A program made the translations under genes and the position numbers. Positions 1 through 64,000 of a stretch of DNA of 64,000 bases are shown one piece after another. The notes beneath the pieces were generated by a model. It worked only from the letters and a program-made list of their open reading frames with translations, had not been told where the DNA came from and did no database searches. Location of the stretch: contig JASGDG010000412.1 in assembly GCA_047607325.1 (NCBI GenBank), forward strand, positions 17,711 to 81,710. The letters are read 5' to 3'. How positions within the stretch are numbered: the stretch's first letter is position 1; each line of letters starts with the position of its first letter. This stretch comes from Xenophilus sp. (GTDB lineage Bacteria > Pseudomonadota > Gammaproteobacteria > Burkholderiales > Burkholderiaceae_C).

Positions 1-5
1 ACGAC

Positions 6-449
6 ATGCCCATGCGCCAGTTCGACCTGCTCGGCTTTTCGACATCGGAGATGCTCAAGCGCCTCGAACGGGATCGCATCGCGGGCATCGAGAGCATCTC
101 GATTCTCCAGATCAAGGTGGCGCGTCCGTTCGAGCAGCAGTCGGAGATCAGCGGGCGCACTGTCGTTCGGCAACTGTCAAGCAAGATGGAAATCACCCGC
201 GACCGCCGCGATGGTCGCAGCATCTATCAGGTCGCCTATGAAGACTACAGCGCCGACGACCTGAGCCAGTACGCGCTTGTGCAGGTGAAGCTGGTGATGC
301 GCATGGCCAAGCAACCGCATCGAAAAGCGCACAACGTCGCCGTGCAGATCACCGCTCCGAACGGGCTGAACGACAAGAGCCGGACGGAGGACGACCGCAA
401 GCGCGTGCTGGAGCAGCTCACCAAGATCGGCGTGTTGAGCCAGTTCTGA
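6..449 (+). CDS. Hypothetical protein, probably the 3' part of a gene starting before the window
   Basis: Open frame from the window edge to TGA at 449; no recognisable motif. Confidence 0.55.
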   Translation: MPMRQFDLLGFSTSEMLKRLERDRIAGIESISILQIKVARPFEQQSEISGRTVVRQLSSKMEITRDRRDGRSIYQVAYEDYSADDLSQYALVQVKLVMRMAKQPHRKAHNVAVQITAPNGLNDKSRTEDDRKRVLEQLTKIGVLSQF

Positions 450-463
450 GGAGGACGCTGACG

Positions 464-1399
464 ATGTCACCGTATCTGAGCTTCTTTCTCGCACTGGACA
501 ACCTGTCACGTCTCGACGCGCCAGTCTTGGCTGCGAGCCTCGGACGCGACGGACGGCAGTTTCTTCAGCGTCGCTGGATTGCGCCCGCAGGCTTCCACAC
601 CCATGTGATGGTGCCGTTCCTCGATTCCGAGCAGGAAGTCGAAGTCGAGGTGGATGAGGACGCAGGCCGATTTCAATACCGCAGTCCGCAGAATGGGCGA
701 ACCGTCGTGCAACCGTTGTCGGACATTGCGCTGTATTCCATCCAGATGGATTCGTGGTTCGATGATCTGGCCGCGCTGATCGGCATCGAGGCCCACCGAC
801 GCTCCGCCATTCAGACCCGCACACCAAACCACCTGTGGCACCTCGGCGAGATGCGAATCGCCAATACGCACGACTTCGCGCCGGTGTTCGTCGGGCGAGC
901 GTGGTCGCGCGCGCCGCAAGACAAGACCACTGCCGTCCTTGCCGATTCGGGCTGGGCGCGTGGCGGCGTCGTCCTGTGCCCTCGGCGTATCGAAGCAGCA
1001 CTTCCGCGTGATCACGCCATGCGAGGCCTCGACGAGTTCGTGCGCGTGTTCGATGGAGTGGACGCGTTCGACACCGATGCATTCAACCGTGTCCTGCGCG
1101 GATACGTCACCATCGTGGGCGAACCCGAGCCCGTGCAATTCTTGAACGGTACGCGGCTCAAGCTCCCGCACATGACATCGTCAATCGAACTCACCGAAGC
1201 GCGCGCAAAGATTATCAAGCAGATGTGGGGCACCGATGGACACGCACCGCCCGTGATGTCGTGGGCGGAAGTCAATGGTGCCGTCACCGTCAACACTGGC
1301 TATCAGTCCTTCGACAACGCTTTCAACGAGACCCCGAGCCGCGAGGACGTGATCGAAAAGGTTTCGCGCGGGAAATACCGTCTGCGACGCAACCCATAA
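464..1399 (+). CDS. Hypothetical protein with possible C-terminal winged HTH
   Basis: 311 aa; GAGGAGG RBS upstream; ends in a wing-like GKYRLR. Confidence 0.65.
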   Translation: MSPYLSFFLALDNLSRLDAPVLAASLGRDGRQFLQRRWIAPAGFHTHVMVPFLDSEQEVEVEVDEDAGRFQYRSPQNGRTVVQPLSDIALYSIQMDSWFDDLAALIGIEAHRRSAIQTRTPNHLWHLGEMRIANTHDFAPVFVGRAWSRAPQDKTTAVLADSGWARGGVVLCPRRIEAALPRDHAMRGLDEFVRVFDGVDAFDTDAFNRVLRGYVTIVGEPEPVQFLNGTRLKLPHMTSSIELTEARAKIIKQMWGTDGHAPPVMSWAEVNGAVTVNTGYQSFDNAFNETPSREDVIEKVSRGKYRLRRNP

Positions 1400-1448
1400 A
1401 TCCGACTACAAATCGAACTACACACGGGCCATAAACCCGTGCGGAGAC

Positions 1449-1484
1449 TGCGATGTGCCCATTTCATCTAGGAGGCACATCGCA
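1449..1484 (+). promoter_or_regulatory. 11-bp hairpin occluding the RBS of the AlpA-like gene
   Basis: TGCGATGTGCC (1449-1459) pairs perfectly with GGCACATCGCA (1474-1484); GGAGG at 1471-1475; ATG at 1485. Confidence 0.6.
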
Positions 1485-1748
1485 ATGCAACCCCAAACCC
1501 TTTCCACCAAAACCGGGCTGATCGCGCATCAGCCGATGCCGGGCGGGACGCCGCGCATCGCCCTCGACGAAAACCAGCTCGCCATCCGGTGGGGGCTTTC
1601 CGTCAAGACCCTGCGCCGCTGGCGTCAGGAACAGCTCGGGCCGATCTACTGCAAGCTCGGCCACCGGGTCACCTACCTGCTGCACGAAATCGAAGCCTTC
1701 GAGCGGCGCGTCTCGCGCTACTCCAGCTTCACTCGTGCGTACCAGTGA
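1485..1748 (+). CDS. AlpA/excisionase-like HTH DNA-binding protein
   Basis: LDENQLAIRWGLSVKTLRRWRQEQLGPIYCKLGHRVTY is a MerR-like/HTH_17 pattern. Confidence 0.85.
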   Translation: MQPQTLSTKTGLIAHQPMPGGTPRIALDENQLAIRWGLSVKTLRRWRQEQLGPIYCKLGHRVTYLLHEIEAFERRVSRYSSFTRAYQ

Positions 1749-1758
1749 GGAGACGGTC

Positions 1759-2238
1759 ATGAACGATTTGACCCTCTTTCCCGCCGACATCGCCGCGATG
1801 TCCGTCAGCCAGTTGGCCGCGCTGCCCGCCGCGCAGAAGGCCGAGATCGACAAGAACCTCGACGAAGCCCTCGACTGGCTCAAGAAGGCGCGCACCAAGT
1901 TCGACGCGGCGCTCGACGCCGCCTACGGCGAACAGGCCCGCACGGCGCTGCGCGATTCCGGCCGCGACTTCGGCACCGCGCATCTCGACGACGGCCCGCT
2001 GCACATCAAGTTCGAACTGCCCAAGAAGGTCAGTTGGGATCAGAAGAAGCTGAGCGACATCGCCGCCCACATCGTGGCCTCCGGCGAGAAGGTCGAGCAC
2101 TTCCTCGACGTGAAGCTGGCGGTTTCCGAATCGCGCTTTACCAACTGGCCGCCGACGCTCCAGCAGGAGTTCGCCGCCGCTCGCACGGTCGAGCCGGGCA
2201 AGCCGTCTTTCACCCTTTCCCTCGATTCGGAGCACTGA
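1759..2238 (+). CDS. Conserved phage hypothetical protein
   Basis: GAGGAG RBS; 159 aa; coupled to the phage early genes. Confidence 0.75.
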   Translation: MNDLTLFPADIAAMSVSQLAALPAAQKAEIDKNLDEALDWLKKARTKFDAALDAAYGEQARTALRDSGRDFGTAHLDDGPLHIKFELPKKVSWDQKKLSDIAAHIVASGEKVEHFLDVKLAVSESRFTNWPPTLQQEFAAARTVEPGKPSFTLSLDSEH

Positions 2239-2240
2239 TC

Positions 2241-2522
2241 ATGAGCACCAGCCTCATCGCTTTGCTGCGCAAGCAGCTACCGTCCATCTTCGGCGAATCC
2301 CTGCCCACGGACATCCATTACCGCAACGCCGACGGCAACGTGGTCGCCGTCGCGCTCGACGCGGCCACGGTGGACGAACTGGCCTTCGCCATCCAGACCG
2401 CCAGCGCGGAAGCGTCGGCATTGAACCGCCGCCGCAACGCGCTGGAAGACCTCCACACCGAGGTGCGCAAGCGCGCCGCCCGCGGTGCCGACCGCATCGC
2501 CGACATCGCGTGGGAGGGCTGA
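2241..2522 (+). CDS. Phage hypothetical protein
   Basis: 93-aa ORF closely coupled to both neighbours. Confidence 0.7.
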   Translation: MSTSLIALLRKQLPSIFGESLPTDIHYRNADGNVVAVALDAATVDELAFAIQTASAEASALNRRRNALEDLHTEVRKRAARGADRIADIAWEG

Positions 2523-2524
2523 TC

Positions 2525-3286
2525 ATGAGCGCGATCATTCCCTTCCAGTTCGAGGCGCACGCCGTGCGCGTGCAGGTCGACGGCGCGGGCCTGCCGTGGT
2601 TCAACGCCAGCGACGTCTGCGATGCGCTGGAGATGGGCAACCCGTCTCAGGCGATCAAGTCCCACGTCGATGCCGATGATCTCCAGAAATTGGAGGTCAT
2701 CGACAACCTCGGCCGCACACAGCGCGCCAACCACGTCAACGAATCCGGCCTCTACGCTCTGATCCTCGGCAGCACGAAGGACGCCGCAAAACGCTTCAAG
2801 CGTTGGGTGACCGGCGAAGTGCTGCCCGCGATCCGCAAGACCGGCGCGTATGCCACCCCCGGCACGCTGGCGGCCTTGCCCGCGCCGACCCACGACCGCG
2901 TGTCCGCCATCCTGCTGATCGGCGAGGCCGTGGCGAAGGTGCCGGGCGTGAAGCCGGGTATCGCGGTGGCGGCGACGCTGACCTGTATTCAGGAGAACAC
3001 CGGCATCACCACCGAGGTGCTGCGCCGCGCGCTGTCGTCGGCCAACGAGCCGATCTGCGCCTTGAACGCCACCCAGCTCGGCAAGCTGCTGAACCGCTCG
3101 GCCAAGGCCACGAACCAGTTGCTGTCGGCAGGCGGATTCCAGTTTCGCAATGACCGCGACGAATGGGAACTGACCGAGGCCGGTGAAGCGTGGGCCGAGG
3201 CCATGCCGTACTCGCGCAACGGCCACAGCGGCTACCAGATTCTCTGGAATCCCGCCGTCGCCGACGAGTTGAAGGAGGTGGCGTGA
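2525..3286 (+). CDS. BRO-N domain antirepressor-like protein
   Basis: PWFNASDVCDALE...VNESGLYALILGS...AKRFKRWVTGEVLPAIRKTG is the BRO-N signature. Confidence 0.9.
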   Translation: MSAIIPFQFEAHAVRVQVDGAGLPWFNASDVCDALEMGNPSQAIKSHVDADDLQKLEVIDNLGRTQRANHVNESGLYALILGSTKDAAKRFKRWVTGEVLPAIRKTGAYATPGTLAALPAPTHDRVSAILLIGEAVAKVPGVKPGIAVAATLTCIQENTGITTEVLRRALSSANEPICALNATQLGKLLNRSAKATNQLLSAGGFQFRNDRDEWELTEAGEAWAEAMPYSRNGHSGYQILWNPAVADELKEVA

Positions 3287-4140
3287 TGTCCCTCCCGATC
3301 ATCTCCGCGCAGCAGCGCATGGCCGAGCGCAAGGGCGTGAAGCTCCTGATGCTGGGCAAGTCCGGCATCGGCAAGACCACCCGGCTCAAAGACCTCGACC
3401 CGAAGACCACGCTGTTCATCGACATCGAGGCGGGCGACCTCGCCGTGGCCGACTGGCCGGGCGACACCATTCGTCCGGCGTCGTGGCCGGAGAGCCGCGA
3501 CTTCTTCGTGTTCCTCGCCGGGCCGGACAAGTCCCTGCCGCCGGACGCCGCGTTCTCGCAGGCGCATTACGACCACGTCATCGAGAAGTTCGGCGACCCG
3601 GAGCAGCTCGACCGCTACCACACCTTCTTCCTCGACTCGATCACGCAGCTCTCGCGCCAGTGCTTCGCGTGGTGCAAGACGCAACCGGGCGCGGTCAGCG
3701 ACCGCACCGGCAAGCCCGACATGCGCGGCGCTTACGGTCAGCTTGGACAGGAGATGGTCAGTGCGCTCACCCACCTGCAGCACGCGCGTGGCAAGAACGT
3801 GGTGTTCGTCTGCATCCTCGACGAACGGCTCGACGACTACAACCGCAAGGTGTTCGTGCCGCAGATCGAGGGCAGCAAGACCAGCCTCGAACTGCCCGGC
3901 ATCGTCGACGAGGTCGTGACGCTGGCCGAGATCAAGGCCCAGAACCCGGATGGCAGCGACAGCAGCTTCCGCGCCTTCGTCACCCACACCCTCAATCCCT
4001 ACGGCTATCCGGCCAAAGACCGCAGCGGTCGTCTCGACCTGCTCGAACCGCCGGACTTGAACGCGCTGATCGCCAAGTGCGCGGGCACGCCCGTGCCCGC
4101 CAGCGTCGCCATTCCCCAATCCCACGAATCTCAGGAGTAA
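3286..4140 (+). CDS. AAA_24/Sak4-like phage recombination ATPase
   Basis: Walker A GKSGIGKT; Walker B FFLDSIT; sits upstream of the SSB and exonuclease. Confidence 0.8.
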   Translation: MSLPIISAQQRMAERKGVKLLMLGKSGIGKTTRLKDLDPKTTLFIDIEAGDLAVADWPGDTIRPASWPESRDFFVFLAGPDKSLPPDAAFSQAHYDHVIEKFGDPEQLDRYHTFFLDSITQLSRQCFAWCKTQPGAVSDRTGKPDMRGAYGQLGQEMVSALTHLQHARGKNVVFVCILDERLDDYNRKVFVPQIEGSKTSLELPGIVDEVVTLAEIKAQNPDGSDSSFRAFVTHTLNPYGYPAKDRSGRLDLLEPPDLNALIAKCAGTPVPASVAIPQSHESQE

Positions 4141-4145
4141 TCACC

Positions 4146-4784
4146 ATGACCACGCAGAACTGGAACGACTTCAACGACGCCGAACAGCAGCAAGGCTTCG
4201 ACCTCATCCCCAAGGGCACCATCGTCCCGGTGCGCATGACCATCAAGCCGGGCGGCCACGACGATCCCGAACAGGGCTGGGGCGGCGGCTATGCCACCGA
4301 ATCCTTCGAGACCGGCTCGATCTACCTCGCCGCCGAGTTCGTCGTCACCGGCGGCGCGCACGCCAAACGCAAGATGTGGTCGAACATCGGCCTGCACTCC
4401 AAGAAGGGGCCGACGTGGGGCCAGATGGGGCGTAGCTTCATCCGCGCCGTGCTCAACAGCGCGCGCAACGTCCATCCGCAGGACAACGGCCCGCAGGCGG
4501 CGGCCGCGCGCCGTATCCAAGGCTTCCACGAACTGGACGGCATCGAGTTCCTCGCCCGTGTGGATGTCGAGAAGGACGCCAAAGGCCTGGATCGCAACGT
4601 CGTGAAGCTCGCGGTCGAACCCGACCACCCCGACTACGCCAAGTTCATGGGCGTGCCGCCGAAAACCAAGACCGGCGGTGGTACTTCGGGCGCTCCGGCG
4701 CAGGCCGCGCCGTCTTCCTACACCGCCACGCCCGCCGCGCCGCAGCGCGCGCCGGTGACCGGCAAGCCCGCGTGGGCGCAGTGA
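4146..4784 (+). CDS. Phage ssDNA-binding protein (DUF669-like)
   Basis: Acidic N-terminus DFNDAEQQQGFDLIPKG; beta-rich core; low-complexity P/A tail ending PAWAQ. Confidence 0.65.
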   Translation: MTTQNWNDFNDAEQQQGFDLIPKGTIVPVRMTIKPGGHDDPEQGWGGGYATESFETGSIYLAAEFVVTGGAHAKRKMWSNIGLHSKKGPTWGQMGRSFIRAVLNSARNVHPQDNGPQAAAARRIQGFHELDGIEFLARVDVEKDAKGLDRNVVKLAVEPDHPDYAKFMGVPPKTKTGGGTSGAPAQAAPSSYTATPAAPQRAPVTGKPAWAQ

Positions 4785-4793
4785 GGGAGGCGA

Positions 4794-5264
4794 ATGAAAT
4801 GCTGGGTCTGCAAACGACAGGCGCGCGGCTACGGCCACACGGATGGCCGGTTCAAGACCGCCGATCCGCGCCGCTACGTGATCGACTGGGTGTTCTGCTC
4901 GCGCCGCTGTCAGGACGCCTTCCACATGCTCTACGGCAACTGGATGCGCGTGAAGGAAGGGCGCGTCGCCAAGACGGAGGTCGCCATGATCGATCCGTCT
5001 GATATCGAGAAGGCCGCGATGAGGAAGTGCCTCAAGGCCTTCGGCGAAGCGGCGGGCGAAATCGGCTTCGACAAGCCCTTGGGCCAGTACGACGAAGCCG
5101 AGGCGCTGCGCGTCATCGACGCCATCGTCACCTGCTACACGGAGGCGATGGTCGAGCACCACGAGGCGACCAAGTACCCACCCGTGCGCGGCATGGCTCC
5201 GACGCCCGACCCATTCGATCTGTCCGATCTGGAGGACAAGGAGTTCTGGGAGGCGAAGCCATGA
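4794..5264 (+). CDS. Phage hypothetical protein with N-terminal Zn-finger-like CxxC...CxxxC
   Basis: MKCWVCKR...FCSRRCQ; GGGAGG RBS. Confidence 0.7.
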   Translation: MKCWVCKRQARGYGHTDGRFKTADPRRYVIDWVFCSRRCQDAFHMLYGNWMRVKEGRVAKTEVAMIDPSDIEKAAMRKCLKAFGEAAGEIGFDKPLGQYDEAEALRVIDAIVTCYTEAMVEHHEATKYPPVRGMAPTPDPFDLSDLEDKEFWEAKP

Positions 5265-5998
5265 TGGACTTCAATTCCTCGTCCAGCGTCTCCGGCCAGA
5301 TCACCGCGCTCGTGGACATCGGCATGCAGCGCGTGCGCGCACAGCAGCCCGCGCGTGACTACCTCGGCGCATCGCGTCTGGGCGTGTCGTGCGAGCGCGC
5401 CTTGCAGTTCGAGTACGCGAAGGCTCCGGTCGACTACGGACGCGACACCCAAGGCCGGATGCTGCGCATCTTCGAGCGCGGTCACGTCATCGAGGACTGC
5501 ATGGTGGCGTGGCTCCGTGACGCGGGCTTCGATCTGCGAACGCAGAAACCAGACGGCGGTCAGTTCGGTTTCTCCGATGCGCATGGTCGGCTGCGCGGTC
5601 ACGTCGACGGCGTCATCGTCGGCGGGCCGGAGGGTTTCCGCTACCCCGCGCTGTGGGAGAACAAATGCCTCGGCGTGAAGGCGTGGCGCGAGCTGGACGC
5701 CAAAGGCCTCGCGGTCGCCAAGCCGGTGTACGCGGCGCAGGTCGCGCTGTATCAGGCCCACCTGCAACTGCACGAGCACCCGGCGCTGTTCACCGCGATC
5801 AACGCCGACACGATGGAGATCTACGTCGAACTCGTGCCCTTCGATCCCGCGCTGGCGCAACGCATGACCGACCGTGCGGTGAAGGTCATTGCGGCGACCG
5901 AAGCCAGTGAACTGCTGCCGCGCGCTTTCAACGATGCCACCCACTTCGAATGCCGTATGTGCGCGTGGCAAGACCGCTGCTGGAGGACACCGGCATGA
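5261..5998 (+). CDS. PD-(D/E)xK exonuclease (Cas4-like/YqaJ-like phage nuclease)
   Basis: GHVDG...WENK motifs, Q-x-x-x-Y, and Cys cluster CER...CRMCAWQDRC. Confidence 0.8.
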   Translation: MMDFNSSSSVSGQITALVDIGMQRVRAQQPARDYLGASRLGVSCERALQFEYAKAPVDYGRDTQGRMLRIFERGHVIEDCMVAWLRDAGFDLRTQKPDGGQFGFSDAHGRLRGHVDGVIVGGPEGFRYPALWENKCLGVKAWRELDAKGLAVAKPVYAAQVALYQAHLQLHEHPALFTAINADTMEIYVELVPFDPALAQRMTDRAVKVIAATEASELLPRAFNDATHFECRMCAWQDRCWRTPA

Positions 5999-6249
5999 AC
6001 GATGACACCCAATTCGCTGGCGGCGTCGAACCCATGATCGACGCCAAGCAGGCTGCCACTGCCTTGCGTTTGCCGTACTACTGGTTTGCCGATCATCAGA
6101 TGCGAGCCAAGTACAGGATTCCGCACTACCTTATGGGTGGTCTGGTTCGCTACCGGCTGTCGGAGCTTTCCGCTTGGGCCGCGCGCAGCAACGCAGTCCA
6201 GAACCGCAACGAACACGACAGCGGATCGTCTGTCGAGGGGGTCGAATGA
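5995..6249 (+). CDS. Small HTH/excisionase-like DNA-binding protein
   Basis: MIDAKQAATALRLP...RIPHYLMGGLVRYRLSEL. Confidence 0.7.
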   Translation: MNDDTQFAGGVEPMIDAKQAATALRLPYYWFADHQMRAKYRIPHYLMGGLVRYRLSELSAWAARSNAVQNRNEHDSGSSVEGVE

Positions 6250-8756
6250 TCGACTTCAACGACGCCAATCCACCTGCCTCTCGTGACCTCGACGCCGAAC
6301 GCGACACCATTCGCACCGAGCTGCTTGGGCGGCTGGAATCGGTGCTAGCGGCACTGTTTCCCGCAGGCAAGAAGCGCAACGGCAAGTTCCTGATCGGCGA
6401 TGTGCTCGGCAGTCCGGGCGACAGCCTCGAAGTCGTGCTCACCGGCGACAAGACCGGCCTGTGGACGGATCGCGCCACGGGCGACGGCGGCGACATCTTC
6501 ACGCTGATCGCGGCGCAGCTCGGCGTCAATGCGCACGCGGATTTTCCGCGCGTGCTCGAAGCGGCGACCGAACTGGTCGGGCGCACTCCGGTGGCACCGG
6601 CGCGCAAGGGCAAGAAAGAAGCGCCCGTCGATGACCTCGGCCCGGCCACCGCCAAGTGGGACTACCTCGACGCCAGCAGCAAGCTGATCGCGGTCGTCTA
6701 TCGCTACGACCCGCCCGGAAGGAAGAAGGAGTTCCGTCCGTGGGACGCGCGCCGCCGCAAGATGGCTCCGCCCGAACCACGTCCGCTCTACAACCAGCCG
6801 AACCTTACCAGCGCCTCGCAGGTGGTGTTGGTCGAAGGCGAGAAATGCGCGCAGGCGCTGATCGGCGCAGGCGTCGTCGCCACCACCGCAATGCACGGCG
6901 CGAACGCGCCGGTGGACAAAACCGACTGGTCGCCGCTGACCGGCAAGGCTGTGCTGATCTGGCCCGACCGCGACAAGCCGGGCTGGGACTACGCGACGCA
7001 AGCGGCGCAGGCCATCCTGTCGGCGGGCGCGAAATCCTGCCACATCCTGTATCCGCCCGAAGACGCTGCCGAAGGTTGGGATGCGGCGGACGCGGCAGTC
7101 GAAGGCTTCGACATCGCGGCTTTCCTCACGCATGGGCCACGCTTGCAGATGCACGACATCGACGAGGAGGCCGCGCCAGTCGTCAGCAACGACGAATCGG
7201 TGTGGGGCACGGAGGACGCGCTGGCGCTGTCCTTCACCCGCCGCTACCACCGCGACTGGCGCTACGTCGCGGCGTGGGGACGTTGGTTGGTGTGGGACGG
7301 GCAACGCTGGCGCACCGAGGACACGCTCGCGGCGACCGACCTGATCCGCAGTGTCTGCCGTCACGCCGCCGTCCACGCCGACAACCCGAAGATCGCCGCC
7401 AAGCTCGCCACCTCCGGCACGGTCGGCGGCGTCGAACGGCTGGCGCGCGCGGATCGCAGGCACGCGGCCACCACTGCCGAATGGGACGCCGACCCGTGGC
7501 TGCTCAACACGCCCGGCGGCGTGGTCGACCTCACCACCGGCAGGCAGCGCACGCACGACCGCGCCGACCGGATGACGAAGATCACCACGGCCACGCCCGG
7601 CGGCGACTGCCCGATCTGGCGGCAGTTCCTCGCCGAAGTCACGGGTGGCGACAACGAGCTGCAAATCTACCTGCAACGGATGGCGGGCTACGCGCTCACC
7701 GGCTCGACGCAGGAGCACGCGTTGTTCTTCCTGTACGGCACGGGTGCGAACGGCAAGTCGGTGTTCGTCAACACGCTGGCCACGATCTTGGGCGACTACG
7801 CGGCCAACGCGCCGATGGACACCTTCATGGAAACGCGCACCGACCGGCATCCGACCGACATGGCGGGCCTGCGTGGCGCGCGCTTCGTGGCCGCCATCGA
7901 AACCGAACAAGGGCGGCGCTGGGCCGAATCCAAGGTCAAGAACCTCACGGGTGGCGACAAGATCTCCGCGCGTTTCATGCGGCAGGACTTCTTCGAGTTC
8001 TTCCCGCAGTTCAAGCTGGTCGTCGCAGGCAACCACAAGCCCGCCATCCGCAACATCGACGAAGCGATGAAGCGGCGGCTGCACCTGATCCCGTTCACGA
8101 TCACCGTGCCGCCCGAACGCCGCGACAAGCATCTCCAGCAGAAGCTCTTGGCCGAGCGCGACGGCATTCTGGCGTGGGCGATTCAGGGTTGTCTGGACTG
8201 GCAGCGCCTCGGACGGCTCGCGCCGCCGCAGCAGGTGCTCGAAGCGACCGAGGAGTATTTCGAGGCCGAAGACGCGGTGAGCGCCGAACCCATCGGTGGC
8301 AATGGTTTGATCGGGCCGGTCGTCGGCGACCGCTACTTCCTCGCCCACCCGAAGGTGTCGGCGGTCGTGGTCACCGATTCGGCGGGCACGCCCGCGACGC
8401 TGGTCGCAGGTACCCACTACACCGTGGACACGGACTTCGGTGCCCTCCAGTTTCTGGATACCACCGGCTTCACCGCGCCGTTCAAGGCAGCCTACACCTA
8501 CGGCGCGGCCACCGAGATCGGCATCTTCACGCAGTCGGTGCCGGAGCGTTACCTGCGGCTGGAAGGCATCAACACCGCGCAGGGCAACGCGAAGGTGTTG
8601 GTCGAGCTGTACCGCGTGGCCTTCGATCCGCTGAAGGAAATCTCCTTCATCTCGGACGAATACAACAAGTTCGAGCTGGAAGGCTCGCTCTTGGCCGACA
8701 CCACCAAGCCCTTCGACGCGGTGCTCGGCCAGTTCGGTCGCATCGTGCAGTTGTGA
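6246..8756 (+). pseudogene. Chimeric ORF: P4/D5-family primase-helicase (about 677 aa, C-terminus lost) fused in frame to the C-terminal 159 aa of a major tail tube protein
   Basis: TOPRIM VLVEGEK...DRD; SF3 Walker A GTGANGKS and motif C VVAGNHKP; after EYFEAEDA (GAC GCG, 8271-8276) the sequence switches to VSAEPIGG...RYFLAHPKVS...YTVDTDFGALQF...FGRIVQL, which is tail-tube-like and directly precedes the tail chaperone. Confidence 0.85.
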
Positions 8757-8764
8757 GGTGCGCC

Positions 8765-9163
8765 ATGAGCGATCTGGACAAGCTCGTCCCGCAAGCCTTC
8801 GAGATCACGCTCGCGGGCGAAGCCGTCAGCGTGAAGCCGCTGAAGGTCGGGCAGATGCCCGCCTTCCTGCGCGCGATCACGCCGGTGATGCAGCAGATCG
8901 GCGGCGACGGCATCGACTGGCTGGCGCTGTTCGGCGAGCGCGGCGACGACCTGCTGACGGCGGTGTCCATCGCCATCGGCAAACCGCGCGCGTGGGTCGA
9001 TGCACTCGACGCCGACGAAGCCATCCTACTAGCGGCGAAGGTGATCGAGGTGAACGCGGATTTTTTTACCCGGACGGTGATGCCGCGCCTCGACGGGCTG
9101 ATCGCGCGGACGAGCGCGGCGGTGGCGACGGCCACGGCTGGTTCGACACCGTCCAGCACCTGA
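8765..9163 (+). CDS. Tail assembly chaperone (gpG-like)
   Basis: Lies between the tail tube remnant and the tape measure; GAGGTG RBS; contains the slippery run T TTT TTT. Confidence 0.75.
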   Translation: MSDLDKLVPQAFEITLAGEAVSVKPLKVGQMPAFLRAITPVMQQIGGDGIDWLALFGERGDDLLTAVSIAIGKPRAWVDALDADEAILLAAKVIEVNADFFTRTVMPRLDGLIARTSAAVATATAGSTPSST

Positions 9164-9369
9164 TCGCCCACGGCCACCGGCTGCCGGACATCCTCGACTA
9201 CACGCTGGCGCAGCTGCGCGGCTTCGCCGCTGCCACGGCGCGGGAGGACGCCGCGTGCGATGCGCGGCTGCTCTCGTTGATCGCCATCGGCGCGCGCGGC
9301 GATGCCCGCCACCTCGACCAGACCCTCGACAGGCTCCAAGACCGTGCGCATCTCCGTTCGCATCGATAG
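9067..9369 (+). CDS. gpT-like segment, probably reached by a -1 ribosomal frameshift from the chaperone gene
   Basis: -1 frame is open from the T7 run (9061-9067) to 9369; FDTVQHLIAHGHRLPDILDYTLAQ; no ATG start of its own. Confidence 0.55.
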   Translation, partial: YPDGDAAPRRADRADERGGGDGHGWFDTVQHLIAHGHRLPDILDYTLAQLRGFAAATAREDAACDARLLSLIAIGARGDARHLDQTLDRLQDRAHLRSHR

Positions 9370-9988
9370 CAAGGCCGCGCAGGCGCAATTGCGACACTGG
9401 GGCGGTGAGTTCCGCGACAAGGTCAAGAAGGCGGTCGCGCGCGGCATCGCCAGCGAGGCTACCGACCTGAAACAGGACGTGCGCAGCCACGTCGCGGGCC
9501 AGATGGCGGTGGTCAAGAAATCCTTCGTCAAGGGCTTCACCGCGAAGGTGCTCGACAAGGACAAAAACCGGCTGCCCGCGCTCTACGTCGGCTCGCGCAT
9601 CCCGTGGTCGGGCATCCACGAGCACGGCGGACAGATCGCGGGCCGGATGCTGATTCCGCTGAACGGGCGCGTGGGCCGCAAACGCTTCAAGGCGCAGATC
9701 GCCGAGCTGATGCGCGGCGGCAACGCCTATTTCATCAAGAATGCAAAGGGGAACATCGTGCTGATGGCTGAGAACATCGCCGAACACGACCGCGTGCTCT
9801 CCGGCTTCAAGCGCCGCCACCGCAAGGCCGAAGGCATCAAGAAGTTGAAGCGCGGCGCGGACATTCCCATCGCGGTGCTGGTGCCGCGTGTGGTGCTCAA
9901 GAAACGGCTCGATGTCGAGCGGATCGTCGCGGGCCGTATCCCGCGTCTGACGGCGGCCATCGAAAAGCAGCTTCGCGTGGTGGACTGA
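9344..9988 (+). CDS. Phage tail-region protein (DUF6441-like)
   Basis: GTG start, VRISVRIDSK; basic protein directly upstream of the tape measure. Confidence 0.7.
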   Translation: MRISVRIDSKAAQAQLRHWGGEFRDKVKKAVARGIASEATDLKQDVRSHVAGQMAVVKKSFVKGFTAKVLDKDKNRLPALYVGSRIPWSGIHEHGGQIAGRMLIPLNGRVGRKRFKAQIAELMRGGNAYFIKNAKGNIVLMAENIAEHDRVLSGFKRRHRKAEGIKKLKRGADIPIAVLVPRVVLKKRLDVERIVAGRIPRLTAAIEKQLRVVD

Positions 9989-9989
9989 G

Positions 9990-12900
9990 ATGGCGAACCG
10001 GATTTCCGTCCTCGTCGCGCTGGAAGGCGCGGACGAGGGTCTCAAGCGCGCCATCACGTCCGCCGAGCGCAGTCTGGGCGAACTGTCGTCCAGCGCCAAG
10101 ACCGCAGGTGACAAGGCCGCCGCCGGGATGGCCGAGGTCAAGGCCGGGGTCTCGGCCTTCGGCGATCAGGTTTCCAAGGCCAAGACGCAACTGCTGGCCT
10201 TCCTGACCATCAACTGGGCGGCGGGCAAGGTGCAGGAGATCGTCCAGATCGCCGATGCGTGGAACATGATGTCCGCGCGTCTGAAGCTCGCCACCGCAGG
10301 CCAGCGCGAATACGCGGCCGCGCAGAAGGAACTGTTCGCCATCGCCCAGCGCATCGGCGTGCCGATCCAAGAAACCGCCACGCTCTACGGCAAGCTCCAG
10401 CAGGCCGTGCGGATGCTCGGCGGCGAGCAGAAGGACGCGCTGTCGCTCACCGAAAGCATCTCGCAGGCGCTGCGCCTGTCGGGAGCGTCGGCGACCGAAG
10501 CGCAATCGTCCCTGCTGCAATTCGGGCAGGCGCTGGCGTCGGGCGTACTGCGCGGCGAGGAATTCAATTCCGTCGTCGAGAACAGCCCGCGTCTGGCGAA
10601 GGCGCTGGCCGACGGCCTGAACGTCCCCATCGGTCGGCTGCGCAAGCTGGCCGAGGAAGGACGGCTGACCGCCGACGTGGTGGTCAACACGCTGATGAGC
10701 CAGAAGGACAAGCTGGCTGCCGAGTATGCGCAACTGCCGATGACCGTCGGTCAGGCCTTCACCCGCCTGTCGAACGCCTTCGGCCAGTGGATCAGCCGCC
10801 TCGACGAATCCACCGGCTTCACCGAGAAGCTGGCGCAGGCGCTGACCTGGCTCGCGGAAAACCTCGACACCGTGATGAAGTGGCTGACCCGCATCGCCGA
10901 GGTCGGCCTCGCGGTGCTGGTCTATCGCCTGATCCCGGCGCTGATCATCGCGTGGCAGACGGCGGGCGCGGCGGCGGTGACGGCGGCCAGCACCACGGCG
11001 GCGGCATGGGCGACGGCGAACCTGTCGGTGTCCAGCGCCATCGCCTCGGTCGGCAAGCTGCGCGTGGCCTTCGGCGTGCTCGGCGCGGCCATCGTCGGCT
11101 GGGAAATCGGGACGTGGCTGTCGGAGAAGTTCGAGATCGTCCGCAAGGCGGGCATCTTCATGGTCGAGGTGCTGATGAAGGGCATCGAGCACCTGCGCTT
11201 CCAGTGGGAGGTGTTCGCCGCCGTCTTCACATCCGACACCATCGCCGAAGCCACCAAGCGCCATGAGGAACGCCTCGCGGAGATGAACCGCATCTTCGGC
11301 GAGATGTACGCCGACGCCGCCGAGGGCGCGAACGCGGCGCGCGGCGCGATGAACACCGCCGCGACCGCCGCCGAGGAAATCGCCAAGCGGCTCGAAGCCG
11401 TGCGGCAAGGCACGCAGGAAGCAGTCGGGCGCGGCATCGAGGCGGTTCACGCCGCGTTGGAGAAGCTGAAAGGTCGTCTCGGCGAGGTGGAACAGTCGGT
11501 CGGCAAGGCGCAGGCCACGGTCAGCGACGCCACCGCGAAGATGGCCGAAGCCTACAAGGGCTTGTCCGCGCAGGTCGAGGCCAGCCTCGGGCAGCAGGTG
11601 CTGGCGGTGAAGAACCGCTACGAGCAGGAGAAGGCGGAGCTGGAACTCACCCGCCAGTCCGAAACCGCCAAGATCACGCAGTCCACGCAACTGCTGACCG
11701 AAGCCCTGACGCAGCAGACCACGCTGCGCCGCAACGCCACCACCGAAACGCTCGCCCTGATCGATCAGGAATCGCAGGCGCGGCGCGACGCGGCGGCGCG
11801 GCAGGGCCAGACCGAGGCCGAACGCGCAGCCAACGTGCAGCGCGTCGAGAACGACATCCTCGCCACCAAGCGGCAGACGCTGGCGCAGGCGCTGGGCGAG
11901 TACCGCCAGCACATCGACGCGCTCAACGCCGAGGCCAATCGGCATCTGGCCGAAGTCCAGCGCATCGAGGAGGCCAAGCGGCAGTTGTCGATGACGACGG
12001 AGGAGCGCATCCGCGACATCCGCCGTCAGGGCATGACGGAGTACGAGGCCACCGAGGATCGCAAGCGCCAGATCGCCGAGATGCAGGAACAGGCGCGGCA
12101 GGCCCTGGCCAACGGCGAGCTGGAGCTTGCCCGGCAGCTCGCGCAGAAGGCGATGGACATGGCCGCGCAGGTGGCCAACGCGCAGACCTCCGAGGCCAAG
12201 CGCGCCGAGGAAGCGCGCAAGCAGTCCGAACAGGCGGTCACGCAGGCAGCGCAACTGGAAGCGCAGGCCCGCGAAGCGCGGCGCAATCAGGAATACGCGC
12301 AGGCCGACGCGCTGGAACGGCAGGCGGCGCAGGTGCGCGCCGATGCCGCCCAGAAAGCGCGCGAAGCCGATGCACAGGCCGCGCAGGGCAAGCAAGGCGT
12401 GGCCGATGCCATCGACCGCATCCGCCAGTCCGAGGACATCCTCAACCAGTCGCTCGATGCCGAAGCCAAGGCGCACCAGAGCGCAGCACAGGCGGCCACC
12501 AGCGCGCGCGACGAGATCGCCTCGACGCTGGCGCAGACCCAAGCCAAGATCGACGAGATCAGCGCCAAGCTCAGTGCGGGCCTGAAGGTGACGCTCGATG
12601 CGGACACCTCGCGCTTCGATCAGGCGCTGGTCGCGCTGGACGCGGCCCTCGCCGAAAAGCAGTATCTGCTCCAGATCCAAGCCGACTTGCAAGAAGCGGA
12701 GAAGAAGCTCAAGGAATACGAGCAGCTGCTGAAGGAAGGCAAGACCCTGCCGGTCGATGCCGATGTCAGCAAGGCGCGCGAGGCGCTGGATCGGCTCAAG
12801 ACCTACGCCGACCAGAACGCGCAGTTCGAGTTGAAGGTGGCGACGGAGAAGGCGCAGGCGGCGATCACCAACGTGGATGGGATGATCCGCGCGCTCGACC

Positions 12901-13988
12901 GCATCCAGACGGAATCGCGCCACATCGTCAACAGCAACGCCGACGCGGCGCGCGCGGAGATCATGAGCCTGAACGGCGCGAACACCTCCAGCACGCACAC
13001 CATCTACGTGCAGCGGGTCGAGGTCAACGCCACGGGTGGGCTGGTCGGCGGCGGTGTGCGCCGCTTTGCCGACGGCGGCGCGGTCGCGCCCGCGTTCCCG
13101 CGTCTGTCCGGCGGCACCGTGCCCGGCTCCGGCCACCACGACACCGTGCCGCGCACGCTGGACGCCGGTGCGTTCGTGCTGCGCAAGGCGGCGGTGCGCA
13201 AGTACGGCGCGGGCCGGTTGGCGAACCTCGCCCGGGGCGTCGCGCACTTCGCGCTCGGCGGGCCGGTCGGCGGTGATCCGCCCAAGCGCAACCGGGACGT
13301 GGTCGAGGCGCTGAAGATGATCGACCTCGGCCTGCAAGGGATGAACGAATACACGAGCTGGGTGCAGTTCAAGTACGGCGCGGCGGTCAGCCTGAACATG
13401 AAGTCCGACACGATGCGCAACTACGGCAAGCAGGCCGCCGTGGATCGTGCCGCGCTGGAGAAGCTGGTCTCCACCAAGACCCTCACGTCCAACGAGCGCG
13501 CCATCGTCGAAGGCGCGAAGCGGACGTGGCGCAATGCGATGGCGCAGCCGCTGGTCTACGGCAAAGACCTCGAACGCGAGCTGATCGACTACATGGAGAG
13601 TCTGGACGGCCAGTTCCTCGCGCGCGGCGGTCTGGCGAAGTCCGACACCGTGCCCGCGATGCTCACGCCCGGCGAGTTCGTGGTGAACCGCAACGCCGTC
13701 GCGCGGCTGGGCGCGGGCTTCTTCGAGGCCATCAACAGCCTGTCCGCGCCCGCGCAGGCGCTGGCAGGCCGGACGCTCGCCAGCGTGCAGGGCTTCGCCA
13801 GCGGCGGCTTGGTGTCACCCATCGGCGCGAACCTGCCGCGCCCGGCCTTGAACGACGCCAGCGCGCCCGCGCGCACCGTGCGCGTCGAACTGGCGGCAGG
13901 CGGCAACAAGGTCGACGCCACCGTCGATGGGCGCGACGAAGCGCGTCTGCTGCAACTGCTGGACGCCGCGCGCGCCCGCACGGCCTGA
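9990..13988 (+). CDS. Tail tape measure protein
   Basis: 1332 aa, A/E/Q-rich helical; tape-measure N-terminal motif (QFGQALASGVLRGEEFNSVVENSPRLAKALA); repeated FAxGGxV and DTVPAMLTPGEFV. Confidence 0.95.
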   Translation: MANRISVLVALEGADEGLKRAITSAERSLGELSSSAKTAGDKAAAGMAEVKAGVSAFGDQVSKAKTQLLAFLTINWAAGKVQEIVQIADAWNMMSARLKLATAGQREYAAAQKELFAIAQRIGVPIQETATLYGKLQQAVRMLGGEQKDALSLTESISQALRLSGASATEAQSSLLQFGQALASGVLRGEEFNSVVENSPRLAKALADGLNVPIGRLRKLAEEGRLTADVVVNTLMSQKDKLAAEYAQLPMTVGQAFTRLSNAFGQWISRLDESTGFTEKLAQALTWLAENLDTVMKWLTRIAEVGLAVLVYRLIPALIIAWQTAGAAAVTAASTTAAAWATANLSVSSAIASVGKLRVAFGVLGAAIVGWEIGTWLSEKFEIVRKAGIFMVEVLMKGIEHLRFQWEVFAAVFTSDTIAEATKRHEERLAEMNRIFGEMYADAAEGANAARGAMNTAATAAEEIAKRLEAVRQGTQEAVGRGIEAVHAALEKLKGRLGEVEQSVGKAQATVSDATAKMAEAYKGLSAQVEASLGQQVLAVKNRYEQEKAELELTRQSETAKITQSTQLLTEALTQQTTLRRNATTETLALIDQESQARRDAAARQGQTEAERAANVQRVENDILATKRQTLAQALGEYRQHIDALNAEANRHLAEVQRIEEAKRQLSMTTEERIRDIRRQGMTEYEATEDRKRQIAEMQEQARQALANGELELARQLAQKAMDMAAQVANAQTSEAKRAEEARKQSEQAVTQAAQLEAQAREARRNQEYAQADALERQAAQVRADAAQKAREADAQAAQGKQGVADAIDRIRQSEDILNQSLDAEAKAHQSAAQAATSARDEIASTLAQTQAKIDEISAKLSAGLKVTLDADTSRFDQALVALDAALAEKQYLLQIQADLQEAEKKLKEYEQLLKEGKTLPVDADVSKAREALDRLKTYADQNAQFELKVATEKAQAAITNVDGMIRALDRIQTESRHIVNSNADAARAEIMSLNGANTSSTHTIYVQRVEVNATGGLVGGGVRRFADGGAVAPAFPRLSGGTVPGSGHHDTVPRTLDAGAFVLRKAAVRKYGAGRLANLARGVAHFALGGPVGGDPPKRNRDVVEALKMIDLGLQGMNEYTSWVQFKYGAAVSLNMKSDTMRNYGKQAAVDRAALEKLVSTKTLTSNERAIVEGAKRTWRNAMAQPLVYGKDLERELIDYMESLDGQFLARGGLAKSDTVPAMLTPGEFVVNRNAVARLGAGFFEAINSLSAPAQALAGRTLASVQGFASGGLVSPIGANLPRPALNDASAPARTVRVELAAGGNKVDATVDGRDEARLLQLLDAARARTA

Positions 13989-14006
13989 CCTTTTTCGAGT
14001 TCACCG

Positions 14007-14414
14007 ATGCAACTGAAGAACCTCGCCACCGGGGTGGCTCTGCCATTGCCCGACGACTTGCTGTGGAGCGACGAACACGCATGGTCGCCCGCCGTCGCCT
14101 CCGTGTCCTACCTACTCACCGGCGCGCTGCTGGTGCAGTCGGCCACGCGGCAAGCGGGCCGCCCGATCACGCTGGTCGGGCCTTCTGACATGGCGTGGGT
14201 GACGCGCGCGGCGGTGGCCACGCTGCACGGCTGGGCCGCCGCGCCGCTGACGGCCAGCAGTGGCCGCTTCGAGCTGACCCTGCGTGACGCGCGCGTGTTC
14301 ACGGTGGCCTTCCGCCACGCCGACACCGCCGTCGACGCCGAACCCGTGCTGGGTTTCCCGGCGCAGGCCGACACCGATTTCTACCGCATCACCTTGCGGT
14401 TGATGCAAATCTGA
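14007..14414 (+). CDS. Putative distal tail protein
   Basis: First gene after the tape measure; 135 aa, beta-rich. Confidence 0.65.
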   Translation: MQLKNLATGVALPLPDDLLWSDEHAWSPAVASVSYLLTGALLVQSATRQAGRPITLVGPSDMAWVTRAAVATLHGWAAAPLTASSGRFELTLRDARVFTVAFRHADTAVDAEPVLGFPAQADTDFYRITLRLMQI

Positions 14415-14427
14415 TCCGGAGATTCCC

Positions 14428-17400
14428 ATGCCCATTCTTGCAGGCGACGTGAAGCTGGTCGCCAGTCAGGTGATGGACGACGTCGCCGAGGGTGGCGGCG
14501 CGCCCACCTCCAATGTCATCGTCGATGGCGCGAGCAATTCGCTGTTCAACGACATCTCGGAACTGGATCGCGCGGGCGGGCGCGTGAACCTGCGCAAGGT
14601 GTTCGCCAGCATCCAGACCGACACCACCGACACCTACCTCGGCGGCAACGTCGTCGTGTCCGATCCGCCCGGCGATCCGCGTGTGGCCGTCACCATCTTC
14701 TCCACCGAGTCGGTGTTCGACCGCCGCACCAACGCGCGTGACCGTATCGAGGCCTACCTCAACAAGGGATCGATGTGGAACGGTTTCCTGCTGGAGAACC
14801 ACATCGCGGGCCAGCGCAGTATCCAGTTGTTCCAGCGCGTGGGCGCGGAACTGCCGACCATCGGCAAGACCCTGTTCCTCGTGATGAACGAGGGGCTGGC
14901 CAGCGAATATTCGCAGTACATCCGCATCACCCGCATCGAGTCGGAAACCCGCACCTTCAGCTACGGATCGGGCGGCAGCATTCAGGACTACCAAGCGGTG
15001 GTCGTCACCTGCGACTTGTCCGACGCGCTGCGCTACGACTTCCCCGGCTCGCCGCCGGAGCGGTTGTTCTCGATGGCCTCGGGCAAGACCAAGTGCCGCG
15101 ACACCGTGGTGGCCGACGCCGCCAAGTATTGCGGCGTGGTCAAGACCACCCAGCCGGTCGGCATCGGCGACGTGGCCGCCAGCGTCACCAGCGTGTTCAC
15201 CCAACTGGTGCCGTCGGCGCAGACCGAAACGCCGCTGCTCGACTTGACCGCGGGCGGCACCTCCGAAACCCTGATCGAGTCGGACAACGGCACGGTGTCC
15301 TACACCAGCTCGGTGGCGTTCAATTCCTCGACCGTGCTCTCGGTCGGCAACGCCATCCAGCCGGGCACGCTGTCGATCAGCGTCAGCGGCGCGACGCTCA
15401 CCGACAACGGCGGCGACCTGATGTCGGGCGCGACCGTGGTCGGCACCATCAACTACGGGCGCGGCCAGATCACGCTGGCGTCCAGCGCGCCGACCTATTC
15501 GGGCAGCAAGACCATCACCTTCCGGCCTGCCGCCGCGCCGATCCGCGTGGCCGACACGGCGGGCGTCCGGGTGGACATCGAGAACCGCTCCTACAACTAC
15601 ATCCTGACCATCGTGCCCAGCCCGTCGCCGGGCACCATCCAAGTGAGCTACCGGGCGCAGGGCAAGTGGTATGACCTGCGCGACAACGGCGCGGGCGTGT
15701 TGAAGGGAGCCAGCCCGGAGTACGGCGTCGGCACCGTCAGCTACACGACCGGCACGGTGGCCGTGACGTTGGGCGCGCTACCCGACGTCGGCTGCGAGAT
15801 CGTCTATGCGTGGGGCGGCAAGGCCAACTACTTCAACCGCGCTGGCAGCGCCATTGCGCCGCCGTCGGTGGCTTTCCAGTTGTCGAACACGGGCGTCACG
15901 CCGGGGTCGGTGAGCATCACTTGGAACGACGGTGCGGCGCGCAGCGCCACCGACAACGGCAAGGGCGCGATCAGCGGCAACGCCACCGGCACGATCAACT
16001 ACCAGACCGGCCTGATCCAGATCACGCCGACCACGTTGCCTGCGGGCGGCCAGACCTACAGCGTCGCCTATACGTGGGGGCCGCCCTTTGATGCGGAATT
16101 CCACGCGCCGCTGCGCAACGGCGACGGCAGCATCGACGTGGAGGTGGAGTTCGACGGCCTGATCCCCGGCTCGGTCGAGCTGGAGTGGAACCTGCTGATC
16201 GACCTCTACGAATACATCTCGACCACGCCCGCCGAACTGCAAATCATCCGCTCGGTCGATCCGATCAAGATCGTCAAGGACGACGGCTTGGGCGTGCTGC
16301 GCGATCCGCAGGGCACGGCCTTCGGCTCGGTGAACTACAGCACGGGTGTCGTCCATTTCGTGCCGGACACCACCGTGCGCATTCCGGTAGCGCGCTACAG
16401 CGTCACGCGCATCGGCTGGACGCGCAACGCGAACAACGCGCTGGTGCCGGTCTACCGCAACCTGTTCTCGCATTGGGAATACATCACGGCGGGCGCGTCG
16501 ATGCCCGTGGATGAAAGCGGTCTGGCGAAGGTGCGCTTCCGCGCGGCGGGCACGTCCAACGCCTCGAACGACAGCTTCACGGCGGGCGCGCTGGCCATCG
16601 ACCTCACGCCGACCTTCGCCGAGAACATCGTGCCGGGCAGCATCAACTTCACGCTGGGCGGCAAGACCTATTTCGACCGGCTGGGCAGTCTCTACTACGA
16701 CCTGAACCCGGTGACGGGCGCGGCGACGCTGGCGGGCGGCATCAACTACGCCAATGGCGCGGCCAGCATCACGGCGTGGGTGCCCGCCGCCGCGAACGCG
16801 GTGGCGTTGCGCTCGCTGCTCACCACGCTGGACGGCACGCCGGTGGACGAGGTGACCTTCCGCGTCCCGGCCTCGCCGGTGCGCCCGTCCAGTCTGCAAA
16901 TCCTCGCCACGCGGCTGACCGGCGGCACGATCAACGTCAGCGCCAACAACAACGGCGACATCACCGGCACCGACATCCTCGGCACCATCGACTACGAAAC
17001 CGGCGTGGTGCGCGTGCGCTTCGGCGCGTGGGTGGTGGCCGCCGGGAACGAAGGTCAGATCTGGTTCGACCCGGACGCGGTGGTCACCATCGACGGCGTC
17101 CCGAAGATCTTCAAGCCGGTGCCGGTGTTCGCCGACACCATCAAATACAACGCGGTCGCGTATTCCTACCTGCCGCTGGACGCCGACATCATCGGCCTCG
17201 ACCCGGTGCGGCTGCCGCAAGATGGACGTGTGCCGATCTTCCGCGCGGGCGACTTCGCGGTCATCGGCCACACCGCCACGGTCGGGCCGCTCACCGCCAC
17301 CAGCGGACAGGTCGTGGACTGCGGGCGCGAGCGCCTGTCGCGCGTGCGCGTGCTCGACGGCAACGGTACGGTCGTCACCACCGACTACACCGCCGATCTC

Positions 17401-18033
17401 GAAGCCGGAACCGTCACCTTCGGCGTGGTCACCGGCCTCGTGCAGCCGATCACCGTCGAGCACCGCATCGAGGACATGGCGCAGGTGTCGGATGTGCAGA
17501 TCTCCGGGCGGCTGGCCTTCACGCGCCAGATCACCCACGACTACCCGGTCGGCGCGCACGTCTCCTCGGCGCTGGTGTCGGGCGACCTGCGCGCCTACGT
17601 CTCCAACCTGTTCGATCAGGCGTCGTGGAACGGGACGTTCGCCGATGCCATCAGCGGCGCGGCGGCGACCGCCACCTACAACGACGTGCTGGCACCCATC
17701 GTGGTGACGAACGCGGGCGCGATCACCGAACGCTGGGCGATCCAGTTCACCAACGCCACCTCGTTCAACGTCATCGGCGAACACGTCGGCGTGATCGCCA
17801 CCGGCACGACGGGAAACGACATCGCGCCGATCAACCCAGCCACCGGCAAGCCGTACTTCACGCTGGCCGCCATCGGCTGGGGTTCGGGCTGGGCGGCGGG
17901 CAACGTGCTGCGCTTCAACACCACCGGCGCGCTGTTCCCGGTGTGGGTCGTGCGCACCATCCAGCAAGGCCCGGAAACCGTCACCAACGACTCGTTCACC
18001 TTGCTGGTGCGCGGCGACGTGGATCGGCCTTGA
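14428..18033 (+). CDS. Large tail tip/baseplate structural protein
   Basis: 1201 aa, T/G/V-rich, with repeated G-x-(I/V)-(N/D/S)-Y-x-x-G motifs. Confidence 0.8.
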   Translation: MPILAGDVKLVASQVMDDVAEGGGAPTSNVIVDGASNSLFNDISELDRAGGRVNLRKVFASIQTDTTDTYLGGNVVVSDPPGDPRVAVTIFSTESVFDRRTNARDRIEAYLNKGSMWNGFLLENHIAGQRSIQLFQRVGAELPTIGKTLFLVMNEGLASEYSQYIRITRIESETRTFSYGSGGSIQDYQAVVVTCDLSDALRYDFPGSPPERLFSMASGKTKCRDTVVADAAKYCGVVKTTQPVGIGDVAASVTSVFTQLVPSAQTETPLLDLTAGGTSETLIESDNGTVSYTSSVAFNSSTVLSVGNAIQPGTLSISVSGATLTDNGGDLMSGATVVGTINYGRGQITLASSAPTYSGSKTITFRPAAAPIRVADTAGVRVDIENRSYNYILTIVPSPSPGTIQVSYRAQGKWYDLRDNGAGVLKGASPEYGVGTVSYTTGTVAVTLGALPDVGCEIVYAWGGKANYFNRAGSAIAPPSVAFQLSNTGVTPGSVSITWNDGAARSATDNGKGAISGNATGTINYQTGLIQITPTTLPAGGQTYSVAYTWGPPFDAEFHAPLRNGDGSIDVEVEFDGLIPGSVELEWNLLIDLYEYISTTPAELQIIRSVDPIKIVKDDGLGVLRDPQGTAFGSVNYSTGVVHFVPDTTVRIPVARYSVTRIGWTRNANNALVPVYRNLFSHWEYITAGASMPVDESGLAKVRFRAAGTSNASNDSFTAGALAIDLTPTFAENIVPGSINFTLGGKTYFDRLGSLYYDLNPVTGAATLAGGINYANGAASITAWVPAAANAVALRSLLTTLDGTPVDEVTFRVPASPVRPSSLQILATRLTGGTINVSANNNGDITGTDILGTIDYETGVVRVRFGAWVVAAGNEGQIWFDPDAVVTIDGVPKIFKPVPVFADTIKYNAVAYSYLPLDADIIGLDPVRLPQDGRVPIFRAGDFAVIGHTATVGPLTATSGQVVDCGRERLSRVRVLDGNGTVVTTDYTADLEAGTVTFGVVTGLVQPITVEHRIEDMAQVSDVQISGRLAFTRQITHDYPVGAHVSSALVSGDLRAYVSNLFDQASWNGTFADAISGAAATATYNDVLAPIVVTNAGAITERWAIQFTNATSFNVIGEHVGVIATGTTGNDIAPINPATGKPYFTLAAIGWGSGWAAGNVLRFNTTGALFPVWVVRTIQQGPETVTNDSFTLLVRGDVDRP

Positions 18034-18043
18034 GAGGAACACC

Positions 18044-19312
18044 ATGAGCAACAAGGTCAAATGGATGCACAACGCGTTCGCCGGAGCGCCGGTGCTGACC
18101 AACAACTGGGGCAGCCTGACCGCGCTGCTCGACGCCTGCCTCGTCACCGGCTTCAACTTGAAGACCGTGACGGCGCTCTCGCGCACGGGCGACGTGGCCA
18201 CGGCGACCATCGGCACGGGCCACGGCTTCGCGGTCGATCAGGTGGTGTTGGTCGAGGGTTGCGACCAGCCGTCCTACAACGGCGAGTTCACGGTCACGGC
18301 CATCACCTCGACCACGGTGAGCTTCCGCATCGAGGGTGATCCTGCATCCCCCGCCACTACGCAGACCAGCATCACGATGAAGATCGCGCCGCTGGGTTTC
18401 GAGATCGTGTTCACGGGCACCAACAAGCGCGTCTACCGCAGCCCGAATCCGCTGTCGAACCGGCACTACCTGCGCGTGGACGACAGCCTGCCCGAAGGCT
18501 ACACGACGAGCTGGGCCAAGTTCGGGCGCGTGACCATCGCCGAAGGGATGTCCGACATCGACACCTTCGTCGGTGCGCAAGCACCGTTCACGCCCGGTGC
18601 GCCGACGCGCAACGAAGTGCCCACGGGCAGCGGGACATCAATGTATACAGGCTGGTTCAAGTGGTATTTCGCGCGCTCGAACGCCTACGAGAACAACGGG
18701 GACAGCGGCGCAGGTGCGCGCAGTTGGGTTCTGGTGGGCGACGACCGGGGGTTCTTCCTCGCCAATTCCTCTGGCCTTGGCGGCGACAAGCGCGTGCTGC
18801 ACGCCTTCACCGACTTCGACAGCTACAAGCCCGGCGACAACTTCGCGTCCTACCTGATCGCCACCGATAACTACAGTCCCACGGGCAGCGGCAACTACTT
18901 CAGCTATCCCTCTCAGTTTGCCTATTCGGCCTACTCGCTGGACACCACCGGCAAGATTTGTATGCGCGACTACACCGGAATCGGTGGCAATGTGCGCCTC
19001 GGAATGTTCTCGCTGAACGATGGCAACAACCAAAACGTGTCCGGACGCTCCGGCAGCATCCCGTTCCCGAACGGCCCGGACTACGGCCTGATCCTGCATC
19101 CGATCTACCTGCGTGAAGGCGGAGGCCATCTGCGCGGCGTGCTGCCGGGGATGTTCTGGGTTCACCAGAACCAGCCCTACGGCCATCTGGCGATGATCGA
19201 CAACGTCATCGGCTACGAGGATCGCAAGTTCCTCTACGTGACGGTGGACTATGGCAGCGAAGGAAACACCAGCGGCTTCATGTTCGACATCACCGGGCCG
19301 TGGAGACCATGA
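18044..19312 (+). CDS. Tail fibre/receptor-binding-like protein
   Basis: 422 aa; N-terminus GAPVLTNNWGSLTALLDACLVTG typical of tail-attached proteins; aromatic-rich C-terminus. Confidence 0.65.
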   Translation: MSNKVKWMHNAFAGAPVLTNNWGSLTALLDACLVTGFNLKTVTALSRTGDVATATIGTGHGFAVDQVVLVEGCDQPSYNGEFTVTAITSTTVSFRIEGDPASPATTQTSITMKIAPLGFEIVFTGTNKRVYRSPNPLSNRHYLRVDDSLPEGYTTSWAKFGRVTIAEGMSDIDTFVGAQAPFTPGAPTRNEVPTGSGTSMYTGWFKWYFARSNAYENNGDSGAGARSWVLVGDDRGFFLANSSGLGGDKRVLHAFTDFDSYKPGDNFASYLIATDNYSPTGSGNYFSYPSQFAYSAYSLDTTGKICMRDYTGIGGNVRLGMFSLNDGNNQNVSGRSGSIPFPNGPDYGLILHPIYLREGGGHLRGVLPGMFWVHQNQPYGHLAMIDNVIGYEDRKFLYVTVDYGSEGNTSGFMFDITGPWRP

Positions 19313-19315
19313 GCG

Positions 19316-20296
19316 ATGGCGTATCCATTCGAGCAGGATTTCGTCTCCGGCATTCCGTCCGGCTTCGCCACCAACGGCGGCAACGGTGGCATCACGGCGA
19401 CGTGGGAAGAAGCCGAACAGGCGGCCCGGTTGGTGTTCAACAACGCGCAGAACTTCTGGCGGCTGAACGATGCGCCGCTGACCACAGACTTCTGGTTCGA
19501 GATGGACGTGGAGATCGTCGAGGCGGCCTACACGCCGCCGCACTTCGGGTTCTGGCTCTGGACGGGCGTGGCGACCTACGAGGGGCACCGTGTGGCCGTC
19601 TACAACAGCAACTGGACGCATGGCTTCTGGTCGAGTGGCGGCTCCGAATACGAGCACGTTGCCGAAGCGTGGGCGGGCTGGGCCGTGGTCGGTGCGCGCC
19701 GCACGCTGCGGCTCGACGTGAAGCGCCAAGCCAATCTGGGCGTGTGGCTGCTGCAACTGTCGGTCGATGGCGAAGTCGTCTGGTGTGACTACAAGCGGTG
19801 GTATTCGTCGTTCCGACCCTGCATCTTCGGCTACGGCATAACGCTGCGTCTGCACCGCGTGGCAGGCGACGCACCGACCGTGCTGGAGGACGCGCCCGTT
19901 CCTGCGCACCGGCGTTTGCCCGTCGCGCTGGCGCACCGCGTCCTCGTGCCGGAGAACGCGGCGGCGCAGCGTTTCGTGCATCGCGGCCTGCGTCCGCTGC
20001 TCGGCAATCGCAACCACTACTACCACGGCGGCCACCGCATCGCTGGCACGGTGAAGCACCGCGTGAGGGGCGTGATCGCCGATGAGCCGCTGCGGCGGCG
20101 CGTGCTGCTGATCGACCAAGCCACCTACGTCGTGGTGCGCGAGACGTGGAGCGACGCGGCCAGCGGCGCGTACTCGTTCGACCACATCGACGCGGAGCCG
20201 CGCTACCTCGTCATCGCCTTCGACCACGAACGCCAGCACCGCGCGGTCGTCGCCGACAACCTGCGCGCGCAGCCCATGACGGAGCTTTCTTCATGA
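19316..20296 (+). CDS. Tail-associated protein, possible adhesin or fibre accessory
   Basis: Trp-rich beta-sandwich-like N-terminus; C-terminal IAGTVK...RRVLLID...GAYSF transthyretin-like domain. Confidence 0.6.
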   Translation: MAYPFEQDFVSGIPSGFATNGGNGGITATWEEAEQAARLVFNNAQNFWRLNDAPLTTDFWFEMDVEIVEAAYTPPHFGFWLWTGVATYEGHRVAVYNSNWTHGFWSSGGSEYEHVAEAWAGWAVVGARRTLRLDVKRQANLGVWLLQLSVDGEVVWCDYKRWYSSFRPCIFGYGITLRLHRVAGDAPTVLEDAPVPAHRRLPVALAHRVLVPENAAAQRFVHRGLRPLLGNRNHYYHGGHRIAGTVKHRVRGVIADEPLRRRVLLIDQATYVVVRETWSDAASGAYSFDHIDAEPRYLVIAFDHERQHRAVVADNLRAQPMTELSS

Positions 20297-20682
20297 TCCA
20301 GATTTCCACCGACCTCAACGACTACCGCCTCAATGCCGTCGTCAATTTCCTCGCCATCGGCACCGATAACGCCCGCGTCCTGATCTACGGCGGTACACGC
20401 CCGGCCTTCGGTGCCACGCCCGCAGGCGACTTGCTGGCGACCATCGTGCTGGTCGAACCCATCGGCGAGGTCGAGAACGGCCAACTGACGATCACGCCCA
20501 CCGATGAAGCCCTGATCGACACCAGCGGCGCGGCGACGTGGGCGCGCATCGTCAATGGCGACGGCGCGCTGGCGTGGGATTGCGACGTGTCTGATCTGAA
20601 CGGCGCGGGCGAACTGCGCCTGCCGTCCACCACGCTCTACGCCGGGGGCTACACCCGCATCGTGTCCGGCCTGCTGGGGTAG
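20293..20682 (+). CDS. Phage tail-region hypothetical protein
   Basis: ATGA overlap with the upstream gene; 129 aa. Confidence 0.7.
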   Translation: MIQISTDLNDYRLNAVVNFLAIGTDNARVLIYGGTRPAFGATPAGDLLATIVLVEPIGEVENGQLTITPTDEALIDTSGAATWARIVNGDGALAWDCDVSDLNGAGELRLPSTTLYAGGYTRIVSGLLG

Positions 20683-20685
20683 CCC

Positions 20686-22617
20686 ATGAGCGAACCCGGC
20701 GATGTCACTCTCGCCGCGACGCTGCCGGAACTGAGCTTCACCGCCACTGCCATCCCCGACGCCAAGGCGGCGCTGCTGGCGAACCTGCCGCCGCTCACCT
20801 TCGTGGCGAGCACGGGGACGCTGGCGGGCGCGGCACTGGCGGCCACGCTGCCCGCGCTGGTGTTCGCGGCGCAGGCCGTGCCGGTGACGGACGTGGCGCT
20901 GACCGGAGCCTTCCCGCCACTGAAACTGGTGGCCGAGGCGCGCTACCAGTCCTACGCGGTGCGCCCGATCACCGGTCAGAGCGCCACCCGCTGGCGGCAC
21001 GCCGCCAGCCACGACGCCGGGGCCGAGGATCGGCGCGAGGCCACCGTGCGCGAACACGCGCCCACCCGCGCGCCGTGGCAGGCGGCTGGCCCACAGGTCG
21101 CGGGTGTGGAGTACCGACGCCACAGCACGCGCGTGCGCGCGCCCGTGGCCAACCGGGCGTGGCACCAAGAGGCCATGCCGGTGCAAATCGGTGGGCGGGC
21201 GGGTCATGCCGACGCCATCCGGTTGCGCACGGCGCGCAGTTCGGCCTTCGAAGGCGCGATCCGCGCCGAATGGCTGCGCTGGGCGCTGCGGCATCAGGAC
21301 GGCTGGCGCGACCGGCGGTTCATCGGCACCTCGCACTACGAGGAGGCGCGGCGGCACGCCGGGCACTTCCATGCCGAGGAAATCCAGAACGCGGTCTACC
21401 TGCGCCGCTGGTGGAGTTCGTTCTTCCAAGCGGCGATGCGCCCGCTGCCGGGCCGTCATCCGCCGGTGCCGTTCGTGCCGCCGGTGGCGGCGGCCTGCTA
21501 TGTGCCGAACGCGCACCTGCTGTTCACCGAGGACGCCGCCATCGACGGCGACCTGTTGTTCGTCTGCGAGCACCCCGATCACCCGGATGCCGGGTCGGTG
21601 CTCGTTCCCAACCGGAGGGTGTATTTCGTGATCAATGAGGTGACGCTGACCCGGTGGCCGGATGGCACGCCAGTGCCGGTGCTGGGCCTGTCGCTGTCGC
21701 TGGATGCCGATTCGTGGGCGTGGGGCTTCGAAGCCACGCTGCCCGTGATCGCCGAATCGCTGGTCGTGCCCGCCGAGGGCGCATCGCCGGTCGAGCTGAT
21801 CGCCACGGTCAACGGCACCGCCTTCCACGTTCTTGCCGAGAACCTGAGCCGCGAGCGCGTGTTCGGCGACGCCAGCATCCACATCTCCGGGCGCGGGCGC
21901 AGCGCGGCGCTAGCCGCTCCCTACGCGCCGGTGATCGCGTTCGCCAACAGCGAGCCGCGCAGCGCCCGGCAGTTGATGGACGACGTGCTCACCTTCAACG
22001 GCATCCCGCTGGGCTGGACGGTGGATTGGGCGCTGACCGACTGGCTGGTGCCCACGGGCGTGTTCGCCAAGCAGGGCACATGGATCGAGGCGCTGACCAC
22101 CATCGTCGGCGCGGCGGGCGGCTACCTGCTGCCACATCCGTCCGAGAAGATTCTGCGCGTGCGCCATCGCTACCCGGTGGTGCCGTGGAACTGGTGGGAG
22201 GACGTCACACCCGATGTCGTGCTGCCGGTCGATGCGGTTGCGCGCGAGTCGCTGCGCTGGATCGACAAGCCCGCCTACAACCGCGCGTTCGTGGCTGGCC
22301 AAGAAACCGGCGTGCTCGGTCAGGTCACGCGCACCGGCACGGCGGGCGACGTGCTCGCGCCGATGGTGGTGGATGCACTCATCACCCAAGCGGCGGCGGC
22401 GCGTCAGCGCGGCATTGCCATCCTGTCGGACACGGGCCGCCAGATCGAAGTGACGCTGCGCCTGCCGGTGCTGCCGGAAACCGGAATCATCGAACCGGGC
22501 GCGTTCGTCGCCTATCAGGACGGTGGCGTAGCGCGGCTCGGCATCGTGCGCTCCACGCGCATCGAAGCGGGCCTGCCGGAAGTCTGGCAGACCCTCGGAG
22601 TGCAGAGCCATGCATAA
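20686..22617 (+). CDS. Phage tail protein (hub-like C-terminal region)
   Basis: 643 aa; four N-terminal (L/F)PxLx(F/L)xA repeats; in the tail operon. Confidence 0.65.
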   Translation: MSEPGDVTLAATLPELSFTATAIPDAKAALLANLPPLTFVASTGTLAGAALAATLPALVFAAQAVPVTDVALTGAFPPLKLVAEARYQSYAVRPITGQSATRWRHAASHDAGAEDRREATVREHAPTRAPWQAAGPQVAGVEYRRHSTRVRAPVANRAWHQEAMPVQIGGRAGHADAIRLRTARSSAFEGAIRAEWLRWALRHQDGWRDRRFIGTSHYEEARRHAGHFHAEEIQNAVYLRRWWSSFFQAAMRPLPGRHPPVPFVPPVAAACYVPNAHLLFTEDAAIDGDLLFVCEHPDHPDAGSVLVPNRRVYFVINEVTLTRWPDGTPVPVLGLSLSLDADSWAWGFEATLPVIAESLVVPAEGASPVELIATVNGTAFHVLAENLSRERVFGDASIHISGRGRSAALAAPYAPVIAFANSEPRSARQLMDDVLTFNGIPLGWTVDWALTDWLVPTGVFAKQGTWIEALTTIVGAAGGYLLPHPSEKILRVRHRYPVVPWNWWEDVTPDVVLPVDAVARESLRWIDKPAYNRAFVAGQETGVLGQVTRTGTAGDVLAPMVVDALITQAAAARQRGIAILSDTGRQIEVTLRLPVLPETGIIEPGAFVAYQDGGVARLGIVRSTRIEAGLPEVWQTLGVQSHA

Positions 22618-22831
22618 CCTCTACCAGCAGTTCCGGCAGTTGCTGCCCGATGCGCCGCTGCAAGCGGGCACCGTGCTCGAAGTCGGCTCCGGCGTGGCCT
22701 TGGTGGTGCTGCCCGGTGGCGGCCTGATCCGCGCGCGCGGCAACGCCACCGTCGGCCAGACCGTGTTCGTGCGCGACGACGTGATCGAGGGCGTCGCGCC
22801 TTCTCTGCCGATGGAAGTCATCGACATCTAA
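22610..22831 (+). CDS. Small phage tail protein (OB-fold-like)
   Basis: 73 aa overlapping the upstream gene; GTVLEVGSG...RARG...VGQTVFV. Confidence 0.65.
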   Translation: MHNLYQQFRQLLPDAPLQAGTVLEVGSGVALVVLPGGGLIRARGNATVGQTVFVRDDVIEGVAPSLPMEVIDI

Positions 22832-22860
22832 ACCGTTTCCTCAACCCTCGTTTCAACCCT

Positions 22861-22897
22861 GAAACCCGCTCCGGTGCTTCGGCATCGGGCGGGTTTC
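22861..22897 (+). terminator. Stable hairpin with C(UUCG)G tetraloop between the tail and lysis modules
   Basis: GAAACCCGC-T-CCGGTGC-TTCG-GCATCGG-GCGGGTTTC; only a weak U tail follows. Confidence 0.5.
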
Positions 22898-22916
22898 GCA
22901 TTTCTGGAGAAAGCCC

Positions 22917-23207
22917 ATGACCGATGAATCCAAACCCGAAGACACGCTGCTTTTGCGCCGCGAGGACTTCGAAGACCTGCTCGACCGCGCCGCCGAACGC
23001 GGGGCCGAGCGTTGCCTCGCCCATCTGGGCTTGGAGAACGGCAGCGCCGCGCGCGACATCCGCGAGCTGCGCGACCTGCTTGAAGCGTGGCGCGATGCGC
23101 GCCGCACCGTCTGGCGCACGGTCATCAAGGTCGCCACCACGGGCCTGCTGGCCGCCTTGCTGGTCGGTGCCGCCATCAAGCTCAAGCTGACCGGAGGTGC
23201 GCCATGA
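22917..23207 (+). CDS. DUF6127-like membrane protein (holin-like)
   Basis: Coiled N-terminus and a single C-terminal TM (VATTGLLAALLVGAAIKL); starts the lysis cassette. Confidence 0.65.
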   Translation: MTDESKPEDTLLLRREDFEDLLDRAAERGAERCLAHLGLENGSAARDIRELRDLLEAWRDARRTVWRTVIKVATTGLLAALLVGAAIKLKLTGGAP

Positions 23208-23680
23208 TCGAGACGCTGCTGGGTGGTCTGCTGGGCGGCGTGTTCCGCCTCGCGCCCGAAGTGCTGAAGTGGCTCGACCGCAAGGGCGAGCGCGGCCACG
23301 AACTGGCGATGCAGGACAAGGCGCTGGAGTTCGAGAAGCTGCGCGGCGCGCAGCGGATGACCGAGATTGGCGCGGCGGCGGACGCCGCGTGGAACACCGG
23401 AGCCATCGAGGCGCTGAAGGAAGCGGTCGGCGCGCAGGGCAAGTTGTCGGGTGTGCGCTGGGTCGATGCGCTGTCGTGCAGCGTGCGCCCTGTCATCACC
23501 TACTGGTTCATGGCGCTCTACTGCGCGGCCAAGACCGCCGCCTTCGTCGGCGCGGTGGACGCGGACATCGACTGGATCGCGGCGATCCAAGCGGCGTGGA
23601 GCGAGGCCGATCAGGCGCTGTGGGCCGGTGTGCTGAACTTCTGGTTCCTCGGTCGCGTGTTCGAGCGGGTGAAGTCGTGA
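23204..23680 (+). CDS. Holin-like membrane protein
   Basis: N-terminal hydrophobic LLGGLLGG, RPVITY, and C-terminal LNFWFLGR; precedes the lysozyme. Confidence 0.65.
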   Translation: MIETLLGGLLGGVFRLAPEVLKWLDRKGERGHELAMQDKALEFEKLRGAQRMTEIGAAADAAWNTGAIEALKEAVGAQGKLSGVRWVDALSCSVRPVITYWFMALYCAAKTAAFVGAVDADIDWIAAIQAAWSEADQALWAGVLNFWFLGRVFERVKS

Positions 23681-24135
23681 ACAGCATCGTGATGCCGCAG
23701 GCGGCCATCGCGCTCGCCAAGCGGTTCGAGGGCTTCCACCGCGTGCCGAAGAACGATCCGGGCCGAGCGCATCCCTACGTGTGCCCGGCAGGGTTCTGGA
23801 CGATTGGCTACGGGCATCTGTGCGACGCCCAGCACCCGCCGATCACCGAGGCCGAGGCGGAAGCCTATCTGGCCCGCGACCTGAACACGGCGCTGGCCGC
23901 CACGCTGCGCCACTGCCCGGTGCTGGCCACCGAGCCGGAAGGGCGGCTGGCGGCCATCGTGGACTTCACCTTCAACCTCGGCGGCGGGCGCTTGCAGACC
24001 TCGACCTTGCGGCGCCGCGTGAACCAGCGAGACTGGGCCGCCGCCGCAACAGAGCTGCGCCGTTGGGTCTATGGTGGTGGCAAGGTGCTGCCGGGCCTCG
24101 TGGCGCGGCGCAAGGCCGAGGTGGCGCTGCTGTGA
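23677..24135 (+). CDS. Phage lysozyme (GH24 endolysin)
   Basis: FEG...YVCPAGFWTIGYGH, AIVDFTFNLG, RWVYGGGKVLPGLVARRKAE. Confidence 0.95.
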   Translation: MNSIVMPQAAIALAKRFEGFHRVPKNDPGRAHPYVCPAGFWTIGYGHLCDAQHPPITEAEAEAYLARDLNTALAATLRHCPVLATEPEGRLAAIVDFTFNLGGGRLQTSTLRRRVNQRDWAAAATELRRWVYGGGKVLPGLVARRKAEVALL

Positions 24136-24215
24136 TGACCACAAAACCTGTCCGGGAGGGGTGCCCCTCCGGGGGAGCCTCCGGTAAAATCGCTTGTTTA
24201 GAGGGGCAGAAAAGA

Positions 24216-24692
24216 ATGACTGTATTCACAATCGGCTACGAAGGACTGGACATCGACGATTTCATGTCGCTGCTCTCCGAGCACGGCATCGAAACCGTCG
24301 TGGACATCCGCGAGCTGCCCCTGTCCCGCAAACCCGGTTTCTCGAAGAAGGCGCTGGCCAACGTCCTCAACCTCTCCGGCCTCGAGTACGTCCACATCGT
24401 CGAGCTGGGCTGCCCGAGGCCCGTGCGCGACGGCTACCGCGCCGATGGCGACTGGAAACGCTATACGGCGGGTTTCCTCAAGTACCTGAAAACGCAGAAA
24501 GACGCCATCGCCGAATTGGCCGATCTGGTGCAATCCTCGACCTGCGCGCTGCTGTGCTACGAGGCCGATTTCAATTTCTGCCACCGCTCGATGGTGGCCG
24601 ACGCCGTCAGCAAGCAGTGCGGCGCGGACATCGAACACATCCCCGTCGTCAAAGCAGCGACATCTGCCGCTCGTCAACTGGCGTTCGCTTAG
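24216..24692 (+). CDS. DUF488 family protein
   Basis: VFTIGYEG...VVDIRELPLSRKPGFSK...LLCYEADFNFCHR. Confidence 0.85.
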   Translation: MTVFTIGYEGLDIDDFMSLLSEHGIETVVDIRELPLSRKPGFSKKALANVLNLSGLEYVHIVELGCPRPVRDGYRADGDWKRYTAGFLKYLKTQKDAIAELADLVQSSTCALLCYEADFNFCHRSMVADAVSKQCGADIEHIPVVKAATSAARQLAFA

Positions 24693-25479
24693 GCGGGTAG
24701 ATCAGGCTGACGATCAGCCACTGGTCTTGGAACCGGTGCTGGTTGCCCATCAGAAACATCAGTTCCTTGCTGCCGAGGTCTTCCTCCAGCTTGGCGCGAA
24801 ACGGCTGCTCCCAATCGACGCCGTGGCTCTGGCGGCACTTCCAGAACAGCGCGCCCGCCTCCCAATCCACGATCTTGTGCCGGTGTTCCTTCTCGCCCTC
24901 CGGCGTGTCGCACACGTAGCGGTAGTGGAAGTCGAAGGGCACCTTGCGCAACTGCTTCACCTGCTTGCGTTCTTCGACTTCCGAAAACAGATTGCCCTGC
25001 ATCTGCTCTTGCAGCAGTTTCTCGCGCTCCTCGTCCGTCCAGTCCGGGTTGCGAGCTTTCGTGATGTCGAGGCCCAGCAGTCGCTTGGGGCGCAGCAGGG
25101 CAAGCGATAAGCCATCGGCAAGGCGAGCGGCATCGATGGCGTCGAAATTCTCGAAGGACGGCATCTTGTCCAGCCATTTCCACCGGCTGGCCCACGCCTT
25201 CTTGGTGTCGATCACCTCGCCGCAGTTGATGGTATCGACGTAGACCTTGTGGCTTTCGGGCCGGTGATCCTTGTTGGCCTTCTCGACGCGGACGTCGATC
25301 CACTGCCACTTCTTGAACTGCTGGCCGTCCTCGACCATCCGGAATGGCACGGGGAAAAGGCGGCGCATTGCGCCACCTTGGGCGATGCCTGCGACGCAGG
25401 AGGTTTCCACGTATTGCGCGCTCGGCGACGGATAGGTCTTCGCCAGTATCAGGATTCTTTCCACCTGTCCCAAAGCCAT
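24649..25479 (-). CDS. Uncharacterised protein of the kind found beside DUF488 (OB-fold-like)
   Basis: ILILAKTYPSPSAQYVETSCVAG...RRLFPVPFR; converges on DUF488 with a 44-nt overlap; ends RQMSLL. Confidence 0.75.
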   Translation of the reverse strand: MALGQVERILILAKTYPSPSAQYVETSCVAGIAQGGAMRRLFPVPFRMVEDGQQFKKWQWIDVRVEKANKDHRPESHKVYVDTINCGEVIDTKKAWASRWKWLDKMPSFENFDAIDAARLADGLSLALLRPKRLLGLDITKARNPDWTDEEREKLLQEQMQGNLFSEVEERKQVKQLRKVPFDFHYRYVCDTPEGEKEHRHKIVDWEAGALFWKCRQSHGVDWEQPFRAKLEEDLGSKELMFLMGNQHRFQDQWLIVSLIYPPKRTPVDERQMSLL

Positions 25480-25632
25480 CGCGCGTCTCCCTCGTTTTCT
25501 TGATTGTCAGCCGCCACGCCCGGTTTGTGTTGGCGGCTTCGCAACGCGCCATCCCCACAGCATCCGAACGCGCTTGGCTTCTCGGCCAGACAGCGCGTTC
25601 ATGTCATCCGTATCGACCACGGAGCAACCACC

Positions 25633-25923
25633 ATGAGCAACCGATTCAAGAAAGCCGTCATCGACGACGTGACCGCGCGCAACATCGACGCCAGCCTGCA
25701 AGAGAACCTGCTTGACCTGTTCGAGTCGGCCATGAAGTCGGTGGCCACGACGCTGGTGCGCGAGGCAAAATTCGACACCACCGATTTCGCCACCGCGAAG
25801 ATGCGCGGCTGCGAGGGCTTCACGCTGCTGGTGAGCCGCGCCCGCGCGGATTCCCGCGACGGCTGGTTCGGCGCGTTTCAGCGGGGTGACGAACGCCTCG
25901 ACGTGATCGGCCATCTGGAATAA
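25633..25923 (+). CDS. Small hypothetical protein
   Basis: GGAG RBS; 96 aa; preceded by hairpins. Confidence 0.7.
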   Translation: MSNRFKKAVIDDVTARNIDASLQENLLDLFESAMKSVATTLVREAKFDTTDFATAKMRGCEGFTLLVSRARADSRDGWFGAFQRGDERLDVIGHLE

Positions 25924-25926
25924 CCC

Positions 25927-26868
25927 TCACTCCTCCGCCTCGGGCACGTCCCAGTCCGCCCGGCGCGCTTCGCCGGTCTGGTAGAACTGCTTCACCAGCT
26001 TCACGTACTCCAGAAAATCCTTGTTCTCCGTGGCCAGCCGGTTGGCCATGTCCCAATCGATCTCGTCGCGCTCGCGGGCCGGAATCAGCACTTGGCTGTC
26101 AGCGGGGTTGTCCACGTCCAGCTTGATGAAGCCGATGCCGTGGGCCGCGAAGAGCATCCGCAACTCCTTCAGCGTGTCCTGCCCGCCGACCTCCGCCGCG
26201 ACCAAGTAGCCGAAGTTGGCCCACGACGAGTTCGACACCGCCTGAAAGAAGCACTCGCGCACGTTCGAGCGGTTGATCAGCAGCTTGACCTCGAACGACC
26301 ACAGCTTGGTGCGCTTGTCGGAATACTGGGTCACGCAGTCGCGCACTTCCTGATGCCAGTCCGCGCTCAAATCCTCCATACCCACCACGTCCGGGTAGAG
26401 CCAGCGGTTGCCGTTCGGCCCGCGCTTGTTCGATGACCGCTTCTCGTCCACGCGCTTGGAATACAAGCCGAACTCCTCCCACAGATACTGCGAGAGCAGC
26501 GGGTACAAGGCGTGCTCGTCGAGCTTGGGCTGCCCGGCGTCCGCCGCCGTGGTGGCCGCCGCGCTTTCGACCGCCGCCACCTCCGCGCTGTCGGACTTCT
26601 CCGAGTAGTAATACTTGCGCGGACGGCCCTCCGTCGTCTTCACCTCCGGGTGCCGCTTCTGCAACACCGGGCGCTGCGAGCTGATCTCGGCGACCAGTTG
26701 CTGCACCAGCTCGGCATCGTTGGTGATGAACTTGCTGCCCGCCTTCTTGGCCTGACACTCGGCGGGGAACGTGGCGAACACCCACTCGGCGATCTGCCGC
26801 GCGGTGAACTTCTCTTCGGGCCGTTCCTTCAGGTAGCCAACGACAGCCTTCGCCAGATTGAGTGCCAT
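25927..26868 (-). CDS. COG2958/HrgA-like protein: N-terminal HTH plus PD-(D/E)xK nuclease
   Basis: EHALYPLL...RVDEKRSSNKRGPNGNRWLYPDVVG...SFEVK...FFQAVSNSSWANFGYLVA. Confidence 0.85.
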   Translation of the reverse strand: MALNLAKAVVGYLKERPEEKFTARQIAEWVFATFPAECQAKKAGSKFITNDAELVQQLVAEISSQRPVLQKRHPEVKTTEGRPRKYYYSEKSDSAEVAAVESAAATTAADAGQPKLDEHALYPLLSQYLWEEFGLYSKRVDEKRSSNKRGPNGNRWLYPDVVGMEDLSADWHQEVRDCVTQYSDKRTKLWSFEVKLLINRSNVRECFFQAVSNSSWANFGYLVAAEVGGQDTLKELRMLFAAHGIGFIKLDVDNPADSQVLIPARERDEIDWDMANRLATENKDFLEYVKLVKQFYQTGEARRADWDVPEAEE

Positions 26869-26877
26869 ATCGGTTCC

Positions 26878-27483
26878 TTACTTGGTGTTCGGCGAAGCGG
26901 AAGAAGCCCGGCGCAACGTGGCGGGCAGAAACTTGTCGATCTCCTCGTCCGAGAACGTCAATTCCTCCTGCGCCTTCAAGCCATCACTGGCAATTCCGTA
27001 GGCTTTGGCATTCGTTCTTGGTGCTGCGGCATAGATGCCCGCGAGCCTTGCTTGCAGCGCATCGCGTTTCTCCCGCGCTGCCGGAATGTCCAGATTGCCG
27101 TCGTGAAGGTCGGAAAGGATGGAAAAATAGGATTCCCGTATATCCCACAGTTCACTGGCCGTTTTCTTGTGCTTCTCCGCTTGCTGGCCGGGGTCAACGT
27201 CCTTCATATACGACGTCAACACCAGCAGGATGGTCGAAAACAAAGTCGAAATGACCGTGGCAATTTGGGCGACCTTTGGATCACCAAGCAACGCCGTGAT
27301 CAAACCGCCGGTGGTGATGGCGGACAAAACGATTTGCACAATCTTGACCCGCTGAAGTCGCCCCATGCACAGATCGGCACATTTTTCGTGCGTCTTGGTC
27401 GAGTAAACAACGCGCCCGAAGCATTCGCGTATTTGAGCCTCGATGGCCTCTTTTCCAGCTTCAGGTTGGGTAGTTGGTTCCAT
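26878..27483 (-). CDS. SLATT-family two-TM effector
   Basis: ECFGRVVYSTKTHEK, two hydrophobic helices, then HKKTASELWDIRESYFS; RBS and ATG lie inside the CD-NTase 3' end. Confidence 0.85.
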   Translation of the reverse strand: MEPTTQPEAGKEAIEAQIRECFGRVVYSTKTHEKCADLCMGRLQRVKIVQIVLSAITTGGLITALLGDPKVAQIATVISTLFSTILLVLTSYMKDVDPGQQAEKHKKTASELWDIRESYFSILSDLHDGNLDIPAAREKRDALQARLAGIYAAAPRTNAKAYGIASDGLKAQEELTFSDEEIDKFLPATLRRASSASPNTK

Positions 27484-28336
27484 ATATCTCTCTCCAGCGT
27501 TGACGGGCTGTCCAGCCGTACTTGTCGCCCTGATAGCCGCAGGCATCGACAGCAATGTTCTTGCACCGAAGGGCCTTGTATTCGAAGCCGCCCGTTCGCC
27601 AAACGTACTGATTCGCCCCTGGAGAGAGCCAGTAGTTCTGCTTTTCATTTTGCCCGGCAACGTATTCGAAGAAATCTCGGCTCATGAAATCGTAGTAAAG
27701 AAACGACTTATCTCGGTATTGGTAATTCCGGATGAAATAATAGGCCAGCGTGTCAATCAACAGGCCGCTGATCGGAGCGCTCCACTCCTTCTTCCATGCG
27801 CGGGCCATCTTGCAGAGGTTTTTCAGATTCCCGTTGCATTCCCTGTCCATCCGATTGATCTCGGCAATTTCGGGACGCGGATTGGTGGTCTTCCAGCTTC
27901 CGCCGCCGTTCGAGTCGGGATAGGTGAAGCTGTCATTGGTATTCTCAAACGCAGGCAGCACCTCGAAGGTGACGCCATCGGTGAACGCCACCACGACAAC
28001 CTGACCGTCCGCGCCGATCTGCGTTGTCGGATAGGTTTTCTGCAAGGCATTCCGGAACAACTGCAACAGCGCGGACTGGCCGTTGCCGACGTAGCTGTTG
28101 TACGTGTTGTAGTAGGAAACGGGAAGCCAGAAGATCATGTCCACGTCGCTCGTCGCGCCCGTGGCCGTGTTGCGACCATAGGAACCGGCGTAGATGCTGT
28201 GGTACGCCTTGGAATCCACGCTCCAGAATTCGAGGTTGAACCTGCGCGTGATCAGCTCGTAGCGATCCGAGATGGAGCTACGGTTCGTCACGGCCAGATT
28301 GCCGCAGAAAGTGCCAAAGTCTTCGCCGACGCCCAT
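27461..28336 (-). CDS. SMODS/CD-NTase (cGAS/DncV-like nucleotidyltransferase)
   Basis: GSYGRNTA...SDVD, third acid in FEVLPAF, YPDSNGGGSWKTTNP; 291 aa; paired with SLATT. Confidence 0.88.
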   Translation of the reverse strand: MGVGEDFGTFCGNLAVTNRSSISDRYELITRRFNLEFWSVDSKAYHSIYAGSYGRNTATGATSDVDMIFWLPVSYYNTYNSYVGNGQSALLQLFRNALQKTYPTTQIGADGQVVVVAFTDGVTFEVLPAFENTNDSFTYPDSNGGGSWKTTNPRPEIAEINRMDRECNGNLKNLCKMARAWKKEWSAPISGLLIDTLAYYFIRNYQYRDKSFLYYDFMSRDFFEYVAGQNEKQNYWLSPGANQYVWRTGGFEYKALRCKNIAVDACGYQGDKYGWTARQRWREIYGTNYPT

Positions 28337-28355
28337 TTCTGTCCCTTTCTGCTTC

Positions 28356-31300
28356 TCACGGGCCCGCCTGCGGCGGCGCGGGCGGTGTAGTACCGGGGTG
28401 ATAGGTCGAGTCGAACACCATGTCCGCCAGCCAGCGTTTGAAGTTGGCGTTGTCGCTGAACTGCTTGAACAGTTCGGTGTGGTCATCCAGCAGTTCCAGC
28501 ACCACGCGGTTGAGTGCCTTGTCGTGCTCCAGCCGGGCGTTCTGCTTGCCGGAGTTGGCCTGCGCGTTCTGATACGCCTTGTCCTGCGCCACGCGCGCGG
28601 GGATTTCCTCGGTGATGACCTTCCTGATTTTGTCGGCATCGTGCCACTCGATGTTGCCGAACAGGTCGTTGAACTGCTTGATGACGTTCGAGAGCCTGTC
28701 CAGGTCCGGCTCGCCGCCACCACCGCCGCCGCTGGGCGGCGGCGGTTCGACGAAGGCGTCCGCGTCGTCCAGCGCCATCTTCATCGCCGCCTGCGCCTGC
28801 GCGCGGTAGCTGTCCATGTCGATGGCTTCCAGCACGCCTTTGGATAGGTCTTCCTCCTTCGGAGCGGGCAGCTTCGGAATCAGGAGGTTCAGGAAAATCG
28901 ACAGCTTCTCCCACGCCGGATGCCCGTAGGGCAGGATCGCCGACAGGAAACCATAGCTGCGCACGAACGCCTTGGCCTTGCCTTTGAACTTGACCTGATC
29001 GTCCTCGCCGAGTTTGCTGGCGTATTCGGCCACGCAGACATCGAGAATGGGATCGAGCTTGTCGCGGTCGGCACCGGACAGATACAACGCCACCAAGTCA
29101 TCCACCTGCTGGGTGCTGTATACCTGCTGCGCGTCCAACTCGGCCTTAATGTCGTGCAGCTTGTTCGGGTCGGTTTCGCCGTCCTGAATCGTGGCGCGGT
29201 AATACTCCTGAAACGCCGCCTTCACCGCCTCGGCGTTGTCGGCGAAGTCGAGCACGAAGGTGTCCGCCTTCTGCGGATGCGCGCGGTTCAGGCGCGACAG
29301 CGTCTGCACCGCCAGCACGCCCGCCAGCGGCTTGTCCACATACATGGTGTGCAGCAGCGGTTCGTCGAAGCCGGTAACGAACTTATTGGCGACGATCAAG
29401 AAGCGATACGGGTCTTGTTTGAGCTTGGCTGGAATGTCCTTGCTCGGAAAGCCGTTGAGGTCGGCCTCGGCCTTCTTCGATCCGCCAATCTCGAAGTCGC
29501 CGGAATACGCGACGATGGCCTTGTAGGGGCTTTTGATTTCGGCGAGGTAGTCCGACACCTCCCGGAAGTAGTCGATGGCCCGCGCAATGCCGTTGCAGAC
29601 GATCATCGTCCGCGCCTTGCCGCCGATCTTCTTCGCGCCGATCACCTGCGCGGTGAAGTGATCGACCATGATCTCCGCCTTGCGGCGAATGGCCTTGTCG
29701 TGCGATTCGACGTAGCGCCGGATTTTCTTCAGCGCCTTCAGCTTGTCCACCTGCGGGTCGTCCTCGATGGTCTTGGCGACGTGGTAGAAACTGTCCACCG
29801 GCGTGTAGTTGGCGATCACGTCGAGGATGAAGCCCTCCTGTATCGCCTGCTTGGTGGTGTAGGTCAGTTCCTCCGGCGAGCGGAACTGCACCTTGTCGCC
29901 CACCGTCACCCGTTCGCCGAACAACTCCAGCGTCTTGGTCTTCGGTGTAGCGGTGAAGGCGTAGTAGCTGGCGTTGGCCAGCAGCTTGCGCGAAGCGATG
30001 CGCTTTTCGATTTCGGCATTCACCGCATCCTGCGTGGAATCCTCCTCGAACTCCTCTTCAGTCACACCACCCAGCGCCTGATGCATCTTGGCCGTGGTCT
30101 TGCCGCCCTGACTGGAATGTGCCTCGTCGATCAGCAGCGCGAACTTGCGGTCGCCGAGGTCGCCCAGCTCGTCGAGGATGAAGGGGAACTTCTGCACCGT
30201 AGTGATGATGATCTTCTTGCCCCGGCGCAGGAAGTCGCGCAGTTCCTGCGCGTTGTCCGAGTGGCCGAGGATCGAGGCCACATGGTCGTAGCCCTTGATG
30301 GTCTTGTGAATCTGGGTGTCCAGCGCGCGCCGGTCGGTGATGACGATGACCGAGTCGAACTGCGCCTGCGTTTCGTCCGTCGCCGTCTTCAACTCCACCA
30401 ACTGGTGTGCCAGCCACGCAATGGTGTTGCTCTTGCCGCTGCCCGCCGAGTGCTGGATCAGATAACGCTGGCCCACGCCGTCGGCGCGGCTGCGGCGCAG
30501 CAGGGCGCGCACCGTGCGCAACTGGTGGAAGCGCGGAAACACCGGCTTGCGGGTCTTGCGCCGCCTGCCGCTGGCATCTTCCTCCTCGTCCTCCACCACC
30601 TGCGCGTAGTTCTCGATGATGTTCGCCAGCGAATCCTTCACCAGCACCTGCTTCCACAGGTAATCGGTCTTGATGCCATTGGGATTCGGAGGGTTACCCG
30701 CGCCGCTGTTCCAACCCTGATTGAACGGCAGGAACCACGACGCCTTGCCCTTCAACTCGGTGCAAAAACGCACCTCGGCATCGTCCACCGCCATGTGCGC
30801 GATACAGCGGCCAGACTGGAACAACAACTCCTTCGGGTCACGCGTGGTTTGGTATTGGACGATGGCGTCCGCCACCGTCTGCTTGGTCAGCGAGTTCTTC
30901 AACTCGAAGGTCAGCATCGGCAGGCCGTTGATGAAGGTCACCAAGTCCAGCTCGTTGCCCGAATCGTTGCTGTAGCGCACCTGCCGGGTGATGCTGAAGA
31001 TGTTCTTGCCGAAGGCTTCGGCCGCGCTGACGTTGCCCGGCGTGGGCAGCAGCTTGTAAAGATCGACCGTCACCGGCCCGTGGCTCACGCCCTTGCGCAA
31101 CACATCTACCACGCCGCGCTTGGTGATCTCGCCTTGCAGCCGGTGCAGGAACTGCGTGCGCTGGATACCGTCGGAGGCGAGGTTCAGCGTTTCCACCACC
31201 TTGGGTTGGGTGGCGTGCAGGAACTCCAGCAGCTTCGATACGTCCAGCGCCACGTCGCGGTTGTAGTCGCTCGCCCGGCCCAGCACGTAGCCGCCCGGCG

Positions 31301-31421
31301 CATACACCGATATCGGCTCCTGCACCGTGTTCGCCGGAACTGGCGGGTGCTCGCTGATGCCCGCCAGATGGCGCACAATCAGCCTTTCCAGTTCCTTCTC
31401 GCTGGTGTCGGTCGGTTTCAT
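28356..31421 (-). CDS. hsdR: Type I restriction endonuclease subunit R
   Basis: Nuclease DLVTFINGLP...ELK; helicase QHSAGSGKS, IDEAHSSQ, FTATP, TGFDEP, QTLSRLNR. Confidence 0.95.
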   Translation of the reverse strand: MKPTDTSEKELERLIVRHLAGISEHPPVPANTVQEPISVYAPGGYVLGRASDYNRDVALDVSKLLEFLHATQPKVVETLNLASDGIQRTQFLHRLQGEITKRGVVDVLRKGVSHGPVTVDLYKLLPTPGNVSAAEAFGKNIFSITRQVRYSNDSGNELDLVTFINGLPMLTFELKNSLTKQTVADAIVQYQTTRDPKELLFQSGRCIAHMAVDDAEVRFCTELKGKASWFLPFNQGWNSGAGNPPNPNGIKTDYLWKQVLVKDSLANIIENYAQVVEDEEEDASGRRRKTRKPVFPRFHQLRTVRALLRRSRADGVGQRYLIQHSAGSGKSNTIAWLAHQLVELKTATDETQAQFDSVIVITDRRALDTQIHKTIKGYDHVASILGHSDNAQELRDFLRRGKKIIITTVQKFPFILDELGDLGDRKFALLIDEAHSSQGGKTTAKMHQALGGVTEEEFEEDSTQDAVNAEIEKRIASRKLLANASYYAFTATPKTKTLELFGERVTVGDKVQFRSPEELTYTTKQAIQEGFILDVIANYTPVDSFYHVAKTIEDDPQVDKLKALKKIRRYVESHDKAIRRKAEIMVDHFTAQVIGAKKIGGKARTMIVCNGIARAIDYFREVSDYLAEIKSPYKAIVAYSGDFEIGGSKKAEADLNGFPSKDIPAKLKQDPYRFLIVANKFVTGFDEPLLHTMYVDKPLAGVLAVQTLSRLNRAHPQKADTFVLDFADNAEAVKAAFQEYYRATIQDGETDPNKLHDIKAELDAQQVYSTQQVDDLVALYLSGADRDKLDPILDVCVAEYASKLGEDDQVKFKGKAKAFVRSYGFLSAILPYGHPAWEKLSIFLNLLIPKLPAPKEEDLSKGVLEAIDMDSYRAQAQAAMKMALDDADAFVEPPPPSGGGGGGEPDLDRLSNVIKQFNDLFGNIEWHDADKIRKVITEEIPARVAQDKAYQNAQANSGKQNARLEHDKALNRVVLELLDDHTELFKQFSDNANFKRWLADMVFDSTYHPGTTPPAPPQAGP

Positions 31422-32482
31422 ATGCTCTCCAGCAGGCGGGCAATGGCTTTGGGCGACGGCAACTGGTCTTTCAGTTCCTTCGGCAGCGTCTTGGTGATTT
31501 CGTAGGTCGCCACGCCGATGGGTTTGCGCGCGTCATGCAGGGCGTATTCGACGATGGTGCGGGTTTTCTCCTTGCACAGGATGATGCCGATGGACGGGTT
31601 CTCGTCCTCCTGCCGCACCTGCGCATCCAGCGCCGTGAGGTAGAACTGCATCTTGCCGACGAACTCCGGCTCGAACTCGCCGATCTTCAACTCGACGGCG
31701 ACCAGCGCGCGCAAGCGCCGGTGGAACAGCAGCAGGTCGATGAAGTATTCCTTGCCTTCCACCTCCAGCCGGTACTGGCTGCCCATGAAGGCGAACATGC
31801 CGCCCATCGCTCGCAGGAAGTCCTCGATGCGGGCGATCAGCGCGCGTTCCAGCTCGCGCTCGCTGTGCTGCTCGCCCAGTTCGAGGAAGTCGAAGGCGTA
31901 CTCGTCCTTCACCGCCAGCTTCGCCTGTGCGCGCAGGGCGGGCGTGAGCGCTTTGTCAAAGTTGGTCTGGCCGAGCAGCGATTTCTCGTAGCTCTGGTTG
32001 TCGATCTGGTGTACGAGCACGTTCTTCGACCAGCCGAACTTGCGCGTCATGCGCAGGTAGAACTCGCGCTCCTGTGCATCCTTGCAGCGTTCGAGGATGA
32101 CGAGGTTGTGGCTCCAGCCAATTTCTCGCACCAGTGGTGCGAGTTTTTCCGTGGCGCTGTAGGTCTCGAAAAAGCCCTTCATCCGCCACAGGTTGGACGC
32201 CGAGAAGCCGCCCGTGCCCGGAAAATCGGCCTGAAGGTCGGCGGCAAGCTGCGCCACCACGGCTTTTCCCCAACCTTCGCTCTGCTGCCGATCCACGATC
32301 AGCCGCCCGATGTCCCAATACAGGCCGACCAGCTCCTTGTTGACCGCGCGTAGCGCCGCGTACTGGGCGGACTGGATGCGTGCCTTCACCTCCGCCAGCA
32401 GGGCCGGATAGTCCTTCGCCGCAGCAGTTTCTCGCACCGCCGGTGCGAGTTTCTTGCGAGTGGTTTTCTTACTCGTCGCCAT
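31418..32482 (-). CDS. yhcG: YhcG/DUF1016 PD-(D/E)xK nuclease-domain protein
   Basis: VNKELVGLYWDIG, GFSASNLWRM, KDEYAFDFL, IDLLLFHRRLRALVAVELK, GKMQFYL. Confidence 0.92.
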   Translation of the reverse strand: MATSKKTTRKKLAPAVRETAAAKDYPALLAEVKARIQSAQYAALRAVNKELVGLYWDIGRLIVDRQQSEGWGKAVVAQLAADLQADFPGTGGFSASNLWRMKGFFETYSATEKLAPLVREIGWSHNLVILERCKDAQEREFYLRMTRKFGWSKNVLVHQIDNQSYEKSLLGQTNFDKALTPALRAQAKLAVKDEYAFDFLELGEQHSERELERALIARIEDFLRAMGGMFAFMGSQYRLEVEGKEYFIDLLLFHRRLRALVAVELKIGEFEPEFVGKMQFYLTALDAQVRQEDENPSIGIILCKEKTRTIVEYALHDARKPIGVATYEITKTLPKELKDQLPSPKAIARLLESI

Positions 32483-33866
32483 CGGCGGCCTCCTCGACAG
32501 GTTCGGCTTCATCGTCGCCCAGCGCGGCGAGGTGGTCGTCGCTTACAGCATCGTCCGGGCCGGGCTGCCAGCCGCGCAAATCCACCTGGCCGGTGACGGC
32601 ATCGGCAATCAGACGGTCGCGATACTCGCGGATCAGCTTGATTTCGTCCTCGGTGCGGGAAATGGCTTCGTCGAGGGGCGCACTTTCGGACTGAATGCGT
32701 GCAACGATAGTCTGCTGCTCGGTCATGGTCGGCAAGGCCACTGGGAAACGCCCCAGTACGGTTTCCGCAATGGCTGGATACGCGATGCCGATGGAGTTGG
32801 CCGTCACGCGGTTCACGAAGGCGCTGCTCTGGATGACGTAGCCGAGGTATTCGGGCTCGATGCTCTTGCCCGGCGTGAGCACCGCGAAGCCCGTGGAAGC
32901 AATCAGGTCGTCGGCATCCTCGTTGACGAACCAGATGGCTTTCAGGTACGTCCGAACGGTTGAGATGATGGTGTCGCCTCGGCGTAAAACACGGCGCGCG
33001 CGGGACGGCGCAGCCCCGAAGCGGAGGCGTTCCAGCTCTTTCGCCAAACGCCCCGTTTTCACGGAGCCAATGTCTACGTAGCGGAACTCGAAGTCCGGGT
33101 CGGTCTTATCGCCGAGCGTGCTGGCATTGAGGCGCACCCACCGCTTCAGCGGTTTGATTTCCCAATGCTCCGGCACATCGCCCAGCCATTCGATGCCGGA
33201 AGATTTGAGCTTGACGGACGCATCGAGGCCGCGCGTGACGGCGTGGTCGATGATGCGCAGCTTCTGTTCGGTCAACAGCGCGATGAGATCGCGCTTGGCC
33301 TTGATGAAGCGGGCGATGTGCGCGTCCTGTGCGCGCAGGTAGGCAACGATCTGGTCTTGCTCGGGGCGCGGGGGTTGCAGCAGCGCGATGTCGAGGAACT
33401 GGTTCGGATACAAGCGCAGGCGCGAAGAACGGATACCGGTCGAACGCCCGATGTATTCGGCGACGTAGGCGCGTGTGCGTAGCAGGTAGTCCAGATACGC
33501 CGGATTGAAGCTGTCGGCGCGGTGCGGGCGATACACGCCGTAGGCCGGGCTGACGATGCCCGCGTGTGTGCTCGCGCCCAACGCCGCCATCCACGCCCAC
33601 AGCGTGTTGATCACGATGTCGCCGGGGCGGCAGAGCTTGGAGCCGACGTAGCTCGCAGCCTTGAACATGGTCACGTTCTTCTGGCTGCGCGGCGTGACGC
33701 CGGTGAGGTGCGACACCGACAGCAGTTCTTCCTGCCCAGTCTTCGAGCGTTCGTCCACCTCGCGGAAGAAGGTTTTGGCGCGCTGCTCGTTCCAGTGTTC
33801 AGGCACGGGCGGCAGCCAGCGCATTCGCGCCGTTCGGTAGCCCGGATAGGATTTTTCCGCCGCCAT
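32469..33866 (-). CDS. hsdS: Type I restriction specificity subunit S
   Basis: Two TRDs, each followed by P-x-x-x-EQ; conserved linker LLTEQKLRIIDHAVTRGLD...SGIEWLGDVPEHW. Confidence 0.93.
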   Translation of the reverse strand: MAAEKSYPGYRTARMRWLPPVPEHWNEQRAKTFFREVDERSKTGQEELLSVSHLTGVTPRSQKNVTMFKAASYVGSKLCRPGDIVINTLWAWMAALGASTHAGIVSPAYGVYRPHRADSFNPAYLDYLLRTRAYVAEYIGRSTGIRSSRLRLYPNQFLDIALLQPPRPEQDQIVAYLRAQDAHIARFIKAKRDLIALLTEQKLRIIDHAVTRGLDASVKLKSSGIEWLGDVPEHWEIKPLKRWVRLNASTLGDKTDPDFEFRYVDIGSVKTGRLAKELERLRFGAAPSRARRVLRRGDTIISTVRTYLKAIWFVNEDADDLIASTGFAVLTPGKSIEPEYLGYVIQSSAFVNRVTANSIGIAYPAIAETVLGRFPVALPTMTEQQTIVARIQSESAPLDEAISRTEDEIKLIREYRDRLIADAVTGQVDLRGWQPGPDDAVSDDHLAALGDDEAEPVEEAADGDE

Positions 33867-36247
33867 CACGCCGTTCCCACGATCTTGTCGAGCAAACCTT
33901 CGGTCTGCTGTTCCAGCTTCAGGATGTCGGCGCGGATTTCCGCCAGCGAGCGCAGCGGCGCGGGCCTGTAGAAGTAGCGGGCGAAGGAGATTTCGTAGCC
34001 GACCTGGGTCTTCTCGCCGTCCACCCACGCATCGCTGGCGTGCGGCAGAATTTCGCGCCGGAAGAACGCCTCGATGCCGCCTGGCTCCTTCAGCGGCACC
34101 TGCTCCGTATCGCGCAGATCGCTGTCGGGTTCGTACTCGACCATGAAGCGATCCTTGCCCACGGTTTCCAGGTACGCGCCGTCGAAGCCCGGCTCGAAGT
34201 GTTCGCCTTTCTTCAGCTTGGTGCGCTTGGCGACCACCGGCGGCGCAGTCTCGTCGCGCCAGCTCACGGCCTTGAAGATGGCCTTCTTGTCTGCGGCGGA
34301 GAGCTTCTTGTCGTGCGCCTTCATCGCCGCGTCGAATTGAGTGCGGAAGACGTTGTGGTCGTCGAACACGGCATCGCCGAGTTCCTTCTGCGCCAGCAGC
34401 GCCAGTTCCAATAGCGCCTTGTCGCGTTGCCACGTCGCGGCATCGAGCAGCTTCTTGCGGCGTTTTTCGGGCACGGCTTTCTTGGCCGGTGTGCTGTCTT
34501 CACCTTCATCCTCGCCGCCGTCGGCGTCTTCCTCCTCGCTGTCGCCCTTCAGCCATGCCTCGATCTCCGGTTTCAGTTTGGCGAAGTCGGTGTAGAGCTT
34601 CTCGCCGTACTTGCCCCACAGTTCGGCGCGCAGGGCTTCGTCGCCCGACGCGAAGCGCAGGGTTTCGATGGCGCTGGTTTTCAACTGGCTTTTCAGGCGC
34701 AGCGGGCGTTCGACGGTGATCTTCCAGTAGCCAAAGTCCTGTGTGTCGAACCATTTGGACTGCGAGGTCTCCTGCGCCTCGCCCAAGTAGATGTCGAGAA
34801 TGCGCTGGATGTCGGCCTCCGCCAGCTCGCAGTTCTTCTTGCCGAGGTTGCGGCGCAGCGGCTGGAACCACCCACTCGCATCGATCAACTGCACCTTGCC
34901 ACGGCGCACGGCGGCCTTGCGGTTGGCCAGCACCCAGATGTAGGTGGCGATGCCGGTGTTGTAGAAGATGTTGAGCGGCAGGGCGATGATGGCTTCGAGC
35001 CAGTCGTTTTCCAGCACCCAGCGGCGGATGTTGCTTTCGCCTTGCCCGGCGTCGCCAGTGAACAAGGCCGAGCCGTTGTGGACGAGGGCGATGCGGCTGC
35101 CCACGCCGTCGGTGGGCGCGTTGCGCTTCATCTTGGACAGCTTGTTCACGAGGAACATGAGCTGACCGTCGCTGGAGCGGGTGATGAGCTTGAGTTCGGG
35201 GTTGTCGCCGTGGCTGACGATGAAGCGCGGGTCATTGAAGCCCTGCTTGCCGCCCATGCGCTCCAGATCGGTCTTCCAACTCTTGCCGTAGGGCGGGTTG
35301 GAGATCATGAAGTCGAATTCGCGGCTGCGGAACTGGTCGGCGGAGAGCGTGGATTTGTCCGCGCCGCCGACGATGTGTTCGGCCTCGTCGCCTTCGCCCT
35401 TCAAGAGCAGGTCGGCCTTGCAGATGGCGTAGGTTTCGGGGTTGATCTCCTGCCCGAACAGGTGAATGGAAACCTCCTTGTCGTGGTCGTCGGCCAGTTC
35501 CTGCAAGGTTTCCTCGGCTACGGTGAGCATGCCGCCGGTGCCGCAGGAGCCGTCGTAAAGCAGGTAGGTGCCGGATTGGATTTTTTCCGCCACGGGCAGG
35601 AACAGCAGCTTGGCCATGAGCTTGACCACGTCGCGCGGCGTGAAGTGCTCACCCGCTTCCTCGTTGTTTTCTTCGTTGAAGCGGCGGATGAGTTCCTCGA
35701 ACACGGTGCCCATGCCGTGGTTGTCCAGCGGCGGCAGCTTCACGCGGCCGTCGGCATCCTTCACCGGCAGCGGCGAGAGATTGATCTCCGGGTCGAGGAA
35801 GTCTTCGATCAGGTAGCCGAGGACGTGAGCATCCACCAGCGTTTGAATCTGGTCGCGGAATTTGAACTTGGTGAGGATTTCCTGCACGTTGGGCGAGAAG
35901 CCGTCCAGATACGCGATGAAGTCTTCGCGCAGGCGTTGCCCCTGACTGCTGGCCTTGAGCTTGGCGAGCGTGAATTCAGAGGTGTTGTAGAACGCCTGCC
36001 CCGCCGACATGCGCAGCGCGCCGTCCTGCTCGGCCACCTTGTGCGCATCGAGAAACTTCTTGCGCTCCAGCACCGCCTGTTTGGTGGATTCGAGCACGGC
36101 ATCGAGCCGCCGCAGCACGGTGAACGGCAGGATCACGTCGCGGTACTTGCCGCGCACATAGACGTCGCGCAGGCGGTCGTCCGCGATGTTCCAGATGAAG
36201 TCGGAAAGCCATTTGATCTGGCTTTGGTCTTGGTGTTTTTTCTGCAT
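33866..36247 (-). CDS. hsdM: Type I restriction methyltransferase subunit M (m6A)
   Basis: GEHFTPRDVV, YDGSCGTGG, FGQEIN, ISNPPYG, LPLNIFYNTGIATYIW. Confidence 0.95.
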   Translation of the reverse strand: MQKKHQDQSQIKWLSDFIWNIADDRLRDVYVRGKYRDVILPFTVLRRLDAVLESTKQAVLERKKFLDAHKVAEQDGALRMSAGQAFYNTSEFTLAKLKASSQGQRLREDFIAYLDGFSPNVQEILTKFKFRDQIQTLVDAHVLGYLIEDFLDPEINLSPLPVKDADGRVKLPPLDNHGMGTVFEELIRRFNEENNEEAGEHFTPRDVVKLMAKLLFLPVAEKIQSGTYLLYDGSCGTGGMLTVAEETLQELADDHDKEVSIHLFGQEINPETYAICKADLLLKGEGDEAEHIVGGADKSTLSADQFRSREFDFMISNPPYGKSWKTDLERMGGKQGFNDPRFIVSHGDNPELKLITRSSDGQLMFLVNKLSKMKRNAPTDGVGSRIALVHNGSALFTGDAGQGESNIRRWVLENDWLEAIIALPLNIFYNTGIATYIWVLANRKAAVRRGKVQLIDASGWFQPLRRNLGKKNCELAEADIQRILDIYLGEAQETSQSKWFDTQDFGYWKITVERPLRLKSQLKTSAIETLRFASGDEALRAELWGKYGEKLYTDFAKLKPEIEAWLKGDSEEEDADGGEDEGEDSTPAKKAVPEKRRKKLLDAATWQRDKALLELALLAQKELGDAVFDDHNVFRTQFDAAMKAHDKKLSAADKKAIFKAVSWRDETAPPVVAKRTKLKKGEHFEPGFDGAYLETVGKDRFMVEYEPDSDLRDTEQVPLKEPGGIEAFFRREILPHASDAWVDGEKTQVGYEISFARYFYRPAPLRSLAEIRADILKLEQQTEGLLDKIVGTA

Positions 36248-36258
36248 CGATACTTTCC

Positions 36259-37995
36259 TCAGCTCGCCGCCGATTCGGGGACCTTTTCGTCCGAGGCCGC
36301 GACGGCGAGATTCCAATGTTGTTTGAGCACGCTCACGAGGCGCTTCTGCCGTTCGGTCAGGAGCTTGGGCGTCCATTCGCCTTCCGACCGAACCTCCTGC
36401 GTCAGCACGAAGGGCGATGCCTTGCCTTTGCCCTTGAAGTAAACGTCCTTCTTCTTGGCAAAGTCGTAGTTGCTGGCGGAAGAGTTTTTGTTCCGATCCA
36501 GCGGAACCAGGTTGGCTAGACGGTGCGTCCATGCATCGCGCTCGTCCTCGTCAGGGAACCACTGGAGCCAGTCCGAACCATCGGGCGGCGTTTGCGGCAG
36601 GACGTGCTCCAGCGACATGGCATTCTGGAGTTGCACGCCGGGGGCACGCACCAGCGATTCGAGGCGCAAGACCAGCGCCATGCGCGCCTTCGGCAGGTTG
36701 CGGTAGATGTCGCCGTCGAGCGCGGCGACGAACTCGCGCTTCTGCTTGTCGGTGAGGGCCAGCGTTTTCAGCGCGGCCACATCGCCATCGAAGGCGTCCG
36801 GCTCGATTTCCTTCGTGAGCGCGGCGTAGGTCTCGATGCGCTCGTTGATGCCGACGCGCGTGACGAGCAGGAAATAGGTCAGCCGCTCCAGCGTCTGGAA
36901 GAACTCGGCGAGCCGCTTGGGCTGCTGGCGGAACCGCTTGAAATAGACCAGCGCCGGAGGCACCCAGTCCTTGAAGTCCACGCGGTTGAGCCACGACAGG
37001 TGCTCGTTGATGGTTTCCGCCAGTTCCGTGGCCTCGAAGTCGGCGTCGCGCACGAAGTCCCAGACCTCGGCATAGGGCTTGATGACCTTGTCGACGAGGT
37101 CGATGGGCTTTTTGTATTCGGCGACGTGTTCCTGAAATTCCTTGACCAGCGTCGCCCGCTGCTTCTGCTTGGCGTAGATGGCGCGGATGTGGACGAACAG
37201 GTCGCCAAAGCCTTCGCGGCCCAGCGTGTTTTCGATGCGGCTCCATTCCTTCGCGTAGGCGCGGCTCTTGGGTTCGCCCGCCGTGGTGCGGATCAGGCCC
37301 AGCACTTCGGCCTTGATGATGTCGATGGGCGCGAGGTCGAGGCCCCGGTTGTTGAGCACCGAGAAGATGCGGTAGGCGGCTTCGAGGTCGGGCGTGGAGA
37401 TGACGACCAGCGAGCAGTCGTTGGCGAGGAATTTCCACAAAGCGTCCAGATCGGCGGCGGGCAGCGCCTTGGCCCGCTCCAGCAGCAGCGCGGCGTTTTC
37501 GCGGAAGCGCAGGCGGCTGTCGTCGAGCCTGGCGGTGCTGGCGACCAACTGCGCGATGCCGCCCGGCTCCTGCACGTTGGCGCGGAAGAAGTCGGCGTCT
37601 TCCTCGCGGGCGATCAGGCGGTACTCGTTTTTCTCGCCGAGGCTGATCTTGCCCTTCTTGTAGAGGAAGTCGGTGATGTCGTCGGCGGCGTGCGGCATGG
37701 CCTCGCGCAGCACCGCGAACAGCATCGTCAGCGTGGACAGACGCTGCTGGCCATCGACGACGGATGACTTCGGTTCGCGGTCGTTCTTGATGAGGACGAT
37801 GCTGCCGAGGAAATACTGGCTGCCCGCGCCGCCGAGGCGGGCTTCCTGCATGGCCGAGACCAGATCGTCGAACAGTTCGCCCGCCTGCTCGGTCGTCCAT
37901 GCGTAGGGGCGCTGGTAGTCCGGAATCTCGAACTGGTAGCTGCCCTCGAAGATCTCGCGGATCAGTTTGTCGTGGGCTTCGAGTGTCTTGGCCAT
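36259..37995 (-). CDS. DUF262-DUF1524 GmrSD-family nuclease (type IV-like)
   Basis: IPDYQRPYAW, VVDGQQRLSTL, FSVLNNRG, EHVLPQ...LANLVPL...KN. Confidence 0.9.
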   Translation of the reverse strand: MAKTLEAHDKLIREIFEGSYQFEIPDYQRPYAWTTEQAGELFDDLVSAMQEARLGGAGSQYFLGSIVLIKNDREPKSSVVDGQQRLSTLTMLFAVLREAMPHAADDITDFLYKKGKISLGEKNEYRLIAREEDADFFRANVQEPGGIAQLVASTARLDDSRLRFRENAALLLERAKALPAADLDALWKFLANDCSLVVISTPDLEAAYRIFSVLNNRGLDLAPIDIIKAEVLGLIRTTAGEPKSRAYAKEWSRIENTLGREGFGDLFVHIRAIYAKQKQRATLVKEFQEHVAEYKKPIDLVDKVIKPYAEVWDFVRDADFEATELAETINEHLSWLNRVDFKDWVPPALVYFKRFRQQPKRLAEFFQTLERLTYFLLVTRVGINERIETYAALTKEIEPDAFDGDVAALKTLALTDKQKREFVAALDGDIYRNLPKARMALVLRLESLVRAPGVQLQNAMSLEHVLPQTPPDGSDWLQWFPDEDERDAWTHRLANLVPLDRNKNSSASNYDFAKKKDVYFKGKGKASPFVLTQEVRSEGEWTPKLLTERQKRLVSVLKQHWNLAVAASDEKVPESAAS

Positions 37996-38011
37996 TGCGG
38001 TGGTTCTTCCC

Positions 38012-38911
38012 TTATCGTTTTTTCGGATTCGCCGGGGCTTGGTAGCCGGGAGCCAGCTTGGCGTTCTCGACACCGTACAAGGCCAGCGGGTCGGCGAGCC
38101 ACAAGCGGTACTGTTCTTCGGTGAGGCGGTGGTCGGGCGAGCAGTCCACGCTCCAGCGCAACAGCATGTAGCCCGCGACCGCCGCGCGCACGCGCATGCG
38201 GATCGCGCCATCGGTCATGGCGTAGTCCATGCGGATGATTTCGGGTCGGGCCAGACGAGGGTGCGGCACGAAGTCCAGCTCGACGATGCGCGTCCACTGG
38301 ATGTCGTTGTCCGGGCGCTCGTGGGCTTGGGGCTCCTCGTCGAGCAGGGTTGGCGCTTCGATGCGGGTGACGACGAAGTCGCGGAACTCGCCGCTTTTGC
38401 GGTCGAAGGCGCGGACGTGCCAGCGCAGGCCGGTGTCCACCAAGGCGAAGGGAACGATGGCCCGCTGCGTCTTGCCGCTGCTCATCGAGTGGTAACGGAT
38501 GGCGACCGGTCGCTTGGCGTGGATGGCGCGGCAGATCGGAGCCAAAACGTCCATCTTGGGGTTGCTCAAGGCCGTGGGTGACTCGCAGGGCAGCAATGGC
38601 GCGGACGCCGCGTTCAGCCCGTCGCCGAAGCCCAAGGCCAGCGACGACAGCACGCGCTGCGAGGCGTGCTCGAAGATCGGCGCGAAGGTCTTGCCGATCC
38701 GGTACACCTTGCTGCTGCCGTCGAACTCGATGTTCTTGGGGGCGATTTCTCGGTACAGCGCCAGATCGCGGGTTGCGCCTGCGGGCGCCACGCCGAAGCG
38801 GTCGATGAGATCGGGGCGGCCTATTTCGCCGAGGAAGTAGAGCCGGAAGTCGATGTAGGCCAGCCGCTCACGCTGGGCATGGCTCAAGCTTTCGACACGC
38901 TGTGGATGCAT
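38012..38911 (-). CDS. WYL-domain transcriptional regulator (BrxR/CapW-like)
   Basis: N-terminal wHTH (RLAYIDFRLYFLG...ATRDLALY); WYL core RWHVRAFDRKSGEFRDFVVTRI; first gene of the defence run. Confidence 0.9.
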   Translation of the reverse strand: MHPQRVESLSHAQRERLAYIDFRLYFLGEIGRPDLIDRFGVAPAGATRDLALYREIAPKNIEFDGSSKVYRIGKTFAPIFEHASQRVLSSLALGFGDGLNAASAPLLPCESPTALSNPKMDVLAPICRAIHAKRPVAIRYHSMSSGKTQRAIVPFALVDTGLRWHVRAFDRKSGEFRDFVVTRIEAPTLLDEEPQAHERPDNDIQWTRIVELDFVPHPRLARPEIIRMDYAMTDGAIRMRVRAAVAGYMLLRWSVDCSPDHRLTEEQYRLWLADPLALYGVENAKLAPGYQAPANPKKR

Positions 38912-38988
38912 GGTTGGGTTCCTTACCCGCGACCGGCACAGGCCGGTCTGGAAGCAAACGCTCGACTATTCATGATTCGGCATCATAC

Positions 38989-39005
38989 ATCATCAAAGTG
39001 ATGAT
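38989..39005. promoter_or_regulatory. Palindromic operator candidate in the divergent promoter
   Basis: ATCATCA-AAG-TGATGAT perfect inverted repeat in an AT-rich spacer between the WYL gene and the + strand operon. Confidence 0.55.
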
Positions 39006-39077
39006 ATTATGGGGCCAATCTTGGTCTCTGGCAAACGGTCGGGCCTGCGCCCGGCCACCGCCCGAAGGGGATGGACG

Positions 39078-40829
39078 ATGGTCGATATTGCTGCATTGAT
39101 GAAGGTGTTGCCCGTCTCAAAGCTGGAGCCGGATTGGGTCGCCTCGCTTGGGGGCTTTATCGATGTGCCCAAGGATCGCTGGTGGGAGGAGCGCATCGGG
39201 TTGCTGGAGCCGCCCGCTGGCCAGCGCGTGCCCTACATCGAGCCGGTGGATGCGCTGGAAAAACTGCTGCGTCGCCAGGGCGTCGCGCCGGAGGACGCCA
39301 AAGCGCGGGCGCTTGAAGCCGTGGCCCGGATGAAGGACGACGTGGCGGAAGACCACTGGGTCAACTTCTTCAATGACCTCGAACCGGAATCCTCCGACTG
39401 TCTGCCGGCGTCCGACTTCGTGGCATGGCTGCGTGACGAACGCCGCCGGATCAATCGGCTGGCATCCGACCTCAAGCTCGACGGGCAAGGCTTCAAGGAA
39501 CTGGCCAGCGAGGAAATGCTGGTGCCGTCCGACATCCTCGACTTCTTCGAGCAGGCTGCGGAAGTGACAGCGCGCACGCCGATGTTCCGTGGGCCGGACA
39601 ACTGGGACGCACCGTGGTCATTGGAAACCTTGCCTGCGCTGCCGCCGCCCAAGGCCATGATCGAGTTCGTGCCCGGCCCGCCGTGGGACGACTTTGAGTC
39701 CGACTGGAAGTCGCAGGACAACCCATTCTTGCGCTGGCGCGAGGCCATGCGCCCCGTGGCGCATGAGCTGGAGAAGGCGCTCGGCGAGCCGGTGTATCAC
39801 TTCGCCGACCTGGACTGCGACACCGATGACGATGACGTGCATCGCTTCCTCGTACTGCACTGGTGCTGCACGCACAGGCCGGAATCGGCCTTCGTGCGCT
39901 ACCTGCTGAAAATCAGCGGTGCCAGCGATGTCGAAGAACTCAAGGCGGCGCTGATTGACCCGGCCAGCTACACGCAGCCGTTCCAGATGAACGGATCGTT
40001 CGTCGGACTGGAAGCATCGGGCTGCGGCGGCCATATCGACTACCTGCCTTCGGAGGTGCGCAAATCGGTGGGCGTGGTGTTCCTGACCGAAGCGGCTCGT
40101 GAGGTGGCGTTCACGCTGCTGATGCAGCAGATCGGCGCACATGCCTTCATCGTCGCGCCGAAGGAATTGACGACCGACGCATGGGTCAAGCAGGCGACGC
40201 GCTACTGCCGTGACTGGACGGTGCGCTATGTGTACGACGGCAAGCTGGACGATCTCATCGACATCTTGGCTGGGGTCGATTCACTGCATGTGATCGTCAA
40301 CGAGCCGACGCCGAAATCCGGGTTCGACCTGAAGCTGTCCGAGCCGGTGGAAGACCTGCTGTGGTTGGCGTTCGGCCTTGGCGTCGAAGCGAAGTATTAC
40401 CACGTCGAGCGCACGCAATTGATGAATCCCGATACCTGCCTGCAAAAGCGCGGCGTACCCGAACGGGTGGCGGCGCGGCAGGTGCAACGTGCGGCATTCA
40501 CCCGACAACTCAGGGAAGTCCGGCTGGACAACGACTACGGCAGCAGCGGCCTGTGGGATGAGGAAGGCAAGATGCTCGGTTACGACTTGCTGGATTTGCC
40601 CTTCCCGCTGGTGCGGCGGATCGCCGCGTGGCAACGGGACTACGACGACACCGTGACCCCGCCCGACGAGGGCAGCGATGAATGGTGGGATCGCCATGAA
40701 GATGAAGCGGTTGAAATCGCCCAGGAACTGCAAGCGGCCTTGGGTGCGAACACGGTCGTCAAGCTGTATCGCAAGCAGGGCTGGATGAGCGTTGATGAAG
40801 CCGTCCGCGTCGAGGGAGATGTGTCATGA
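39078..40829 (+). CDS. Uncharacterised acidic multidomain protein (583 aa)
   Basis: Long ORF; C-terminal roughly 85 aa resembles the N-terminal domain of 43448-44365. Confidence 0.75.
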   Translation: MVDIAALMKVLPVSKLEPDWVASLGGFIDVPKDRWWEERIGLLEPPAGQRVPYIEPVDALEKLLRRQGVAPEDAKARALEAVARMKDDVAEDHWVNFFNDLEPESSDCLPASDFVAWLRDERRRINRLASDLKLDGQGFKELASEEMLVPSDILDFFEQAAEVTARTPMFRGPDNWDAPWSLETLPALPPPKAMIEFVPGPPWDDFESDWKSQDNPFLRWREAMRPVAHELEKALGEPVYHFADLDCDTDDDDVHRFLVLHWCCTHRPESAFVRYLLKISGASDVEELKAALIDPASYTQPFQMNGSFVGLEASGCGGHIDYLPSEVRKSVGVVFLTEAAREVAFTLLMQQIGAHAFIVAPKELTTDAWVKQATRYCRDWTVRYVYDGKLDDLIDILAGVDSLHVIVNEPTPKSGFDLKLSEPVEDLLWLAFGLGVEAKYYHVERTQLMNPDTCLQKRGVPERVAARQVQRAAFTRQLREVRLDNDYGSSGLWDEEGKMLGYDLLDLPFPLVRRIAAWQRDYDDTVTPPDEGSDEWWDRHEDEAVEIAQELQAALGANTVVKLYRKQGWMSVDEAVRVEGDVS

Positions 40830-42073
40830 CCTTGGCTTGGAGCAAGAGCGATGAACCGAAGCATCCGCAGGCGCGCGACATCAAGCGCAACTGCGGGCAG
40901 CTACTCGGTCGCATGGATGAGTTGCTGCCGTGCCTCTACATCGCGCAATACGGCGCGTCTGGGCGCGCCATGCGCGAACGGACAGCGGACGCGGCTGCGG
41001 GCCTGTTCGCCGTTGGCGCGCGCACGGGCGGCGACCGTCCCGGCGTCGCGCCGCGCGTTGGCTTGCTGCTGCCCCTCAGCCTGTGCCGCGACGAGACGGC
41101 GCGCGCGTCGTTGCTGGACATCCCGGCTGTGATCGAGAACCCGCAGTCCACGATGTCGGACAGGCGGCGCGCGGTGCAGGCCAAGCTGGATGAAGCGTTC
41201 GGCGGCGATCTGAGAATCGCGGACAAGGAAAGCCTCGATGGCTTCTTCGCGCTCAGGCTCGGCCTCAGTCTTTTCCGCCGCTTGCACGAGTCCTTCGATT
41301 ACGTCACCGAAGTCCTCGACAACCCGGCAGGCCTTGTTCGCATTACCGGCTCGTCGCGTTTTGGCTGGCGCAGCTATGGCGAATTGATGGAGTGGTATCA
41401 CAGCCTGCGTGGCTCGGATCGCTTTGGCGCGTGGTCGGCGCTCACGCCGTTCTTCGTCTGCGGCAATACGGGGGCGCTGCACTCGTACAGCACCGAGCGT
41501 TGGGCGCGTGCTGGCTTGAGCAGGCCCGCCGAGGAACCCGCCAAGTGGTTCGTGCTCCGCCCCGGCCTGCTGGATGCCCAGCTCGGTATCCGGCTGGCAA
41601 TGGAGGAGTACGGCTGGGCCAAGCTGCACCTGACGCTCGACGATGCCACAGCCACGATTCACCTGTCAGAGGTGTTCGACCCATTCCCCGAACTGGTGGC
41701 TTGGGGGCGTGAGATCGGCGAAGGCGATCTGCCGGTCGAGATGGAAATCGACGAGGAAGGTCAGGAGGCTGTGCTGACGGTGCTGCGCACCGATGATTCG
41801 CAGCGCGTGCTGCTGCGCGTCACGCGCAAATACGAGAACACGACGCTACTGGAGGGCATCGTGGCGCGCGCCACCTTGGCTGCGGCCTTGAAGGCGGAGT
41901 TGCTCCGGTTTTTCACGGTGGAGTTCGATCCGCAGCATTGGGATTTGCGGGGCGATCCCGAAGACATCGAAGACGACCACGTCTTCGTCAAGGACACCGT
42001 TCTGAATCACCCGTGGCTCGCCACTGCCGATAGCGCAAACGGGCCGCGCAGTCAGGATACGGAGGTTCCATGA
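40826..42073 (+). CDS. Uncharacterised protein (415 aa)
   Basis: ATGA overlaps at both ends; no recognised motif. Confidence 0.75.
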   Translation: MTLAWSKSDEPKHPQARDIKRNCGQLLGRMDELLPCLYIAQYGASGRAMRERTADAAAGLFAVGARTGGDRPGVAPRVGLLLPLSLCRDETARASLLDIPAVIENPQSTMSDRRRAVQAKLDEAFGGDLRIADKESLDGFFALRLGLSLFRRLHESFDYVTEVLDNPAGLVRITGSSRFGWRSYGELMEWYHSLRGSDRFGAWSALTPFFVCGNTGALHSYSTERWARAGLSRPAEEPAKWFVLRPGLLDAQLGIRLAMEEYGWAKLHLTLDDATATIHLSEVFDPFPELVAWGREIGEGDLPVEMEIDEEGQEAVLTVLRTDDSQRVLLRVTRKYENTTLLEGIVARATLAAALKAELLRFFTVEFDPQHWDLRGDPEDIEDDHVFVKDTVLNHPWLATADSANGPRSQDTEVP

Positions 42074-42975
42074 ACCCAAACGCCGCCGTGCTGCTGATGC
42101 TGCTTTGCATGCTCGCCGCGTGGGCATGGGTTTGGCGCGTCATCGCCACGCGCCGAACGGTGCGCGGGAGAAACCGCTTCATCGCGCACCTGATTGGCGC
42201 ACTGGCGGGCAGCGGTGCGGTGTTCGGCGCGTTCTGCCTGAGCGGAGCCTTGCTGATGCCGGGCGCGGGCGACGGGGCATCGATTGCGATTGGGGTATTC
42301 GGCGCGCTGGTGCTTTGCGCGTATCTCGGCGCATTGCATTCCCCAAAGCAGAAGGCGTCGCAAAGCGCCGAGGCCGAACCTGCCGTGCTGGTAGCGGTCG
42401 CCGGGACGAAGACTGACGCAAGCCCTGTGTCGCGCGTGCCGCGCAAACCCTTCAAGGATTCGCTCCAGTCATGGTGGCAGGAGGAAAAACGCAGGCAGGA
42501 AGAATTTCTGCGGCAAGAGGAACGCAAGCGCGTCTCGCGGGAAAAGGCGCTGGGCATGCCATTCGGCACGTTTTTCTCGGAGCGGATGGAAGACCACCTC
42601 ATGCTTTGGGGCGGTGTGCTGTTCCTCATCGTGTGGGGGTGCCTGTTTGCTTTCGTCCCCTCGGCGGGGGACTGGCTGACCCGGCTGGTTGTGAGTTTCA
42701 TCGTCGCGTGCCTGCTGGCTGCCGTGTGGGGCGTGTCCTGCATCGTGATCGTCCCGGCCATATTGCTGCTCTTGGTGCTGCTGCCATTTGCTTGCGTCAG
42801 CATCCTTGCGGAGGCGTGGTGGCGCATCCGCCACAACCAGCCCTACATCGCGCCACCCGTTGTCATCAGCTACGACAGCATCGCCTCTTCGGCCCCAACC
42901 CGGAACACCGGCAACTGGCTCGTGCCGCTGGCCATTGGGCTGTGGATAGGAAATGCGTGGGGCAAGGACGATTGA
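42070..42975 (+). CDS. Uncharacterised multi-pass membrane protein
   Basis: Two hydrophobic clusters separated by a charged coil (QEEKRRQEEFLRQEERKR). Confidence 0.75.
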   Translation: MNPNAAVLLMLLCMLAAWAWVWRVIATRRTVRGRNRFIAHLIGALAGSGAVFGAFCLSGALLMPGAGDGASIAIGVFGALVLCAYLGALHSPKQKASQSAEAEPAVLVAVAGTKTDASPVSRVPRKPFKDSLQSWWQEEKRRQEEFLRQEERKRVSREKALGMPFGTFFSERMEDHLMLWGGVLFLIVWGCLFAFVPSAGDWLTRLVVSFIVACLLAAVWGVSCIVIVPAILLLLVLLPFACVSILAEAWWRIRHNQPYIAPPVVISYDSIASSAPTRNTGNWLVPLAIGLWIGNAWGKDD

Positions 42976-43027
42976 GAGGGCACCAAGCTCGCCGCGAGAT
43001 CAAGTGACGCCCATGTGAGATTGAACA

Positions 43028-43441
43028 ATGCGCCAACGCTACTTCCTCATCGAACCGAAGTATTCCGACCCGGACACGTTCTGCCACTTCGTCGTTGGCA
43101 GCGACCGAGTGCGCGCCTCCATCCAGATCTATGCCGATCTGTGGATGCTCAGCGAAGTGTCTGCCGCACTGACGGCCCCATCGCTGAAGGCGGAAGCGCC
43201 CGTTGTGGCCGAATACGAGGATGGCGACGATCTGTTCTATTTCTACCTGACGGTGTTGCCGCACGAGGGCGGAAACAAGCGCCTGCGCTTCCGGGTGTTT
43301 CAGGACTGGCTGGATGACGGTGCGCCGTATCGGGCCGACATTCGTTTCGACCTCACGCCCACGGAGGCCGAGGAGTTCGCAAAGGAACTCAAGGCATGGT
43401 GCGGTAAGCCTGAGTACGCTTTCGTGTGGAAGGCGGATTGA
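43028..43441 (+). CDS. Small acidic hypothetical protein (immunity-protein-like)
   Basis: 137 aa, acidic and aromatic. Confidence 0.65.
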   Translation: MRQRYFLIEPKYSDPDTFCHFVVGSDRVRASIQIYADLWMLSEVSAALTAPSLKAEAPVVAEYEDGDDLFYFYLTVLPHEGGNKRLRFRVFQDWLDDGAPYRADIRFDLTPTEAEEFAKELKAWCGKPEYAFVWKAD

Positions 43442-43447
43442 AATTCC

Positions 43448-44365
43448 ATGAACGACGCCGTGCCTGCTTCTTTCACACCCGTTCTCACCGTAATGGTGGA
43501 CTACGGAAATGCGCCGTTCCTGTGGCTGGTGGAAAGTCCTGACCAGGGCGGTGTCGGGCCGAACCTGTGCGACGGCTCGTTTTGGGATGATTCTTTCCCG
43601 ATGTCCGAAGGGCTTTGGCGCAAGTTCGCCGACTGGGCCATCGAGTTCGACCGCACGGCGTTCTACTCCGACGCTTTCAACGCCGACGACTGGGATTGGC
43701 CTGCCTTCCACGCACGCGGACTGCAACTGTCCCGCTGGCTGAAAGAGGAAGTCGGCACTGCGTATCGTGTCGTGTACGACAAGCCTTTCGAAGACCCGAA
43801 TCACCGCATTGACGAACGCACGGAAATACTCGCCAACGGCACGCTGTTTCCGCTGCCGCCGTTTCGCAGTCCGTTCCCCGAACCACTTCGCTTCTGCGAA
43901 CGCATCGTCTCCGGTGGACAGACGGGGGCGGATCGCGGCGCGCTGGATTTCGCCATCAAGCACGGCTATCTGCACGGAGGGTGGGCCCCGCACGGGCGCG
44001 AAGCCGAGGATGGCCTTGTCCCACTGAAATACCAGCTCACGGAATTGGCCGATGGCGGCTACCGCCAGCGCACCCGACGCAACGTGGAGGAGAGTGATGG
44101 CACCTTGATCGTCAATCTCGGCGAACTGGACGGCGGGACGCTGGCCACCGAAGTCTTCGCCCGGCAGAAAGGTCAGCCGCATCTCATTGTGCAGCTCGAC
44201 GCCGGGGTCACAGCAGATGCGGCGGCCAGTGTTCTTGCATGGCTGCGTGAATACACCATCAAGACATTGAACGTCGCTGGCCCGCGAGAGAGCAAGCGAC
44301 CGGGCATCTACCGATTGACCGGAGAGCTATTGGAAGCGGTCGATGCCTTGCTTCACCCGGCTTGA
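43448..44365 (+). CDS. Unknown N-terminal domain fused to a putative molybdenum-carrier (SLOG superfamily) domain
   Basis: IVSGGQTGADRGALD...GGWAP...RTRRNVEESDGTL...LNVAGPRESK. Confidence 0.85.
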   Translation: MNDAVPASFTPVLTVMVDYGNAPFLWLVESPDQGGVGPNLCDGSFWDDSFPMSEGLWRKFADWAIEFDRTAFYSDAFNADDWDWPAFHARGLQLSRWLKEEVGTAYRVVYDKPFEDPNHRIDERTEILANGTLFPLPPFRSPFPEPLRFCERIVSGGQTGADRGALDFAIKHGYLHGGWAPHGREAEDGLVPLKYQLTELADGGYRQRTRRNVEESDGTLIVNLGELDGGTLATEVFARQKGQPHLIVQLDAGVTADAAASVLAWLREYTIKTLNVAGPRESKRPGIYRLTGELLEAVDALLHPA

Positions 44366-44385
44366 TGCGTTTGCATAAGCACCCG

Positions 44386-44473
44386 GCGAAATGAGCGAAA
44401 TCAGCGAAATGAGAGACCCGACAACCGTTTGCAGGCGTCTTGGCGCGGCGAAACGAGCGAAATGAGCTTTCGC
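44386..44473. repeat. 9-bp iteron-like repeats GCGAAA(T/C)(G/C)A
   Basis: Tandem copies at 44386, 44395, 44404, 44448 and 44457; inverted TTTCGC at 44468-44473. Confidence 0.75.
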
Positions 44474-44474
44474 G

Positions 44475-45839
44475 CTACGCGAGCCGGTACACGCGCGTCG
44501 GCGTGCCCGGCGCATCGGCGGGCCGCTCGACCGTTTGCACGCTGATCTTCGGCGGCGTGCTGGCCAACAGGTGCTCCAGACCGGCGTCGATCCGCGCCTT
44601 CGGCACCTTGCCACGGAAGCATTCGGCGCTGATCTGGCTGCGCGTGGCCTGACCGCGCTCGCGCAGGAAGGCCAGCACGCGGTTCGACAGTTCCCGCACT
44701 TGCGTCAGCTTCGCTTCCTCGGCGGCGCTGACGAACACGAAGCGGACGGAGGCCGTGGCGTGCCGAATCCACGCCATCGCCGCGTCGATGTGCGGGGTGT
44801 CGATATGGGTTTGCAGGTCGGTCAGCGCCATCAGCATCGCCAGCCGCAGCAGCATCGGAGCGCGGCGTTCCAGCAGCGCGCCGACGACACCGTCGCCGAG
44901 ATCGTCGTTCAGCTCGCCCCGGTAGAGCTGGGCGTAGCGCCACTGCGCCTGCGGCGACAGTTCCATCCGCAGGTGGTCGCGCTCGCCGTGCCGGTCAGCG
45001 CGGACGAAAGCCAGCACTTCCCGTGTTCTGCGCGCCAGATGCTCGACCACTGCCTGCGGCGTTTCCTTCGGGAACGGCAACATCCGCGACCGCTCGGCCC
45101 AGATCATCAGGAAGCGATTGGCGAAGCCGTTGGTGAGTTCGCGCGCGCTCATCAGGCCGGTCAGTTCGCTGGGCGAAATCGCGCCGCTCAAGCAGACGTG
45201 CGGCTGGCTGGCGTAGAGCCGGTTCGACTTGGTGGCGGGCTTGAGATCGACGCCATCCCAACAGTCGCGCAGCGCCGCCGACAGGGTGTTGCCGTCGCGC
45301 CGCCCCTGATGCAGCACGTTGGCGAATTCCGACTCGACCACCCACAGGCGCTTGTCCTCGATGGCGGACACGTCTTGCCGACTCTGCCGGTAGCCGTCGT
45401 GCATCAGCGCCACCAATCCTTCGCGGCTGGAGAGGCCGCCGCGATGAACCTGCGGCGCGAAGGCTTCGTCCATCTCGCGTAACGCCTGATCGATGCGCAG
45501 CACCAGCGACACCGCATCGCCCTTGCGGCCACGGCCCGAACGCCCGATGTGCAGGCAGAACAGGCGTGCGTGGTGCCGGGTGTTGCCGATGGGCAGGTAC
45601 ACGCCGCGCCCAACCGCGCAGGACAGGTAGGCCATGAAGTTGGCGGCGATGGCGGCGGCGTTGGTCTCCGTGCCTTCGCTGCCCGCGCGAGCGACGTCGC
45701 CGATCAGGCCATGAAGACAGGCCGCGTCGGCCACGGGCGCGTTGCGGTGTGCGTGCGCCATTTCACCGTCGTCGTCATCCGTGGCGTCCAGTTGTGATGC
45801 GCCGTGAGATGAGGTGGTGACATCGACGATCCGGCGCAT
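44475..45839 (-). CDS. DUF3987/YfjI-family P-loop replication helicase-like protein
   Basis: GRSGRGRKGDA Walker A-like; SSREGL; VVESEF; LRDCWDG; NGFANRFL. Confidence 0.8.
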   Translation of the reverse strand: MRRIVDVTTSSHGASQLDATDDDDGEMAHAHRNAPVADAACLHGLIGDVARAGSEGTETNAAAIAANFMAYLSCAVGRGVYLPIGNTRHHARLFCLHIGRSGRGRKGDAVSLVLRIDQALREMDEAFAPQVHRGGLSSREGLVALMHDGYRQSRQDVSAIEDKRLWVVESEFANVLHQGRRDGNTLSAALRDCWDGVDLKPATKSNRLYASQPHVCLSGAISPSELTGLMSARELTNGFANRFLMIWAERSRMLPFPKETPQAVVEHLARRTREVLAFVRADRHGERDHLRMELSPQAQWRYAQLYRGELNDDLGDGVVGALLERRAPMLLRLAMLMALTDLQTHIDTPHIDAAMAWIRHATASVRFVFVSAAEEAKLTQVRELSNRVLAFLRERGQATRSQISAECFRGKVPKARIDAGLEHLLASTPPKISVQTVERPADAPGTPTRVYRLA

Positions 45840-45842
45840 TCG

Positions 45843-46727
45843 TCATTTGCCGTCCAGCGCCACGGTCTGGACGATGTTCTCGAACTCGGTCAGCACGTCC
45901 GGCTGGCGTTGCGACAGGTAGCGGAGCACTGCTTTGTTCCCGACCAGCTTTCCGAGGTAGCCGCGCGCCAGCACCAAGAGCAGCACGTCCTGACCATAGG
46001 ATTTTTCAACCAGCTTCAGTTGATTCTGGATGTTTCCCATTTCGCGCTCCATCTTCACCATTTGCTCCGCAGTGACGCCGGAGAGCTTCCGGGGCCGCTT
46101 TTCGTTGACCAGCAGATTCGGCGGTGTCGCGGCCAGCAACGCCTCTGCGTAGGCAACGGTCATGTTGTTGGCGGTCAGCATCAGCTCTACGCACTCGACC
46201 TGCCGCGTGGGCTTCATCTTGCGCAGCACTGAGCCAAGGTTGGCTGAAAAATGCTGATCCTTCAGCATCTCGACGGCCTCCGGGCAGATGCCTTCAAGCA
46301 GACCGACCTTCTTGTGAATCTGACTGACGTCCACGTTCAGTGCCTTGGCCAGCCGGTCGGGCGTGACGCCGCGCTCAACCGCACGCCGGAGCATCTGGTG
46401 CTCCTGAATGGATGAAATGCGGTTGATCCGGTTGTTGTAGGTGTAGCTTTCATCGTCGGTGGCGATCAGGCATGGCGCATCCGTGTAGCCGAGTTGCCGC
46501 AACGCCAGCAGGCGCATATGGCCGTCGAGCAGGATGTGATGCCCAGTGGTCTTGTCGGCCTTGCCCACACTCAGCGGTTCGATCAACCCGACCGCTTCCA
46601 TCGAGGCCATGATCTGCTTGAACTTGCGCGAGGTATGCAGCCCCTCTGGCGGCTTGTGCGACGGCAGAATCCGATCCAATGTCAGCGTGATCGGCTCGGG
46701 GATGAAGCCCAGTGGCGGTTGGGTCAT
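45843..46727 (-). CDS. ParB-like/RepB C-terminal domain protein
   Basis: SMEAVGLIEPLSV...LLDGHMRLLAL; RKMKPTRQVE. Confidence 0.85.
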   Translation of the reverse strand: MTQPPLGFIPEPITLTLDRILPSHKPPEGLHTSRKFKQIMASMEAVGLIEPLSVGKADKTTGHHILLDGHMRLLALRQLGYTDAPCLIATDDESYTYNNRINRISSIQEHQMLRRAVERGVTPDRLAKALNVDVSQIHKKVGLLEGICPEAVEMLKDQHFSANLGSVLRKMKPTRQVECVELMLTANNMTVAYAEALLAATPPNLLVNEKRPRKLSGVTAEQMVKMEREMGNIQNQLKLVEKSYGQDVLLLVLARGYLGKLVGNKAVLRYLSQRQPDVLTEFENIVQTVALDGK

Positions 46728-47623
46728 ACCGCGTGGCCTCCGCTCCAAATGCGCTCGGCCAGTTGCTTGGGCAAGGTGTCCAGACCTTCGGCGCGCAGCA
46801 GATTGGAAAAATGCTCGTCGGTCAGCAACTGCCGCAGTGCCTCGACAACGAACAGCAGGCGTTGCTGCGTGAATTCGGCTTTCTTGATGGTCAGTTTCTG
46901 CCGCTCGACCTCGTTCTGATAGTTGCGCACCAGACTGGAGGTCGTGATGGCCGCGCCCTTGCGCGCGGGCCGGTGTTTCAGCGTCTTGCCCAAGGTGTTG
47001 CGCCGCTGAAGCACGCGCCGCGTCTGCATCAGTTGCCCGCCGCGCAACTGACCGCTTTCGTAGGCGTCTTGCAACGCAGCCTGCACCGATTCCTCATCGC
47101 TCGCTCCTGCGATGGTGATGGCAATATTGAGCGGAACCCGTCCGGACTCCACGGCTGCCAGCAGGCGCTCCTCGCCTTTCTCGAAGAGGAGCAGGATGCC
47201 TCTGATGTAGTCGAGGCTCAGGCCGGTTTTCTGGGCTATGACACGCTTGTCGTAACCTTGCTGACTCAACTGCTCGATGCTCACCAGCAGCTCCAGCGCG
47301 CTGTATTTCCGGCGGGCGATGTTCTCGGTCAGACTCATGATGAAGGCGTCCTCGTCGTTGACTGCGACGACCAACGCCGGAATCTGCTTCTCGCCGAGCG
47401 ACCGGAACGCCTTGAGCCTGCCTTCACCACAGATCAGCAGGAAGCGTTTGCCGTCCTCCAGATCGTCGCGCGGCGTGACCGTGACCGGCTTCTTCAGGCC
47501 GATGCTCTTGATGTTGCCGACGATCTCCTCGAACACCCGGCCATTGCGGTCGCGCGGGTTGAGCACGGCGATCTGATCGACCGGGATCATTTGCAGTTCG
47601 GTGGCGTGGTGCTTCTTCATCAT
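46724..47623 (-). CDS. ParB/RepB/Spo0J-family protein
   Basis: IKSIGLKKPVTV...LICGEGRL...SLTENIARR. Confidence 0.88.
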   Translation of the reverse strand: MMKKHHATELQMIPVDQIAVLNPRDRNGRVFEEIVGNIKSIGLKKPVTVTPRDDLEDGKRFLLICGEGRLKAFRSLGEKQIPALVVAVNDEDAFIMSLTENIARRKYSALELLVSIEQLSQQGYDKRVIAQKTGLSLDYIRGILLLFEKGEERLLAAVESGRVPLNIAITIAGASDEESVQAALQDAYESGQLRGGQLMQTRRVLQRRNTLGKTLKHRPARKGAAITTSSLVRNYQNEVERQKLTIKKAEFTQQRLLFVVEALRQLLTDEHFSNLLRAEGLDTLPKQLAERIWSGGHAV

Positions 47624-49185
47624 GCGACTCTCCTCAAGCGGCTGCGCTCGGCCATGCCGTAGAGGTAGTCCAGGCTGTCGAAGCGGTAACTCTCGAACTC
47701 GATGCTGTTGTGGTCGGCCAGATGGATGCGGGGCTGGCCGAAGTCCAAGCGCGGCAGCAGGTAGTAGTCCAGCGCGGCCTGATTGCTGTCGTCCAGCCGA
47801 ACAGCGACCGTGATGTCCGGCGTCAGGCTGGTGTCGAAGCGTACCTTCCAGCGGCGGCGACCGTCGTCGAGCACGTTGCAGCGCGCGAGCACCAACGACA
47901 CCGTGAACTCGCGGTTGACGGTGAGCAGGTCGGTCGCCGGATCGCGCACGACCGTGCCGCCGACCTCGGTGATCATCCGTTCGGTCTGGCCGACGATCTC
48001 CGGGTGCAGGCGGCGCAGGAACTGATTGACCTCCAGATACTGGTAGTCCCGATCCGGCGTGAAGCCCACCGTCTGGTAGGCGCGGATCAGGCTGCCGAAG
48101 CGGTGCGCGTAGGCCGCCGCCGAAGGCATCCCCTCGGCCTCGTCGATGATCAGGCCGGAGAGGTAGCCGTGCTGCTGGAACAACCGCCGCAGCTTCTCGA
48201 CCAGTTCCTCGTCGGTGTAGCGATGCGCCCGTGCGCGCAGGATGCCCTGTGCCGTGTAGAACAGGTCGGGCGGCACGATGCCCTCGAACGCGCCTTCCTT
48301 CTTGATCCACATCTCCGGCTGGTTCACCACGCGCACCTTCTTGAGCTTGAAGGATCGGCGGTTGTAGACGTTGTTGCCGATGTATTTCTCGTTCGACAGC
48401 ACCTCGCGCACTGTGGCCCGCGTCCAGTCGCGCCCGAGGTCGGTCTGGATGCCCTTGGCGTTGAGCCGGTCGGCGATCTCGGATTCGAGCAGGTTGCCTT
48501 CGACGAACCAGCGGTAGATCTGGTTCACGACCGCGACTTCGGCGTCCGGGCCGGGTTGCAGGATCACGCGGTCGGTTTGCAGGCTCTTGTGCTCGCCGCG
48601 CGAAAGCTGCCCCTTCACGGAACCGGACTGGTCGATCAGCACGCGCCGCAGGCCGTAGCCCGCTGGCCCGCCTTGCCGAAAACCGAGTTCGATCAGGCGG
48701 CACTGGCCCGCGAACACCTTTGCCGACAATTCCCGGCTGTATTCGCCTGCCATCGCACGCTTGACGCCCTTGACGATGGTGGACACGGGCGAGCCGTCGT
48801 TCTCGAACTGCTCGGCGCAGTAGGCCACCTGAATCCCGGCGCGGCGGCAGATGTATTCGTAGTAGGCGCTCTCGTCGGCGTCTTGGAACCGGCCCCAGCG
48901 ACTCACGTCATAGACGAGGATGATCTGGAAATCGGCCTTGCCCGCCTGCACATCGGCGATCAGTTTCTGCAAGGCTTGGCGACCATCGATGCGCAGACCG
49001 CTCTTGCCCTCGTCGGCGTAGGTGCGGACGATCTCGATGTTGCGCCGGGCGGCATACTCGCGGATTTTGTCGCCCTGATTCTCCGTCGAGTATTGCTGGT
49101 GCTCGGTGGACATGCGCACGTACTGCGCGGCGCGGTACACCGGCCCTGACCCTGAAGGGCTTGGAGGTGATTCGTTCGATTGCAT
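47620..49185 (-). CDS. Large serine recombinase
   Basis: AAQYVRMSTEHQ catalytic Ser; YADEGKSG; YDVSRWGR; recombinase domain YIGNNVYNR. Confidence 0.92.
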   Translation of the reverse strand: MQSNESPPSPSGSGPVYRAAQYVRMSTEHQQYSTENQGDKIREYAARRNIEIVRTYADEGKSGLRIDGRQALQKLIADVQAGKADFQIILVYDVSRWGRFQDADESAYYEYICRRAGIQVAYCAEQFENDGSPVSTIVKGVKRAMAGEYSRELSAKVFAGQCRLIELGFRQGGPAGYGLRRVLIDQSGSVKGQLSRGEHKSLQTDRVILQPGPDAEVAVVNQIYRWFVEGNLLESEIADRLNAKGIQTDLGRDWTRATVREVLSNEKYIGNNVYNRRSFKLKKVRVVNQPEMWIKKEGAFEGIVPPDLFYTAQGILRARAHRYTDEELVEKLRRLFQQHGYLSGLIIDEAEGMPSAAAYAHRFGSLIRAYQTVGFTPDRDYQYLEVNQFLRRLHPEIVGQTERMITEVGGTVVRDPATDLLTVNREFTVSLVLARCNVLDDGRRRWKVRFDTSLTPDITVAVRLDDSNQAALDYYLLPRLDFGQPRIHLADHNSIEFESYRFDSLDYLYGMAERSRLRRVA

Positions 49186-49322
49186 AGACCCGGTCACTTC
49201 GATGGTTGACGTTCTCGGGTCTGCCGCTCCCTTCAATGGTTGCGCCGCTGCCTGACGGAAGCCGCGCACACGGTTGGAATCGTTGCCATGCAGGATGTTC
49301 GAGAACCCGTTTGGAGGCGAAG

Positions 49323-49790
49323 TTACGGGCAGACCGCCGGGGTGTCGATCAAGTCCTCTCTTGACACGTCCATCTTGCGCGGACACATCATGGCCACCGG
49401 CGTGATCTCGACGACCCATGATTGGCCGTTTTCCTTCGGAAACGCCGGGTGCCGCGTGATCCGGTACAGGCCGGACGGCAGCTCGCACACGTCCATCTTT
49501 GCAAGATTGGTGTTCTGGGCCTGATCGCGCGTCCGCTGCTGCTCGCGGTTGCGCTGTTCGTACTCGGGCTTGGCGGCGCGGTAGTCGCGCCAGTAGTCGG
49601 GATGACGCTGCGTCCATGCCTGCTGCGCGGCGCGCTGATTGCTCCGGTAGTCCGGGTCGGACTGGAGCTTGGCCCGCTGCCACTTGCGCTTGCGGGCGCG
49701 CTGGCAGTCGGGCGCGGCGCAGTAGGTTTGGTCGGGAACTTGGGGGCGTGGCGCGAAGGGCTTGCCACAGCAGGCGCAGCGGTGGGTCAT
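49323..49790 (-). CDS. Zn-finger-like hypothetical protein
   Basis: CACCG...YCAAPDCQRARKRKW; GGAG RBS; upstream of the recombinase. Confidence 0.7.
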   Translation of the reverse strand: MTHRCACCGKPFAPRPQVPDQTYCAAPDCQRARKRKWQRAKLQSDPDYRSNQRAAQQAWTQRHPDYWRDYRAAKPEYEQRNREQQRTRDQAQNTNLAKMDVCELPSGLYRITRHPAFPKENGQSWVVEITPVAMMCPRKMDVSREDLIDTPAVCP

Positions 49791-49869
49791 CGTGGGGGTC
49801 TCCATGCAAGTCCGCATGGAAGCCGCGACCGATCACCGCAACCGGACGGTCACGCGCGCGGGCGAACGC

Positions 49870-49899
49870 TCATGGCTGCGAGGCCGCGCGATTACTCAT
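49870..49899 (-). pseudogene. abiEii: 5' stump of an AbiEii toxin gene (MSNRAASQP*)
   Basis: ATG overlaps the abiEi stop (ATGAGTAA); MSNRAAS resembles the usual AbiEii start MS-x-x-AASVRARL; a stop follows. Confidence 0.55.
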
Positions 49900-50509
49900 G
49901 GGCGACCACTTCCATATAGGGCCGCATCACGTTGGCGACCCGGCAAACCTTGGCGTAGCGCCACAGGTCGTCCGCCGATGCCTTCCGCGTCCGCCACGCA
50001 TCCTTCAGCGCCTCCATCGCCACATCCAGACCGATCCTGTTGCGGTGCTTGAAGCAGTCCACGACCGTCTTGGCCGCGCTGTAGACCCGCAGCGTCGCGC
50101 CGTCGCACGGGTGTTCCTCGATGCCCGCCGCGTGCGTGTCGCCCGTCATCTGTACCATCCGGATCGGCGGCCAGTCCATGCGGGGCGCGTGGCTGCCACG
50201 CGGCATGGCGATCCATATCTGGTGCGGCAGTTGCGTGGTCAGCCCGTGGAATTGCAGCGCCGTCAGCAGGCAGAACACGGCTTGCGGTGCCTTGGCGGCC
50301 ACGACCGCGAGACCTTCGTGCTCCGAGGCCGGATGGTTCGGCAGGCGGTAGAGGCCGCGCCCGACCCTGTCCAGCAGGCCGGCGGCGGTCAGCCGCGTCA
50401 GGACGACCCGGGGCGCGCCGATGGCGTCCAGATCGCTGGCGCGCAGCAGTCCCTTCTGGCGAGCCAGATCGAGGACGCGCTGGGCGTGGGTGTCGGTGGA
50501 ATGTTCCAT
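49892..50509 (-). CDS. abiEi: AbiEi-family type IV antitoxin
   Basis: LDRVGRGLYRL wHTH; CLLTALQFHGLTTQLP; YSAAKTVVDCFKHRNRIGLDVAMEAL. Confidence 0.9.
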   Translation of the reverse strand: MEHSTDTHAQRVLDLARQKGLLRASDLDAIGAPRVVLTRLTAAGLLDRVGRGLYRLPNHPASEHEGLAVVAAKAPQAVFCLLTALQFHGLTTQLPHQIWIAMPRGSHAPRMDWPPIRMVQMTGDTHAAGIEEHPCDGATLRVYSAAKTVVDCFKHRNRIGLDVAMEALKDAWRTRKASADDLWRYAKVCRVANVMRPYMEVVAHE

Positions 50510-50655
50510 TTATTCTCCCAATTTACCATTAGAGAGTTGATTTAGAACATAGAAGCCTGTTGAGGGACATCCACTGGAAGCTGGCCTCTACCGAGATCCT
50601 TGACGCGGATGCAGATTTGTGACCCAATATAGGGGAACAATTTGAGGCGACTCCC

Positions 50656-50988
50656 ATGCATACCTTCACCATCCGCGAACTGCGCGAACGCTCCGGTGAC
50701 CTCAGCCGTGAGGCCGAGGAAGGTCGGCTTGCGCTCGTCACCCGGCACGGGCAGCCGCTGTTCGTCAGCGTCCCCTTCACGGAGGATCTGCTGGAGGCGG
50801 GCGTCCATACGGCGTTGGCCGTGAACCTGTTCAAGGGCGGTGAGATGACCTCCGCACGCGCCGCCAAGCTGGCTCGGATGAGCCTGCCGCAGTTTCTGGC
50901 GCATCTCTCTGCGCAGGGCATCCCGGTGGTCGATCACGATCCGGCAGAACTGGAGCAGGAACTCGCTGCCTTCGATGCGGCGCAATGA
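50656..50988 (+). CDS. Phd/YefM-like N-terminus plus UPF0175 antitoxin
   Basis: TFTIRELR...ALVTRHGQP, then MTSARAAKLARMSLPQFLAHLSAQGIP. Confidence 0.8.
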   Translation: MHTFTIRELRERSGDLSREAEEGRLALVTRHGQPLFVSVPFTEDLLEAGVHTALAVNLFKGGEMTSARAAKLARMSLPQFLAHLSAQGIPVVDHDPAELEQELAAFDAAQ

Positions 50989-51482
50989 GCCGACCTGTCG
51001 TCGTTTCCGATTCCGGGCCGCTGATTGCGCTGGCCGGGTGCGGTCAACTGGAACTGCTGGTGGGTGTTTTCGATGTTCTCCACGTGCCGCAAGCGGTGCT
51101 GGAAGAAACCACGGCAGATCGTTCGCGCCCGGGTGCGGTCGATATTGCCGCCTTCGTTCAGGCTCGCGCACAGGTGCATGCCGACCGTGATGATCCTGTC
51201 TACGCTGCCGCCGTCGGTCACCTCGACGAAGGCGAAGCGCAAGCCCTGAGTTTGGCGCACGCGCTGGGCTGCGGCGTTCTGATGGACGAGCGCCGTGGCC
51301 GCCAAACCGCGATCCGCCAAGGCGTGCCCCTGTTCGGCGTGCTGGGTGTGCTGCTGCAAGCCAAGCGAATCGGCAAGCTCGAACGCATTGCGCCCGCATT
51401 GGAACGGATGCAGGCCAACGGCTACCGCATTTCGCAGGCGCTCATCGATGAAGCCTTACGGCTCGCGGGCGAGACCCGCTGA
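50985..51482 (+). CDS. DUF3368 PIN-domain toxin
   Basis: VVVSDSGPLIAL...LDEGEAQALSLA...LMDERRGR...GVLGVLLQAK. Confidence 0.88.
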   Translation: MSRPVVVSDSGPLIALAGCGQLELLVGVFDVLHVPQAVLEETTADRSRPGAVDIAAFVQARAQVHADRDDPVYAAAVGHLDEGEAQALSLAHALGCGVLMDERRGRQTAIRQGVPLFGVLGVLLQAKRIGKLERIAPALERMQANGYRISQALIDEALRLAGETR

Positions 51483-51533
51483 TCAGTCAAACGGACAAAT
51501 AACCGAAATCGCGCCCGCAAGGCCAACACATTA

Positions 51534-51589
51534 CTATCTGGTTCCGAACACGGACTTCGGTTCGGTTCCGTGTTCCGCCACCACCATAG
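51534..51589. other. Imperfect palindrome with a tRNA-3'-like end; candidate att junction
   Basis: GAACACGGA (51546-51554) pairs with TCCGTGTTC (51567-51575); GGTTCG T-loop-like core; ends TTCCGCCACCACCA; no full tRNA present. Confidence 0.45.
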
Positions 51590-51594
51590 CTTCC

Positions 51595-51630
51595 AAGGGC
51601 GTTCGCCAAGGTCCGGCGAACGCCCTTTTT
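51595..51630 (+). terminator. Rho-independent terminator
   Basis: AAGGGCGTTCGCC-aaggtcc-GGCGAACGCCCTT followed by TTT. Confidence 0.8.
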
Positions 51631-51695
51631 CATTGCTGAATCAGCCACTTGTCGTGCGAGGACGTGCAAGGTAGTGCGCCAACATCCAAGGCAAG

Positions 51696-51758
51696 ACGGG
51701 GGAACAAACGGGGGAACAACCGCCGCCAGCCGTAGACTTGCCCCGTTTGTTCCCCCGT
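51696..51758. repeat. Integrase arm-type binding repeats
   Basis: ACGGGGGAACAA twice in tandem (51696-51719); exact inverted copy TTGTTCCCCCGT at 51747-51758. Confidence 0.7.
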
Positions 51759-51798
51759 TTCCGAGTGGGGAACGCCCTTCGTCCTGGAGGTGTTCCCC

Positions 51799-53043
51799 AT
51801 GCTGACCGATGTTCAATGCCGCAACGCCAAGTGCCCGCCCGGCGCCAAGCGTCTGCGCCTGGCTGATGCCGGCGGCCTGTACCTGGAGGTAGCCCCATCC
51901 GGCTCCAAACGGTGGTTCTGGAAGTACCGCAAGGACGGGAAGGAGGGGCGCCTGGCCCTGGGCAGTTATCCGGCGGTGCTGGTCGGGGCCGCCCGCCAGG
52001 CCCGCGACGTGGCAAAGCAGAAAAAAGCCGCCGGCATGGACCCGGTGCAGGCGCGCAAGGTGGAAAAGCTCAAGGGCACGCGTGAAGGCGGCGACACCTT
52101 CAAGGCCGTTGCCCTGGAGTGGCATGGCAAGCCGACGGACAACTGGAGCCCGGGCCACGCCGACCGGATGCTGCGCCAACTGGAGCGCGACCTGTTCCCC
52201 TGGCTGGGCGACCGGCTCATGGGCGAGATCGAGCCCATGGAGCTGCTGGCCGTACTGCAGAAGATCGAAGAACGCGGCGCCAACGAGACGGCCGACCGCG
52301 CCCTGATGCTGGCCCGGCAGGTATACGCCTACTGGCTGCCCACGGCGGACAAGCGCCAGCGCAACATCGCCGAGGGTCTGAAAAAGCGCCTCACCCCGTA
52401 CCGTGGCAAGCACTTCCCGGCCATCGTGGAGCCGCAGCGGTTCGGCGAGCTGCTGCGAGGCATGCACGCCTACAGGGGCGGCCCCGTGGTGCGCACGGCG
52501 CTGCTGCTGGCGCCGATCCTGTACCAACGCCCCGGCAACCTGCGCATGATGGAGTGGGCCGAGCTGGACATGGATGCGGCCCTGTGGACCATCCCCAGCG
52601 CCAAGATGAAGCGGGGCGTTCAGGAGAAGGAGCAGGGAGAGCCGCACGTGGTGCCCATGCCAACGCAGGCGATCGAGCTGCTGCGCCAGCTCCAGCCGCT
52701 CACCGGGCACGGGCGCTACGTCTTCCCCGGCCAGCGCGACCACGGCCGGCCGCTGTCCGACAACTCCGTGCGCACCGCCCTCTATGCCCTGGGCGTGGGC
52801 AAGGAGCAGAGCTGGCATGGCTTCCGGGCCAGCGCCCGCACGATGATGGTTGACCAGCTCGACCTGGACCCGCTCGCCATCGAGGCGAACATGGCGCACG
52901 CCGTGAAGGACGCCAACGGCCGCAGCTACAACCGCACGCAGTACCTGGCGAAGCGGTTCCAGCAAATCCAGCAGTGGGCCGACTACCTGGACGGCCTGCG
53001 CGCTGGCGCCGTCGTGCTGCCCTTCAAGCCGCGCGTCGCCTGA
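51799..53043 (+). CDS. P4-family tyrosine integrase with an N-terminal arm-binding domain
   Basis: GGLYLEVAPSGSKRWFWKYR; catalytic QRPGNLR, HGFR, MAH, YNR; GGAGG RBS. Confidence 0.95.
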   Translation: MLTDVQCRNAKCPPGAKRLRLADAGGLYLEVAPSGSKRWFWKYRKDGKEGRLALGSYPAVLVGAARQARDVAKQKKAAGMDPVQARKVEKLKGTREGGDTFKAVALEWHGKPTDNWSPGHADRMLRQLERDLFPWLGDRLMGEIEPMELLAVLQKIEERGANETADRALMLARQVYAYWLPTADKRQRNIAEGLKKRLTPYRGKHFPAIVEPQRFGELLRGMHAYRGGPVVRTALLLAPILYQRPGNLRMMEWAELDMDAALWTIPSAKMKRGVQEKEQGEPHVVPMPTQAIELLRQLQPLTGHGRYVFPGQRDHGRPLSDNSVRTALYALGVGKEQSWHGFRASARTMMVDQLDLDPLAIEANMAHAVKDANGRSYNRTQYLAKRFQQIQQWADYLDGLRAGAVVLPFKPRVA

Positions 53044-53194
53044 TCCACGGGCGCCAGCCGGGCGCCGCCCTCCCCAGTCGCATCCGTCGCCCGCTGAGCC
53101 GCCCTGGCGGGCCTGCACACGCCTGCGCCAGCCCCGGCGGCCGGTGCGCGGGCCGCGTTTTGCAGTTCACCTCGGGTGCCATTTCCCGAAAACG

Positions 53195-53327
53195 GTGAGG
53201 ACAGTGAGGACAAAACCCAAGAATCCAGAATCCATGCGGGTTTGCGGCCGATTGGGGCGTGAGGACATTGTGAGGACAAAGTGAGGACATGATGAGGACA
53301 TTTTTTTATATGAAATATTCTGTCCTC
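53195..53327. repeat. Iteron-like array (G/A)TGAGGACA
   Basis: Copies at 53195, 53204, 53259, 53270, 53281 and 53292, an AT-rich tract, then inverted TGTCCTC at 53321-53327. Confidence 0.85.
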
Positions 53328-53428
53328 TTTTCACCTTTTTCCCTGCCTTCGCCCGCATCCGCTGCCCGCCTCGGTCCGGCTTGCCGCACCGCTGCGATCG
53401 GCGCCAGCCGGGCTGCTGGCGCTGCCTC

Positions 53429-53637
53429 GGCCTGGCCGTCCCTGCGTCAGCTCGCCGCAGCGGTCCGGAGACGTGCCGGCGCTGGCTGGTGCGCCCTGCA
53501 CGCTTGCGCACGCTGGCGGAATGCGCCGCGAAGGGCGTTCCCGTGGAGGCATCAACCGGCGCGCGGGGACATGCGGCGGGCCGCTGGTGCATGCGTGTGC
53601 ACGCTCGGGCCTGGCCGTCCCTGCGCCAGATCGCCGC
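53429..53637. repeat. 30-bp direct repeat pair
   Basis: GGCCTGGCCGTCCCTGCG(T/C)CAG(C/A)TCGCCGC at 53429-53458 and 53608-53637, two mismatches. Confidence 0.75.
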
Positions 53638-53767
53638 CCGGCATGTGGATAACTTTCCGTTTGCATCGGAGTGCGTTTGCCCGTTTTTTGAGCAACGGCG
53701 AGGCATCGCTAAGTGCTTGTCGCGCCGTGGGTTTTCGGCACGCCCGGAAAGTTATCCAGGGCACCCC

Positions 53768-54076
53768 GGAAATGCGAGTAGAGATAACGTGGCTTATGTC
53801 GAACGCGCCTGGGCGGATCGCCTGCATGCAGGACGCATCTATCGCTATGAACTGCCCGCCGGGACGTTCGAGAGCATCGAAGACGCAGGCATGTTCGTCA
53901 GTCGCCTTGGGGTGCAGCCCATCAGCCGCGAGGCGATGTCGGATTTGCCTCAGGCGCTGCACGCCAGCCGCACGGAGTTGCGGATCGTCGATTCGCTGTT
54001 GCCTCTGCGCGGGGTCTGGGACAGCTCCCTGCATGCCAGCGGGATCCGGCTTCGCAATGCTGCAGGCTGGAGCTGA
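53768..54076 (+). pseudogene. 5'-truncated DUF6886-like gene
   Basis: VAYVERAW...RIYRYELP...DAGMFVS...LHASGIRLRNA looks like the family's C-terminal half; upstream frame is non-homologous repeat DNA. Confidence 0.5.
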
Positions 54077-54093
54077 TGCCCCACCGCGCCAGG

Positions 54094-56418
54094 CTACAGC
54101 TCCAGCACCAGCTTCTGCCCGCAGGCGCGCGAGCAGCAGCTCATCATGCGCTGCCCGGCCTCGCGCTCGCTGCGGGTGAGCACCATGTCGCGGTGGTCGA
54201 TCTCGCCGGCCAGCACGCGCACCTCGCAGGAGCCGCACAGGCCTTCCTCGCAGTCGCTCTGCACGTCGATGTTGGCGGCGCGCAGGGCGGCCAGCAGGGT
54301 CTGGTCGGCGCGCACCGGCACGGTGAGGCCGGAGTCCTTCAGCTCCACCTCGAAGGCATGCTCCTTCGATGGATCGAGCGTGCCGAGCGTGGACTCGAAG
54401 TGCTCGACGCGCAGCGCGTCCTCGGGCCAGCGGGCGCAGGCGGAGGCCAGCGCATCGAGCATGCGCAGCGGGCCGCAGGCGTAGACCTGGGTGCCCGGCT
54501 CGGGCGTGGCGAGCAGGGCGGTCAGGTCCAGCCGCGAGCCTTCGCCGCTCACGTGCAGGTGCAGGTGCTCGCCGTGCAGCGCCTGCAGCTCGGGCAGGAA
54601 GGCCAGCGTGGCGCGGCTGCGGCCGCAGTAGTGCAGCTGGTAGTCGATGCCGAGTTCGCGGGCGCGGCGCGCCATCGCCATGACGGGCGTGATGCCGATG
54701 CCGCCGGCGATGAAGACGATCTTTTTCGCCTCCTCGTCGAGCCGGAAGTGGTTGCGCGGGCCGCGGATGCGCAGGCGGTCGCCGGCCTTCACGTTCGCGT
54801 GCACCCAGTCCGAGCCGCCGCGGCTTTGCGGGTCGCGCAGCACCGCGATCTCCAGCACCGACGCCTCGGCCGGGTCGCCGCACAGCGAGTACTGGCGCGA
54901 CAGGCCCGTGTCGCCGCACTCGATGTCGATGTGCGAGCCGGGCGCCCAGCGCGGCACGGGCTGGCCGTCGGGCGTGGCCAGGCGCAGCTTGACGATGTCC
55001 TGCGCGACGGGCGTGACGCCGTGCACCACCATCGGCCGCGTGATGGCGTGCGCCGAAGGCTCGCCGATGCGCACGGCGGCGCGGGCGTGGCTGCGCAGCG
55101 AAGGATCGCGCCGCTCGGGGTTGCGGGCCGGGTCCCATTCCACCCACAGGTGCTCGGGCCCGCGGAAGGAGGTGTTGGGCACGTAGCTGAACTGCTGCTC
55201 GGCCAGCTTCATGTGCGGCAGGCGGCGCGTGAATTCCTCCAGGAACACCTGCATCTCCATGCGCGCCAGGTTCTTGCCCATGCACTGGTGCGAGCCGTAG
55301 CCGAAGGTGAGGTGGTCGCTGGCGTTGTCGCGGCGGATGTCGAACAGGTCGGCATCGGCGAAGTGGCGCTCGTCGTGGTTGGCCGACGAGGTGACGATCA
55401 GCAGCTTGCTGCCGGCCGGGATGGCGACGCCGCCGACCGTGGTGTCCTGGGTCGCCAGCCGGCGCCAGGCGGCCACCGAGCCGTTGTGGCGCAGGCATTC
55501 CTCGACCGCGTTGGGAATCAGCGCCGGGTCCTCGCACAGGTCGCGCCAGGCGGTGGGGTGCTGCAGCAGCAGCTTCATCGCGTTGGCGGTGGCGTTGGCC
55601 GTGGTCTCGTGCGCGGCCACGATGCCGGCCATCATCATCGAGTGCAGGTAGGAGTCGGTCACCACCTCGGGCAACTGCTTCTGTCTGCGGATGCCGTACT
55701 GCATCCAGCCGGGCGCGTCGGGGTCCTGCCGCATCTTGTCGAGCACCTTGCCCGCGTACTGCCAGAAGTTGCCGACGGCGTGCGCCACGGCCACCTGCTC
55801 CTCGGGCTTGGGGCGGCCCCAGGTGTTGACCGTGTGCGCGATGCTGTACTGGCGCAGCGTGTCCATGTCCTCCTCGGGCACGCCGAGGAAGTGCAGGGCG
55901 ACGGTCAGCGGCACCTCCCACAGCATCTGGTCCACCAGGTCGGCGCGGCCGTCGTCGATGAAGCGGTCGACGTACTCGCGCGCCAGCTGGCGCACCAGCG
56001 GCTCGTGGTGCCGCAGCTGTTCGGGCGTGAAGGGCTCCATCAGCGCGCGGCGGCGCGGCATGTGGGCCGGCTCGTCCTCGTTGACCAGCGTGCGGTTGAG
56101 GGCGAAGCCGTAGCTTTCCAGCACCGCGTTGGCCTCGGGGCCGGTCGGCGTGATCTTCTCCAGCGCGATCGAGGGGCTGAAGGTGAGGTTGTCGCGGAAG
56201 ATGGCCTTGATGTCCGCGAAGCGCGTGACCACCCAGTAGCCCAGCAGCGGGCTGTAGAACACCGGCTCCTGCTCGCGCGCCCAGCGCACGTAGTCGGGCG
56301 GGTCCTGCTGGTAGCCGTCGCTGAAGGGGTCGAAGGCGGCGGCCTGGTGGCTGACGGGGCAGCCGGTGGGCGTCTGCGGCGCGCCGGCGCCGTGGGCTTC
56401 GGTGGAGGCGGTGTTCAT
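54094..56418 (-). CDS. Self-sufficient cytochrome P450-phthalate-dioxygenase-type reductase fusion (CYP116B family)
   Basis: AAHETT I-helix, EECLR, FGYGSHQCMG haem motif, RQYSLC FMN motif, FIAGGIGITP, CEEGLCGSC 2Fe-2S. Confidence 0.95.
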   Translation of the reverse strand: MNTASTEAHGAGAPQTPTGCPVSHQAAAFDPFSDGYQQDPPDYVRWAREQEPVFYSPLLGYWVVTRFADIKAIFRDNLTFSPSIALEKITPTGPEANAVLESYGFALNRTLVNEDEPAHMPRRRALMEPFTPEQLRHHEPLVRQLAREYVDRFIDDGRADLVDQMLWEVPLTVALHFLGVPEEDMDTLRQYSIAHTVNTWGRPKPEEQVAVAHAVGNFWQYAGKVLDKMRQDPDAPGWMQYGIRRQKQLPEVVTDSYLHSMMMAGIVAAHETTANATANAMKLLLQHPTAWRDLCEDPALIPNAVEECLRHNGSVAAWRRLATQDTTVGGVAIPAGSKLLIVTSSANHDERHFADADLFDIRRDNASDHLTFGYGSHQCMGKNLARMEMQVFLEEFTRRLPHMKLAEQQFSYVPNTSFRGPEHLWVEWDPARNPERRDPSLRSHARAAVRIGEPSAHAITRPMVVHGVTPVAQDIVKLRLATPDGQPVPRWAPGSHIDIECGDTGLSRQYSLCGDPAEASVLEIAVLRDPQSRGGSDWVHANVKAGDRLRIRGPRNHFRLDEEAKKIVFIAGGIGITPVMAMARRARELGIDYQLHYCGRSRATLAFLPELQALHGEHLHLHVSGEGSRLDLTALLATPEPGTQVYACGPLRMLDALASACARWPEDALRVEHFESTLGTLDPSKEHAFEVELKDSGLTVPVRADQTLLAALRAANIDVQSDCEEGLCGSCEVRVLAGEIDHRDMVLTRSEREAGQRMMSCCSRACGQKLVLEL

Positions 56419-56491
56419 GGGGGCTCCGGAAAAGGCAAGGGGCCCTGCCGATGGGGCAGGGCCGGCCGCCGGCCGGCGGCGGGGGCGGACG

Positions 56492-57463
56492 CTAGTCCAG
56501 CGTGATGTTCAGGTCGCGGATCAGCTTGTGCCAGCGCGTGGTCTCGCTCTTGAGCAGCTCGGCGAACTGCGCCGGCGTGTCGCCCACCGGCTCGACGCCG
56601 AAGTCGATCAGCTTCTTGTGCACCTCCGGCGCGTTGATGGCGGCGACCACCTGCTTGTTGAGCGCCGCGACCACCTCCGGCGGCGTGGCGGCCTGCACCA
56701 CCATGCCGACCAGTGCGGCGGCCTCGACGTTCTTGTAGCCCAGCTCGGCGAAGGTCGGCACGTCGGGCAGCTGAGGCAGGCGCCTGGCGTTGGCCACGGC
56801 CAGCGGGCGCACCTTGCCGCCCTTGATGAAGCCGGCGCCGGCCGCCAGGTCGACCATCATGGCCGGCACCTGGCCGCCCGCCACGTCGGCCAGGGCCGGG
56901 GCGGCGCCGCGGTAGGGCGCATGGGTCATCTTCAGGCCGGCTTCGGTTTTGAGCAGCTCCATCGCCAGGTGGTGCGGGCTGCCGGCACCGGCCGAGGCGT
57001 AGTTGATGCCTTCCGGGTTGGCCTTGACCTCGGCGATGAACGCTTTCGCGTCCTTGGCCTTCACGCCCGGGCTGACCACCAGGATCATCGGGAAGCGGCC
57101 CATCAGCGTCACGGGCGCCAGGTCCTTGGTCGGGCTGTAGCTCAGGCTCTTGTAGAGCGCCGGGTTGAAGACCAGGGTGCCGTTGTCGGCCGACAGCACG
57201 GTGTAGCCGTCGGGCGCGGAGCGGGCCACGTCGGCGGCGGCGATGGCGGTGTTGCCGCCGGGCTTGTTGTCCACCACCACCGGCTGGCCGATCTGCGTGG
57301 ACAGCTGCTGGCCGATGGTGCGGGCCAGGAAGTCCGAGCCGCCGCCGGCCGGGTAGGGCACCAGCCAGCGCATCGGCTTGGACGGCCAGTTCTGGGCCTG
57401 GGCCGCCAGCGGCGCGGCGACGAGGGGGAGGGCGAGCAGGCAGCCCGCGATCAGCTTCTTCAT
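56492..57463 (-). CDS. Bug/TctC tripartite tricarboxylate transporter substrate-binding protein
   Basis: Signal peptide; VPYPAGGGSD, VDNKPGG, YASAGAGS, PYRGAAPA. Confidence 0.93.
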   Translation of the reverse strand: MKKLIAGCLLALPLVAAPLAAQAQNWPSKPMRWLVPYPAGGGSDFLARTIGQQLSTQIGQPVVVDNKPGGNTAIAAADVARSAPDGYTVLSADNGTLVFNPALYKSLSYSPTKDLAPVTLMGRFPMILVVSPGVKAKDAKAFIAEVKANPEGINYASAGAGSPHHLAMELLKTEAGLKMTHAPYRGAAPALADVAGGQVPAMMVDLAAGAGFIKGGKVRPLAVANARRLPQLPDVPTFAELGYKNVEAAALVGMVVQAATPPEVVAALNKQVVAAINAPEVHKKLIDFGVEPVGDTPAQFAELLKSETTRWHKLIRDLNITLD

Positions 57464-57581
57464 CGTGTCTCCTTGAAGGGAATCAAAGGGTGTTCATGTA
57501 TTGCGTAATTGTTATCCGCATTGCGTAATCAGATGATCCGGGCTAACCCGGACACAATCTGCGTCGTTTGTTGCCCGACCC

Positions 57582-58397
57582 ATGCCCCGCTCCCCCTCCC
57601 CCGAACCGCTTCCCCGCCCCCGCGAGCGCCGCCAGCGCGTCCAGGCCGCCGAGACCGGCATGGCCGTGCTCAAGGGCCTGGCCCGCCTGGGCGGCCGAGC
57701 CAGCCTGACGGCGCTGTCCACCCAGGTGGGCGAGCCGCCGGCCAAGGTGCACCGCTACCTGGCCAGCCTGAGCGAGGAGGGCCTGGTCTCGCAGGACGCC
57801 GGTTCGCAGCAGTACTTCCTGGGGCCGGAGGCCCTTCGCATCGGCATGGCCGCCATGCGCCAGGCCGACCCGATCCGCGTGGCCGAGCCGGCGCTGGTGC
57901 GGCTGCGCGAGTCGCTGGAGGTCACCTGCTTCATCGCCGTGATGGGCAACAAGGGGCCGACCATCGTGCGCTTCGAGGAGCCGGGGCTGCCGGTGACGGT
58001 GAACGTGCGCGTGGGCTCGGTGCTGCCGCTGCTGTGGTCGGCCACCGGGCGGGCCTTCCTCGGCTTCCTCGACGAGCGCGCGGTGCAGGCGCTGGCCGAG
58101 CAGGAGCTGGCCTCCGCCACGCCCGAGCAGCGCGCCCTGCTGCCGTCGGCCGACCCGGTCGGCACGCTGCAGCGCGAGGTGCACGCGGCCGGTTGCGCCG
58201 CCGTGCGCGACACCAACCTGCGCGGCATCAGCGCCGTGGCGGCGCCGCTGTTCGACCACGCCGGGCGCGTCTGCGCGGTGCTCACCGCGCTCGGCGCTAC
58301 CGGCGGCTTCGACGCCTCGGTGGACGGGTCGGTCGCACAGGCCGTGCGGCGCGAGGCGCGGGCCATCAGCGCCGTGCTCGGGCACGACCGGTCATGA
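57582..58397 (+). CDS. IclR-family regulator
   Basis: N-terminal HTH (PPAKVHRYLASL); LLWSATGRAFL; GISAVAAPLFD. Confidence 0.92.
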   Translation: MPRSPSPEPLPRPRERRQRVQAAETGMAVLKGLARLGGRASLTALSTQVGEPPAKVHRYLASLSEEGLVSQDAGSQQYFLGPEALRIGMAAMRQADPIRVAEPALVRLRESLEVTCFIAVMGNKGPTIVRFEEPGLPVTVNVRVGSVLPLLWSATGRAFLGFLDERAVQALAEQELASATPEQRALLPSADPVGTLQREVHAAGCAAVRDTNLRGISAVAAPLFDHAGRVCAVLTALGATGGFDASVDGSVAQAVRREARAISAVLGHDRS

Positions 58398-59602
58398 GCG
58401 TCACCCGGTCCCGGCAAGGCATCGCGTTCACCCTGCTGCTGCCGCTCCTGCTGGCGGCCCAGCCCGTGGCCACCGACAGCTACCTGCCGGCGCTGCCCGC
58501 GATCGCGCATGCGCTGGGCTCGGCCACCGCCAGCCTCACCGTCTTCGTGCTCGCCTTCGGCTGCGCGCAGCTGCTGTGCGGGCCCTGGGCCGACCGCTTC
58601 GGCCGCCGGCCGGTGCTGCTGGCCGGGCTGGGCTGCTACGCGCTGGCGGCGCTGGGCTGCGCGCTGGCGCCCAGCGTGCCCTGGCTGGCCGCCGGGCGCG
58701 CGCTGCAGGGCTTCGCCATGGCGGCCATCCTGGTGTGCGCGCGGGCGGCAGTGCGCGACCTGTACCCGGCGCACGAAGGGCCGCACGTCATGGCGCGCGG
58801 GCTGACCGGCCTGGGCGTGGTGGGGCTCGCCGCGCCCATCGTCGGCGCCTGGCTGGTGCAGGGCGCCGGCTGGCGCTGGGTGCTGGCGGCGATGGCCGCC
58901 TACGCGGCCGTGCTGTTCGCGCTGTGCTGGCGCGGCTTCGCCGAGACGCACCGCCCGGTGGCGCCGGGCGAGCCCGCCACGCCGGTGGCGCGCGGCAGCG
59001 CCCGGCAGGTGTTCGCCAGCGGCAGCTTCCGCGCCTGGGCCGCGGTGGCGGCGGCCACCTATGGCGGGCTGTTCTGCTTCCTGCTGCTGTCGCCCATGGT
59101 CTACATCGACCTGCTGGGCCTGTCGCCGGCGGTGTACGGCTGGATCCCGGCCGGCGGCTCGCTGGTCTACATCGCCAGCACCACGATGTGCCGGCGGCTG
59201 CTGCGCCGCTGGGGCGCGGTGCGCACGGTGCAGTTGGGCGCCTCGCTCAGCCTGGCGGGCGCGCTGGTGCAGGCGCTGGGCTGCGCGCTCGCGCCGGCCT
59301 CGCCGGTCCCGCTGCTGGCGGGCCATGCCGTCTACGTGCTGGGGCACGGCATCCACCAGCCCTGCGGCCAGGCGGGCGCGGTGGGCGACCTGCCGCACCT
59401 GGCGGGGCGGGCCGTGTCGTGGTCAGGCTTCGGGATGATGCTGGTCGCCTTCTGCGTGGGCCAGACCGCGGCCGCCTTCGTGCGCCCCGGCATGCCGCAC
59501 GGCGCCTGGCCGATGGTGCTGCCGATGGTGGCGGCCGGCGCCGCGCTGATGGCGATCGCCTTCGGCTGGCTGCCGCGGCTGTACCCGGCGCGGATGCGCT
59601 AA
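58394..59602 (+). CDS. Bcr/CflA-family MFS efflux transporter
   Basis: TDSYLPALP; WADRFGRRPVLL motif A; about 12 hydrophobic helices. Confidence 0.88.
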   Translation: MSVTRSRQGIAFTLLLPLLLAAQPVATDSYLPALPAIAHALGSATASLTVFVLAFGCAQLLCGPWADRFGRRPVLLAGLGCYALAALGCALAPSVPWLAAGRALQGFAMAAILVCARAAVRDLYPAHEGPHVMARGLTGLGVVGLAAPIVGAWLVQGAGWRWVLAAMAAYAAVLFALCWRGFAETHRPVAPGEPATPVARGSARQVFASGSFRAWAAVAAATYGGLFCFLLLSPMVYIDLLGLSPAVYGWIPAGGSLVYIASTTMCRRLLRRWGAVRTVQLGASLSLAGALVQALGCALAPASPVPLLAGHAVYVLGHGIHQPCGQAGAVGDLPHLAGRAVSWSGFGMMLVAFCVGQTAAAFVRPGMPHGAWPMVLPMVAAGAALMAIAFGWLPRLYPARMR

Positions 59603-59649
59603 AGACCTGCCGACCGCAGCGTCTTGGCCGCGGGCACAGAATGTGCGGG

Positions 59650-60330
59650 ATGAACACGCCCACGACCCTGCAGATCGACTTCGTGTCCGACGTCTCATGC
59701 CCCTGGTGCGCCGTGGGCCTGGCTTCGCTGGAGCGCGCGCTGGCGCGCGTGGCGCCGGACATCCGCGTCGAGCTGCGCTTCCAGCCCTTCGAGCTGAACC
59801 CGGACATGGCGCCCGAGGGCGAGGATTCGATCGAGCACCTGATGCGCAAGTACGGCATCGGCGAGGCCCAGGTGCGCGCCAACGGCGAGGCGCTGCGCCA
59901 GCGCGGCGAAGCGGTGGGCTTCCCCTTCGACCTGGACAGGCGCAAGCGCGTGTGGAACACCTTCGACGCGCACCGCCTGCTGCACTGGGCCGAGCACGAG
60001 GGGCTGGACCGGCAGCTCGCGCTGAAGAAGTCGCTCTTCAAGGCCTACTTCATCGACGGGCAGAGTCCCGCCGACCACGCGCTGCTGGTGCGCCTGGCCG
60101 GCGAGGCCGGGCTGGACGAGGCGCGCGCCCGTGCGATCCTGGTGGGCGACGAATTCGCCGCCGAGGTGCGCGAGCGCGAGCGCCTCTATACCGGCGCCGG
60201 CATCCATTCCGTGCCCGCCGTCATCGTCAACCGGCAGCACCTGATCTCCGGCGGCCAGCCGGTGGAGGTGTTCGAGCGCGCGCTGCGGCAGATCGCGGGG
60301 GCGCAGCCGCCGGCGGCGCTGGCCGCCTGA
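59650..60330 (+). CDS. DsbA-family (FrnE-like) oxidoreductase
   Basis: DFVSDVSCPWC, PFELNP, NTFDAHRL, SVP, ISGGQP. Confidence 0.9.
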   Translation: MNTPTTLQIDFVSDVSCPWCAVGLASLERALARVAPDIRVELRFQPFELNPDMAPEGEDSIEHLMRKYGIGEAQVRANGEALRQRGEAVGFPFDLDRRKRVWNTFDAHRLLHWAEHEGLDRQLALKKSLFKAYFIDGQSPADHALLVRLAGEAGLDEARARAILVGDEFAAEVRERERLYTGAGIHSVPAVIVNRQHLISGGQPVEVFERALRQIAGAQPPAALAA

Positions 60331-60338
60331 CGCGCGGC

Positions 60339-61667
60339 TCAGCGCGGCGGCCTCTCGGGCGCTTTCACGTCCGGCACCACGCGCGCATAGCGCTGGAAGG
60401 TCCAATAGGCGCTGGCCCAGTCCATCAGCACGATGAATCGGTTGCGAAAGCCGATCAGGAAGTACACGTGCACGAACAGCCAGAACAGCCAGGCGAAGTG
60501 GCCCGAGAAGCGCAGCGGCCCGAAGGGCGTGGGCAGGTCCACCACCGCTGAGTTGCGGCCGATGGTGGCCAGGTTGCCCCAGTCGCGGTAGCGGAAGGGC
60601 TTGGCCGGCCGGCCGGCGATGCGCGCCAGCAGGCTGGCTGCCGCCGCGCGGCCCATCTGCTTGGCCCCGGGCGAGACGCCGGGCACCGGCCGCGGCGGCT
60701 GGCCCGGTACGTGGCTCATCGCGGCGGCCAGGTCGCCGACCACGCTGATCTCCGGGTGGCCGGGCAGGCTCAGATCCGGCTCCACCTTCACGCGGCCGGC
60801 GCGGTCGCACTCGGCGCCCGTGGCGGCCGCCAGCAGGCGGCCCAGCGGCGAGGCGGCCACGCCGGCGGCCCAGACGATGCACCGGCTGTCGATGCGCTCG
60901 GTGCCGCCGCCTGAGGCCTTGAGCTCCAGACCGTCGGCGTCGATGCGCGTCACCATCGCGTCGACGCGCACCTTCACGCCCAGATGCTCCAGCTGTTCCT
61001 GTGCGCGCTGGCTCAGCTTCCCGGGCATGGCCTGCAGCACGCGCGGGCCGCCTTCGAGCAGCAGCACCTCGGCCTCGGCCGGCACGATGCGGCGGAACTC
61101 GCCGGCCAGCGTGTGGCGCGCGATCTCGGCCAGCGTGCCGGCCATCTCCACGCCGGTCGGCCCGCCGCCGATCACCACGAAGGTCAGCAGCGCGCGGCGG
61201 CGCACCGGGTCGCTTTCCAGTTCGGCCAGCTCGAAGGCGAGCAGCACGCGGCGGCGGATTTCGAAGGCGTCGGCCAGCGTCTTCAGGCCGGGCGCATCGG
61301 CGGCCCAGGCGTCGTTGCCGAAATAGCTGTGCGTGGCGCCGGCCGCCACGATCAGGTGGTCGTAGGGCAGCCGGTGGCCGTCGGCCAGGCGGACGGTGCG
61401 CGCCGCGGCGTCGATGGCCGTGACCTCGCCGAGCAGCGTGGTCACGTTGGGCTGGGCGCGGAACAGCAGCCGCGCCGGCGCCGCGATCGAGGGCGCCGCC
61501 AGCCCGGCGGTCGCCACCTGGTAGAGCAGGGGCTGGAACAGGTGGTGGTTGGTCTTCTCGACCACCGTCACGTCCACCGCCGCGCCGCGCAGGGCGCGCG
61601 CTGCCTCCAGGCCGCCGAAGCCGCAGCCGACGATGACCACGCGGGGCCGGGAGGGCGGTGCCGTCAT
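60339..61667 (-). CDS. Type II NADH dehydrogenase-like FAD oxidoreductase
   Basis: VVIVGCGFGG, HLFQPLLYQVAT, VIGGGPTGVEMAG, WAAGV, GDLA. Confidence 0.9.
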   Translation of the reverse strand: MTAPPSRPRVVIVGCGFGGLEAARALRGAAVDVTVVEKTNHHLFQPLLYQVATAGLAAPSIAAPARLLFRAQPNVTTLLGEVTAIDAAARTVRLADGHRLPYDHLIVAAGATHSYFGNDAWAADAPGLKTLADAFEIRRRVLLAFELAELESDPVRRRALLTFVVIGGGPTGVEMAGTLAEIARHTLAGEFRRIVPAEAEVLLLEGGPRVLQAMPGKLSQRAQEQLEHLGVKVRVDAMVTRIDADGLELKASGGGTERIDSRCIVWAAGVAASPLGRLLAAATGAECDRAGRVKVEPDLSLPGHPEISVVGDLAAAMSHVPGQPPRPVPGVSPGAKQMGRAAAASLLARIAGRPAKPFRYRDWGNLATIGRNSAVVDLPTPFGPLRFSGHFAWLFWLFVHVYFLIGFRNRFIVLMDWASAYWTFQRYARVVPDVKAPERPPR

Positions 61668-61708
61668 GCGGGGGATTATGGGCGCAGGCATGACCGCCAA
61701 ACGAGCCC

Positions 61709-61861
61709 GAGGAGGGCGAGACCCTGCACACCGAGGATTCGCACAAGTTCACCCTCGACGGGCTGCGGGCGCTGGCGGTGCGCGCGGGCTTCGGCGCCGG
61801 CCCGGTGTGGGCGGATCCCGGGCGCCTGTTCAGCGTGCACCGGCTGCCCACTGCACAATAG
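61709..61861 (+). pseudogene. egtD: 3' remnant of EgtD (histidine N-alpha-methyltransferase)
   Basis: Translates EEGETLHTEDSHKFTLDGLRALAVRAGFGAGPVWADPGRLFSVH*, matching the EgtD C-terminal motif GEx(I/L)HTExSxK(Y/F)...W.D...FS; no 5' part. Confidence 0.7.
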
Positions 61862-61914
61862 CCTCTTCGCCCCGGGCCCCGTGCAGCCCGCGCGGCTGCA
61901 ACGAGGCCCTTCAC

Positions 61915-62196
61915 ATGAAAGCCACCTGGAACGGCGTAACCATCGCCGAGAGCGACGACACCGTGCTCGTCGAAGGCAACCACTACTTTCCCGCCGATTC
62001 GCTGCGGCGGGAGTACGTGAGCTTCAGCAACAACCATACCGTGTGCCCGTGGAAGGGCACGGCCAGCTACTACTCGCTGCTGGTCGACGGCGAGCTCAAC
62101 CCCGAGGCCGTGTGGTACTACCCCGACCCGAAGCCCGAGGCCGAGATGGTGCGCGGCCGCGTGGCTTTCTGGAAAGGCGTGAAAGTAGCGCCGTGA
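61915..62196 (+). CDS. DUF427 protein
   Basis: AESDDTVLVEGNHYFP...CPWKGTASYY...AVWYYPDP. Confidence 0.92.
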   Translation: MKATWNGVTIAESDDTVLVEGNHYFPADSLRREYVSFSNNHTVCPWKGTASYYSLLVDGELNPEAVWYYPDPKPEAEMVRGRVAFWKGVKVAP

Positions 62197-62930
62197 CCAC
62201 CACCGCCTACAGCCCGCCCTTCACGCCGCCCGAGGAACTGCCCACCGCGCTGCGCCAGGAAGGCTACGCGGTGCTCAGCCCCAAGGGCACCAGCGACTGG
62301 CTGGGCCGCCCGCTGGCCGAGCTGGAGGTCCTGCATGCCGACTGGGGGCGGCTGCCGCCCGACGACTACCTCAAGGACGGCGGGCGCTACCGCACGCGCC
62401 GGCATGCGTGCTTCGTCGCCGAGGGGGAGGCGCTTCAGCAGGTACCGCACCGCCCCCACTGGCAGCCGCTGGAATACAACGCGCTGCACGGCGGCATGCA
62501 GCGCTGGTTCGCGCCGATGGAGGACGCCACCGTCTCGCGCCCCGTCTGGCACGCGCTGCTGCTGCGCCTGGCCGGCGCCGCCAGCGCGCTGCGCGGCCCG
62601 CAGCGCTGGTTCATCGAGGCGCACCAGTTCCGCATCGACACCGAGGGCGGCATTGGCCGCCCGACGCCCGAGGGCGCGCACCGCGACGGCGTCGACCTGG
62701 TGGCGGTGGCGCTGGCCGGCCGGCACGGCATCAAGGGCGGCGAGACGCGCGTGTTCGAGGGCCGGCGCGGCGAGCGCTTCACCCTGGCCGAGCCGTGGAC
62801 GCTGATGCTGCTGGACGACGCGCGCGTGATCCACGAATCCACGCCGATCCAGCCGCTGCATGAGGGCGAGAGGGGCTGGCGCGACACGCTGGTCCTCACC
62901 TGCCGGGCCGGCGGCTTCCAGGGCGATTGA
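62193..62930 (+). CDS. 2OG-Fe(II) dioxygenase family protein
   Basis: DGGRYRTRR, EAHQFRI, PEGAHRDG, VIHESTPI, RDTLV. Confidence 0.88.
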   Translation: MTTTAYSPPFTPPEELPTALRQEGYAVLSPKGTSDWLGRPLAELEVLHADWGRLPPDDYLKDGGRYRTRRHACFVAEGEALQQVPHRPHWQPLEYNALHGGMQRWFAPMEDATVSRPVWHALLLRLAGAASALRGPQRWFIEAHQFRIDTEGGIGRPTPEGAHRDGVDLVAVALAGRHGIKGGETRVFEGRRGERFTLAEPWTLMLLDDARVIHESTPIQPLHEGERGWRDTLVLTCRAGGFQGD

Positions 62931-63067
62931 CCTGCCGCGAGGGGGCGGCGGGCCCACGCCCGGCGTCCTACACGGCCGGCGCGCCCGGCACGCTACATTC
63001 GGGAGGTTCCGTCGCGCCTGCCCCGGGCCAGGCGCGAGAGGCCCACCAGACAACGCGAGGTCACGTC

Positions 63068-63511
63068 ATGTTCAATCACATCCTGGTTCCCATCGACGGC
63101 TCCGAAACGTCCATGCTCGCGGTGAGCAAGGCCAGCGGCCTCGCGCTGGCCTTCGGCAGCCGCATCACGCTGATCCACGTGATCGACAACTACCCTTTCA
63201 TCGGCGTCGGCGCGGACTATGCGCTGGGGCAGAACGAATACCTCGCGGCGGCCACGGCGAGCGCGAATGCGGCGCTGGCGCGCGGCGTGGCGGCGCTGGC
63301 GGCCGAGGGGCTGCACAGCGACCAGCGCGTGATCGACGGCCACGTGGTGCACGAGGGCATCGTCGACACCGCCGCCGCGCTGGGCGCGGACCTGATCGTG
63401 ATGGGCTCGCACGGCCGCACCGGCATCGAGAAACTGCTGCTGGGCAGCGTGACCCAGCGCGTGCTGCAGGAATCGCTGGTGCCGGTGCTGGTGGTCAAGG
63501 GCAGTCTCTGA
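63068..63511 (+). CDS. Universal stress protein
   Basis: ILVPIDGS...DLIVMGSHGRTG...LLGSVTQRVL. Confidence 0.93.
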   Translation: MFNHILVPIDGSETSMLAVSKASGLALAFGSRITLIHVIDNYPFIGVGADYALGQNEYLAAATASANAALARGVAALAAEGLHSDQRVIDGHVVHEGIVDTAAALGADLIVMGSHGRTGIEKLLLGSVTQRVLQESLVPVLVVKGSL

Positions 63512-64000
63512 TCCCATTCGGTCCGAACGGCGCGGGGTTTTCGAAGCGAACGGCCCGGCCGGTGGCCGGGTGGCGCAGTTGCAGCACCGTCGCGTGCAGC
63601 AGCAGCCGCGGCGCGCGCGCCTGGACGCGGGCATCCCCGTAGAGCGCGTCGCCCAGGATCGGGTGGCCGATGGAGGCCAGGTGCACGCGCAACTGGTGCG
63701 AGCGGCCGGTGTGCGGCTCCAGCAGCAGGTGCGATGCATCGCGTTCCGGCCAGGCGGCCAGCGTGCGCCAGCGCGTGAGGCTGGGCTTGCCCCCGGCGGC
63801 GATCTTCTGCAGCGGACGGCGCGGCCAGTCGGCCATCAGCGGCGCGTCGATCGCCTGCCAGTGCGGGCTGTCGGCGATGCCGCCGACGATCGCCTCGTAG
63901 CGCTTCCAGACCTGGCGCGCGGCGAAGGCCTCGCTCAGCGCGCGCTGCATGTCCCGCCCGCGCGCCATCAGCACCAGGCCGCTGGTGGCCATGTCGAGGC
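63495..64000 (-). CDS. RluA-family pseudouridine synthase (5' part beyond the window)
   Basis: LDMATSGL at the edge (HRLD motif), KRYEA, HTGRSHQLRVHL, GHPILGDALY, LLHA. Confidence 0.9.
   Translation of the reverse strand, partial: LDMATSGLVLMARGRDMQRALSEAFAARQVWKRYEAIVGGIADSPHWQAIDAPLMADWPRRPLQKIAAGGKPSLTRWRTLAAWPERDASHLLLEPHTGRSHQLRVHLASIGHPILGDALYGDARVQARAPRLLLHATVLQLRHPATGRAVRFENPAPFGPNGIRDCP

What the first reader, a model, noticed from the sequence alone, without database searches (positions are those of the whole stretch)
8262..8290. In-frame primase-helicase::major tail protein fusion marks a head-module deletion
Seen: the SF3 primase-helicase reads normally to EEYFEAEDA, then continues in frame at GTG 8277 as VSAEPIGG...FGRIVQL, followed directly by chaperone and tape measure. 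Established: siphoviruses place terminase, portal, capsid and connectors between replication and tail genes, and P4-type primases continue past this point with a C-terminal domain. Inference: one deletion removed the primase C-terminus, all packaging and head genes and the tube N-terminus, creating an 836-aa chimera. A weak GAGG 11 nt before GTG 8277 might also allow separate translation of the tube fragment.
Basis: partly seen in the sequence, partly recalled or inferred. Interest (0 to 1): 0.75.

Follow-up and report, generated by a model that had tools for sequence, protein, structure and literature searches.

The report
Prophage deletion fusing primase to tail tube
A resident virus (prophage) in this bacterial genome has lost about 15 kb, including all its head and DNA-packaging genes, and the scar happens to join the remains of a replication gene and a tail gene into one open reading frame: an ordinary dead prophage, not a new kind of protein.

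Summary
ORF 6246-8756 (+) encodes 836 aa. Residues 1-677 are a P4-family primase-helicase and residues 678-836 are the C-terminal part of a siphovirus major tail (tube) protein. The joint lies at 8275/8276, with 2 nt (CG) shared by both parents.

A same-genus genome (G011) carries the intact, collinear prophage. There, 15.67 kb separates the two breakpoints. That stretch holds the last 83 aa of the primase, a RuvC-like resolvase, two ParB-methyltransferases, both terminase subunits, portal, protease, decoration protein, major capsid protein, tail terminator and tube residues 1-94. None of this is found anywhere else in the MAG.

The 160 best relatives of the 836-aa protein all match residues 1-678 only. 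The junction sequence is absent from three public contig collections.

All other prophage genes are still open, and the tube fragment shows no relaxed constraint. This suggests a recent deletion.

By homology with the solved JBD30 tube protein, the fragment lacks half of the tube-forming beta-sandwich and the hinge loop. No tail, and so no tailocin, can be built from it.

Main caveat: the genome is a MAG and its reads could not be found, so the joint is not confirmed by reads. Interest is low.

The parts
1485..6177 (+). Early and regulatory genes of the prophage: regulator, antirepressor and others. They are collinear with AcaML1 gp9-gp16 and with G011.
   Evidence: tblastn with AcaML1 proteins gives 61-84% identity. 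blastn to G011 gives 83.6%. All frames are open.
6246..8756 (+). Chimeric ORF of 836 aa: primase-helicase fused to a major tail protein fragment.
   Evidence: Translation. PHROG hits phrog_6088 and phrog_807. Pfam D5_N and DUF5906. PDB 8RK3 hit to aa 691-836.
6246..8276 (+). Primase-helicase part (aa 1-677). It lacks the conserved C-terminal 83-84 aa.
   Evidence: More than 100 homologues of 759-765 aa are 94-98% identical over aa 500-678. The 160 best loci match residues 1-678 only. Relatives continue 84 aa after EEYFEAED.
8275..8276 (+). Deletion joint. The 2 nt (CG) are shared by both parental sequences. Around them, 8 of 12 positions match between the X9 parental sequences (by eye).
   Evidence: In Logan contigs the left homology ends at 8276 and the right homology starts at 8275. 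Loose ends give the parental continuations. Alignment with G011.
8277..8756 (+). Major tail (tube) protein fragment. It corresponds to aa 95-250 of the 250-aa G011 orthologue and roughly aa 93-255 of JBD30 gp44.
   Evidence: tblastn with the G011 tube gives 93% identity over aa 95-250. phrog_807 profile positions 108-255 of 256. PDB 8rk3_q alignment.
8767..9163 (+). 132-aa ORF in the position of the tail assembly chaperone. It has no family match.
   Evidence: No Pfam or PHROG hit. Conserved with G011. Calling it a chaperone is inferred from position only.
9302..9988 (+). DUF6441 / phrog_6367 protein between the tube and the tape measure.
   Evidence: Pfam E 1e-80. PHROG E 3.5e-71.
9990..13988 (+). 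Tape measure protein (1332 aa), intact.
   Evidence: Pfam TMP_3 E 9.5e-65. phrog_8010. 83% identity to G011 over the full length.
14007..22831 (+). Distal tail and baseplate/fibre genes, all open.
   Evidence: PHROG hits phrog_4408, 6128, 9998, 3758 and 6079. Full-length tblastn matches to G011 proteins without stops.
22935..24135 (+). Lysis cassette ending in the endolysin. This is the right end of the recognisable prophage.
   Evidence: phrog_7 endolysin E 1.3e-47. 67-84% identity to AcaML1 gp62-64.

Best explanation
This is the scar of a single deletion of about 15-16 kb inside an integrated temperate siphovirus. The prophage belongs to a widespread proteobacterial family with AcaML1-like early genes and a JBD30-like tail tube.

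The deletion runs from codon 678 of the P4-family primase-helicase gene to codon 95 of the major tail protein gene. The two ends were joined at a 2-nt microhomology (CG), as in illegitimate recombination or end-joining. The genome encodes a Ku homologue.

The joint happens to be in frame (a 1-in-3 chance). Translation that starts at the primase ATG (6246) therefore runs into the tube remnant and gives an 836-aa chimera.

The element has lost the primase C-terminal tail, a RuvC-like resolvase, two ParB-methyltransferases, both terminase subunits, portal, protease, decoration protein, capsid protein, tail terminator and the N-terminal 94 aa of the tube. It can make neither heads nor tails and is a defective prophage.

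Shown: the chimera, the breakpoint, the missing genes, and their absence from the rest of the bin. Inferred: the joining mechanism, the recency of the event, the chimera being a by-product without function, and the surviving tail and lysis genes now depending on read-through from the early operon because their own upstream region was deleted.
For: - Two-family architecture, with each profile truncated at the joint.
- Homology breaks at 8275/8276 in independent relatives, whose contigs continue as primase (LGRWLDERCV...) or come from upstream tube sequence.
- The same-genus G011 prophage is collinear on both sides, with 15.67 kb more in between.
- That segment encodes RuvC-like, ParB-MTase x2, terS, terL, portal, protease, decoration, MCP and tail terminator.
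- No homologue of the segment occurs elsewhere in the 429-contig MAG, by tblastn and blastn.
- All 160 best related loci, and all 120 listed protein hits, cover only the primase part.
- 133 of 136 relatives extend 84 aa past EEYFEAED.
- The junction pattern is absent from genome, viral and metagenome contig collections.
- All remaining prophage genes are open.
- dN/dS of the tube fragment is 0.13, like its neighbours at 0.12-0.25.
- A Ku gene is present.
- No terminator-like site above background lies between the chimera and the tail genes.
- The tube fragment aligns to JBD30 gp44 residues 105-255. In gp44, residues 8-41 and 62-73 are part of the tube-forming beta-sandwich and residues 42-62 are the inter-disc hinge loop (PMC11445458).
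Against: - The genome is a fragmented MAG (429 contigs), and C412 is twice as long as any other contig.
- No sequencing run holding the source sample was served, so no read evidence spans the joint.
- The deletion could be a minority variant in the sampled population rather than fixed.
- The recency argument rests on one pairwise dN/dS comparison, in which most divergence predates the deletion anyway.
Confidence: 0.85

Rival explanations
1. Assembly artefact. The organism carries an intact prophage, and the assembler (or a chimeric read or library artefact) joined the primase and tube genes wrongly.
For: The source is a MAG assembly with median contig 6.2 kb, while this contig is 89 kb.
Against: - The two parental sequences share only 2 nt at the joint. 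No repeat long enough for a k-mer graph to cross exists there.
- Both sides keep the order and orientation of the intact prophage.
- No contig in the bin carries any part of the 15.7-kb segment, not even the primase 3' end or tube 5' end.
- The contig contains no N.
Confidence: 0.1
2. A head-less but working tail machine: an F-type tailocin-like particle made from the surviving tail and lysis genes. The tube would be supplied by the chimera, or by internal initiation at GTG 8277.
For: All tail genes from 8767 to 22831 and the lysis cassette are open. GAGG lies 11 nt before GTG 8277.
Against: - The tube fragment lacks the region equivalent to JBD30 gp44 residues 1 to about 92. That region holds two of the three segments of the tube-forming beta-sandwich and the hinge loop that links successive discs (PMC11445458).
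- The tail terminator gene (phrog_4204) lies in the deleted segment.
- No other tube gene of this type is in the MAG.
- The GAGG is part of conserved primase codons.
- The joint is found in no other genome, so there is no sign of retention by selection.
Confidence: 0.03
3. A natural, selected fusion protein. For example, a truncated primase-helicase acting as a dominant-negative block to related incoming phages.
For: The frame is open and keeps the primase start, D5_N and the SF3 helicase region with its Walker A motif GTGANGKS. An oligomeric helicase without its C-terminal domain could in principle poison a related enzyme (inference only).
Against: No second example was found: not among the 120 best protein hits listed, the 160 best related loci listed, or three contig collections searched for the joint. 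An in-frame joint is expected by chance in one deletion out of three.
Confidence: 0.02

Closest known systems
Intact prophage in a same-genus genome (G011, contig C79) and the related contig in run X25
   Same: Same gene order and orientation from the early genes through primase, tube, tape measure, distal tail and lysis. Nucleotide identity is 66-85% over about 22 kb. The primase is 87% and the tube 93% identical at protein level.
   Different: These relatives carry a further 15.67 kb (G011) or 14.3 kb (X25) between the breakpoints, with replication accessory, packaging, head and connector genes. The window has none of it.
Acidithiobacillus phage AcaML1 (JX507079)
   Same: Recombinase genes, early region, primase (73% aa over residues 1-684) and lysis cassette are collinear and 61-85% identical at protein level.
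   Different: AcaML1 is complete and has a contractile (sheath/tube/baseplate) tail module. The window carries a siphovirus-type tail and lacks the whole head block.
Ralstonia solanacearum prophage record YO164_3 (ON170278)
   Same: It has both parents on one molecule and in the same orientation: a 762-aa primase, then terS, terL, portal, protease, MCP and connectors, then a 261-aa tube.
   Different: About 17 kb separates the equivalent breakpoints. Identity is only 68-70% at protein level.
Pseudomonas phage JBD30 gp44 major tail protein (PDB 8RK3/8RK8/8RQE; PMC11445458)
   Same: The G011 orthologue aligns over residues 30-250 (E 2.5e-44). The window fragment aligns to gp44 residues 105-255 (E 5e-29).
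   Different: The window copy lacks the equivalent of gp44 residues 1 to about 92: beta-sandwich strands 8-41 and 62-73, hinge loop 42-62 and helix 77-83.
Cryptic or defective prophages and F-type tailocins (from established knowledge; not fetched here)
   Same: A prophage that has lost the ability to make virions through internal deletion. As in F-type pyocins, the tail and lysis genes survive without head genes.
   Different: Tailocin loci keep an intact tube gene and tail terminator, and they are conserved across strains. Here both are destroyed or lost, and the joint is unique to this assembly.

Membership tests
P4-family phage/plasmid primase-helicase (D5_N + SF3 helicase) | D5 N-terminal-like domain | tested here: met
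   Pfam PF08706 E 6.8e-38, aa 330-466.
P4-family phage/plasmid primase-helicase (D5_N + SF3 helicase) | SF3 helicase / P-loop region | tested here: met
   Pfam DUF5906 E 1.4e-10, above cut-off, aa 496-611. Walker A GTGANGKS is visible in the translation. Weak PDB hits to ASFV C962R primase.
P4-family phage/plasmid primase-helicase (D5_N + SF3 helicase) | N-terminal primase (Toprim-type) domain | tested here: inconclusive
   Pfam Toprim E 0.028, 15 bits, below the 23.1-bit cut-off. The phrog_6088 'DNA primase' match does start at aa 96.
P4-family phage/plasmid primase-helicase (D5_N + SF3 helicase) | Conserved C-terminal 83-84 aa tail (LGRWLDERC...YTPYADN) | tested here: not met
   Present in 133 of 136 relatives and replaced here by tube sequence. 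That it binds the origin, as in P4 alpha, comes from memory and was not tested.
Siphovirus major tail (tube) protein, phrog_807 / JBD30 gp44-like | C-terminal beta-sandwich half and Ig-like decoration domain | tested here: met
   phrog_807 E 1.7e-49, profile 108-255 of 256. 8rk3_q residues 105-255.
Siphovirus major tail (tube) protein, phrog_807 / JBD30 gp44-like | N-terminal beta-sandwich strands and inter-disc hinge loop | tested here: not met
   Residues 1-94 of the 250-aa orthologue are absent. The domain map comes from PMC11445458.
Complete temperate tailed prophage | Terminase, portal and major capsid protein genes | tested here: not met
   tblastn with two sets of orthologues, and blastn with the G011 segment, find none in C412 or in the rest of the MAG.
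Complete temperate tailed prophage | Recombinase and regulatory module | tested here: met
   Recombinase genes at C412 12478-14695 (left of the window) are 85% identical to AcaML1 gp3. Regulator and antirepressor lie in the window.
F-type (flexible) tailocin | Intact tube gene and tail terminator with no head genes | tested here: not met
   Head genes are absent. However, the tube is truncated and the terminator (phrog_4204) lies in the deleted segment.
F-type (flexible) tailocin | Conservation of the head-less arrangement across strains | tested here: not met
   The junction is found in no other genome, viral contig or metagenome contig, and in none of the 8 Logan runs laid on the joint.

The most novel reading that the evidence does not exclude
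The deletion did more than kill the phage. It removed the region upstream of the late genes and placed an intact tail and lysis block directly behind the early/replication operon. Prophage derepression would then cause lysis without progeny (a suicide-like cassette). In addition, the truncated helicase chimera might interfere with replication of related incoming phages. Nothing seen here excludes either effect, and nothing supports them beyond gene order.
Probability: 0.05. Interest if true: 0.4.

Novelty: new member of a known kind. Interest (0 to 1): 0.15.

Why it matters
It matters mainly for annotation. The 836-aa 'protein' should be labelled as a deletion chimera or pseudogene, not as a new domain architecture. 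The element should be called a defective prophage, not an active phage or a tailocin.

It is also a clean, base-resolved example of prophage inactivation by a single microhomology-joined deletion in an uncultured bacterium. The intact parent type is identifiable in a same-genus genome.

The prophage family itself is strikingly widespread. Its primase is 73-92% identical across the 80 best genome loci, mostly Beta- and Gammaproteobacteria.

Tried and rejected
- Read support. Three searches for sequencing runs, using the junction, the tube side and a divergent tail gene, found no run with more than 0.52 of the words. Laying 8 runs showed only intact relatives that break at 8275/8276.
- The same joint elsewhere. 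A degenerate 32-nt junction pattern found nothing in genome contigs, viral contigs or metagenome contigs.
- Full-length homologues. None among the 120 protein hits or the 160 loci.
- Head genes hidden elsewhere in the bin. None found.
- attL/attR. No direct repeat of the tmRNA 3' end, or of the left border, occurs on the right side. This would fit AcaML1-type recombinases that need no long repeats (recombinase class from memory, not tested). The right border is set only by loss of homology after 24135.
- Pfam on the lost 83-aa primase tail and on the full tube. No family above threshold.
- Internal initiation at GTG 8277. Rejected as meaningful because the GAGG is part of conserved primase codons.
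- Tailocin reading. Rejected on the truncated tube and the lost terminator.

Full report
**The object**

The window is G000:C412:17711-81710 of a 429-contig MAG (90.5% complete). C412, at 89 kb, is its longest contig.

On the + strand one frame is open from TTG 6174 to the stop at 8754-8756. Relatives start at the ATG equivalent to 6246 (MIDFND / MLDFND), which gives 836 aa.

The protein reads as a primase-helicase up to ...ATEEYFEAEDA. It then continues VSAEPIGGNGLIGPVVGDRYF...FGRIVQL*.

- Pfam finds D5_N (E 6.8e-38) and DUF5906 (E 1.4e-10) in the left part.
- PHROGs finds 'DNA primase' phrog_6088 over aa 96-679. This matches profile positions 120-694 of 772, so the profile end is missing.
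- PHROGs also finds 'major tail protein with Ig-like domain' phrog_807 over aa 690-836. This matches profile positions 107-255 of 256, so the profile start is missing.

**The breakpoint**

Logan contigs from unrelated public runs, laid on 7700-9300, match the left side up to 8276 and the right side from 8275.

- In one 43.8-kb contig (run X25) both halves lie on the same strand, 14.3 kb apart.
- In run X9 the primase contig continues after 8276 as CTGGGCCGCTGGCTCGACGAACGCTGCGTG (LGRWLDERCV).
- Also in X9, the tube contig arrives at 8275 from ...GGCACCACCGGCT.
- Four further runs show the same break and no joint.

The joint is therefore GAC-GCG|GTG-AGC, with the dinucleotide CG (8275-8276) common to both parents. 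Around it, 8 of 12 positions agree between the X9 parental sequences (my reading). This is a typical illegitimate-recombination joint. It is far too short for a k-mer assembler to have jumped across.

**The intact parent type**

A same-genus genome (G011, contig C79) carries a collinear prophage.

- Window 1563-8282 matches G011 (reverse-complemented region) 8481-15198.
- Window 8315-24107 matches 30871-46925.
- Identity is 66-85%.

The 15.67 kb between these blocks is missing from the window. In G011 it encodes:

- the last 83 aa of a 760-aa primase
- a RuvC-like resolvase
- two ParB-domain DNA methyltransferases
- small and large terminase subunits
- portal, head maturation protease, head decoration protein and major head protein
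- a tail terminator (PHROG E-values 1e-29 to 1e-264)
- the first 94 aa of a 250-aa tube protein

The Ralstonia record ON170278 shows the same order, with about 17 kb between the equivalent points.

The early region, primase and lysis cassette also match Acidithiobacillus phage AcaML1, which has a different, contractile tail.

The prophage's left end lies outside the window. Recombinase genes sit at C412 12478-14695, 85% identical to AcaML1 gp3, next to a tmRNA gene at C412 11785-12170.

**Is the missing part elsewhere?**

tblastn with the Ralstonia and G011 orthologues, and blastn with the whole G011 segment, find nothing of it in any of the 429 contigs.

**Is the fusion a family?**

It is not.

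- The 120 best hits listed from the 5.8-billion-protein collection are primases. Nearly all are 759-771 aa, with a few partial records of 503-572 aa, and all cover only the primase part.
- The 80 best genome loci and the 80 best IMG/VR loci all match query residues 1-678, or slightly fewer.
- In 133 of 136 of these loci the frame runs exactly 84 aa beyond EEYFEAED and ends ...YTPYADN/D.
- A degenerate junction pattern is absent from genome, viral and metagenome contig collections.

**What is left, and can it work?**

Every other prophage gene has a full-length, stop-free counterpart. The tape measure, distal tail proteins and endolysin are recognised by Pfam and PHROGs.

The tube orthologue is homologous to JBD30 gp44 (PDB 8RK3, E 2.5e-44). 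The window fragment aligns to gp44 residues 105-255.

In gp44 the tube-forming beta-sandwich is made of residues 8-41, 62-73 and 184-256. The hinge loop 42-62 links successive discs, and residues 88-175 form an Ig-like decoration domain (PMC11445458).

The fragment keeps the decoration domain and the last third of the sandwich. It lacks the rest and the hinge loop. Together with the lost tail terminator, this excludes tail assembly and the tailocin reading.

The primase has lost a strictly conserved C-terminal tail. In P4 alpha the C-terminal domain binds the origin (from memory, not tested here), so replication initiation is probably lost as well.

**Age and mechanism (inferred)**

dN/dS against G011 is 0.13 for the tube fragment. 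This falls within the 0.12-0.25 seen for six neighbouring genes, and no other gene is broken. The event looks recent.

The genome has a Ku homologue. This is compatible with end-joining of a double-strand break, but replication slippage is equally possible.

The stop of the chimera (8754-8756) is followed within about 10 nt by the next ORF. No terminator-like site above background lies between them. The tail and lysis genes are therefore now fused transcriptionally to the early operon. Whether this has any consequence is unknown.

**Caveat**

No served sequencing run holds the source sample, so the joint is not verified by reads.

I put about 85% on a real deletion (fixed or polymorphic), about 10% on an assembly or library artefact, and the remainder on functional readings.

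**Verdict**

It is a defective prophage created by one internal deletion, with an accidental in-frame chimera at the scar.

Noticed in passing
window 6246-8276 and loci L019-L178: The primase-helicase of this prophage family is very conserved and widespread. It is 73-92% identical at protein level across the 80 best genome loci (76-92% in those named here): Cupriavidus, Comamonas, Rhodanobacter, Ottowia, Hydrogenophaga, Ralstonia, Aquimonas and even MAGs labelled Chloroflexota or Bacteroidetes. In addition, 20-50% of the 31-mers of window prophage genes recur in termite-gut, hot-spring, wastewater, soil and groundwater metagenomes. This suggests a very broadly spread temperate phage lineage, or hosts that are common contaminants.
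   Followed up: partly
C412 11785-12170 (about 5.5 kb left of the window start): A tmRNA gene (tag ANDERFALAA) lies next to the prophage's recombinase end. No repeat of its 3' end was found on the right side.
   Followed up: partly
L005 (ON170274, Ralstonia 'phage' YO163_3) 12218-15677 and 16901-20713: This record has about 3.5 kb and 3.8 kb of extra DNA between tube and chaperone, and between the DUF6441 gene and the tape measure, relative to the window and G011. The cause could be insertions or a problem with an UNVERIFIED record.
   Followed up: no
window 14428-22617: The distal tail genes (1201-aa phrog_6128 protein, phrog_9998, phrog_6079) are only 34-54% identical to G011, whereas the tube and tape measure are 83-93% identical. 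This is the usual mosaic break at the host-recognition end.
   Followed up: no
window 24200-50000: Directly right of the endolysin the homology to G011 and AcaML1 stops and GC content drops to 58-63%. First-reader notes describe a defence island here with WYL, type I RM, CD-NTase/SLATT and a serine recombinase. I did not examine it.
   Followed up: no
whole genome G000: The MAG is 3.7 Mb at 90.5% estimated completeness, while same-genus genomes are 5.0-6.5 Mb. C412 is twice the length of the next contig. The bin may be less complete than estimated, or C412 may come from a better-covered population.
   Followed up: no

What the first reader, a model, noticed from the sequence alone, without database searches (positions are those of the whole stretch)
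25927..38911. 13-kb single-strand layered defence operon led by a WYL regulator
Seen: WYL, GmrSD-like, hsdM, hsdS, yhcG, hsdR, CD-NTase, SLATT and HrgA-like genes are all on the minus strand with gaps under 20 nt or overlaps. Established: BrxR/CapW-type WYL proteins regulate defence loci; type I RM cuts unmodified DNA, GmrSD-type enzymes target modified DNA, and CD-NTase/TM-effector systems cause abortive infection. Inference: one transcript stacks three or four defence layers under one sensor, with the suicide module near the end.
Basis: partly seen in the sequence, partly recalled or inferred. Interest (0 to 1): 0.7.

Follow-up and report, generated by a model that had tools for sequence, protein, structure and literature searches.

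The report
BrxR-led stacked restriction and CBASS operon
Nine tightly packed phage-defence genes sit behind one BrxR-type regulator, and they turn out to be one copy of a widely shared operon "chassis" whose fixed slots take different defence cassettes; the kind is known, but this example is clear and well documented.

Summary
Nine intact minus-strand genes span 25927-38911: BrxR-type WYL regulator, GmrSD, HsdM, HsdS, YhcG, HsdR, CD-NTase, SLATT 2TM effector and a COG2958/HrgA nuclease. They are separated by at most 19 nt or overlap. The run ends at HrgA, because a conserved 96-aa gene converges on it.

Three results support it:
- The only good sigma-70 match lies upstream of brxR.
- It abuts a palindrome, ATCATCA-N3-TGATGAT, present in 16 of 16 related loci, including enterobacterial plasmids.
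- No intergenic gap has room for a promoter.

The arrangement is not unique. BrxR-(GmrSD)-hsdM-hsdS-hsdR-(cassette)-HrgA recurs at 80-90% protein identity across many genera, in predicted prophages and on plasmids. The CBASS pair fills a slot that is a 34-nt gap in a near-identical relative. Two unrelated CBASS cassettes fill the same slot elsewhere. A sister genome (Ca. Dactylopiibacterium carminicum) has lost the whole operon through a microhomology deletion.

BrxR-led islands and defence genes embedded in type I R-M operons are both published, so this is a new member of a known kind. The link between CBASS cassettes and HrgA, and a conserved 16-codon leader ORF, remain unexplained.

The parts
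39006..39034 (-). Sigma-70-like promoter upstream of brxR: -35 TTGCCA, 17-nt spacer, -10 CATAAT
   Evidence: 10 of 12 matches, the best site in 23500-40000. Only 2 sites were found against 1.9 expected by chance. The TTG of the -35 and the -10 align across 13 related loci.
38989..39005 (-). Perfect palindrome ATCATCA-CTT-TGATGAT abutting the -10; candidate BrxR operator
   Evidence: Read. The core TCATCAnTTTGATGA is invariant or nearly so in alignment A3. It is present with at least 5 of 7 complementary arm positions in 16 of 16 BrxR-led loci, including Enterobacter and Klebsiella plasmids. E. fergusonii BrxR binds an inverted repeat between its promoter and brxR (PMC9122601).
38923..38973 (-). 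Conserved 16-codon upstream ORF (MNSRAFASRPACAGRG); its stop lies in the brxR ribosome-binding site
   Evidence: The ATG is invariant in 13 of 13 aligned loci. The ORF is 16 codons in 11 of 16 loci and 13-20 in the others, and it overlaps the brxR start in plasmid copies. No Rfam match. Translation is not shown.
38012..38911 (-). brxR: BrxR/CapW-family wHTH-WYL transcription regulator, 299 aa
   Evidence: Pfam WYL 7.8e-14. PDB 7QFZ E 3.8e-89 over residues 6-291; CapW 9C5G 2.4e-37; Acinetobacter BrxR 7T8K 3.5e-22.
36259..37995 (-). GmrSD-family type IV (modification-dependent) restriction enzyme, 578 aa
   Evidence: GmrSD_N 1.2e-36 and GmrSD_C 1.5e-23. PADLOC Orf5 2e-146 and HEC-06 3e-67. The DGQQR motif is visible in the translation.
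33866..36247 (-). hsdM: type I methyltransferase, 793 aa
   Evidence: HsdM_N + N6_Mtase. PADLOC MTase_I 1.2e-256. NPPY and GxGG motifs are visible.
32469..33866 (-). hsdS: type I specificity subunit, 465 aa, with two target-recognition domains; its start shares one base with the hsdM stop
   Evidence: PADLOC Specificity_I 8.9e-107, full length. Pfam Methylase_S. One half is swapped relative to L002.
31418..32512 (-). yhcG: DUF1016/YhcG PD-(D/E)xK nuclease embedded between hsdS and hsdR (PADLOC candidate PDC-S02)
   Evidence: DUF1016_N 7.9e-47 and YhcG_C 6.2e-63. PDC-S02 1.1e-151. Its stop overlaps the hsdR start by 4 nt.
28356..31421 (-). hsdR: type I restriction/translocase subunit, 1021 aa
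   Evidence: HSDR_N, SWI2_SNF2/ResIII and T1R_D3-like. PADLOC REase_I 2.6e-43. Walker A and DEAH motifs are visible.
27461..28336 (-). CD-NTase (SMODS) cyclase, 291 aa; first gene of a two-gene type I CBASS cassette
   Evidence: SMODS 9e-44. PADLOC cyclase PDLC00786 4.3e-130. NCBIfam CBASS_cyclase_b 104.7 bits, below its 200-bit cut-off. GS...DVD motif in the sequence. GC 0.555 against 0.62-0.66 for its neighbours.
26878..27483 (-). SLATT_4 two-transmembrane CBASS effector, 201 aa; its start overlaps the cyclase by 23 nt
   Evidence: SLATT_4 1.9e-65. PADLOC 2TM effector PDLC00696 2.7e-76. GC 0.548.
26869..28361 (-). Extent of the CBASS cassette relative to the empty site in L002 (1493 nt here, 34 nt there)
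   Evidence: blastn of L002 against the window and junction sequences. The same cassette lies colinear with hsdR and hrgA in L027 at 78% nucleotide identity.
25927..26868 (-). hrgA-like: COG2958/DUF511 protein, 313 aa, with an N-terminal winged helix and a PD-(D/E)xK nuclease domain; last gene of the run
   Evidence: 4428 homologues, named COG2958 or HrgA by NCBI. Invariant E118, P159-D160, E193-x-K195 and Q209 in 31 sequences down to 49% identity. AF2 model pLDDT 82; no significant PDB fold match, winged-helix hits only for the N-terminus. Predicted nuclease in PMC3045609.
25633..25923 (+). p96: conserved 96-aa gene convergent on hrgA; it marks the end of the operon and travels with hrgA
   Evidence: Translation matches genes called in L002 and L007. 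It lies directly after HrgA in 41 of 63 genome loci and 49 of 49 IMG/VR loci. No Pfam, PADLOC or PHROG hit.

Best explanation
This is a horizontally mobile composite defence operon carried in the accessory region of a prophage-like element.

Shown: a BrxR-family wHTH-WYL regulator is the first gene. Behind it, on one strand and without room for intergenic promoters, lie a GmrSD type IV enzyme, a complete type I R-M system (hsdM, hsdS, hsdR), a YhcG nuclease embedded between hsdS and hsdR, a two-gene type I CBASS (CD-NTase plus SLATT pore-forming effector) embedded between hsdR and the last gene, and a COG2958/HrgA PD-(D/E)xK nuclease. Also shown: the operon is one instance of a conserved chassis whose slots hold different cargo in different hosts. 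CBASS entered as a promoter-less cassette.

Inferred mechanism: transcription starts at the promoter upstream of brxR. BrxR dimers bind the palindrome abutting the -10 and repress their own operon, which keeps all modules at a low, balanced level. An unknown ligand of the WYL domain, produced during infection or DNA damage, relieves repression.

Inferred roles of the products, acting in parallel:
- HsdMS methylates host DNA, and HsdMSR cuts unmodified incoming DNA.
- GmrSD cuts hypermodified DNA that escapes type I restriction.
- If both fail, the CD-NTase makes a nucleotide signal that opens the SLATT pore and aborts the infection.
- YhcG and HrgA are additional nucleases of unknown specificity.

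Cassettes are probably exchanged by homologous recombination between the highly conserved flanking genes.
For: - Gene identities.
- Junction lengths and overlaps.
- The only strong promoter match lies upstream of brxR, and terminator-like sites are at chance level (20 found against 15.6 +/- 4.0 expected) with none in a minus-strand gap.
- Operator-like palindrome conserved in 16 of 16 loci from different genera and plasmids.
- Published BrxR biology (repressor that binds an inverted repeat between its promoter and brxR; homologues upstream of type IV, type I and CBASS systems): PMC9122601.
- Empty-site comparator: L002 has 97% nucleotide identity in hsdR, 92% in hrgA and a 34-nt gap between them.
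- Same cassette colinear in L027.
- Alternative CBASS cassettes in the same slot: 2TM + cyclase in L007, L024, L025, L034 and others; patatin + cyclase in L057, L183 and L185.
- Full chassis BrxR-GmrSD-hsdMSR-(cassette)-HrgA in Luteibacter, Nitrosomonas, Limnobacter and Propionivibrio, and BrxR-GmrSD-hsdMSR on Enterobacter plasmids.
- Prophage setting.
- Analogous operons shown experimentally to be led by a repressor or to hold embedded systems: PMC12255303 and PMC11411939.
Against:
- The promoter scan covers only a sigma-70 consensus in a 62-66% GC organism, so internal promoters inside coding sequence are not excluded.
- Some relatives keep the 2TM-cyclase-HrgA unit without an intact R-M system (L008) or after a 380-nt gap (L005). 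There it must be expressed some other way.
- The chassis also exists without BrxR: L002/L010 has an HTH_17 gene instead. BrxR is therefore not essential to the downstream genes.
- The CD-NTase scores below NCBIfam's CBASS equivalog cut-off.
- No activity of any module has been tested.
- A sister genome has deleted the whole operon, which shows it is dispensable and may be costly.
Confidence: 0.6

Rival explanations
1. The nine genes form several transcription units. BrxR controls only itself and perhaps gmrSD. The type I R-M genes and the CBASS cassette use promoters buried in upstream coding sequence, so the 'one sensor' idea fails and the tight packing only reflects compaction of a mobile island.
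For: - Classical type I loci use separate promoters for hsdMS and hsdR (my own knowledge).
- The chassis works without BrxR in L002/L010.
- The 2TM-cyclase-HrgA unit persists without an intact R-M system in L008 and after a 380-nt gap in L005.
- The promoter scan is insensitive in high-GC DNA.
Against: - Stop/start overlaps at hsdM/hsdS, hsdS/yhcG and yhcG/hsdR, and gaps of 9-19 nt elsewhere.
- Cassette insertions bring only ribosome-binding sites.
- No internal promoter match above chance.
- In pEFER no second promoter was detected downstream of brxR (PMC9122601).
Confidence: 0.3
2. The stack has no functional logic. Conserved flanking genes (the hsdR 3' end and the hrgA 5' end) simply make a recombination hotspot where any cargo accumulates, and the modules act independently.
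For: - Slot contents vary freely among near-identical chassis.
- hrgA was shown to replace a restriction gene by homologous recombination in H. pylori (PMC3045609).
- Hotspots between hsdS and hsdR are noted in PMC12255303.
Against: - Cargo is slot-specific in the sample: PRTase-CE only between hsdM and hsdS; YhcG, RhuM and HTH-M78 only between hsdS and hsdR; CBASS only before hrgA in this chassis.
- Three unrelated CBASS cassettes converge on one slot.
- This explanation is compatible with shared regulation, so it is not a strict rival.
Confidence: 0.35
3. The operon is a decaying relic in this genome and provides no defence.
For: - The sister genome Ca. Dactylopiibacterium carminicum END1 has deleted window 27452-41231 by microhomology.
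Against: - All nine reading frames are open and full length against family profiles, with catalytic motifs intact.
- Protein identity of 80-97% to many relatives argues for purifying selection.
Confidence: 0.08

Closest known systems
pEFER defence island of Escherichia fergusonii: BrxR, BREX and BrxU (GmrSD) (PMC9122601, PMC8565348)
   Same: - The first-gene regulator is a full-length homologue (PDB 7QFZ, E 3.8e-89).
- Both have an inverted repeat between the promoter and brxR.
- Both pair a methylation-based system with a GmrSD type IV enzyme on one strand.
- The paper already reports BrxR homologues upstream of type IV (17.6%), type I (16.2%) and CBASS systems.
   Different: - Here the methylation-based system is type I R-M, not BREX.
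- The GmrSD is closest to PADLOC Orf5/HEC-06 profiles, and the PDB search did not return BrxU.
- CBASS, YhcG and HrgA are added.
- The operator is a 7-N3-7 palindrome, against 11-N5-11 in pEFER.
RRDM island of enteropathogenic E. coli: RptR repressor, type I R-M and embedded DarTG2 (PMC12255303)
   Same: The first gene is an autorepressor. A type I R-M operon has an abortive-infection module embedded between its genes. The paper proposes the hsdS-hsdR junction as a recombination hotspot.
   Different: - The regulator family differs (9-kDa RptR against wHTH-WYL BrxR).
- The embedded module there is a toxin-antitoxin pair, not CBASS.
- Here the abortive module sits after hsdR, not between hsdS and hsdR.
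Vibrio cholerae VPI-2 type I R-M operon with embedded TgvAB (GmrSD-like) (PMC11411939)
   Same: Type I restriction and GmrSD-family type IV restriction share one operon. The authors argue that the two cover unmodified and hypermodified phages respectively.
   Different: TgvAB is a two-protein system embedded inside the R-M genes. Here a single-chain GmrSD precedes hsdM. No WYL regulator or CBASS is present there.
CapW-regulated CBASS (Stenotrophomonas maltophilia and others; PDB 7TB6, 9C5G; cited in PMC9122601)
   Same: A WYL repressor homologous to this BrxR (E 1e-27 to 1e-37) controls a CBASS operon.
   Different: From my own knowledge, CapW sits directly next to CBASS and is usually transcribed divergently. 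Here the regulator is 10 kb and six genes upstream of a minimal CBASS that lacks Cap2/Cap3.
Guilt-by-embedding survey of BREX, DISARM and type I R-M loci (bioRxiv 10.1101/2024.01.29.577857), and PrrC in EcoprrI
   Same: Defence genes are commonly embedded between the genes of type I R-M operons. YhcG (PDC-S02), RhuM (PDC-S05) and GmrSD (HEC-06) are PADLOC candidates of this sort.
   Different: A term search of that preprint for CBASS, WYL, DUF1016, hotspot and RhuM found none of them. HrgA was not searched there, and I did not read the preprint's supplement.

Membership tests
BrxR/CapW family of WYL transcription regulators | Full-length similarity covering the N-terminal wHTH, the WYL domain and the C-terminal dimerisation domain | tested here: met
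   phmmer against PDB: 7QFZ E 3.8e-89, query 6-291 of 299 against chain 7-293 of 295. CapW and Acinetobacter BrxR were also hit. Pfam WYL 7.8e-14.
BrxR/CapW family of WYL transcription regulators | Encoded at the head of, or beside, a defence locus, with an inverted repeat between its promoter and its start | tested here: met
   It is the first gene of the run. The palindrome at 38989-39005 abuts the -10 and is conserved in 16 of 16 loci.
BrxR/CapW family of WYL transcription regulators | Binds the repeat and represses transcription | not testable with these tools
   Needs EMSA and reporter assays.
Type I restriction-modification system | HsdM (N6-adenine methyltransferase with HsdM_N), HsdS with two target-recognition domains, and HsdR (nuclease + SF2 translocase), all intact | tested here: met
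   (MTase_I 1e-256; Specificity_I 9e-107, full length; HSDR_N, SWI2_SNF2 and T1R_D3). NPPY, Walker A and DEAH motifs were read.
Type I restriction-modification system | Methylates a bipartite motif and restricts unmethylated DNA | not testable with these tools
   Needs a SMRT or nanopore methylome and transformation or phage assays.
GmrSD family type IV restriction enzymes | N-terminal DUF262 (DGQQR NTPase/sensor) fused to C-terminal DUF1524 (His-Me finger nuclease) | tested here: met
   GmrSD_N 1.2e-36 at residues 12-231 and GmrSD_C 1.5e-23 at residues 430-555. DGQQR is visible. The PDB DUF262 protein 9JFL matches at 3e-16.
GmrSD family type IV restriction enzymes | Cleaves only modified (for example glucosyl-hmC) DNA | not testable with these tools
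   Needs phage assays with T4, T4gt and unmodified phages.
CBASS type I (cyclase + effector only) | CD-NTase with a GS...DxD active site | tested here: met
   SMODS 9e-44. PADLOC cyclase 4e-130, full length. GSYG...DVD is in the sequence. The NCBIfam equivalog score of 104.7 is below its cut-off of 200, so this is a divergent clade.
CBASS type I (cyclase + effector only) | An adjacent effector gene, and no Cap2/Cap3, HORMA/TRIP13 or Cap6-8 | tested here: met
   The SLATT_4 / PADLOC 2TM effector overlaps the cyclase by 23 nt. The neighbours are hsdR and hrgA only.
CBASS type I (cyclase + effector only) | A nucleotide second messenger activates the effector and aborts infection | not testable with these tools
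   Needs biochemistry and phage assays.
COG2958 / DUF511 (HrgA) PD-(D/E)xK proteins | About 310-320 aa, with an N-terminal winged helix and a canonical E...PD...ExK signature | tested here: met
   313 aa. Homologues are named COG2958 or HrgA. E118, P159-D160, E193-x-K195 and Q209 are invariant in 31 sequences. The AF2 N-terminus matches winged-helix folds only weakly. Description in PMC3045609. The Pfam library used gave no hit.
YhcG / DUF1016 (PADLOC PDC-S02) | DUF1016_N plus a YhcG_C PDDEXK domain, embedded in a defence locus | tested here: met
   It is located between hsdS and hsdR.

The most novel reading that the evidence does not exclude
The junction between the last restriction gene and the HrgA-p96 pair may be a dedicated docking site for minimal CBASS systems. 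Three unrelated two-gene CBASS cassettes occupy it: cyclase + SLATT_4, 2TM + cyclase, and patatin + cyclase-AGS_C. In 22 of 88 surveyed loci a CBASS lies directly upstream of HrgA. The adjacency could reflect function rather than only recombination. For example, the HrgA nuclease or the products of restriction might supply the signal that activates these sensor-less cyclases, or HrgA-p96 might act as a further CBASS component. A lesser novel point is that a conserved 16-codon leader ORF may couple translation to brxR expression.
Probability: 0.12. Interest if true: 0.75.

Novelty: new member of a known kind. Interest (0 to 1): 0.45.

Why it matters
How bacteria coordinate several immune systems is an open question. 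This locus is a compact natural case: one BrxR-type regulator sits in front of type IV restriction, type I R-M, two orphan nucleases and an abortive-infection CBASS.

Near-identical relatives differ by single cassettes (empty slot, alternative CBASS, no GmrSD, no BrxR), and a sister genome provides a natural clean deletion. That set is a ready-made allelic series for testing whether shared transcription, gene order and regulator control matter for layered immunity.

The same chassis sits on conjugative and IncF plasmids of Klebsiella and Enterobacter, so the regulatory logic may also bear on phage susceptibility of clinically important strains.

The conserved operator gives a concrete DNA target for BrxR-clade proteins. 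The unexplained CBASS-HrgA adjacency gives a first functional lead for the uncharacterised COG2958 family.

Tried and rejected
- HrgA identity: Pfam, PADLOC, NCBIfam, PHROGs and PDB sequence searches gave nothing.
- HrgA fold: the AF2 model (pLDDT 82) had no significant PDB fold match (best E 0.065). The nuclease assignment therefore rests on invariant motifs and on the literature.
- Extending the operon downstream to the PDC-M19B gene (24649-25479): I considered this and rejected it, because the 135-aa minus-strand ORF between them is spurious and the conserved p96 gene runs the other way.
- HrgA as the CBASS effector: rejected as the main reading, because every cassette brings its own effector and HrgA often occurs without a cyclase.
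- tRNA or attachment-site boundary: there are no tRNA genes in the window.
- Rfam: no RNA family in 23000-41000 at E <= 0.1.
- Leader RNA fold: only a modest z-score of -2.2, and by eye its main hairpin was not evident in a relative.
- Phage database: no HrgA homologue in 50,697 deposited phage genomes, although 53 IMG/VR contigs carry one.
- GC3: my GC3 figures used the wrong codon position for minus-strand genes and are not used. Only total GC is cited.
- Aggregate Pfam scan of 94 upstream ORFs: it returns only family counts, so per-locus labels come from tblastn and from two 10-protein scans.

Full report
**Observation**

The ORF map, with start codons fixed by ribosome-binding site and homology, gives nine minus-strand genes between 25927 and 38911. 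Pfam and PADLOC identify them, in order of transcription:

| Gene | Coordinates | Evidence |
|---|---|---|
| WYL regulator | 38012-38911 | Pfam WYL 7.8e-14 |
| GmrSD | 36259-37995 | GmrSD_N + GmrSD_C; PADLOC Orf5 2e-146, HEC-06 |
| HsdM | 33866-36247 | PADLOC MTase_I 1e-256 |
| HsdS | 32469-33866 | PADLOC Specificity_I 9e-107 |
| YhcG/DUF1016 | 31418-32512 | PADLOC PDC-S02 1e-151 |
| HsdR | 28356-31421 | HSDR_N, SWI2_SNF2, T1R_D3-like |
| SMODS CD-NTase | 27461-28336 | PADLOC cyclase 4e-130 |
| SLATT_4 2TM effector | 26878-27483 | Pfam 1.9e-65 |
| 313-aa protein | 25927-26868 | no profile hit |

The 313-aa protein has 4428 homologues. The closest named ones are called 'COG2958 family protein' or 'HrgA protein'.

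The junctions are +16, +11, -1, -44 (or -14), -4, +19, -23 and +9 nt.

I first thought the run continued to a PDC-M19B gene at 24649-25479. However, the intervening 135-aa minus-strand ORF is spurious. Relatives carry a conserved 96-aa gene on the opposite strand there, and the window encodes it at 25633-25923. The operon ends at HrgA, with the two stop codons 3 nt apart.

**The regulator and its control region**

The WYL protein is a full-length homologue of BrxR of E. fergusonii pEFER (PDB 7QFZ, E 3.8e-89, residues 6-291). It is more distantly related to CapW and to Acinetobacter BrxR.

The consensus scan of 23500-40000 found two promoter-like sites, against 1.9 expected by chance. The better one (TTGCCA-17-CATAAT, 10 of 12 matches) lies at 39034-39006, about 95 nt upstream of brxR. 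Directly abutting the -10 is a perfect palindrome, ATCATCA-CTT-TGATGAT, at 39005-38989.

I collected the regions upstream of close BrxR homologues from other genera and from Enterobacter and Klebsiella plasmids. The -10 and the palindrome core TCATCAnTTTGATGA are invariant or nearly so in a 13-sequence alignment. The palindrome is found in 16 of 16 loci at the same distance from the -10. Picton et al. showed that BrxR of pEFER is a repressor that binds an inverted repeat between its promoter and brxR (PMC9122601). The conserved palindrome is thus a strong candidate operator, although binding has not been shown.

Between the palindrome and brxR lies a short ORF whose ATG is invariant in the alignment. 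It is 16 codons long in 11 of 16 loci and 13-20 codons in the rest. It ends in, or overlaps, the brxR ribosome-binding site or start codon. No Rfam family matches the region.

**One transcript?**

Terminator-like sites are at chance level (20 found against 15.6 +/- 4.0 expected). All minus-strand ones are weak and lie inside coding sequence. No gap is long enough for a promoter, and four junctions are stop/start overlaps. This fits a single operon but does not prove it. Promoters buried in coding sequence therefore remain possible.

**Comparative anatomy**

The HrgA protein proved the best handle, because it is 80-94% identical across many genera. Neighbourhoods came from exact-protein look-ups, 80 loci from species-representative genomes and 53 IMG/VR contigs. 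I scored them with tblastn using the window's proteins.

The results show a recurrent chassis: BrxR-(GmrSD)-hsdM-[slot]-hsdS-[slot]-hsdR-[slot]-HrgA, followed by the convergent p96 gene.
- Complete BrxR-GmrSD-hsdM-hsdS-hsdR-HrgA versions occur in Luteibacter (L054) and Nitrosomonas (L072).
- A version with an alternative CBASS occurs in L121 and L024 (Limnobacter).
- Versions without GmrSD occur in L033, L047 and L125.
- BrxR-GmrSD-hsdMSR, at 82-86% protein identity, lies next to a Tn7-like tnsE on an Enterobacter IncFIB plasmid. About 90 enterobacterial plasmids carry a BrxR 80-90% identical to this one.

Slot contents, identified by Pfam and PADLOC, are slot-specific in this sample:

| Slot | Cargo seen |
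|---|---|
| hsdM to hsdS | PRTase-CE |
| hsdS to hsdR | YhcG; RhuM (PDC-S05); an HTH-M78 protein; a coiled-coil protein |
| hsdR to hrgA | empty, or a two-gene CBASS |

**The CBASS slot**

L002 and L010 come from a genome with the same flanking prophage genes. It is 97% identical in hsdR and 92% identical in hrgA at the nucleotide level. It has 34 nt between hsdR and hrgA where the window has 1493 nt. Similarity breaks in the last codons of hsdR and resumes at the hrgA ATG. The cassette brings only its own ribosome-binding sites. Its GC content (0.55) is lower than that of its neighbours (0.62-0.66).

The same cassette lies in the same place in L027, colinear at 78% nucleotide identity. Elsewhere the slot holds two unrelated CBASS pairs: a 173-aa 2TM effector with a 258-aa cyclase, and a patatin phospholipase with a 445-aa cyclase-AGS_C.

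I surveyed 88 loci that have a close HrgA and at least 1.4 kb of upstream sequence:
- hsdR lies directly upstream in 26.
- A CBASS pair lies directly upstream in 22.
- Something else lies upstream in 40. Of ten upstream ORFs examined, eight belonged to other restriction or defence operons (type I R subunit and YgjP, type I S, McrBC, BREX BrxL, a type III-like Res, PLD-SNF2, a Ser/Thr kinase). One was the core gene mnmE and one had no hit.

These counts are not phylogenetically independent.

**HrgA**

An alignment of 31 sequences down to 49% identity keeps E118, P159-D160, E193-x-K195 and Q209 invariant. This agrees with the published prediction that DUF511/COG2958 is a PD-(D/E)xK nuclease with an N-terminal winged helix (PMC3045609 and PMC3424549). 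The AF2 model is confident (pLDDT 82). It has no significant PDB neighbour; only weak winged-helix matches appear for the N-terminus. Its specificity is unknown.

**Genomic setting and loss**

The operon lies between a phage lysis/tail module and a serine-recombinase/ParB module. Evidence for the first is the lysozyme at 23197-24135 and tail genes shared with L002. Evidence for the second is the earlier notes and the same order in L010. Many IMG/VR prophage predictions end at or near HrgA-p96. The operon is therefore prophage-type cargo.

The closest named relative is Ca. Dactylopiibacterium carminicum END1 (L011). It is 88-98% identical to the window at the nucleotide level on both sides but lacks window 27452-41231. 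The junction falls in a 12-nt identity (GCCATCGAGGCT), within a 15-nt near-match, that is present at both ends in the window. That deletion removed brxR through the cyclase, the first codons of SLATT and part of the divergent operon. The operon is thus dispensable and can be lost in one step.

**Mechanism**

Shown: the gene content, the intactness of the genes, the packing, the conserved promoter and palindrome, the modular slots and the promoter-less nature of the CBASS insertion.

Inferred from established knowledge of the families:
- BrxR autorepresses from the palindrome and releases on an unknown WYL ligand.
- HsdMSR restricts unmodified DNA.
- GmrSD restricts hypermodified DNA.
- CBASS aborts infection through a nucleotide-activated SLATT pore.
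- YhcG and HrgA add nuclease activities of unknown trigger.

I put 0.6 on the single BrxR-controlled operon and about 0.3 on a multi-promoter arrangement.

**Comparison with the literature and verdict**

- BrxR homologues upstream of type IV, type I and CBASS systems, and islands holding three systems, are reported in PMC9122601.
- Repressor-led type I R-M operons with an embedded abortive module are reported for the EPEC RRDM island (PMC12255303).
- Type I R-M operons with embedded GmrSD-like genes are reported for V. cholerae VPI-2 (PMC11411939).
- Embedding in type I R-M loci was surveyed systematically in bioRxiv 10.1101/2024.01.29.577857.

The finding is therefore a correct and well-observed new member of a known kind. 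What goes beyond the published pattern, as far as my searches reached, is fourfold:
- the demonstration of a single widely transferred chassis with slot-specific cargo;
- the conserved operator of this BrxR clade;
- the short leader ORF;
- the repeated docking of unrelated minimal CBASS cassettes next to the uncharacterised HrgA-p96 pair.

These last points are leads, not results.

Noticed in passing
window 38923-38973 (-): A 16-codon upstream ORF lies between the candidate BrxR operator and brxR. Its ATG is invariant in 13 aligned loci. It is 16 codons long in 11 of 16 loci, and it overlaps the brxR start in Enterobacter and Klebsiella plasmid copies. It may be a leader peptide or a translational-coupling element.
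   Followed up: partly
window 25633-25923 (+): A conserved 96-aa gene (p96) with no family hit converges on hrgA with 3 nt between the stop codons. It accompanies HrgA in 41 of 63 genome loci and 49 of 49 IMG/VR loci. It may be a partner, inhibitor or regulator of HrgA.
   Followed up: partly
window 27452-41231 compared with L011 9417-9433: Ca. Dactylopiibacterium carminicum END1 has a 13.8-kb deletion of exactly this region, at a 12-15-nt microhomology (GCCATCGAGGCT). It retains a 5'-truncated SLATT gene and intact hrgA.
   Followed up: yes
L002/L010 12379-15470; L012, L031, L144, L145, L163: In relatives, a PRTase-CE gene occupies the hsdM-hsdS junction of the same chassis. In L002 the next called gene carries a NADAR Pfam hit and includes DNA matching parts of the window's hsdS, so it may be a NADAR-HsdS fusion or a merged gene call.
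   Followed up: partly
L055 and L155, about 4300-6200: A distant homologue pair of the window's cyclase (40%) and SLATT (47-49%) is embedded before the R subunit of a different BrxR-led R-M operon that also ends in YgjP-HrgA. This is a second, independent way of combining BrxR, R-M, CBASS and HrgA.
   Followed up: no
window 24216-25479: The DUF488 gene (24216-24692, +; Pfam 1.5e-29) and the 276-aa PDC-M19B gene (24649-25479, -; PADLOC 1e-57, phrog_25907) converge and overlap. The pair is conserved next to HrgA-p96 in L002-L004 and L011. No PDC-M19A partner was found.
   Followed up: partly
L141 (NZ_CP060738.1) 14496-24490: BrxR-DUF262-hsdM-hsdS-hsdR, 82-86% identical in protein to the window's genes, lies next to a Tn7-like tnsE on an Enterobacter IncFIB plasmid. 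About 90 enterobacterial plasmids carry a BrxR 80-90% identical to the window's. This copy has no HrgA.
   Followed up: partly
window 38912-39077: The brxR promoter and operator lie in the roughly 166-nt region shared with the divergent plus-strand operon (start about 39078). BrxR could therefore also control that operon. The divergent genes are not conserved next to BrxR in other genera.
   Followed up: no

What the first reader, a model, noticed from the sequence alone, without database searches (positions are those of the whole stretch)
39078..44365. Uncharacterised five-gene operon diverging from the WYL regulator: candidate new defence or immunity system
Seen: 583-aa, 415-aa, 301-aa (multi-TM), 137-aa and 305-aa ORFs, two joined by ATGA overlaps; four match no family I recognise and the fifth ends in a SLOG-type domain. 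It sits between a multi-system defence operon and a recombinase/TA region. Established: unknown operons in defence islands are often new systems, and SLOG domains handle nucleotides in conflict systems. Inference: a sensor, membrane effector and nucleotide-processing system, or an array of immunity proteins, since most of the soluble products are acidic and Trp-rich.
Basis: partly seen in the sequence, partly recalled or inferred. Interest (0 to 1): 0.78.

Follow-up and report, generated by a model that had tools for sequence, protein, structure and literature searches.

The report
WYL-linked array of immunity-like unknown genes
Five real but unannotated genes next to a WYL/BrxR regulator form a loose, shuffled set rather than a fixed machine; two carry a domain resembling an immunity protein that blocks a bacterial RNase toxin, and relatives often sit beside the RNA-repair ligase RtcB, so the set most likely protects against RNA-targeting toxins.

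Summary
The five ORFs exist as described. ORF1/ORF2 and ORF2/ORF3 overlap by ATGA. The four soluble products are acidic and Trp-rich, and all five genes are under purifying selection (dN/dS 0.08-0.45). ORF1-4 match nothing in Pfam, NCBIfam, PADLOC or PHROGs. ORF5 ends in a cpYpsA SLOG domain (E=4e-55).

New result: profiles of the ORF1 C-terminus and of the ORF5 N-terminus each pick the same single top PDB chain. It is 7M5F CdiI, the immunity protein of a BECR-fold RNase toxin (E=0.014 and 0.0014, nearly full length, toxin-contact DY...W motif kept).

Across 56 independent related loci only this window has all five genes. Subsets recur in one fixed order with frequent deletions. ORF2 follows ORF1 in 17 of 32 loci that have enough downstream DNA.

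Recurrent neighbours:
- WYL regulators, 10 loci
- type I R-M, 8 loci
- RtcB RNA ligase, 5 loci
- an HD_4 alarmone hydrolase, 6 loci
- a SnoaL/NTF2-like protein, 7 loci, also found fused to ORF1

Best reading (about 0.4): a WYL-controlled, modular antidote and immunity-like array against RNA-directed toxins, not a sensor-plus-membrane-effector system. The AlphaFold models of ORF1 (pLDDT 88.5) and ORF2 have no fold match in the PDB. Function is untested.

The parts
38012..38911 (-). WYL-domain regulator of the BrxR family, divergent from ORF1; first gene of the R-M/GmrSD operon
   Evidence: Pfam WYL, E=7.8e-14. Homologues 87% identical in L019 and L020 carry WHD_BrxR + WYL + BrxR_CTD. The same family lies beside the cluster in 8 independent loci, and a second WYL family does so in 2 more.
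38989..39005 (.). 17-bp palindrome ATCATCA-AAG-TGATGAT in the divergent promoter region; candidate WYL operator
   Evidence: Read from the sequence. It is identical in L020, L011 and L008 and nearly so in L019, although the flanks diverge. It abuts a minus-strand promoter-like site at 39034-39006. Binding is inferred, not tested.
39078..40829 (+). ORF1, 583 aa, acidic. It has a conserved core (residues 1-475, including a Rossmann-like domain at about 326-448) and a C-terminal CdiI-like domain.
   Evidence: 192 homologues, all named hypothetical. AF2 model pLDDT 88.5, pTM 0.86. No PDB or BFVD match at E<1e-3. Invariant D251 D252 H255 R256 H261 W262 C264.
40503..40802 (+). CdiI(BWH57)-like domain of ORF1 (residues about 476-575)
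   Evidence: Profile A5 hits 7m5f_A CdiI at E=0.014, chain residues 1-92 of 98. The model has 4 strands and 2 helices, as described for CdiI. In some homologues this domain is replaced or followed by SnoaL_2, or followed by HD_4.
40826..42073 (+). ORF2, 415 aa, acidic; start overlaps the ORF1 stop (ATGA)
   Evidence: 130 homologues, no annotation. AF2 pLDDT 81; the C-terminal half is two beta-meander-plus-helix units. Only weak Whirly/PUR-like matches, E about 0.03. It follows ORF1 in 17 of 32 loci with enough flank.
42070..42975 (+). ORF3, 301 aa, basic multi-pass membrane protein with a charged central loop; start overlaps the ORF2 stop (ATGA)
   Evidence: Hydropathy. Present in only 5 independent loci, always directly after ORF2. 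dN/dS 0.27-0.45.
43028..43441 (+). ORF4, 137 aa, acidic, small stand-alone family
   Evidence: 47 representatives among 1.84 billion proteins. No Pfam or PDB relative. Directly upstream of an ORF5 homologue in L025, L033 and L057, with remnants in L018 and L028.
43448..44365 (+). ORF5, 305 aa: N-terminal CdiI-like domain (about 43475-43792) and C-terminal cpYpsA SLOG domain (43904-44338)
   Evidence: cpYpsA E=4.1e-55. N-terminal profile A4 hits 7m5f_A CdiI at E=0.0014. hhalign of A5 against A4: E=1e-3, probability 20%. The two-domain family has 261 or more members, named 'putative molybdenum carrier protein' by NCBI.

Best explanation
The five genes are a modular, mobile array of antidote or immunity-type proteins under a divergent BrxR-family WYL regulator. 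They are not one fixed multi-subunit machine.

Proposed working:
- The WYL repressor binds the conserved palindrome between the two divergent operons. It releases both operons when it senses a nucleic-acid damage or infection signal (inferred).
- ORF1 and ORF5 then use their CdiI-like domains to bind and block a cytoplasmic BECR-type RNase. Such a toxin could be delivered by CDI, T6SS or colicin-like systems, or unleashed during phage or mobile-element conflict (inferred from homology).
- The cpYpsA SLOG domain of ORF5 binds or processes a nucleotide (inferred from the family).
- ORF2 and ORF4 are acidic binding or chaperone-like partners. ORF3 is an optional membrane partner (weakest part of the model).

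In related loci the same genes sit with RtcB RNA ligase, an HD_4 small alarmone hydrolase and an NTF2-like protein. The shared theme is neutralising or reversing damage to RNA and the translation apparatus.
For: 1. Two independently built profiles, ORF1 C-terminus and ORF5 N-terminus, each give the same single best PDB hit, 7m5f_A CdiI. E=0.014 and 0.0014, nearly the whole 98-residue chain; the full-length ORF1 profile gives E=0.12.
2. CdiI toxin-contact residues D9, Y10 and W16 (PMC8616854) align with the conserved DY...LW of both domains.
3. The cognate toxin is a BECR-fold RNase related to colicins E5 and D.
4. RtcB lies in the same operon or right beside the genes in 5 independent loci. 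It religates the kind of ends that such RNases make (my knowledge).
5. An HD_4 alarmone hydrolase is adjacent in 4 loci and fused to ORF1 in 2 more.
6. A SnoaL_2/NTF2-like domain is adjacent to ORF1, fused at either end of it, or swapped in for the CdiI-like domain.
7. Gene content varies freely while order is kept, with many clean deletions. This fits independent units.
8. WYL regulators adjoin the cluster in 10 independent loci, and the palindrome is conserved.
9. All soluble products are acidic. The CdiI surface that meets its basic toxin is also acidic.
10. All five genes are under purifying selection.
Against: - The CdiI similarity is borderline: E=1e-3 to 1e-2, and hhalign between the two domains gives only 20% probability.
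- No toxin gene is adjacent in any locus.
- The CdiI-like domains are fused into larger proteins instead of standing alone. The ORF1 model is one compact body (pTM 0.86), not beads on a string.
- The ORF1 core has invariant Asp, His, Arg and Cys residues. That looks more like an enzyme than a fast-evolving immunity protein.
- ORF1 and ORF2 are well conserved (mean column identity 57-58%).
- This genome assembly has no RtcB (about 90% complete).
- Nothing was tested experimentally.
Confidence: 0.4

Rival explanations
1. A true multi-gene anti-phage defence system. ORF1 and/or the SLOG domain of ORF5 sense an infection cue or a nucleotide signal. ORF3 is a membrane-disrupting effector that aborts infection, and the WYL protein controls expression.
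For: - Defence-island context beside type I R-M, GmrSD and SMODS, seen again in 8 loci with HsdM.
- BrxR-type WYL regulators mostly accompany defence systems (my knowledge; domain calls).
- SLOG domains occur as sensors in conflict systems (PMC9503650).
- ATGA coupling of ORF1-ORF2-ORF3.
Against: - ORF3 is in only 5 of 56 loci, and the full set is in only 1.
- No signal-producing enzyme is in the cluster.
- No PADLOC hit.
- Frequent partial deletions occur in near-identical contigs.
- ORF5 also occurs alone.
Confidence: 0.22
2. Counter-defence (establishment) cargo of the integrative element. The acidic proteins, RtcB, the alarmone hydrolase and the SLOG domain would neutralise the recipient's abortive-infection RNases, toxSAS toxins or nucleotide signals when the island enters a new host.
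For: - The cluster abuts the ParB-ParB-serine-recombinase module in 3 independent islands (window, L015, L019), and a serine-recombinase remnant follows it in L033. It lies next to tyrosine integrases in others.
- Products are acidic, like DNA- or RNA-mimic anti-restriction proteins.
- Phage-encoded SLOG domains are proposed to degrade immune signals (PMC9503650).
Against: - No ORF1 relative was found in IMG/VR viral contigs, and there are no PHROG hits.
- The cluster is tied to host-type WYL repressors and R-M operons.
- ORF4-ORF5 sit in a chromosomal RtcR-RtcB-RtcA operon next to core translation genes in Methylomicrobium.
Confidence: 0.15
3. No joint function. The genes are unrelated hitch-hiking cargo that happen to be syntenic through common descent of one island and are now decaying.
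For: Many truncations and deletions. The families are rare: ORF1 is in 1 of 400 sampled genomes of its class.
Against: - dN/dS is 0.08-0.45 at dS up to 1-3.
- The same order recurs in islands with different recombinases and different hosts.
- Gene fusions link ORF1 with SnoaL, HD_4 and the ORF2 C-terminus.
- Translational coupling is kept even after deletion.
Confidence: 0.1

Closest known systems
CdiI immunity protein of Serratia marcescens BWH57 (PDB 7M5F), partner of a BECR-fold CdiA-CT RNase
   Same: The only PDB relative of both the ORF1 C-terminal and the ORF5 N-terminal domain. Same size, the same 4-strand/2-helix make-up in the model, conserved D-Y...W contact motif, acidic.
   Different: Here the domain is fused to a 475-residue core (ORF1) or to a SLOG domain (ORF5). 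It is not next to any cdiA or other toxin gene. Similarity is borderline, and binding is untested.
cpYpsA / 'molybdenum carrier protein' SLOG family (Pfam PF12694)
   Same: ORF5 residues 153-297 are a full-length member with the GGQTGADRGA loop.
   Different: It carries an extra N-terminal CdiI-like domain. This two-domain form is a family of its own with 261 or more members and no studied member that I know of.
BrxR/CapW-type WYL regulators heading defence islands
   Same: A BrxR-family WYL gene with a conserved palindrome in its promoter sits at the head of the R-M/GmrSD operon and divergent from ORF1.
   Different: The known cases regulate the co-directional defence genes. Control of the divergent unknown operon is inferred only.
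RtcB-centred RNA repair operons (RtcR-RtcB-RtcA; RtcB2-PrfH, which protects against colicin E3, PMC9223846)
   Same: Relatives of ORF1, ORF2, ORF4 and ORF5 lie in or beside rtcB operons in 5 independent loci. The logic is the same: undo RNase damage.
   Different: This window and its genome assembly have no RtcB. None of the five proteins is a known Rtc component.
Orphan or poly-immunity gene arrays and WYL/Nudix-regulated damage-reversal systems (the ARG-centric systems of Iyer et al. 2022, PMC9503650)
   Same: A conserved core with variable modules that are gained and lost between close genomes, a WYL repressor, an alarmone-type HD phosphatase, vWA and double beta-meander chaperone-like proteins, and no cognate toxin nearby.
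   Different: No ADP-ribosylglycohydrolase is present. The families here are different and unnamed. Identity of ORF2 with TY-Chap2 was not tested.

Membership tests
CdiI (BWH57 type) immunity proteins | Significant sequence similarity over the whole domain | tested here: inconclusive
   E=0.0014 (ORF5 N-terminus) and 0.014 (ORF1 C-terminus) against 177,635 PDB sequences. It is the sole hit for the ORF1 C-terminal profile and the top of four for the ORF5 N-terminal profile, covering chain residues 1-92 and 28-95 of 98. There is no Pfam model for this family.
CdiI (BWH57 type) immunity proteins | Conserved toxin-contact residues (K5, D9, Y10, W16 in PMC8616854) | tested here: met
   The alignments place ORF1 R-x3-DY-x5-W and ORF5 DY-x6-W on these positions. 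Y19 and W26 of ORF5 and R, W of ORF1 are invariant in their families.
CdiI (BWH57 type) immunity proteins | Encoded directly downstream of its cognate cdiA-CT (or other polymorphic toxin) gene | tested here: not met
   No toxin or CdiA gene lies next to the cluster in the window or in the annotated related loci.
CdiI (BWH57 type) immunity proteins | Binds and neutralises a BECR RNase | not testable with these tools
   Needs binding or protection assays, or complex prediction.
cpYpsA SLOG (PF12694) | Match above Pfam gathering score over the full model | tested here: met
   186 bits against a cut-off of 26.2, model positions 1-143 of 145.
Described anti-phage defence systems (PADLOC-DB 2.0) | Any component matches a system model | tested here: not met
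   0 hits for all five proteins at E<=1.
   Only the window has all five among 56 independent loci. ORF2 is in 23 loci, ORF3 in 5, ORF4 in 8 and the ORF5 N-terminal domain in 18. Order is always kept.
BrxR-family WYL regulators | wHTH + WYL + BrxR C-terminal domain architecture | tested here: met
   WYL domain in the window protein. Homologues 87% identical carry PF26109 + PF13280 + PF26107.
RtcB RNA repair operon | rtcB in the operon | tested here: not met
   No RtcB in the window or the 3.7-Mb assembly. It is present in 5 related loci.

The most novel reading that the evidence does not exclude
ORF1, with ORF2, is the core of an undescribed WYL-controlled response system. A conserved 475-residue, possibly enzymatic, body with a new fold carries exchangeable 'bait or antidote' heads: CdiI-like, NTF2-like, or an alarmone hydrolase. 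It works with RtcB to detect and reverse attacks on tRNA and rRNA. That would be a new class of anti-toxin and RNA-damage immunity encoded in defence islands.
Probability: 0.2. Interest if true: 0.8.

Novelty: new variant of a known kind. Interest (0 to 1): 0.58.

Why it matters
Defence islands are mined for anti-phage systems, but protection against RNA-cleaving toxins from rival bacteria and mobile elements is far less mapped.

This locus links several things in one recurring, mobile neighbourhood:
- four protein families with no annotation, two of which (ORF1, ORF2) were modelled with confidence and have no PDB fold match
- a CdiI-type immunity domain
- a SLOG domain
- WYL regulators
- RtcB
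- an alarmone hydrolase

If the reading holds, it gives testable candidates for broad 'orphan' immunity and RNA-damage repair. It would also give a first functional handle on the widespread CdiI-like plus cpYpsA proteins now mislabelled 'molybdenum carrier protein'.

Tried and rejected
- Pfam, NCBIfam, PADLOC and PHROGs scans of all five proteins, and Pfam scans of divergent ORF1 homologues and of nine neighbour proteins, gave nothing usable. The one exception was cpYpsA.
- Foldseek of the ORF1 model against PDB and BFVD gave only generic Rossmann-like matches (LDH, SDR, Card1 CARF), none at E<1e-3.
- Foldseek of ORF2 gave weak Whirly/PUR-alpha/lipocalin matches. I do not file ORF2 under any of these.
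- BLASTP among the five proteins found no shared domain. hhalign of eight domain profiles, all against all, gave only ORF1-C against ORF5-N as a weak top pair.
- ORF4 against the ORF2 C-terminus aligned over 85 columns with 1% probability. Rejected as unproven.
- The ORF4 profile against PDB and Pfam found nothing.
- ORF1 in viral contigs: none.
- ORF1 in 400 genomes of the same class: found only in its own genome.
- RNA-seq support could not be obtained; only DNA runs hold the stretch.
- The Burroughs and Aravind 2016 RNA-repair paper could not be read. I therefore cannot say whether these families are named there.
- I considered ORF4 as a BECR-like toxin partner of ORF5. I rejected it because ORF4 is acidic and ORF5 often occurs without it.
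Full report
**1. Observation**

ORF1/ORF2 and ORF2/ORF3 overlap by ATGA. ORF4 and ORF5 are 6 nt apart.

The four soluble products have pI 4.6-5.1 and 2.4-3.3% Trp. ORF3 is basic with about six hydrophobic segments.

ORF5 residues 153-297 are a full-length cpYpsA SLOG domain (PF12694, E=4.1e-55). ORF1-4 match nothing in Pfam, NCBIfam, PADLOC-DB or PHROGs.

The left neighbours, on the minus strand, are WYL, GmrSD, HsdM, HsdS, YhcG, HsdR and SMODS. The right neighbours are a 454-aa protein, two RepB/ParB proteins, a large serine recombinase and AbiEi.

The genes are real. They have 192, 130, 47 (50%-identity clusters) and 261 or more homologues. dN/dS against relatives is 0.08-0.45 at dS 0.25-3.

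**2. Do the five genes travel together?**

I collected 66 loci: 12 from species genomes, 40 from metagenomes and 13 around individual homologues, plus the window's own copy (L026). These reduce to 56 independent loci. I mapped 30 query proteins on them.

Only the window has all five genes. Subsets recur, always in the order 1-2-3-4-5:
- Jeongeupia sp. USM3 has the same island with 1-2-5.
- Thiobacillus has a 36-codon remnant of ORF1, then 2-3-5.
- L015 has 1-2-3.
- L033 and L057 have 1-2-4-5N.
- Polycyclovorans has 1-5.
- Methylomicrobium has 4-5.

ORF2 follows ORF1 in 17 of 32 loci that have at least 1.3 kb downstream. ORF3 occurs in 5 loci, ORF4 in 8 and the ORF5 N-terminal domain in 18.

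Deletion scars are common: ORF2(1-51) joined to ORF4(101-137), ORF1(1-296) joined to ORF2(301-413), and an ORF2 tail in front of ORF5 in Methylococcus. Near-identical metagenome contigs carry a 1652-nt and a 3029-nt deletion and a 1237-nt insertion inside the cluster.

The families are rare. ORF1 was found in 1 of 400 sampled genomes of its class, its own, and in no viral contig. So this is a recurrent but freely reshuffled neighbourhood, not an obligate five-part system.

**3. Recurrent companions**

- WYL regulators adjoin the cluster in 10 independent loci. Eight belong to the BrxR family and lie divergent, as here. Two belong to another WYL family and lie co-directionally upstream.
- Type I R-M (HsdM) adjoins in 8 loci.
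- RtcB RNA ligase is in the same operon or beside it in 5 loci: L015 (WYL-685aa-RtcB-four small genes-ORF1-2-3), L018 (vWA-RtcB-SnoaL-ORF1-ORF2-ORF5N), L035, L025 (RtcR-RtcB-RtcA-ORF4-ORF5, followed by a Thg1-like enzyme and a kinase) and L013. In L013, ORF1-ORF2 sit between RtcB residues 1-74 and 371-398.
- A 131-aa SnoaL_2/NTF2-like protein precedes ORF1 in 7 loci. It is also fused to ORF1 at the N-terminus, fused after the C-terminal domain, or swapped in for that domain.
- A 182-aa HD_4 small alarmone hydrolase occurs in 6 loci, in two of them fused to the ORF1 C-terminus.
- Several further unannotated, mostly acidic families co-occur (p347, p550, p249/p215, p287).

By my estimate, one rtcB per genome near a given gene is expected in well under 1% of loci. 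Five of 56 loci, many of them short, is therefore a strong enrichment. This is an inference, not a formal test.

**4. What the proteins look like**

*ORF1.* It folds with confidence (pLDDT 88.5, pTM 0.86) into one compact body of about four regions, including a Rossmann-like domain (about 326-448). Foldseek finds no PDB or BFVD match at E<1e-3. The core carries invariant D251 D252 H255 R256 H261 W262 C264.

*ORF2.* pLDDT is 81. Its C-terminal half is two beta-meander-plus-helix units. Only weak Whirly/PUR-like matches appear.

*The shared domain.* The informative result came from sequence profiles.
- A profile of the ORF1 C-terminal domain (A5) and an independent profile of the ORF5 N-terminal domain (A4) each return the same top PDB chain, 7m5f_A CdiI. 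E=0.014 and 0.0014, covering 92 and 68 of its 98 residues. The full-length ORF1 profile gives E=0.12.
- Direct hhalign of the two profiles gives E=1e-3 and probability 20%. It was the best of 28 domain pairs.
- This agrees with another first-stage note that one unnamed domain occurs twice in the operon.

7M5F is the CdiA-CT/CdiI complex of S. marcescens BWH57. The toxin has the BECR RNase fold, like colicins E5 and D. The 98-residue acidic immunity protein contacts it through K5, D9, Y10 and W16 among others (PMC8616854). These positions align with the conserved R...DY...LW of ORF1 and DY...LW of ORF5. The ORF1 model of this domain has four strands and two helices, as described for CdiI.

The similarity is borderline and I treat membership as likely but unproven. 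Two defining features are not met: there is no adjacent toxin gene, and the domain does not stand alone.

**5. Regulation**

The 166-bp divergent region holds a perfect 17-bp palindrome, ATCATCA-AAG-TGATGAT (38989-39005), next to a minus-strand promoter-like site. The palindrome is identical in four islands and nearly so in a fifth, while the flanks diverge. It is a good candidate operator for the BrxR-type WYL protein and is placed to affect both operons. This is inferred.

**6. Explanation**

The pieces fit an antidote and repair theme aimed at attacks on RNA and the translation apparatus:
- a CdiI-like inhibitor domain for BECR RNases
- RtcB, which reseals the 2',3'-cyclic-phosphate and 5'-OH ends such RNases make
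- an alarmone hydrolase of the kind that counters (p)ppApp or toxSAS toxins (my knowledge)
- an NTF2-like domain, a fold used by immunity proteins (my knowledge)
- a SLOG domain

The free gain and loss of units, the lack of any cognate toxin and the WYL repressor resemble orphan immunity arrays. They also resemble the WYL/Nudix-regulated 'damage-reversal' conflict systems proposed by Iyer et al. (PMC9503650).

I therefore favour, at about 0.4, a WYL-controlled modular array of immunity-like proteins.

Points against this reading:
- the compact, well-conserved ORF1 core with enzyme-like invariant residues
- the borderline statistics of the CdiI similarity
- the absence of RtcB from this assembly

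Rivals are a true sensor-effector defence system (0.22), counter-defence cargo of the integrative element (0.15) and no joint function (0.10).

**7. Novelty and verdict**

The kind of thing is known: immunity and antidote arrays, and RNA-repair-linked conflict modules. The families, the CdiI-like plus cpYpsA fusion, the ORF1 architecture with exchangeable C-terminal heads, and the WYL/RtcB linkage are, as far as I could check, undescribed. I could not read the 2016 RNA-repair survey.

I rate it a new variant of a known kind with moderate-to-good interest (0.58). It is a concrete, cheaply testable lead, not a demonstrated system.

Noticed in passing
L013 9738-13081 (also L001, L031): In Thiobacillus MAGs, ORF1-ORF2 lie between RtcB residues 1-74 and RtcB residues 371-398, as if the pair had replaced the middle of rtcB.
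   Followed up: partly
window 39103-42133, 39520-41173, 40788-40833: Near-identical contigs in wastewater, groundwater and termite-gut metagenomes carry a 3029-nt deletion (ORF1 and ORF2 gone), a 1652-nt out-of-frame deletion (ORF1 codon about 148 to ORF2 codon about 116) and a 1237-nt insertion at the ORF1/ORF2 junction.
   Followed up: no
L020 9894-10004: ORF1 is reduced to a 36-codon in-frame mini-ORF (its first 8 or so and last 28 or so codons) that still overlaps the ORF2 start. The deletion preserved translational coupling.
   Followed up: partly
L025 2172-10479 (Methylomicrobium): RtcR-RtcB-RtcA, then an ORF4 homologue and an ORF5 homologue, then a convergent Thg1-like enzyme plus an AAA_33 kinase. 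This is a dense RNA-end-repair neighbourhood next to pheST/rplT/infC.
   Followed up: no
L002 4360-9488; L006 3028-9904: A second conserved block travels with the cluster behind the same WYL family. It consists of an HD_4 alarmone hydrolase, a very acidic 347-aa protein (pI 4.2), a 550-570-aa basic protein, an ORF5 homologue, then a Cys-rich 249-aa or a membrane-anchored 215-aa protein. None but the hydrolase has any annotation.
   Followed up: partly
window 44475-45839 (-): The 454-aa protein between ORF5 and the ParB genes has no Pfam hit at E<=1e-3. It is conserved at 83% identity in Jeongeupia at the same position. Another first-stage note calls it DUF3987-like.
   Followed up: no
window 42866-44182 (-): A 438-aa open frame runs antisense across ORF3-ORF5. 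It is a high-GC artefact; the + strand genes have the homologues and the selection signal.
   Followed up: partly
P0042 (937 aa, metagenome): One homologue is a single chain made of an ORF1 tail (residues 418-581), a full ORF1 and the ORF2 C-terminal half. This fusion links ORF1 and ORF2.
   Followed up: no
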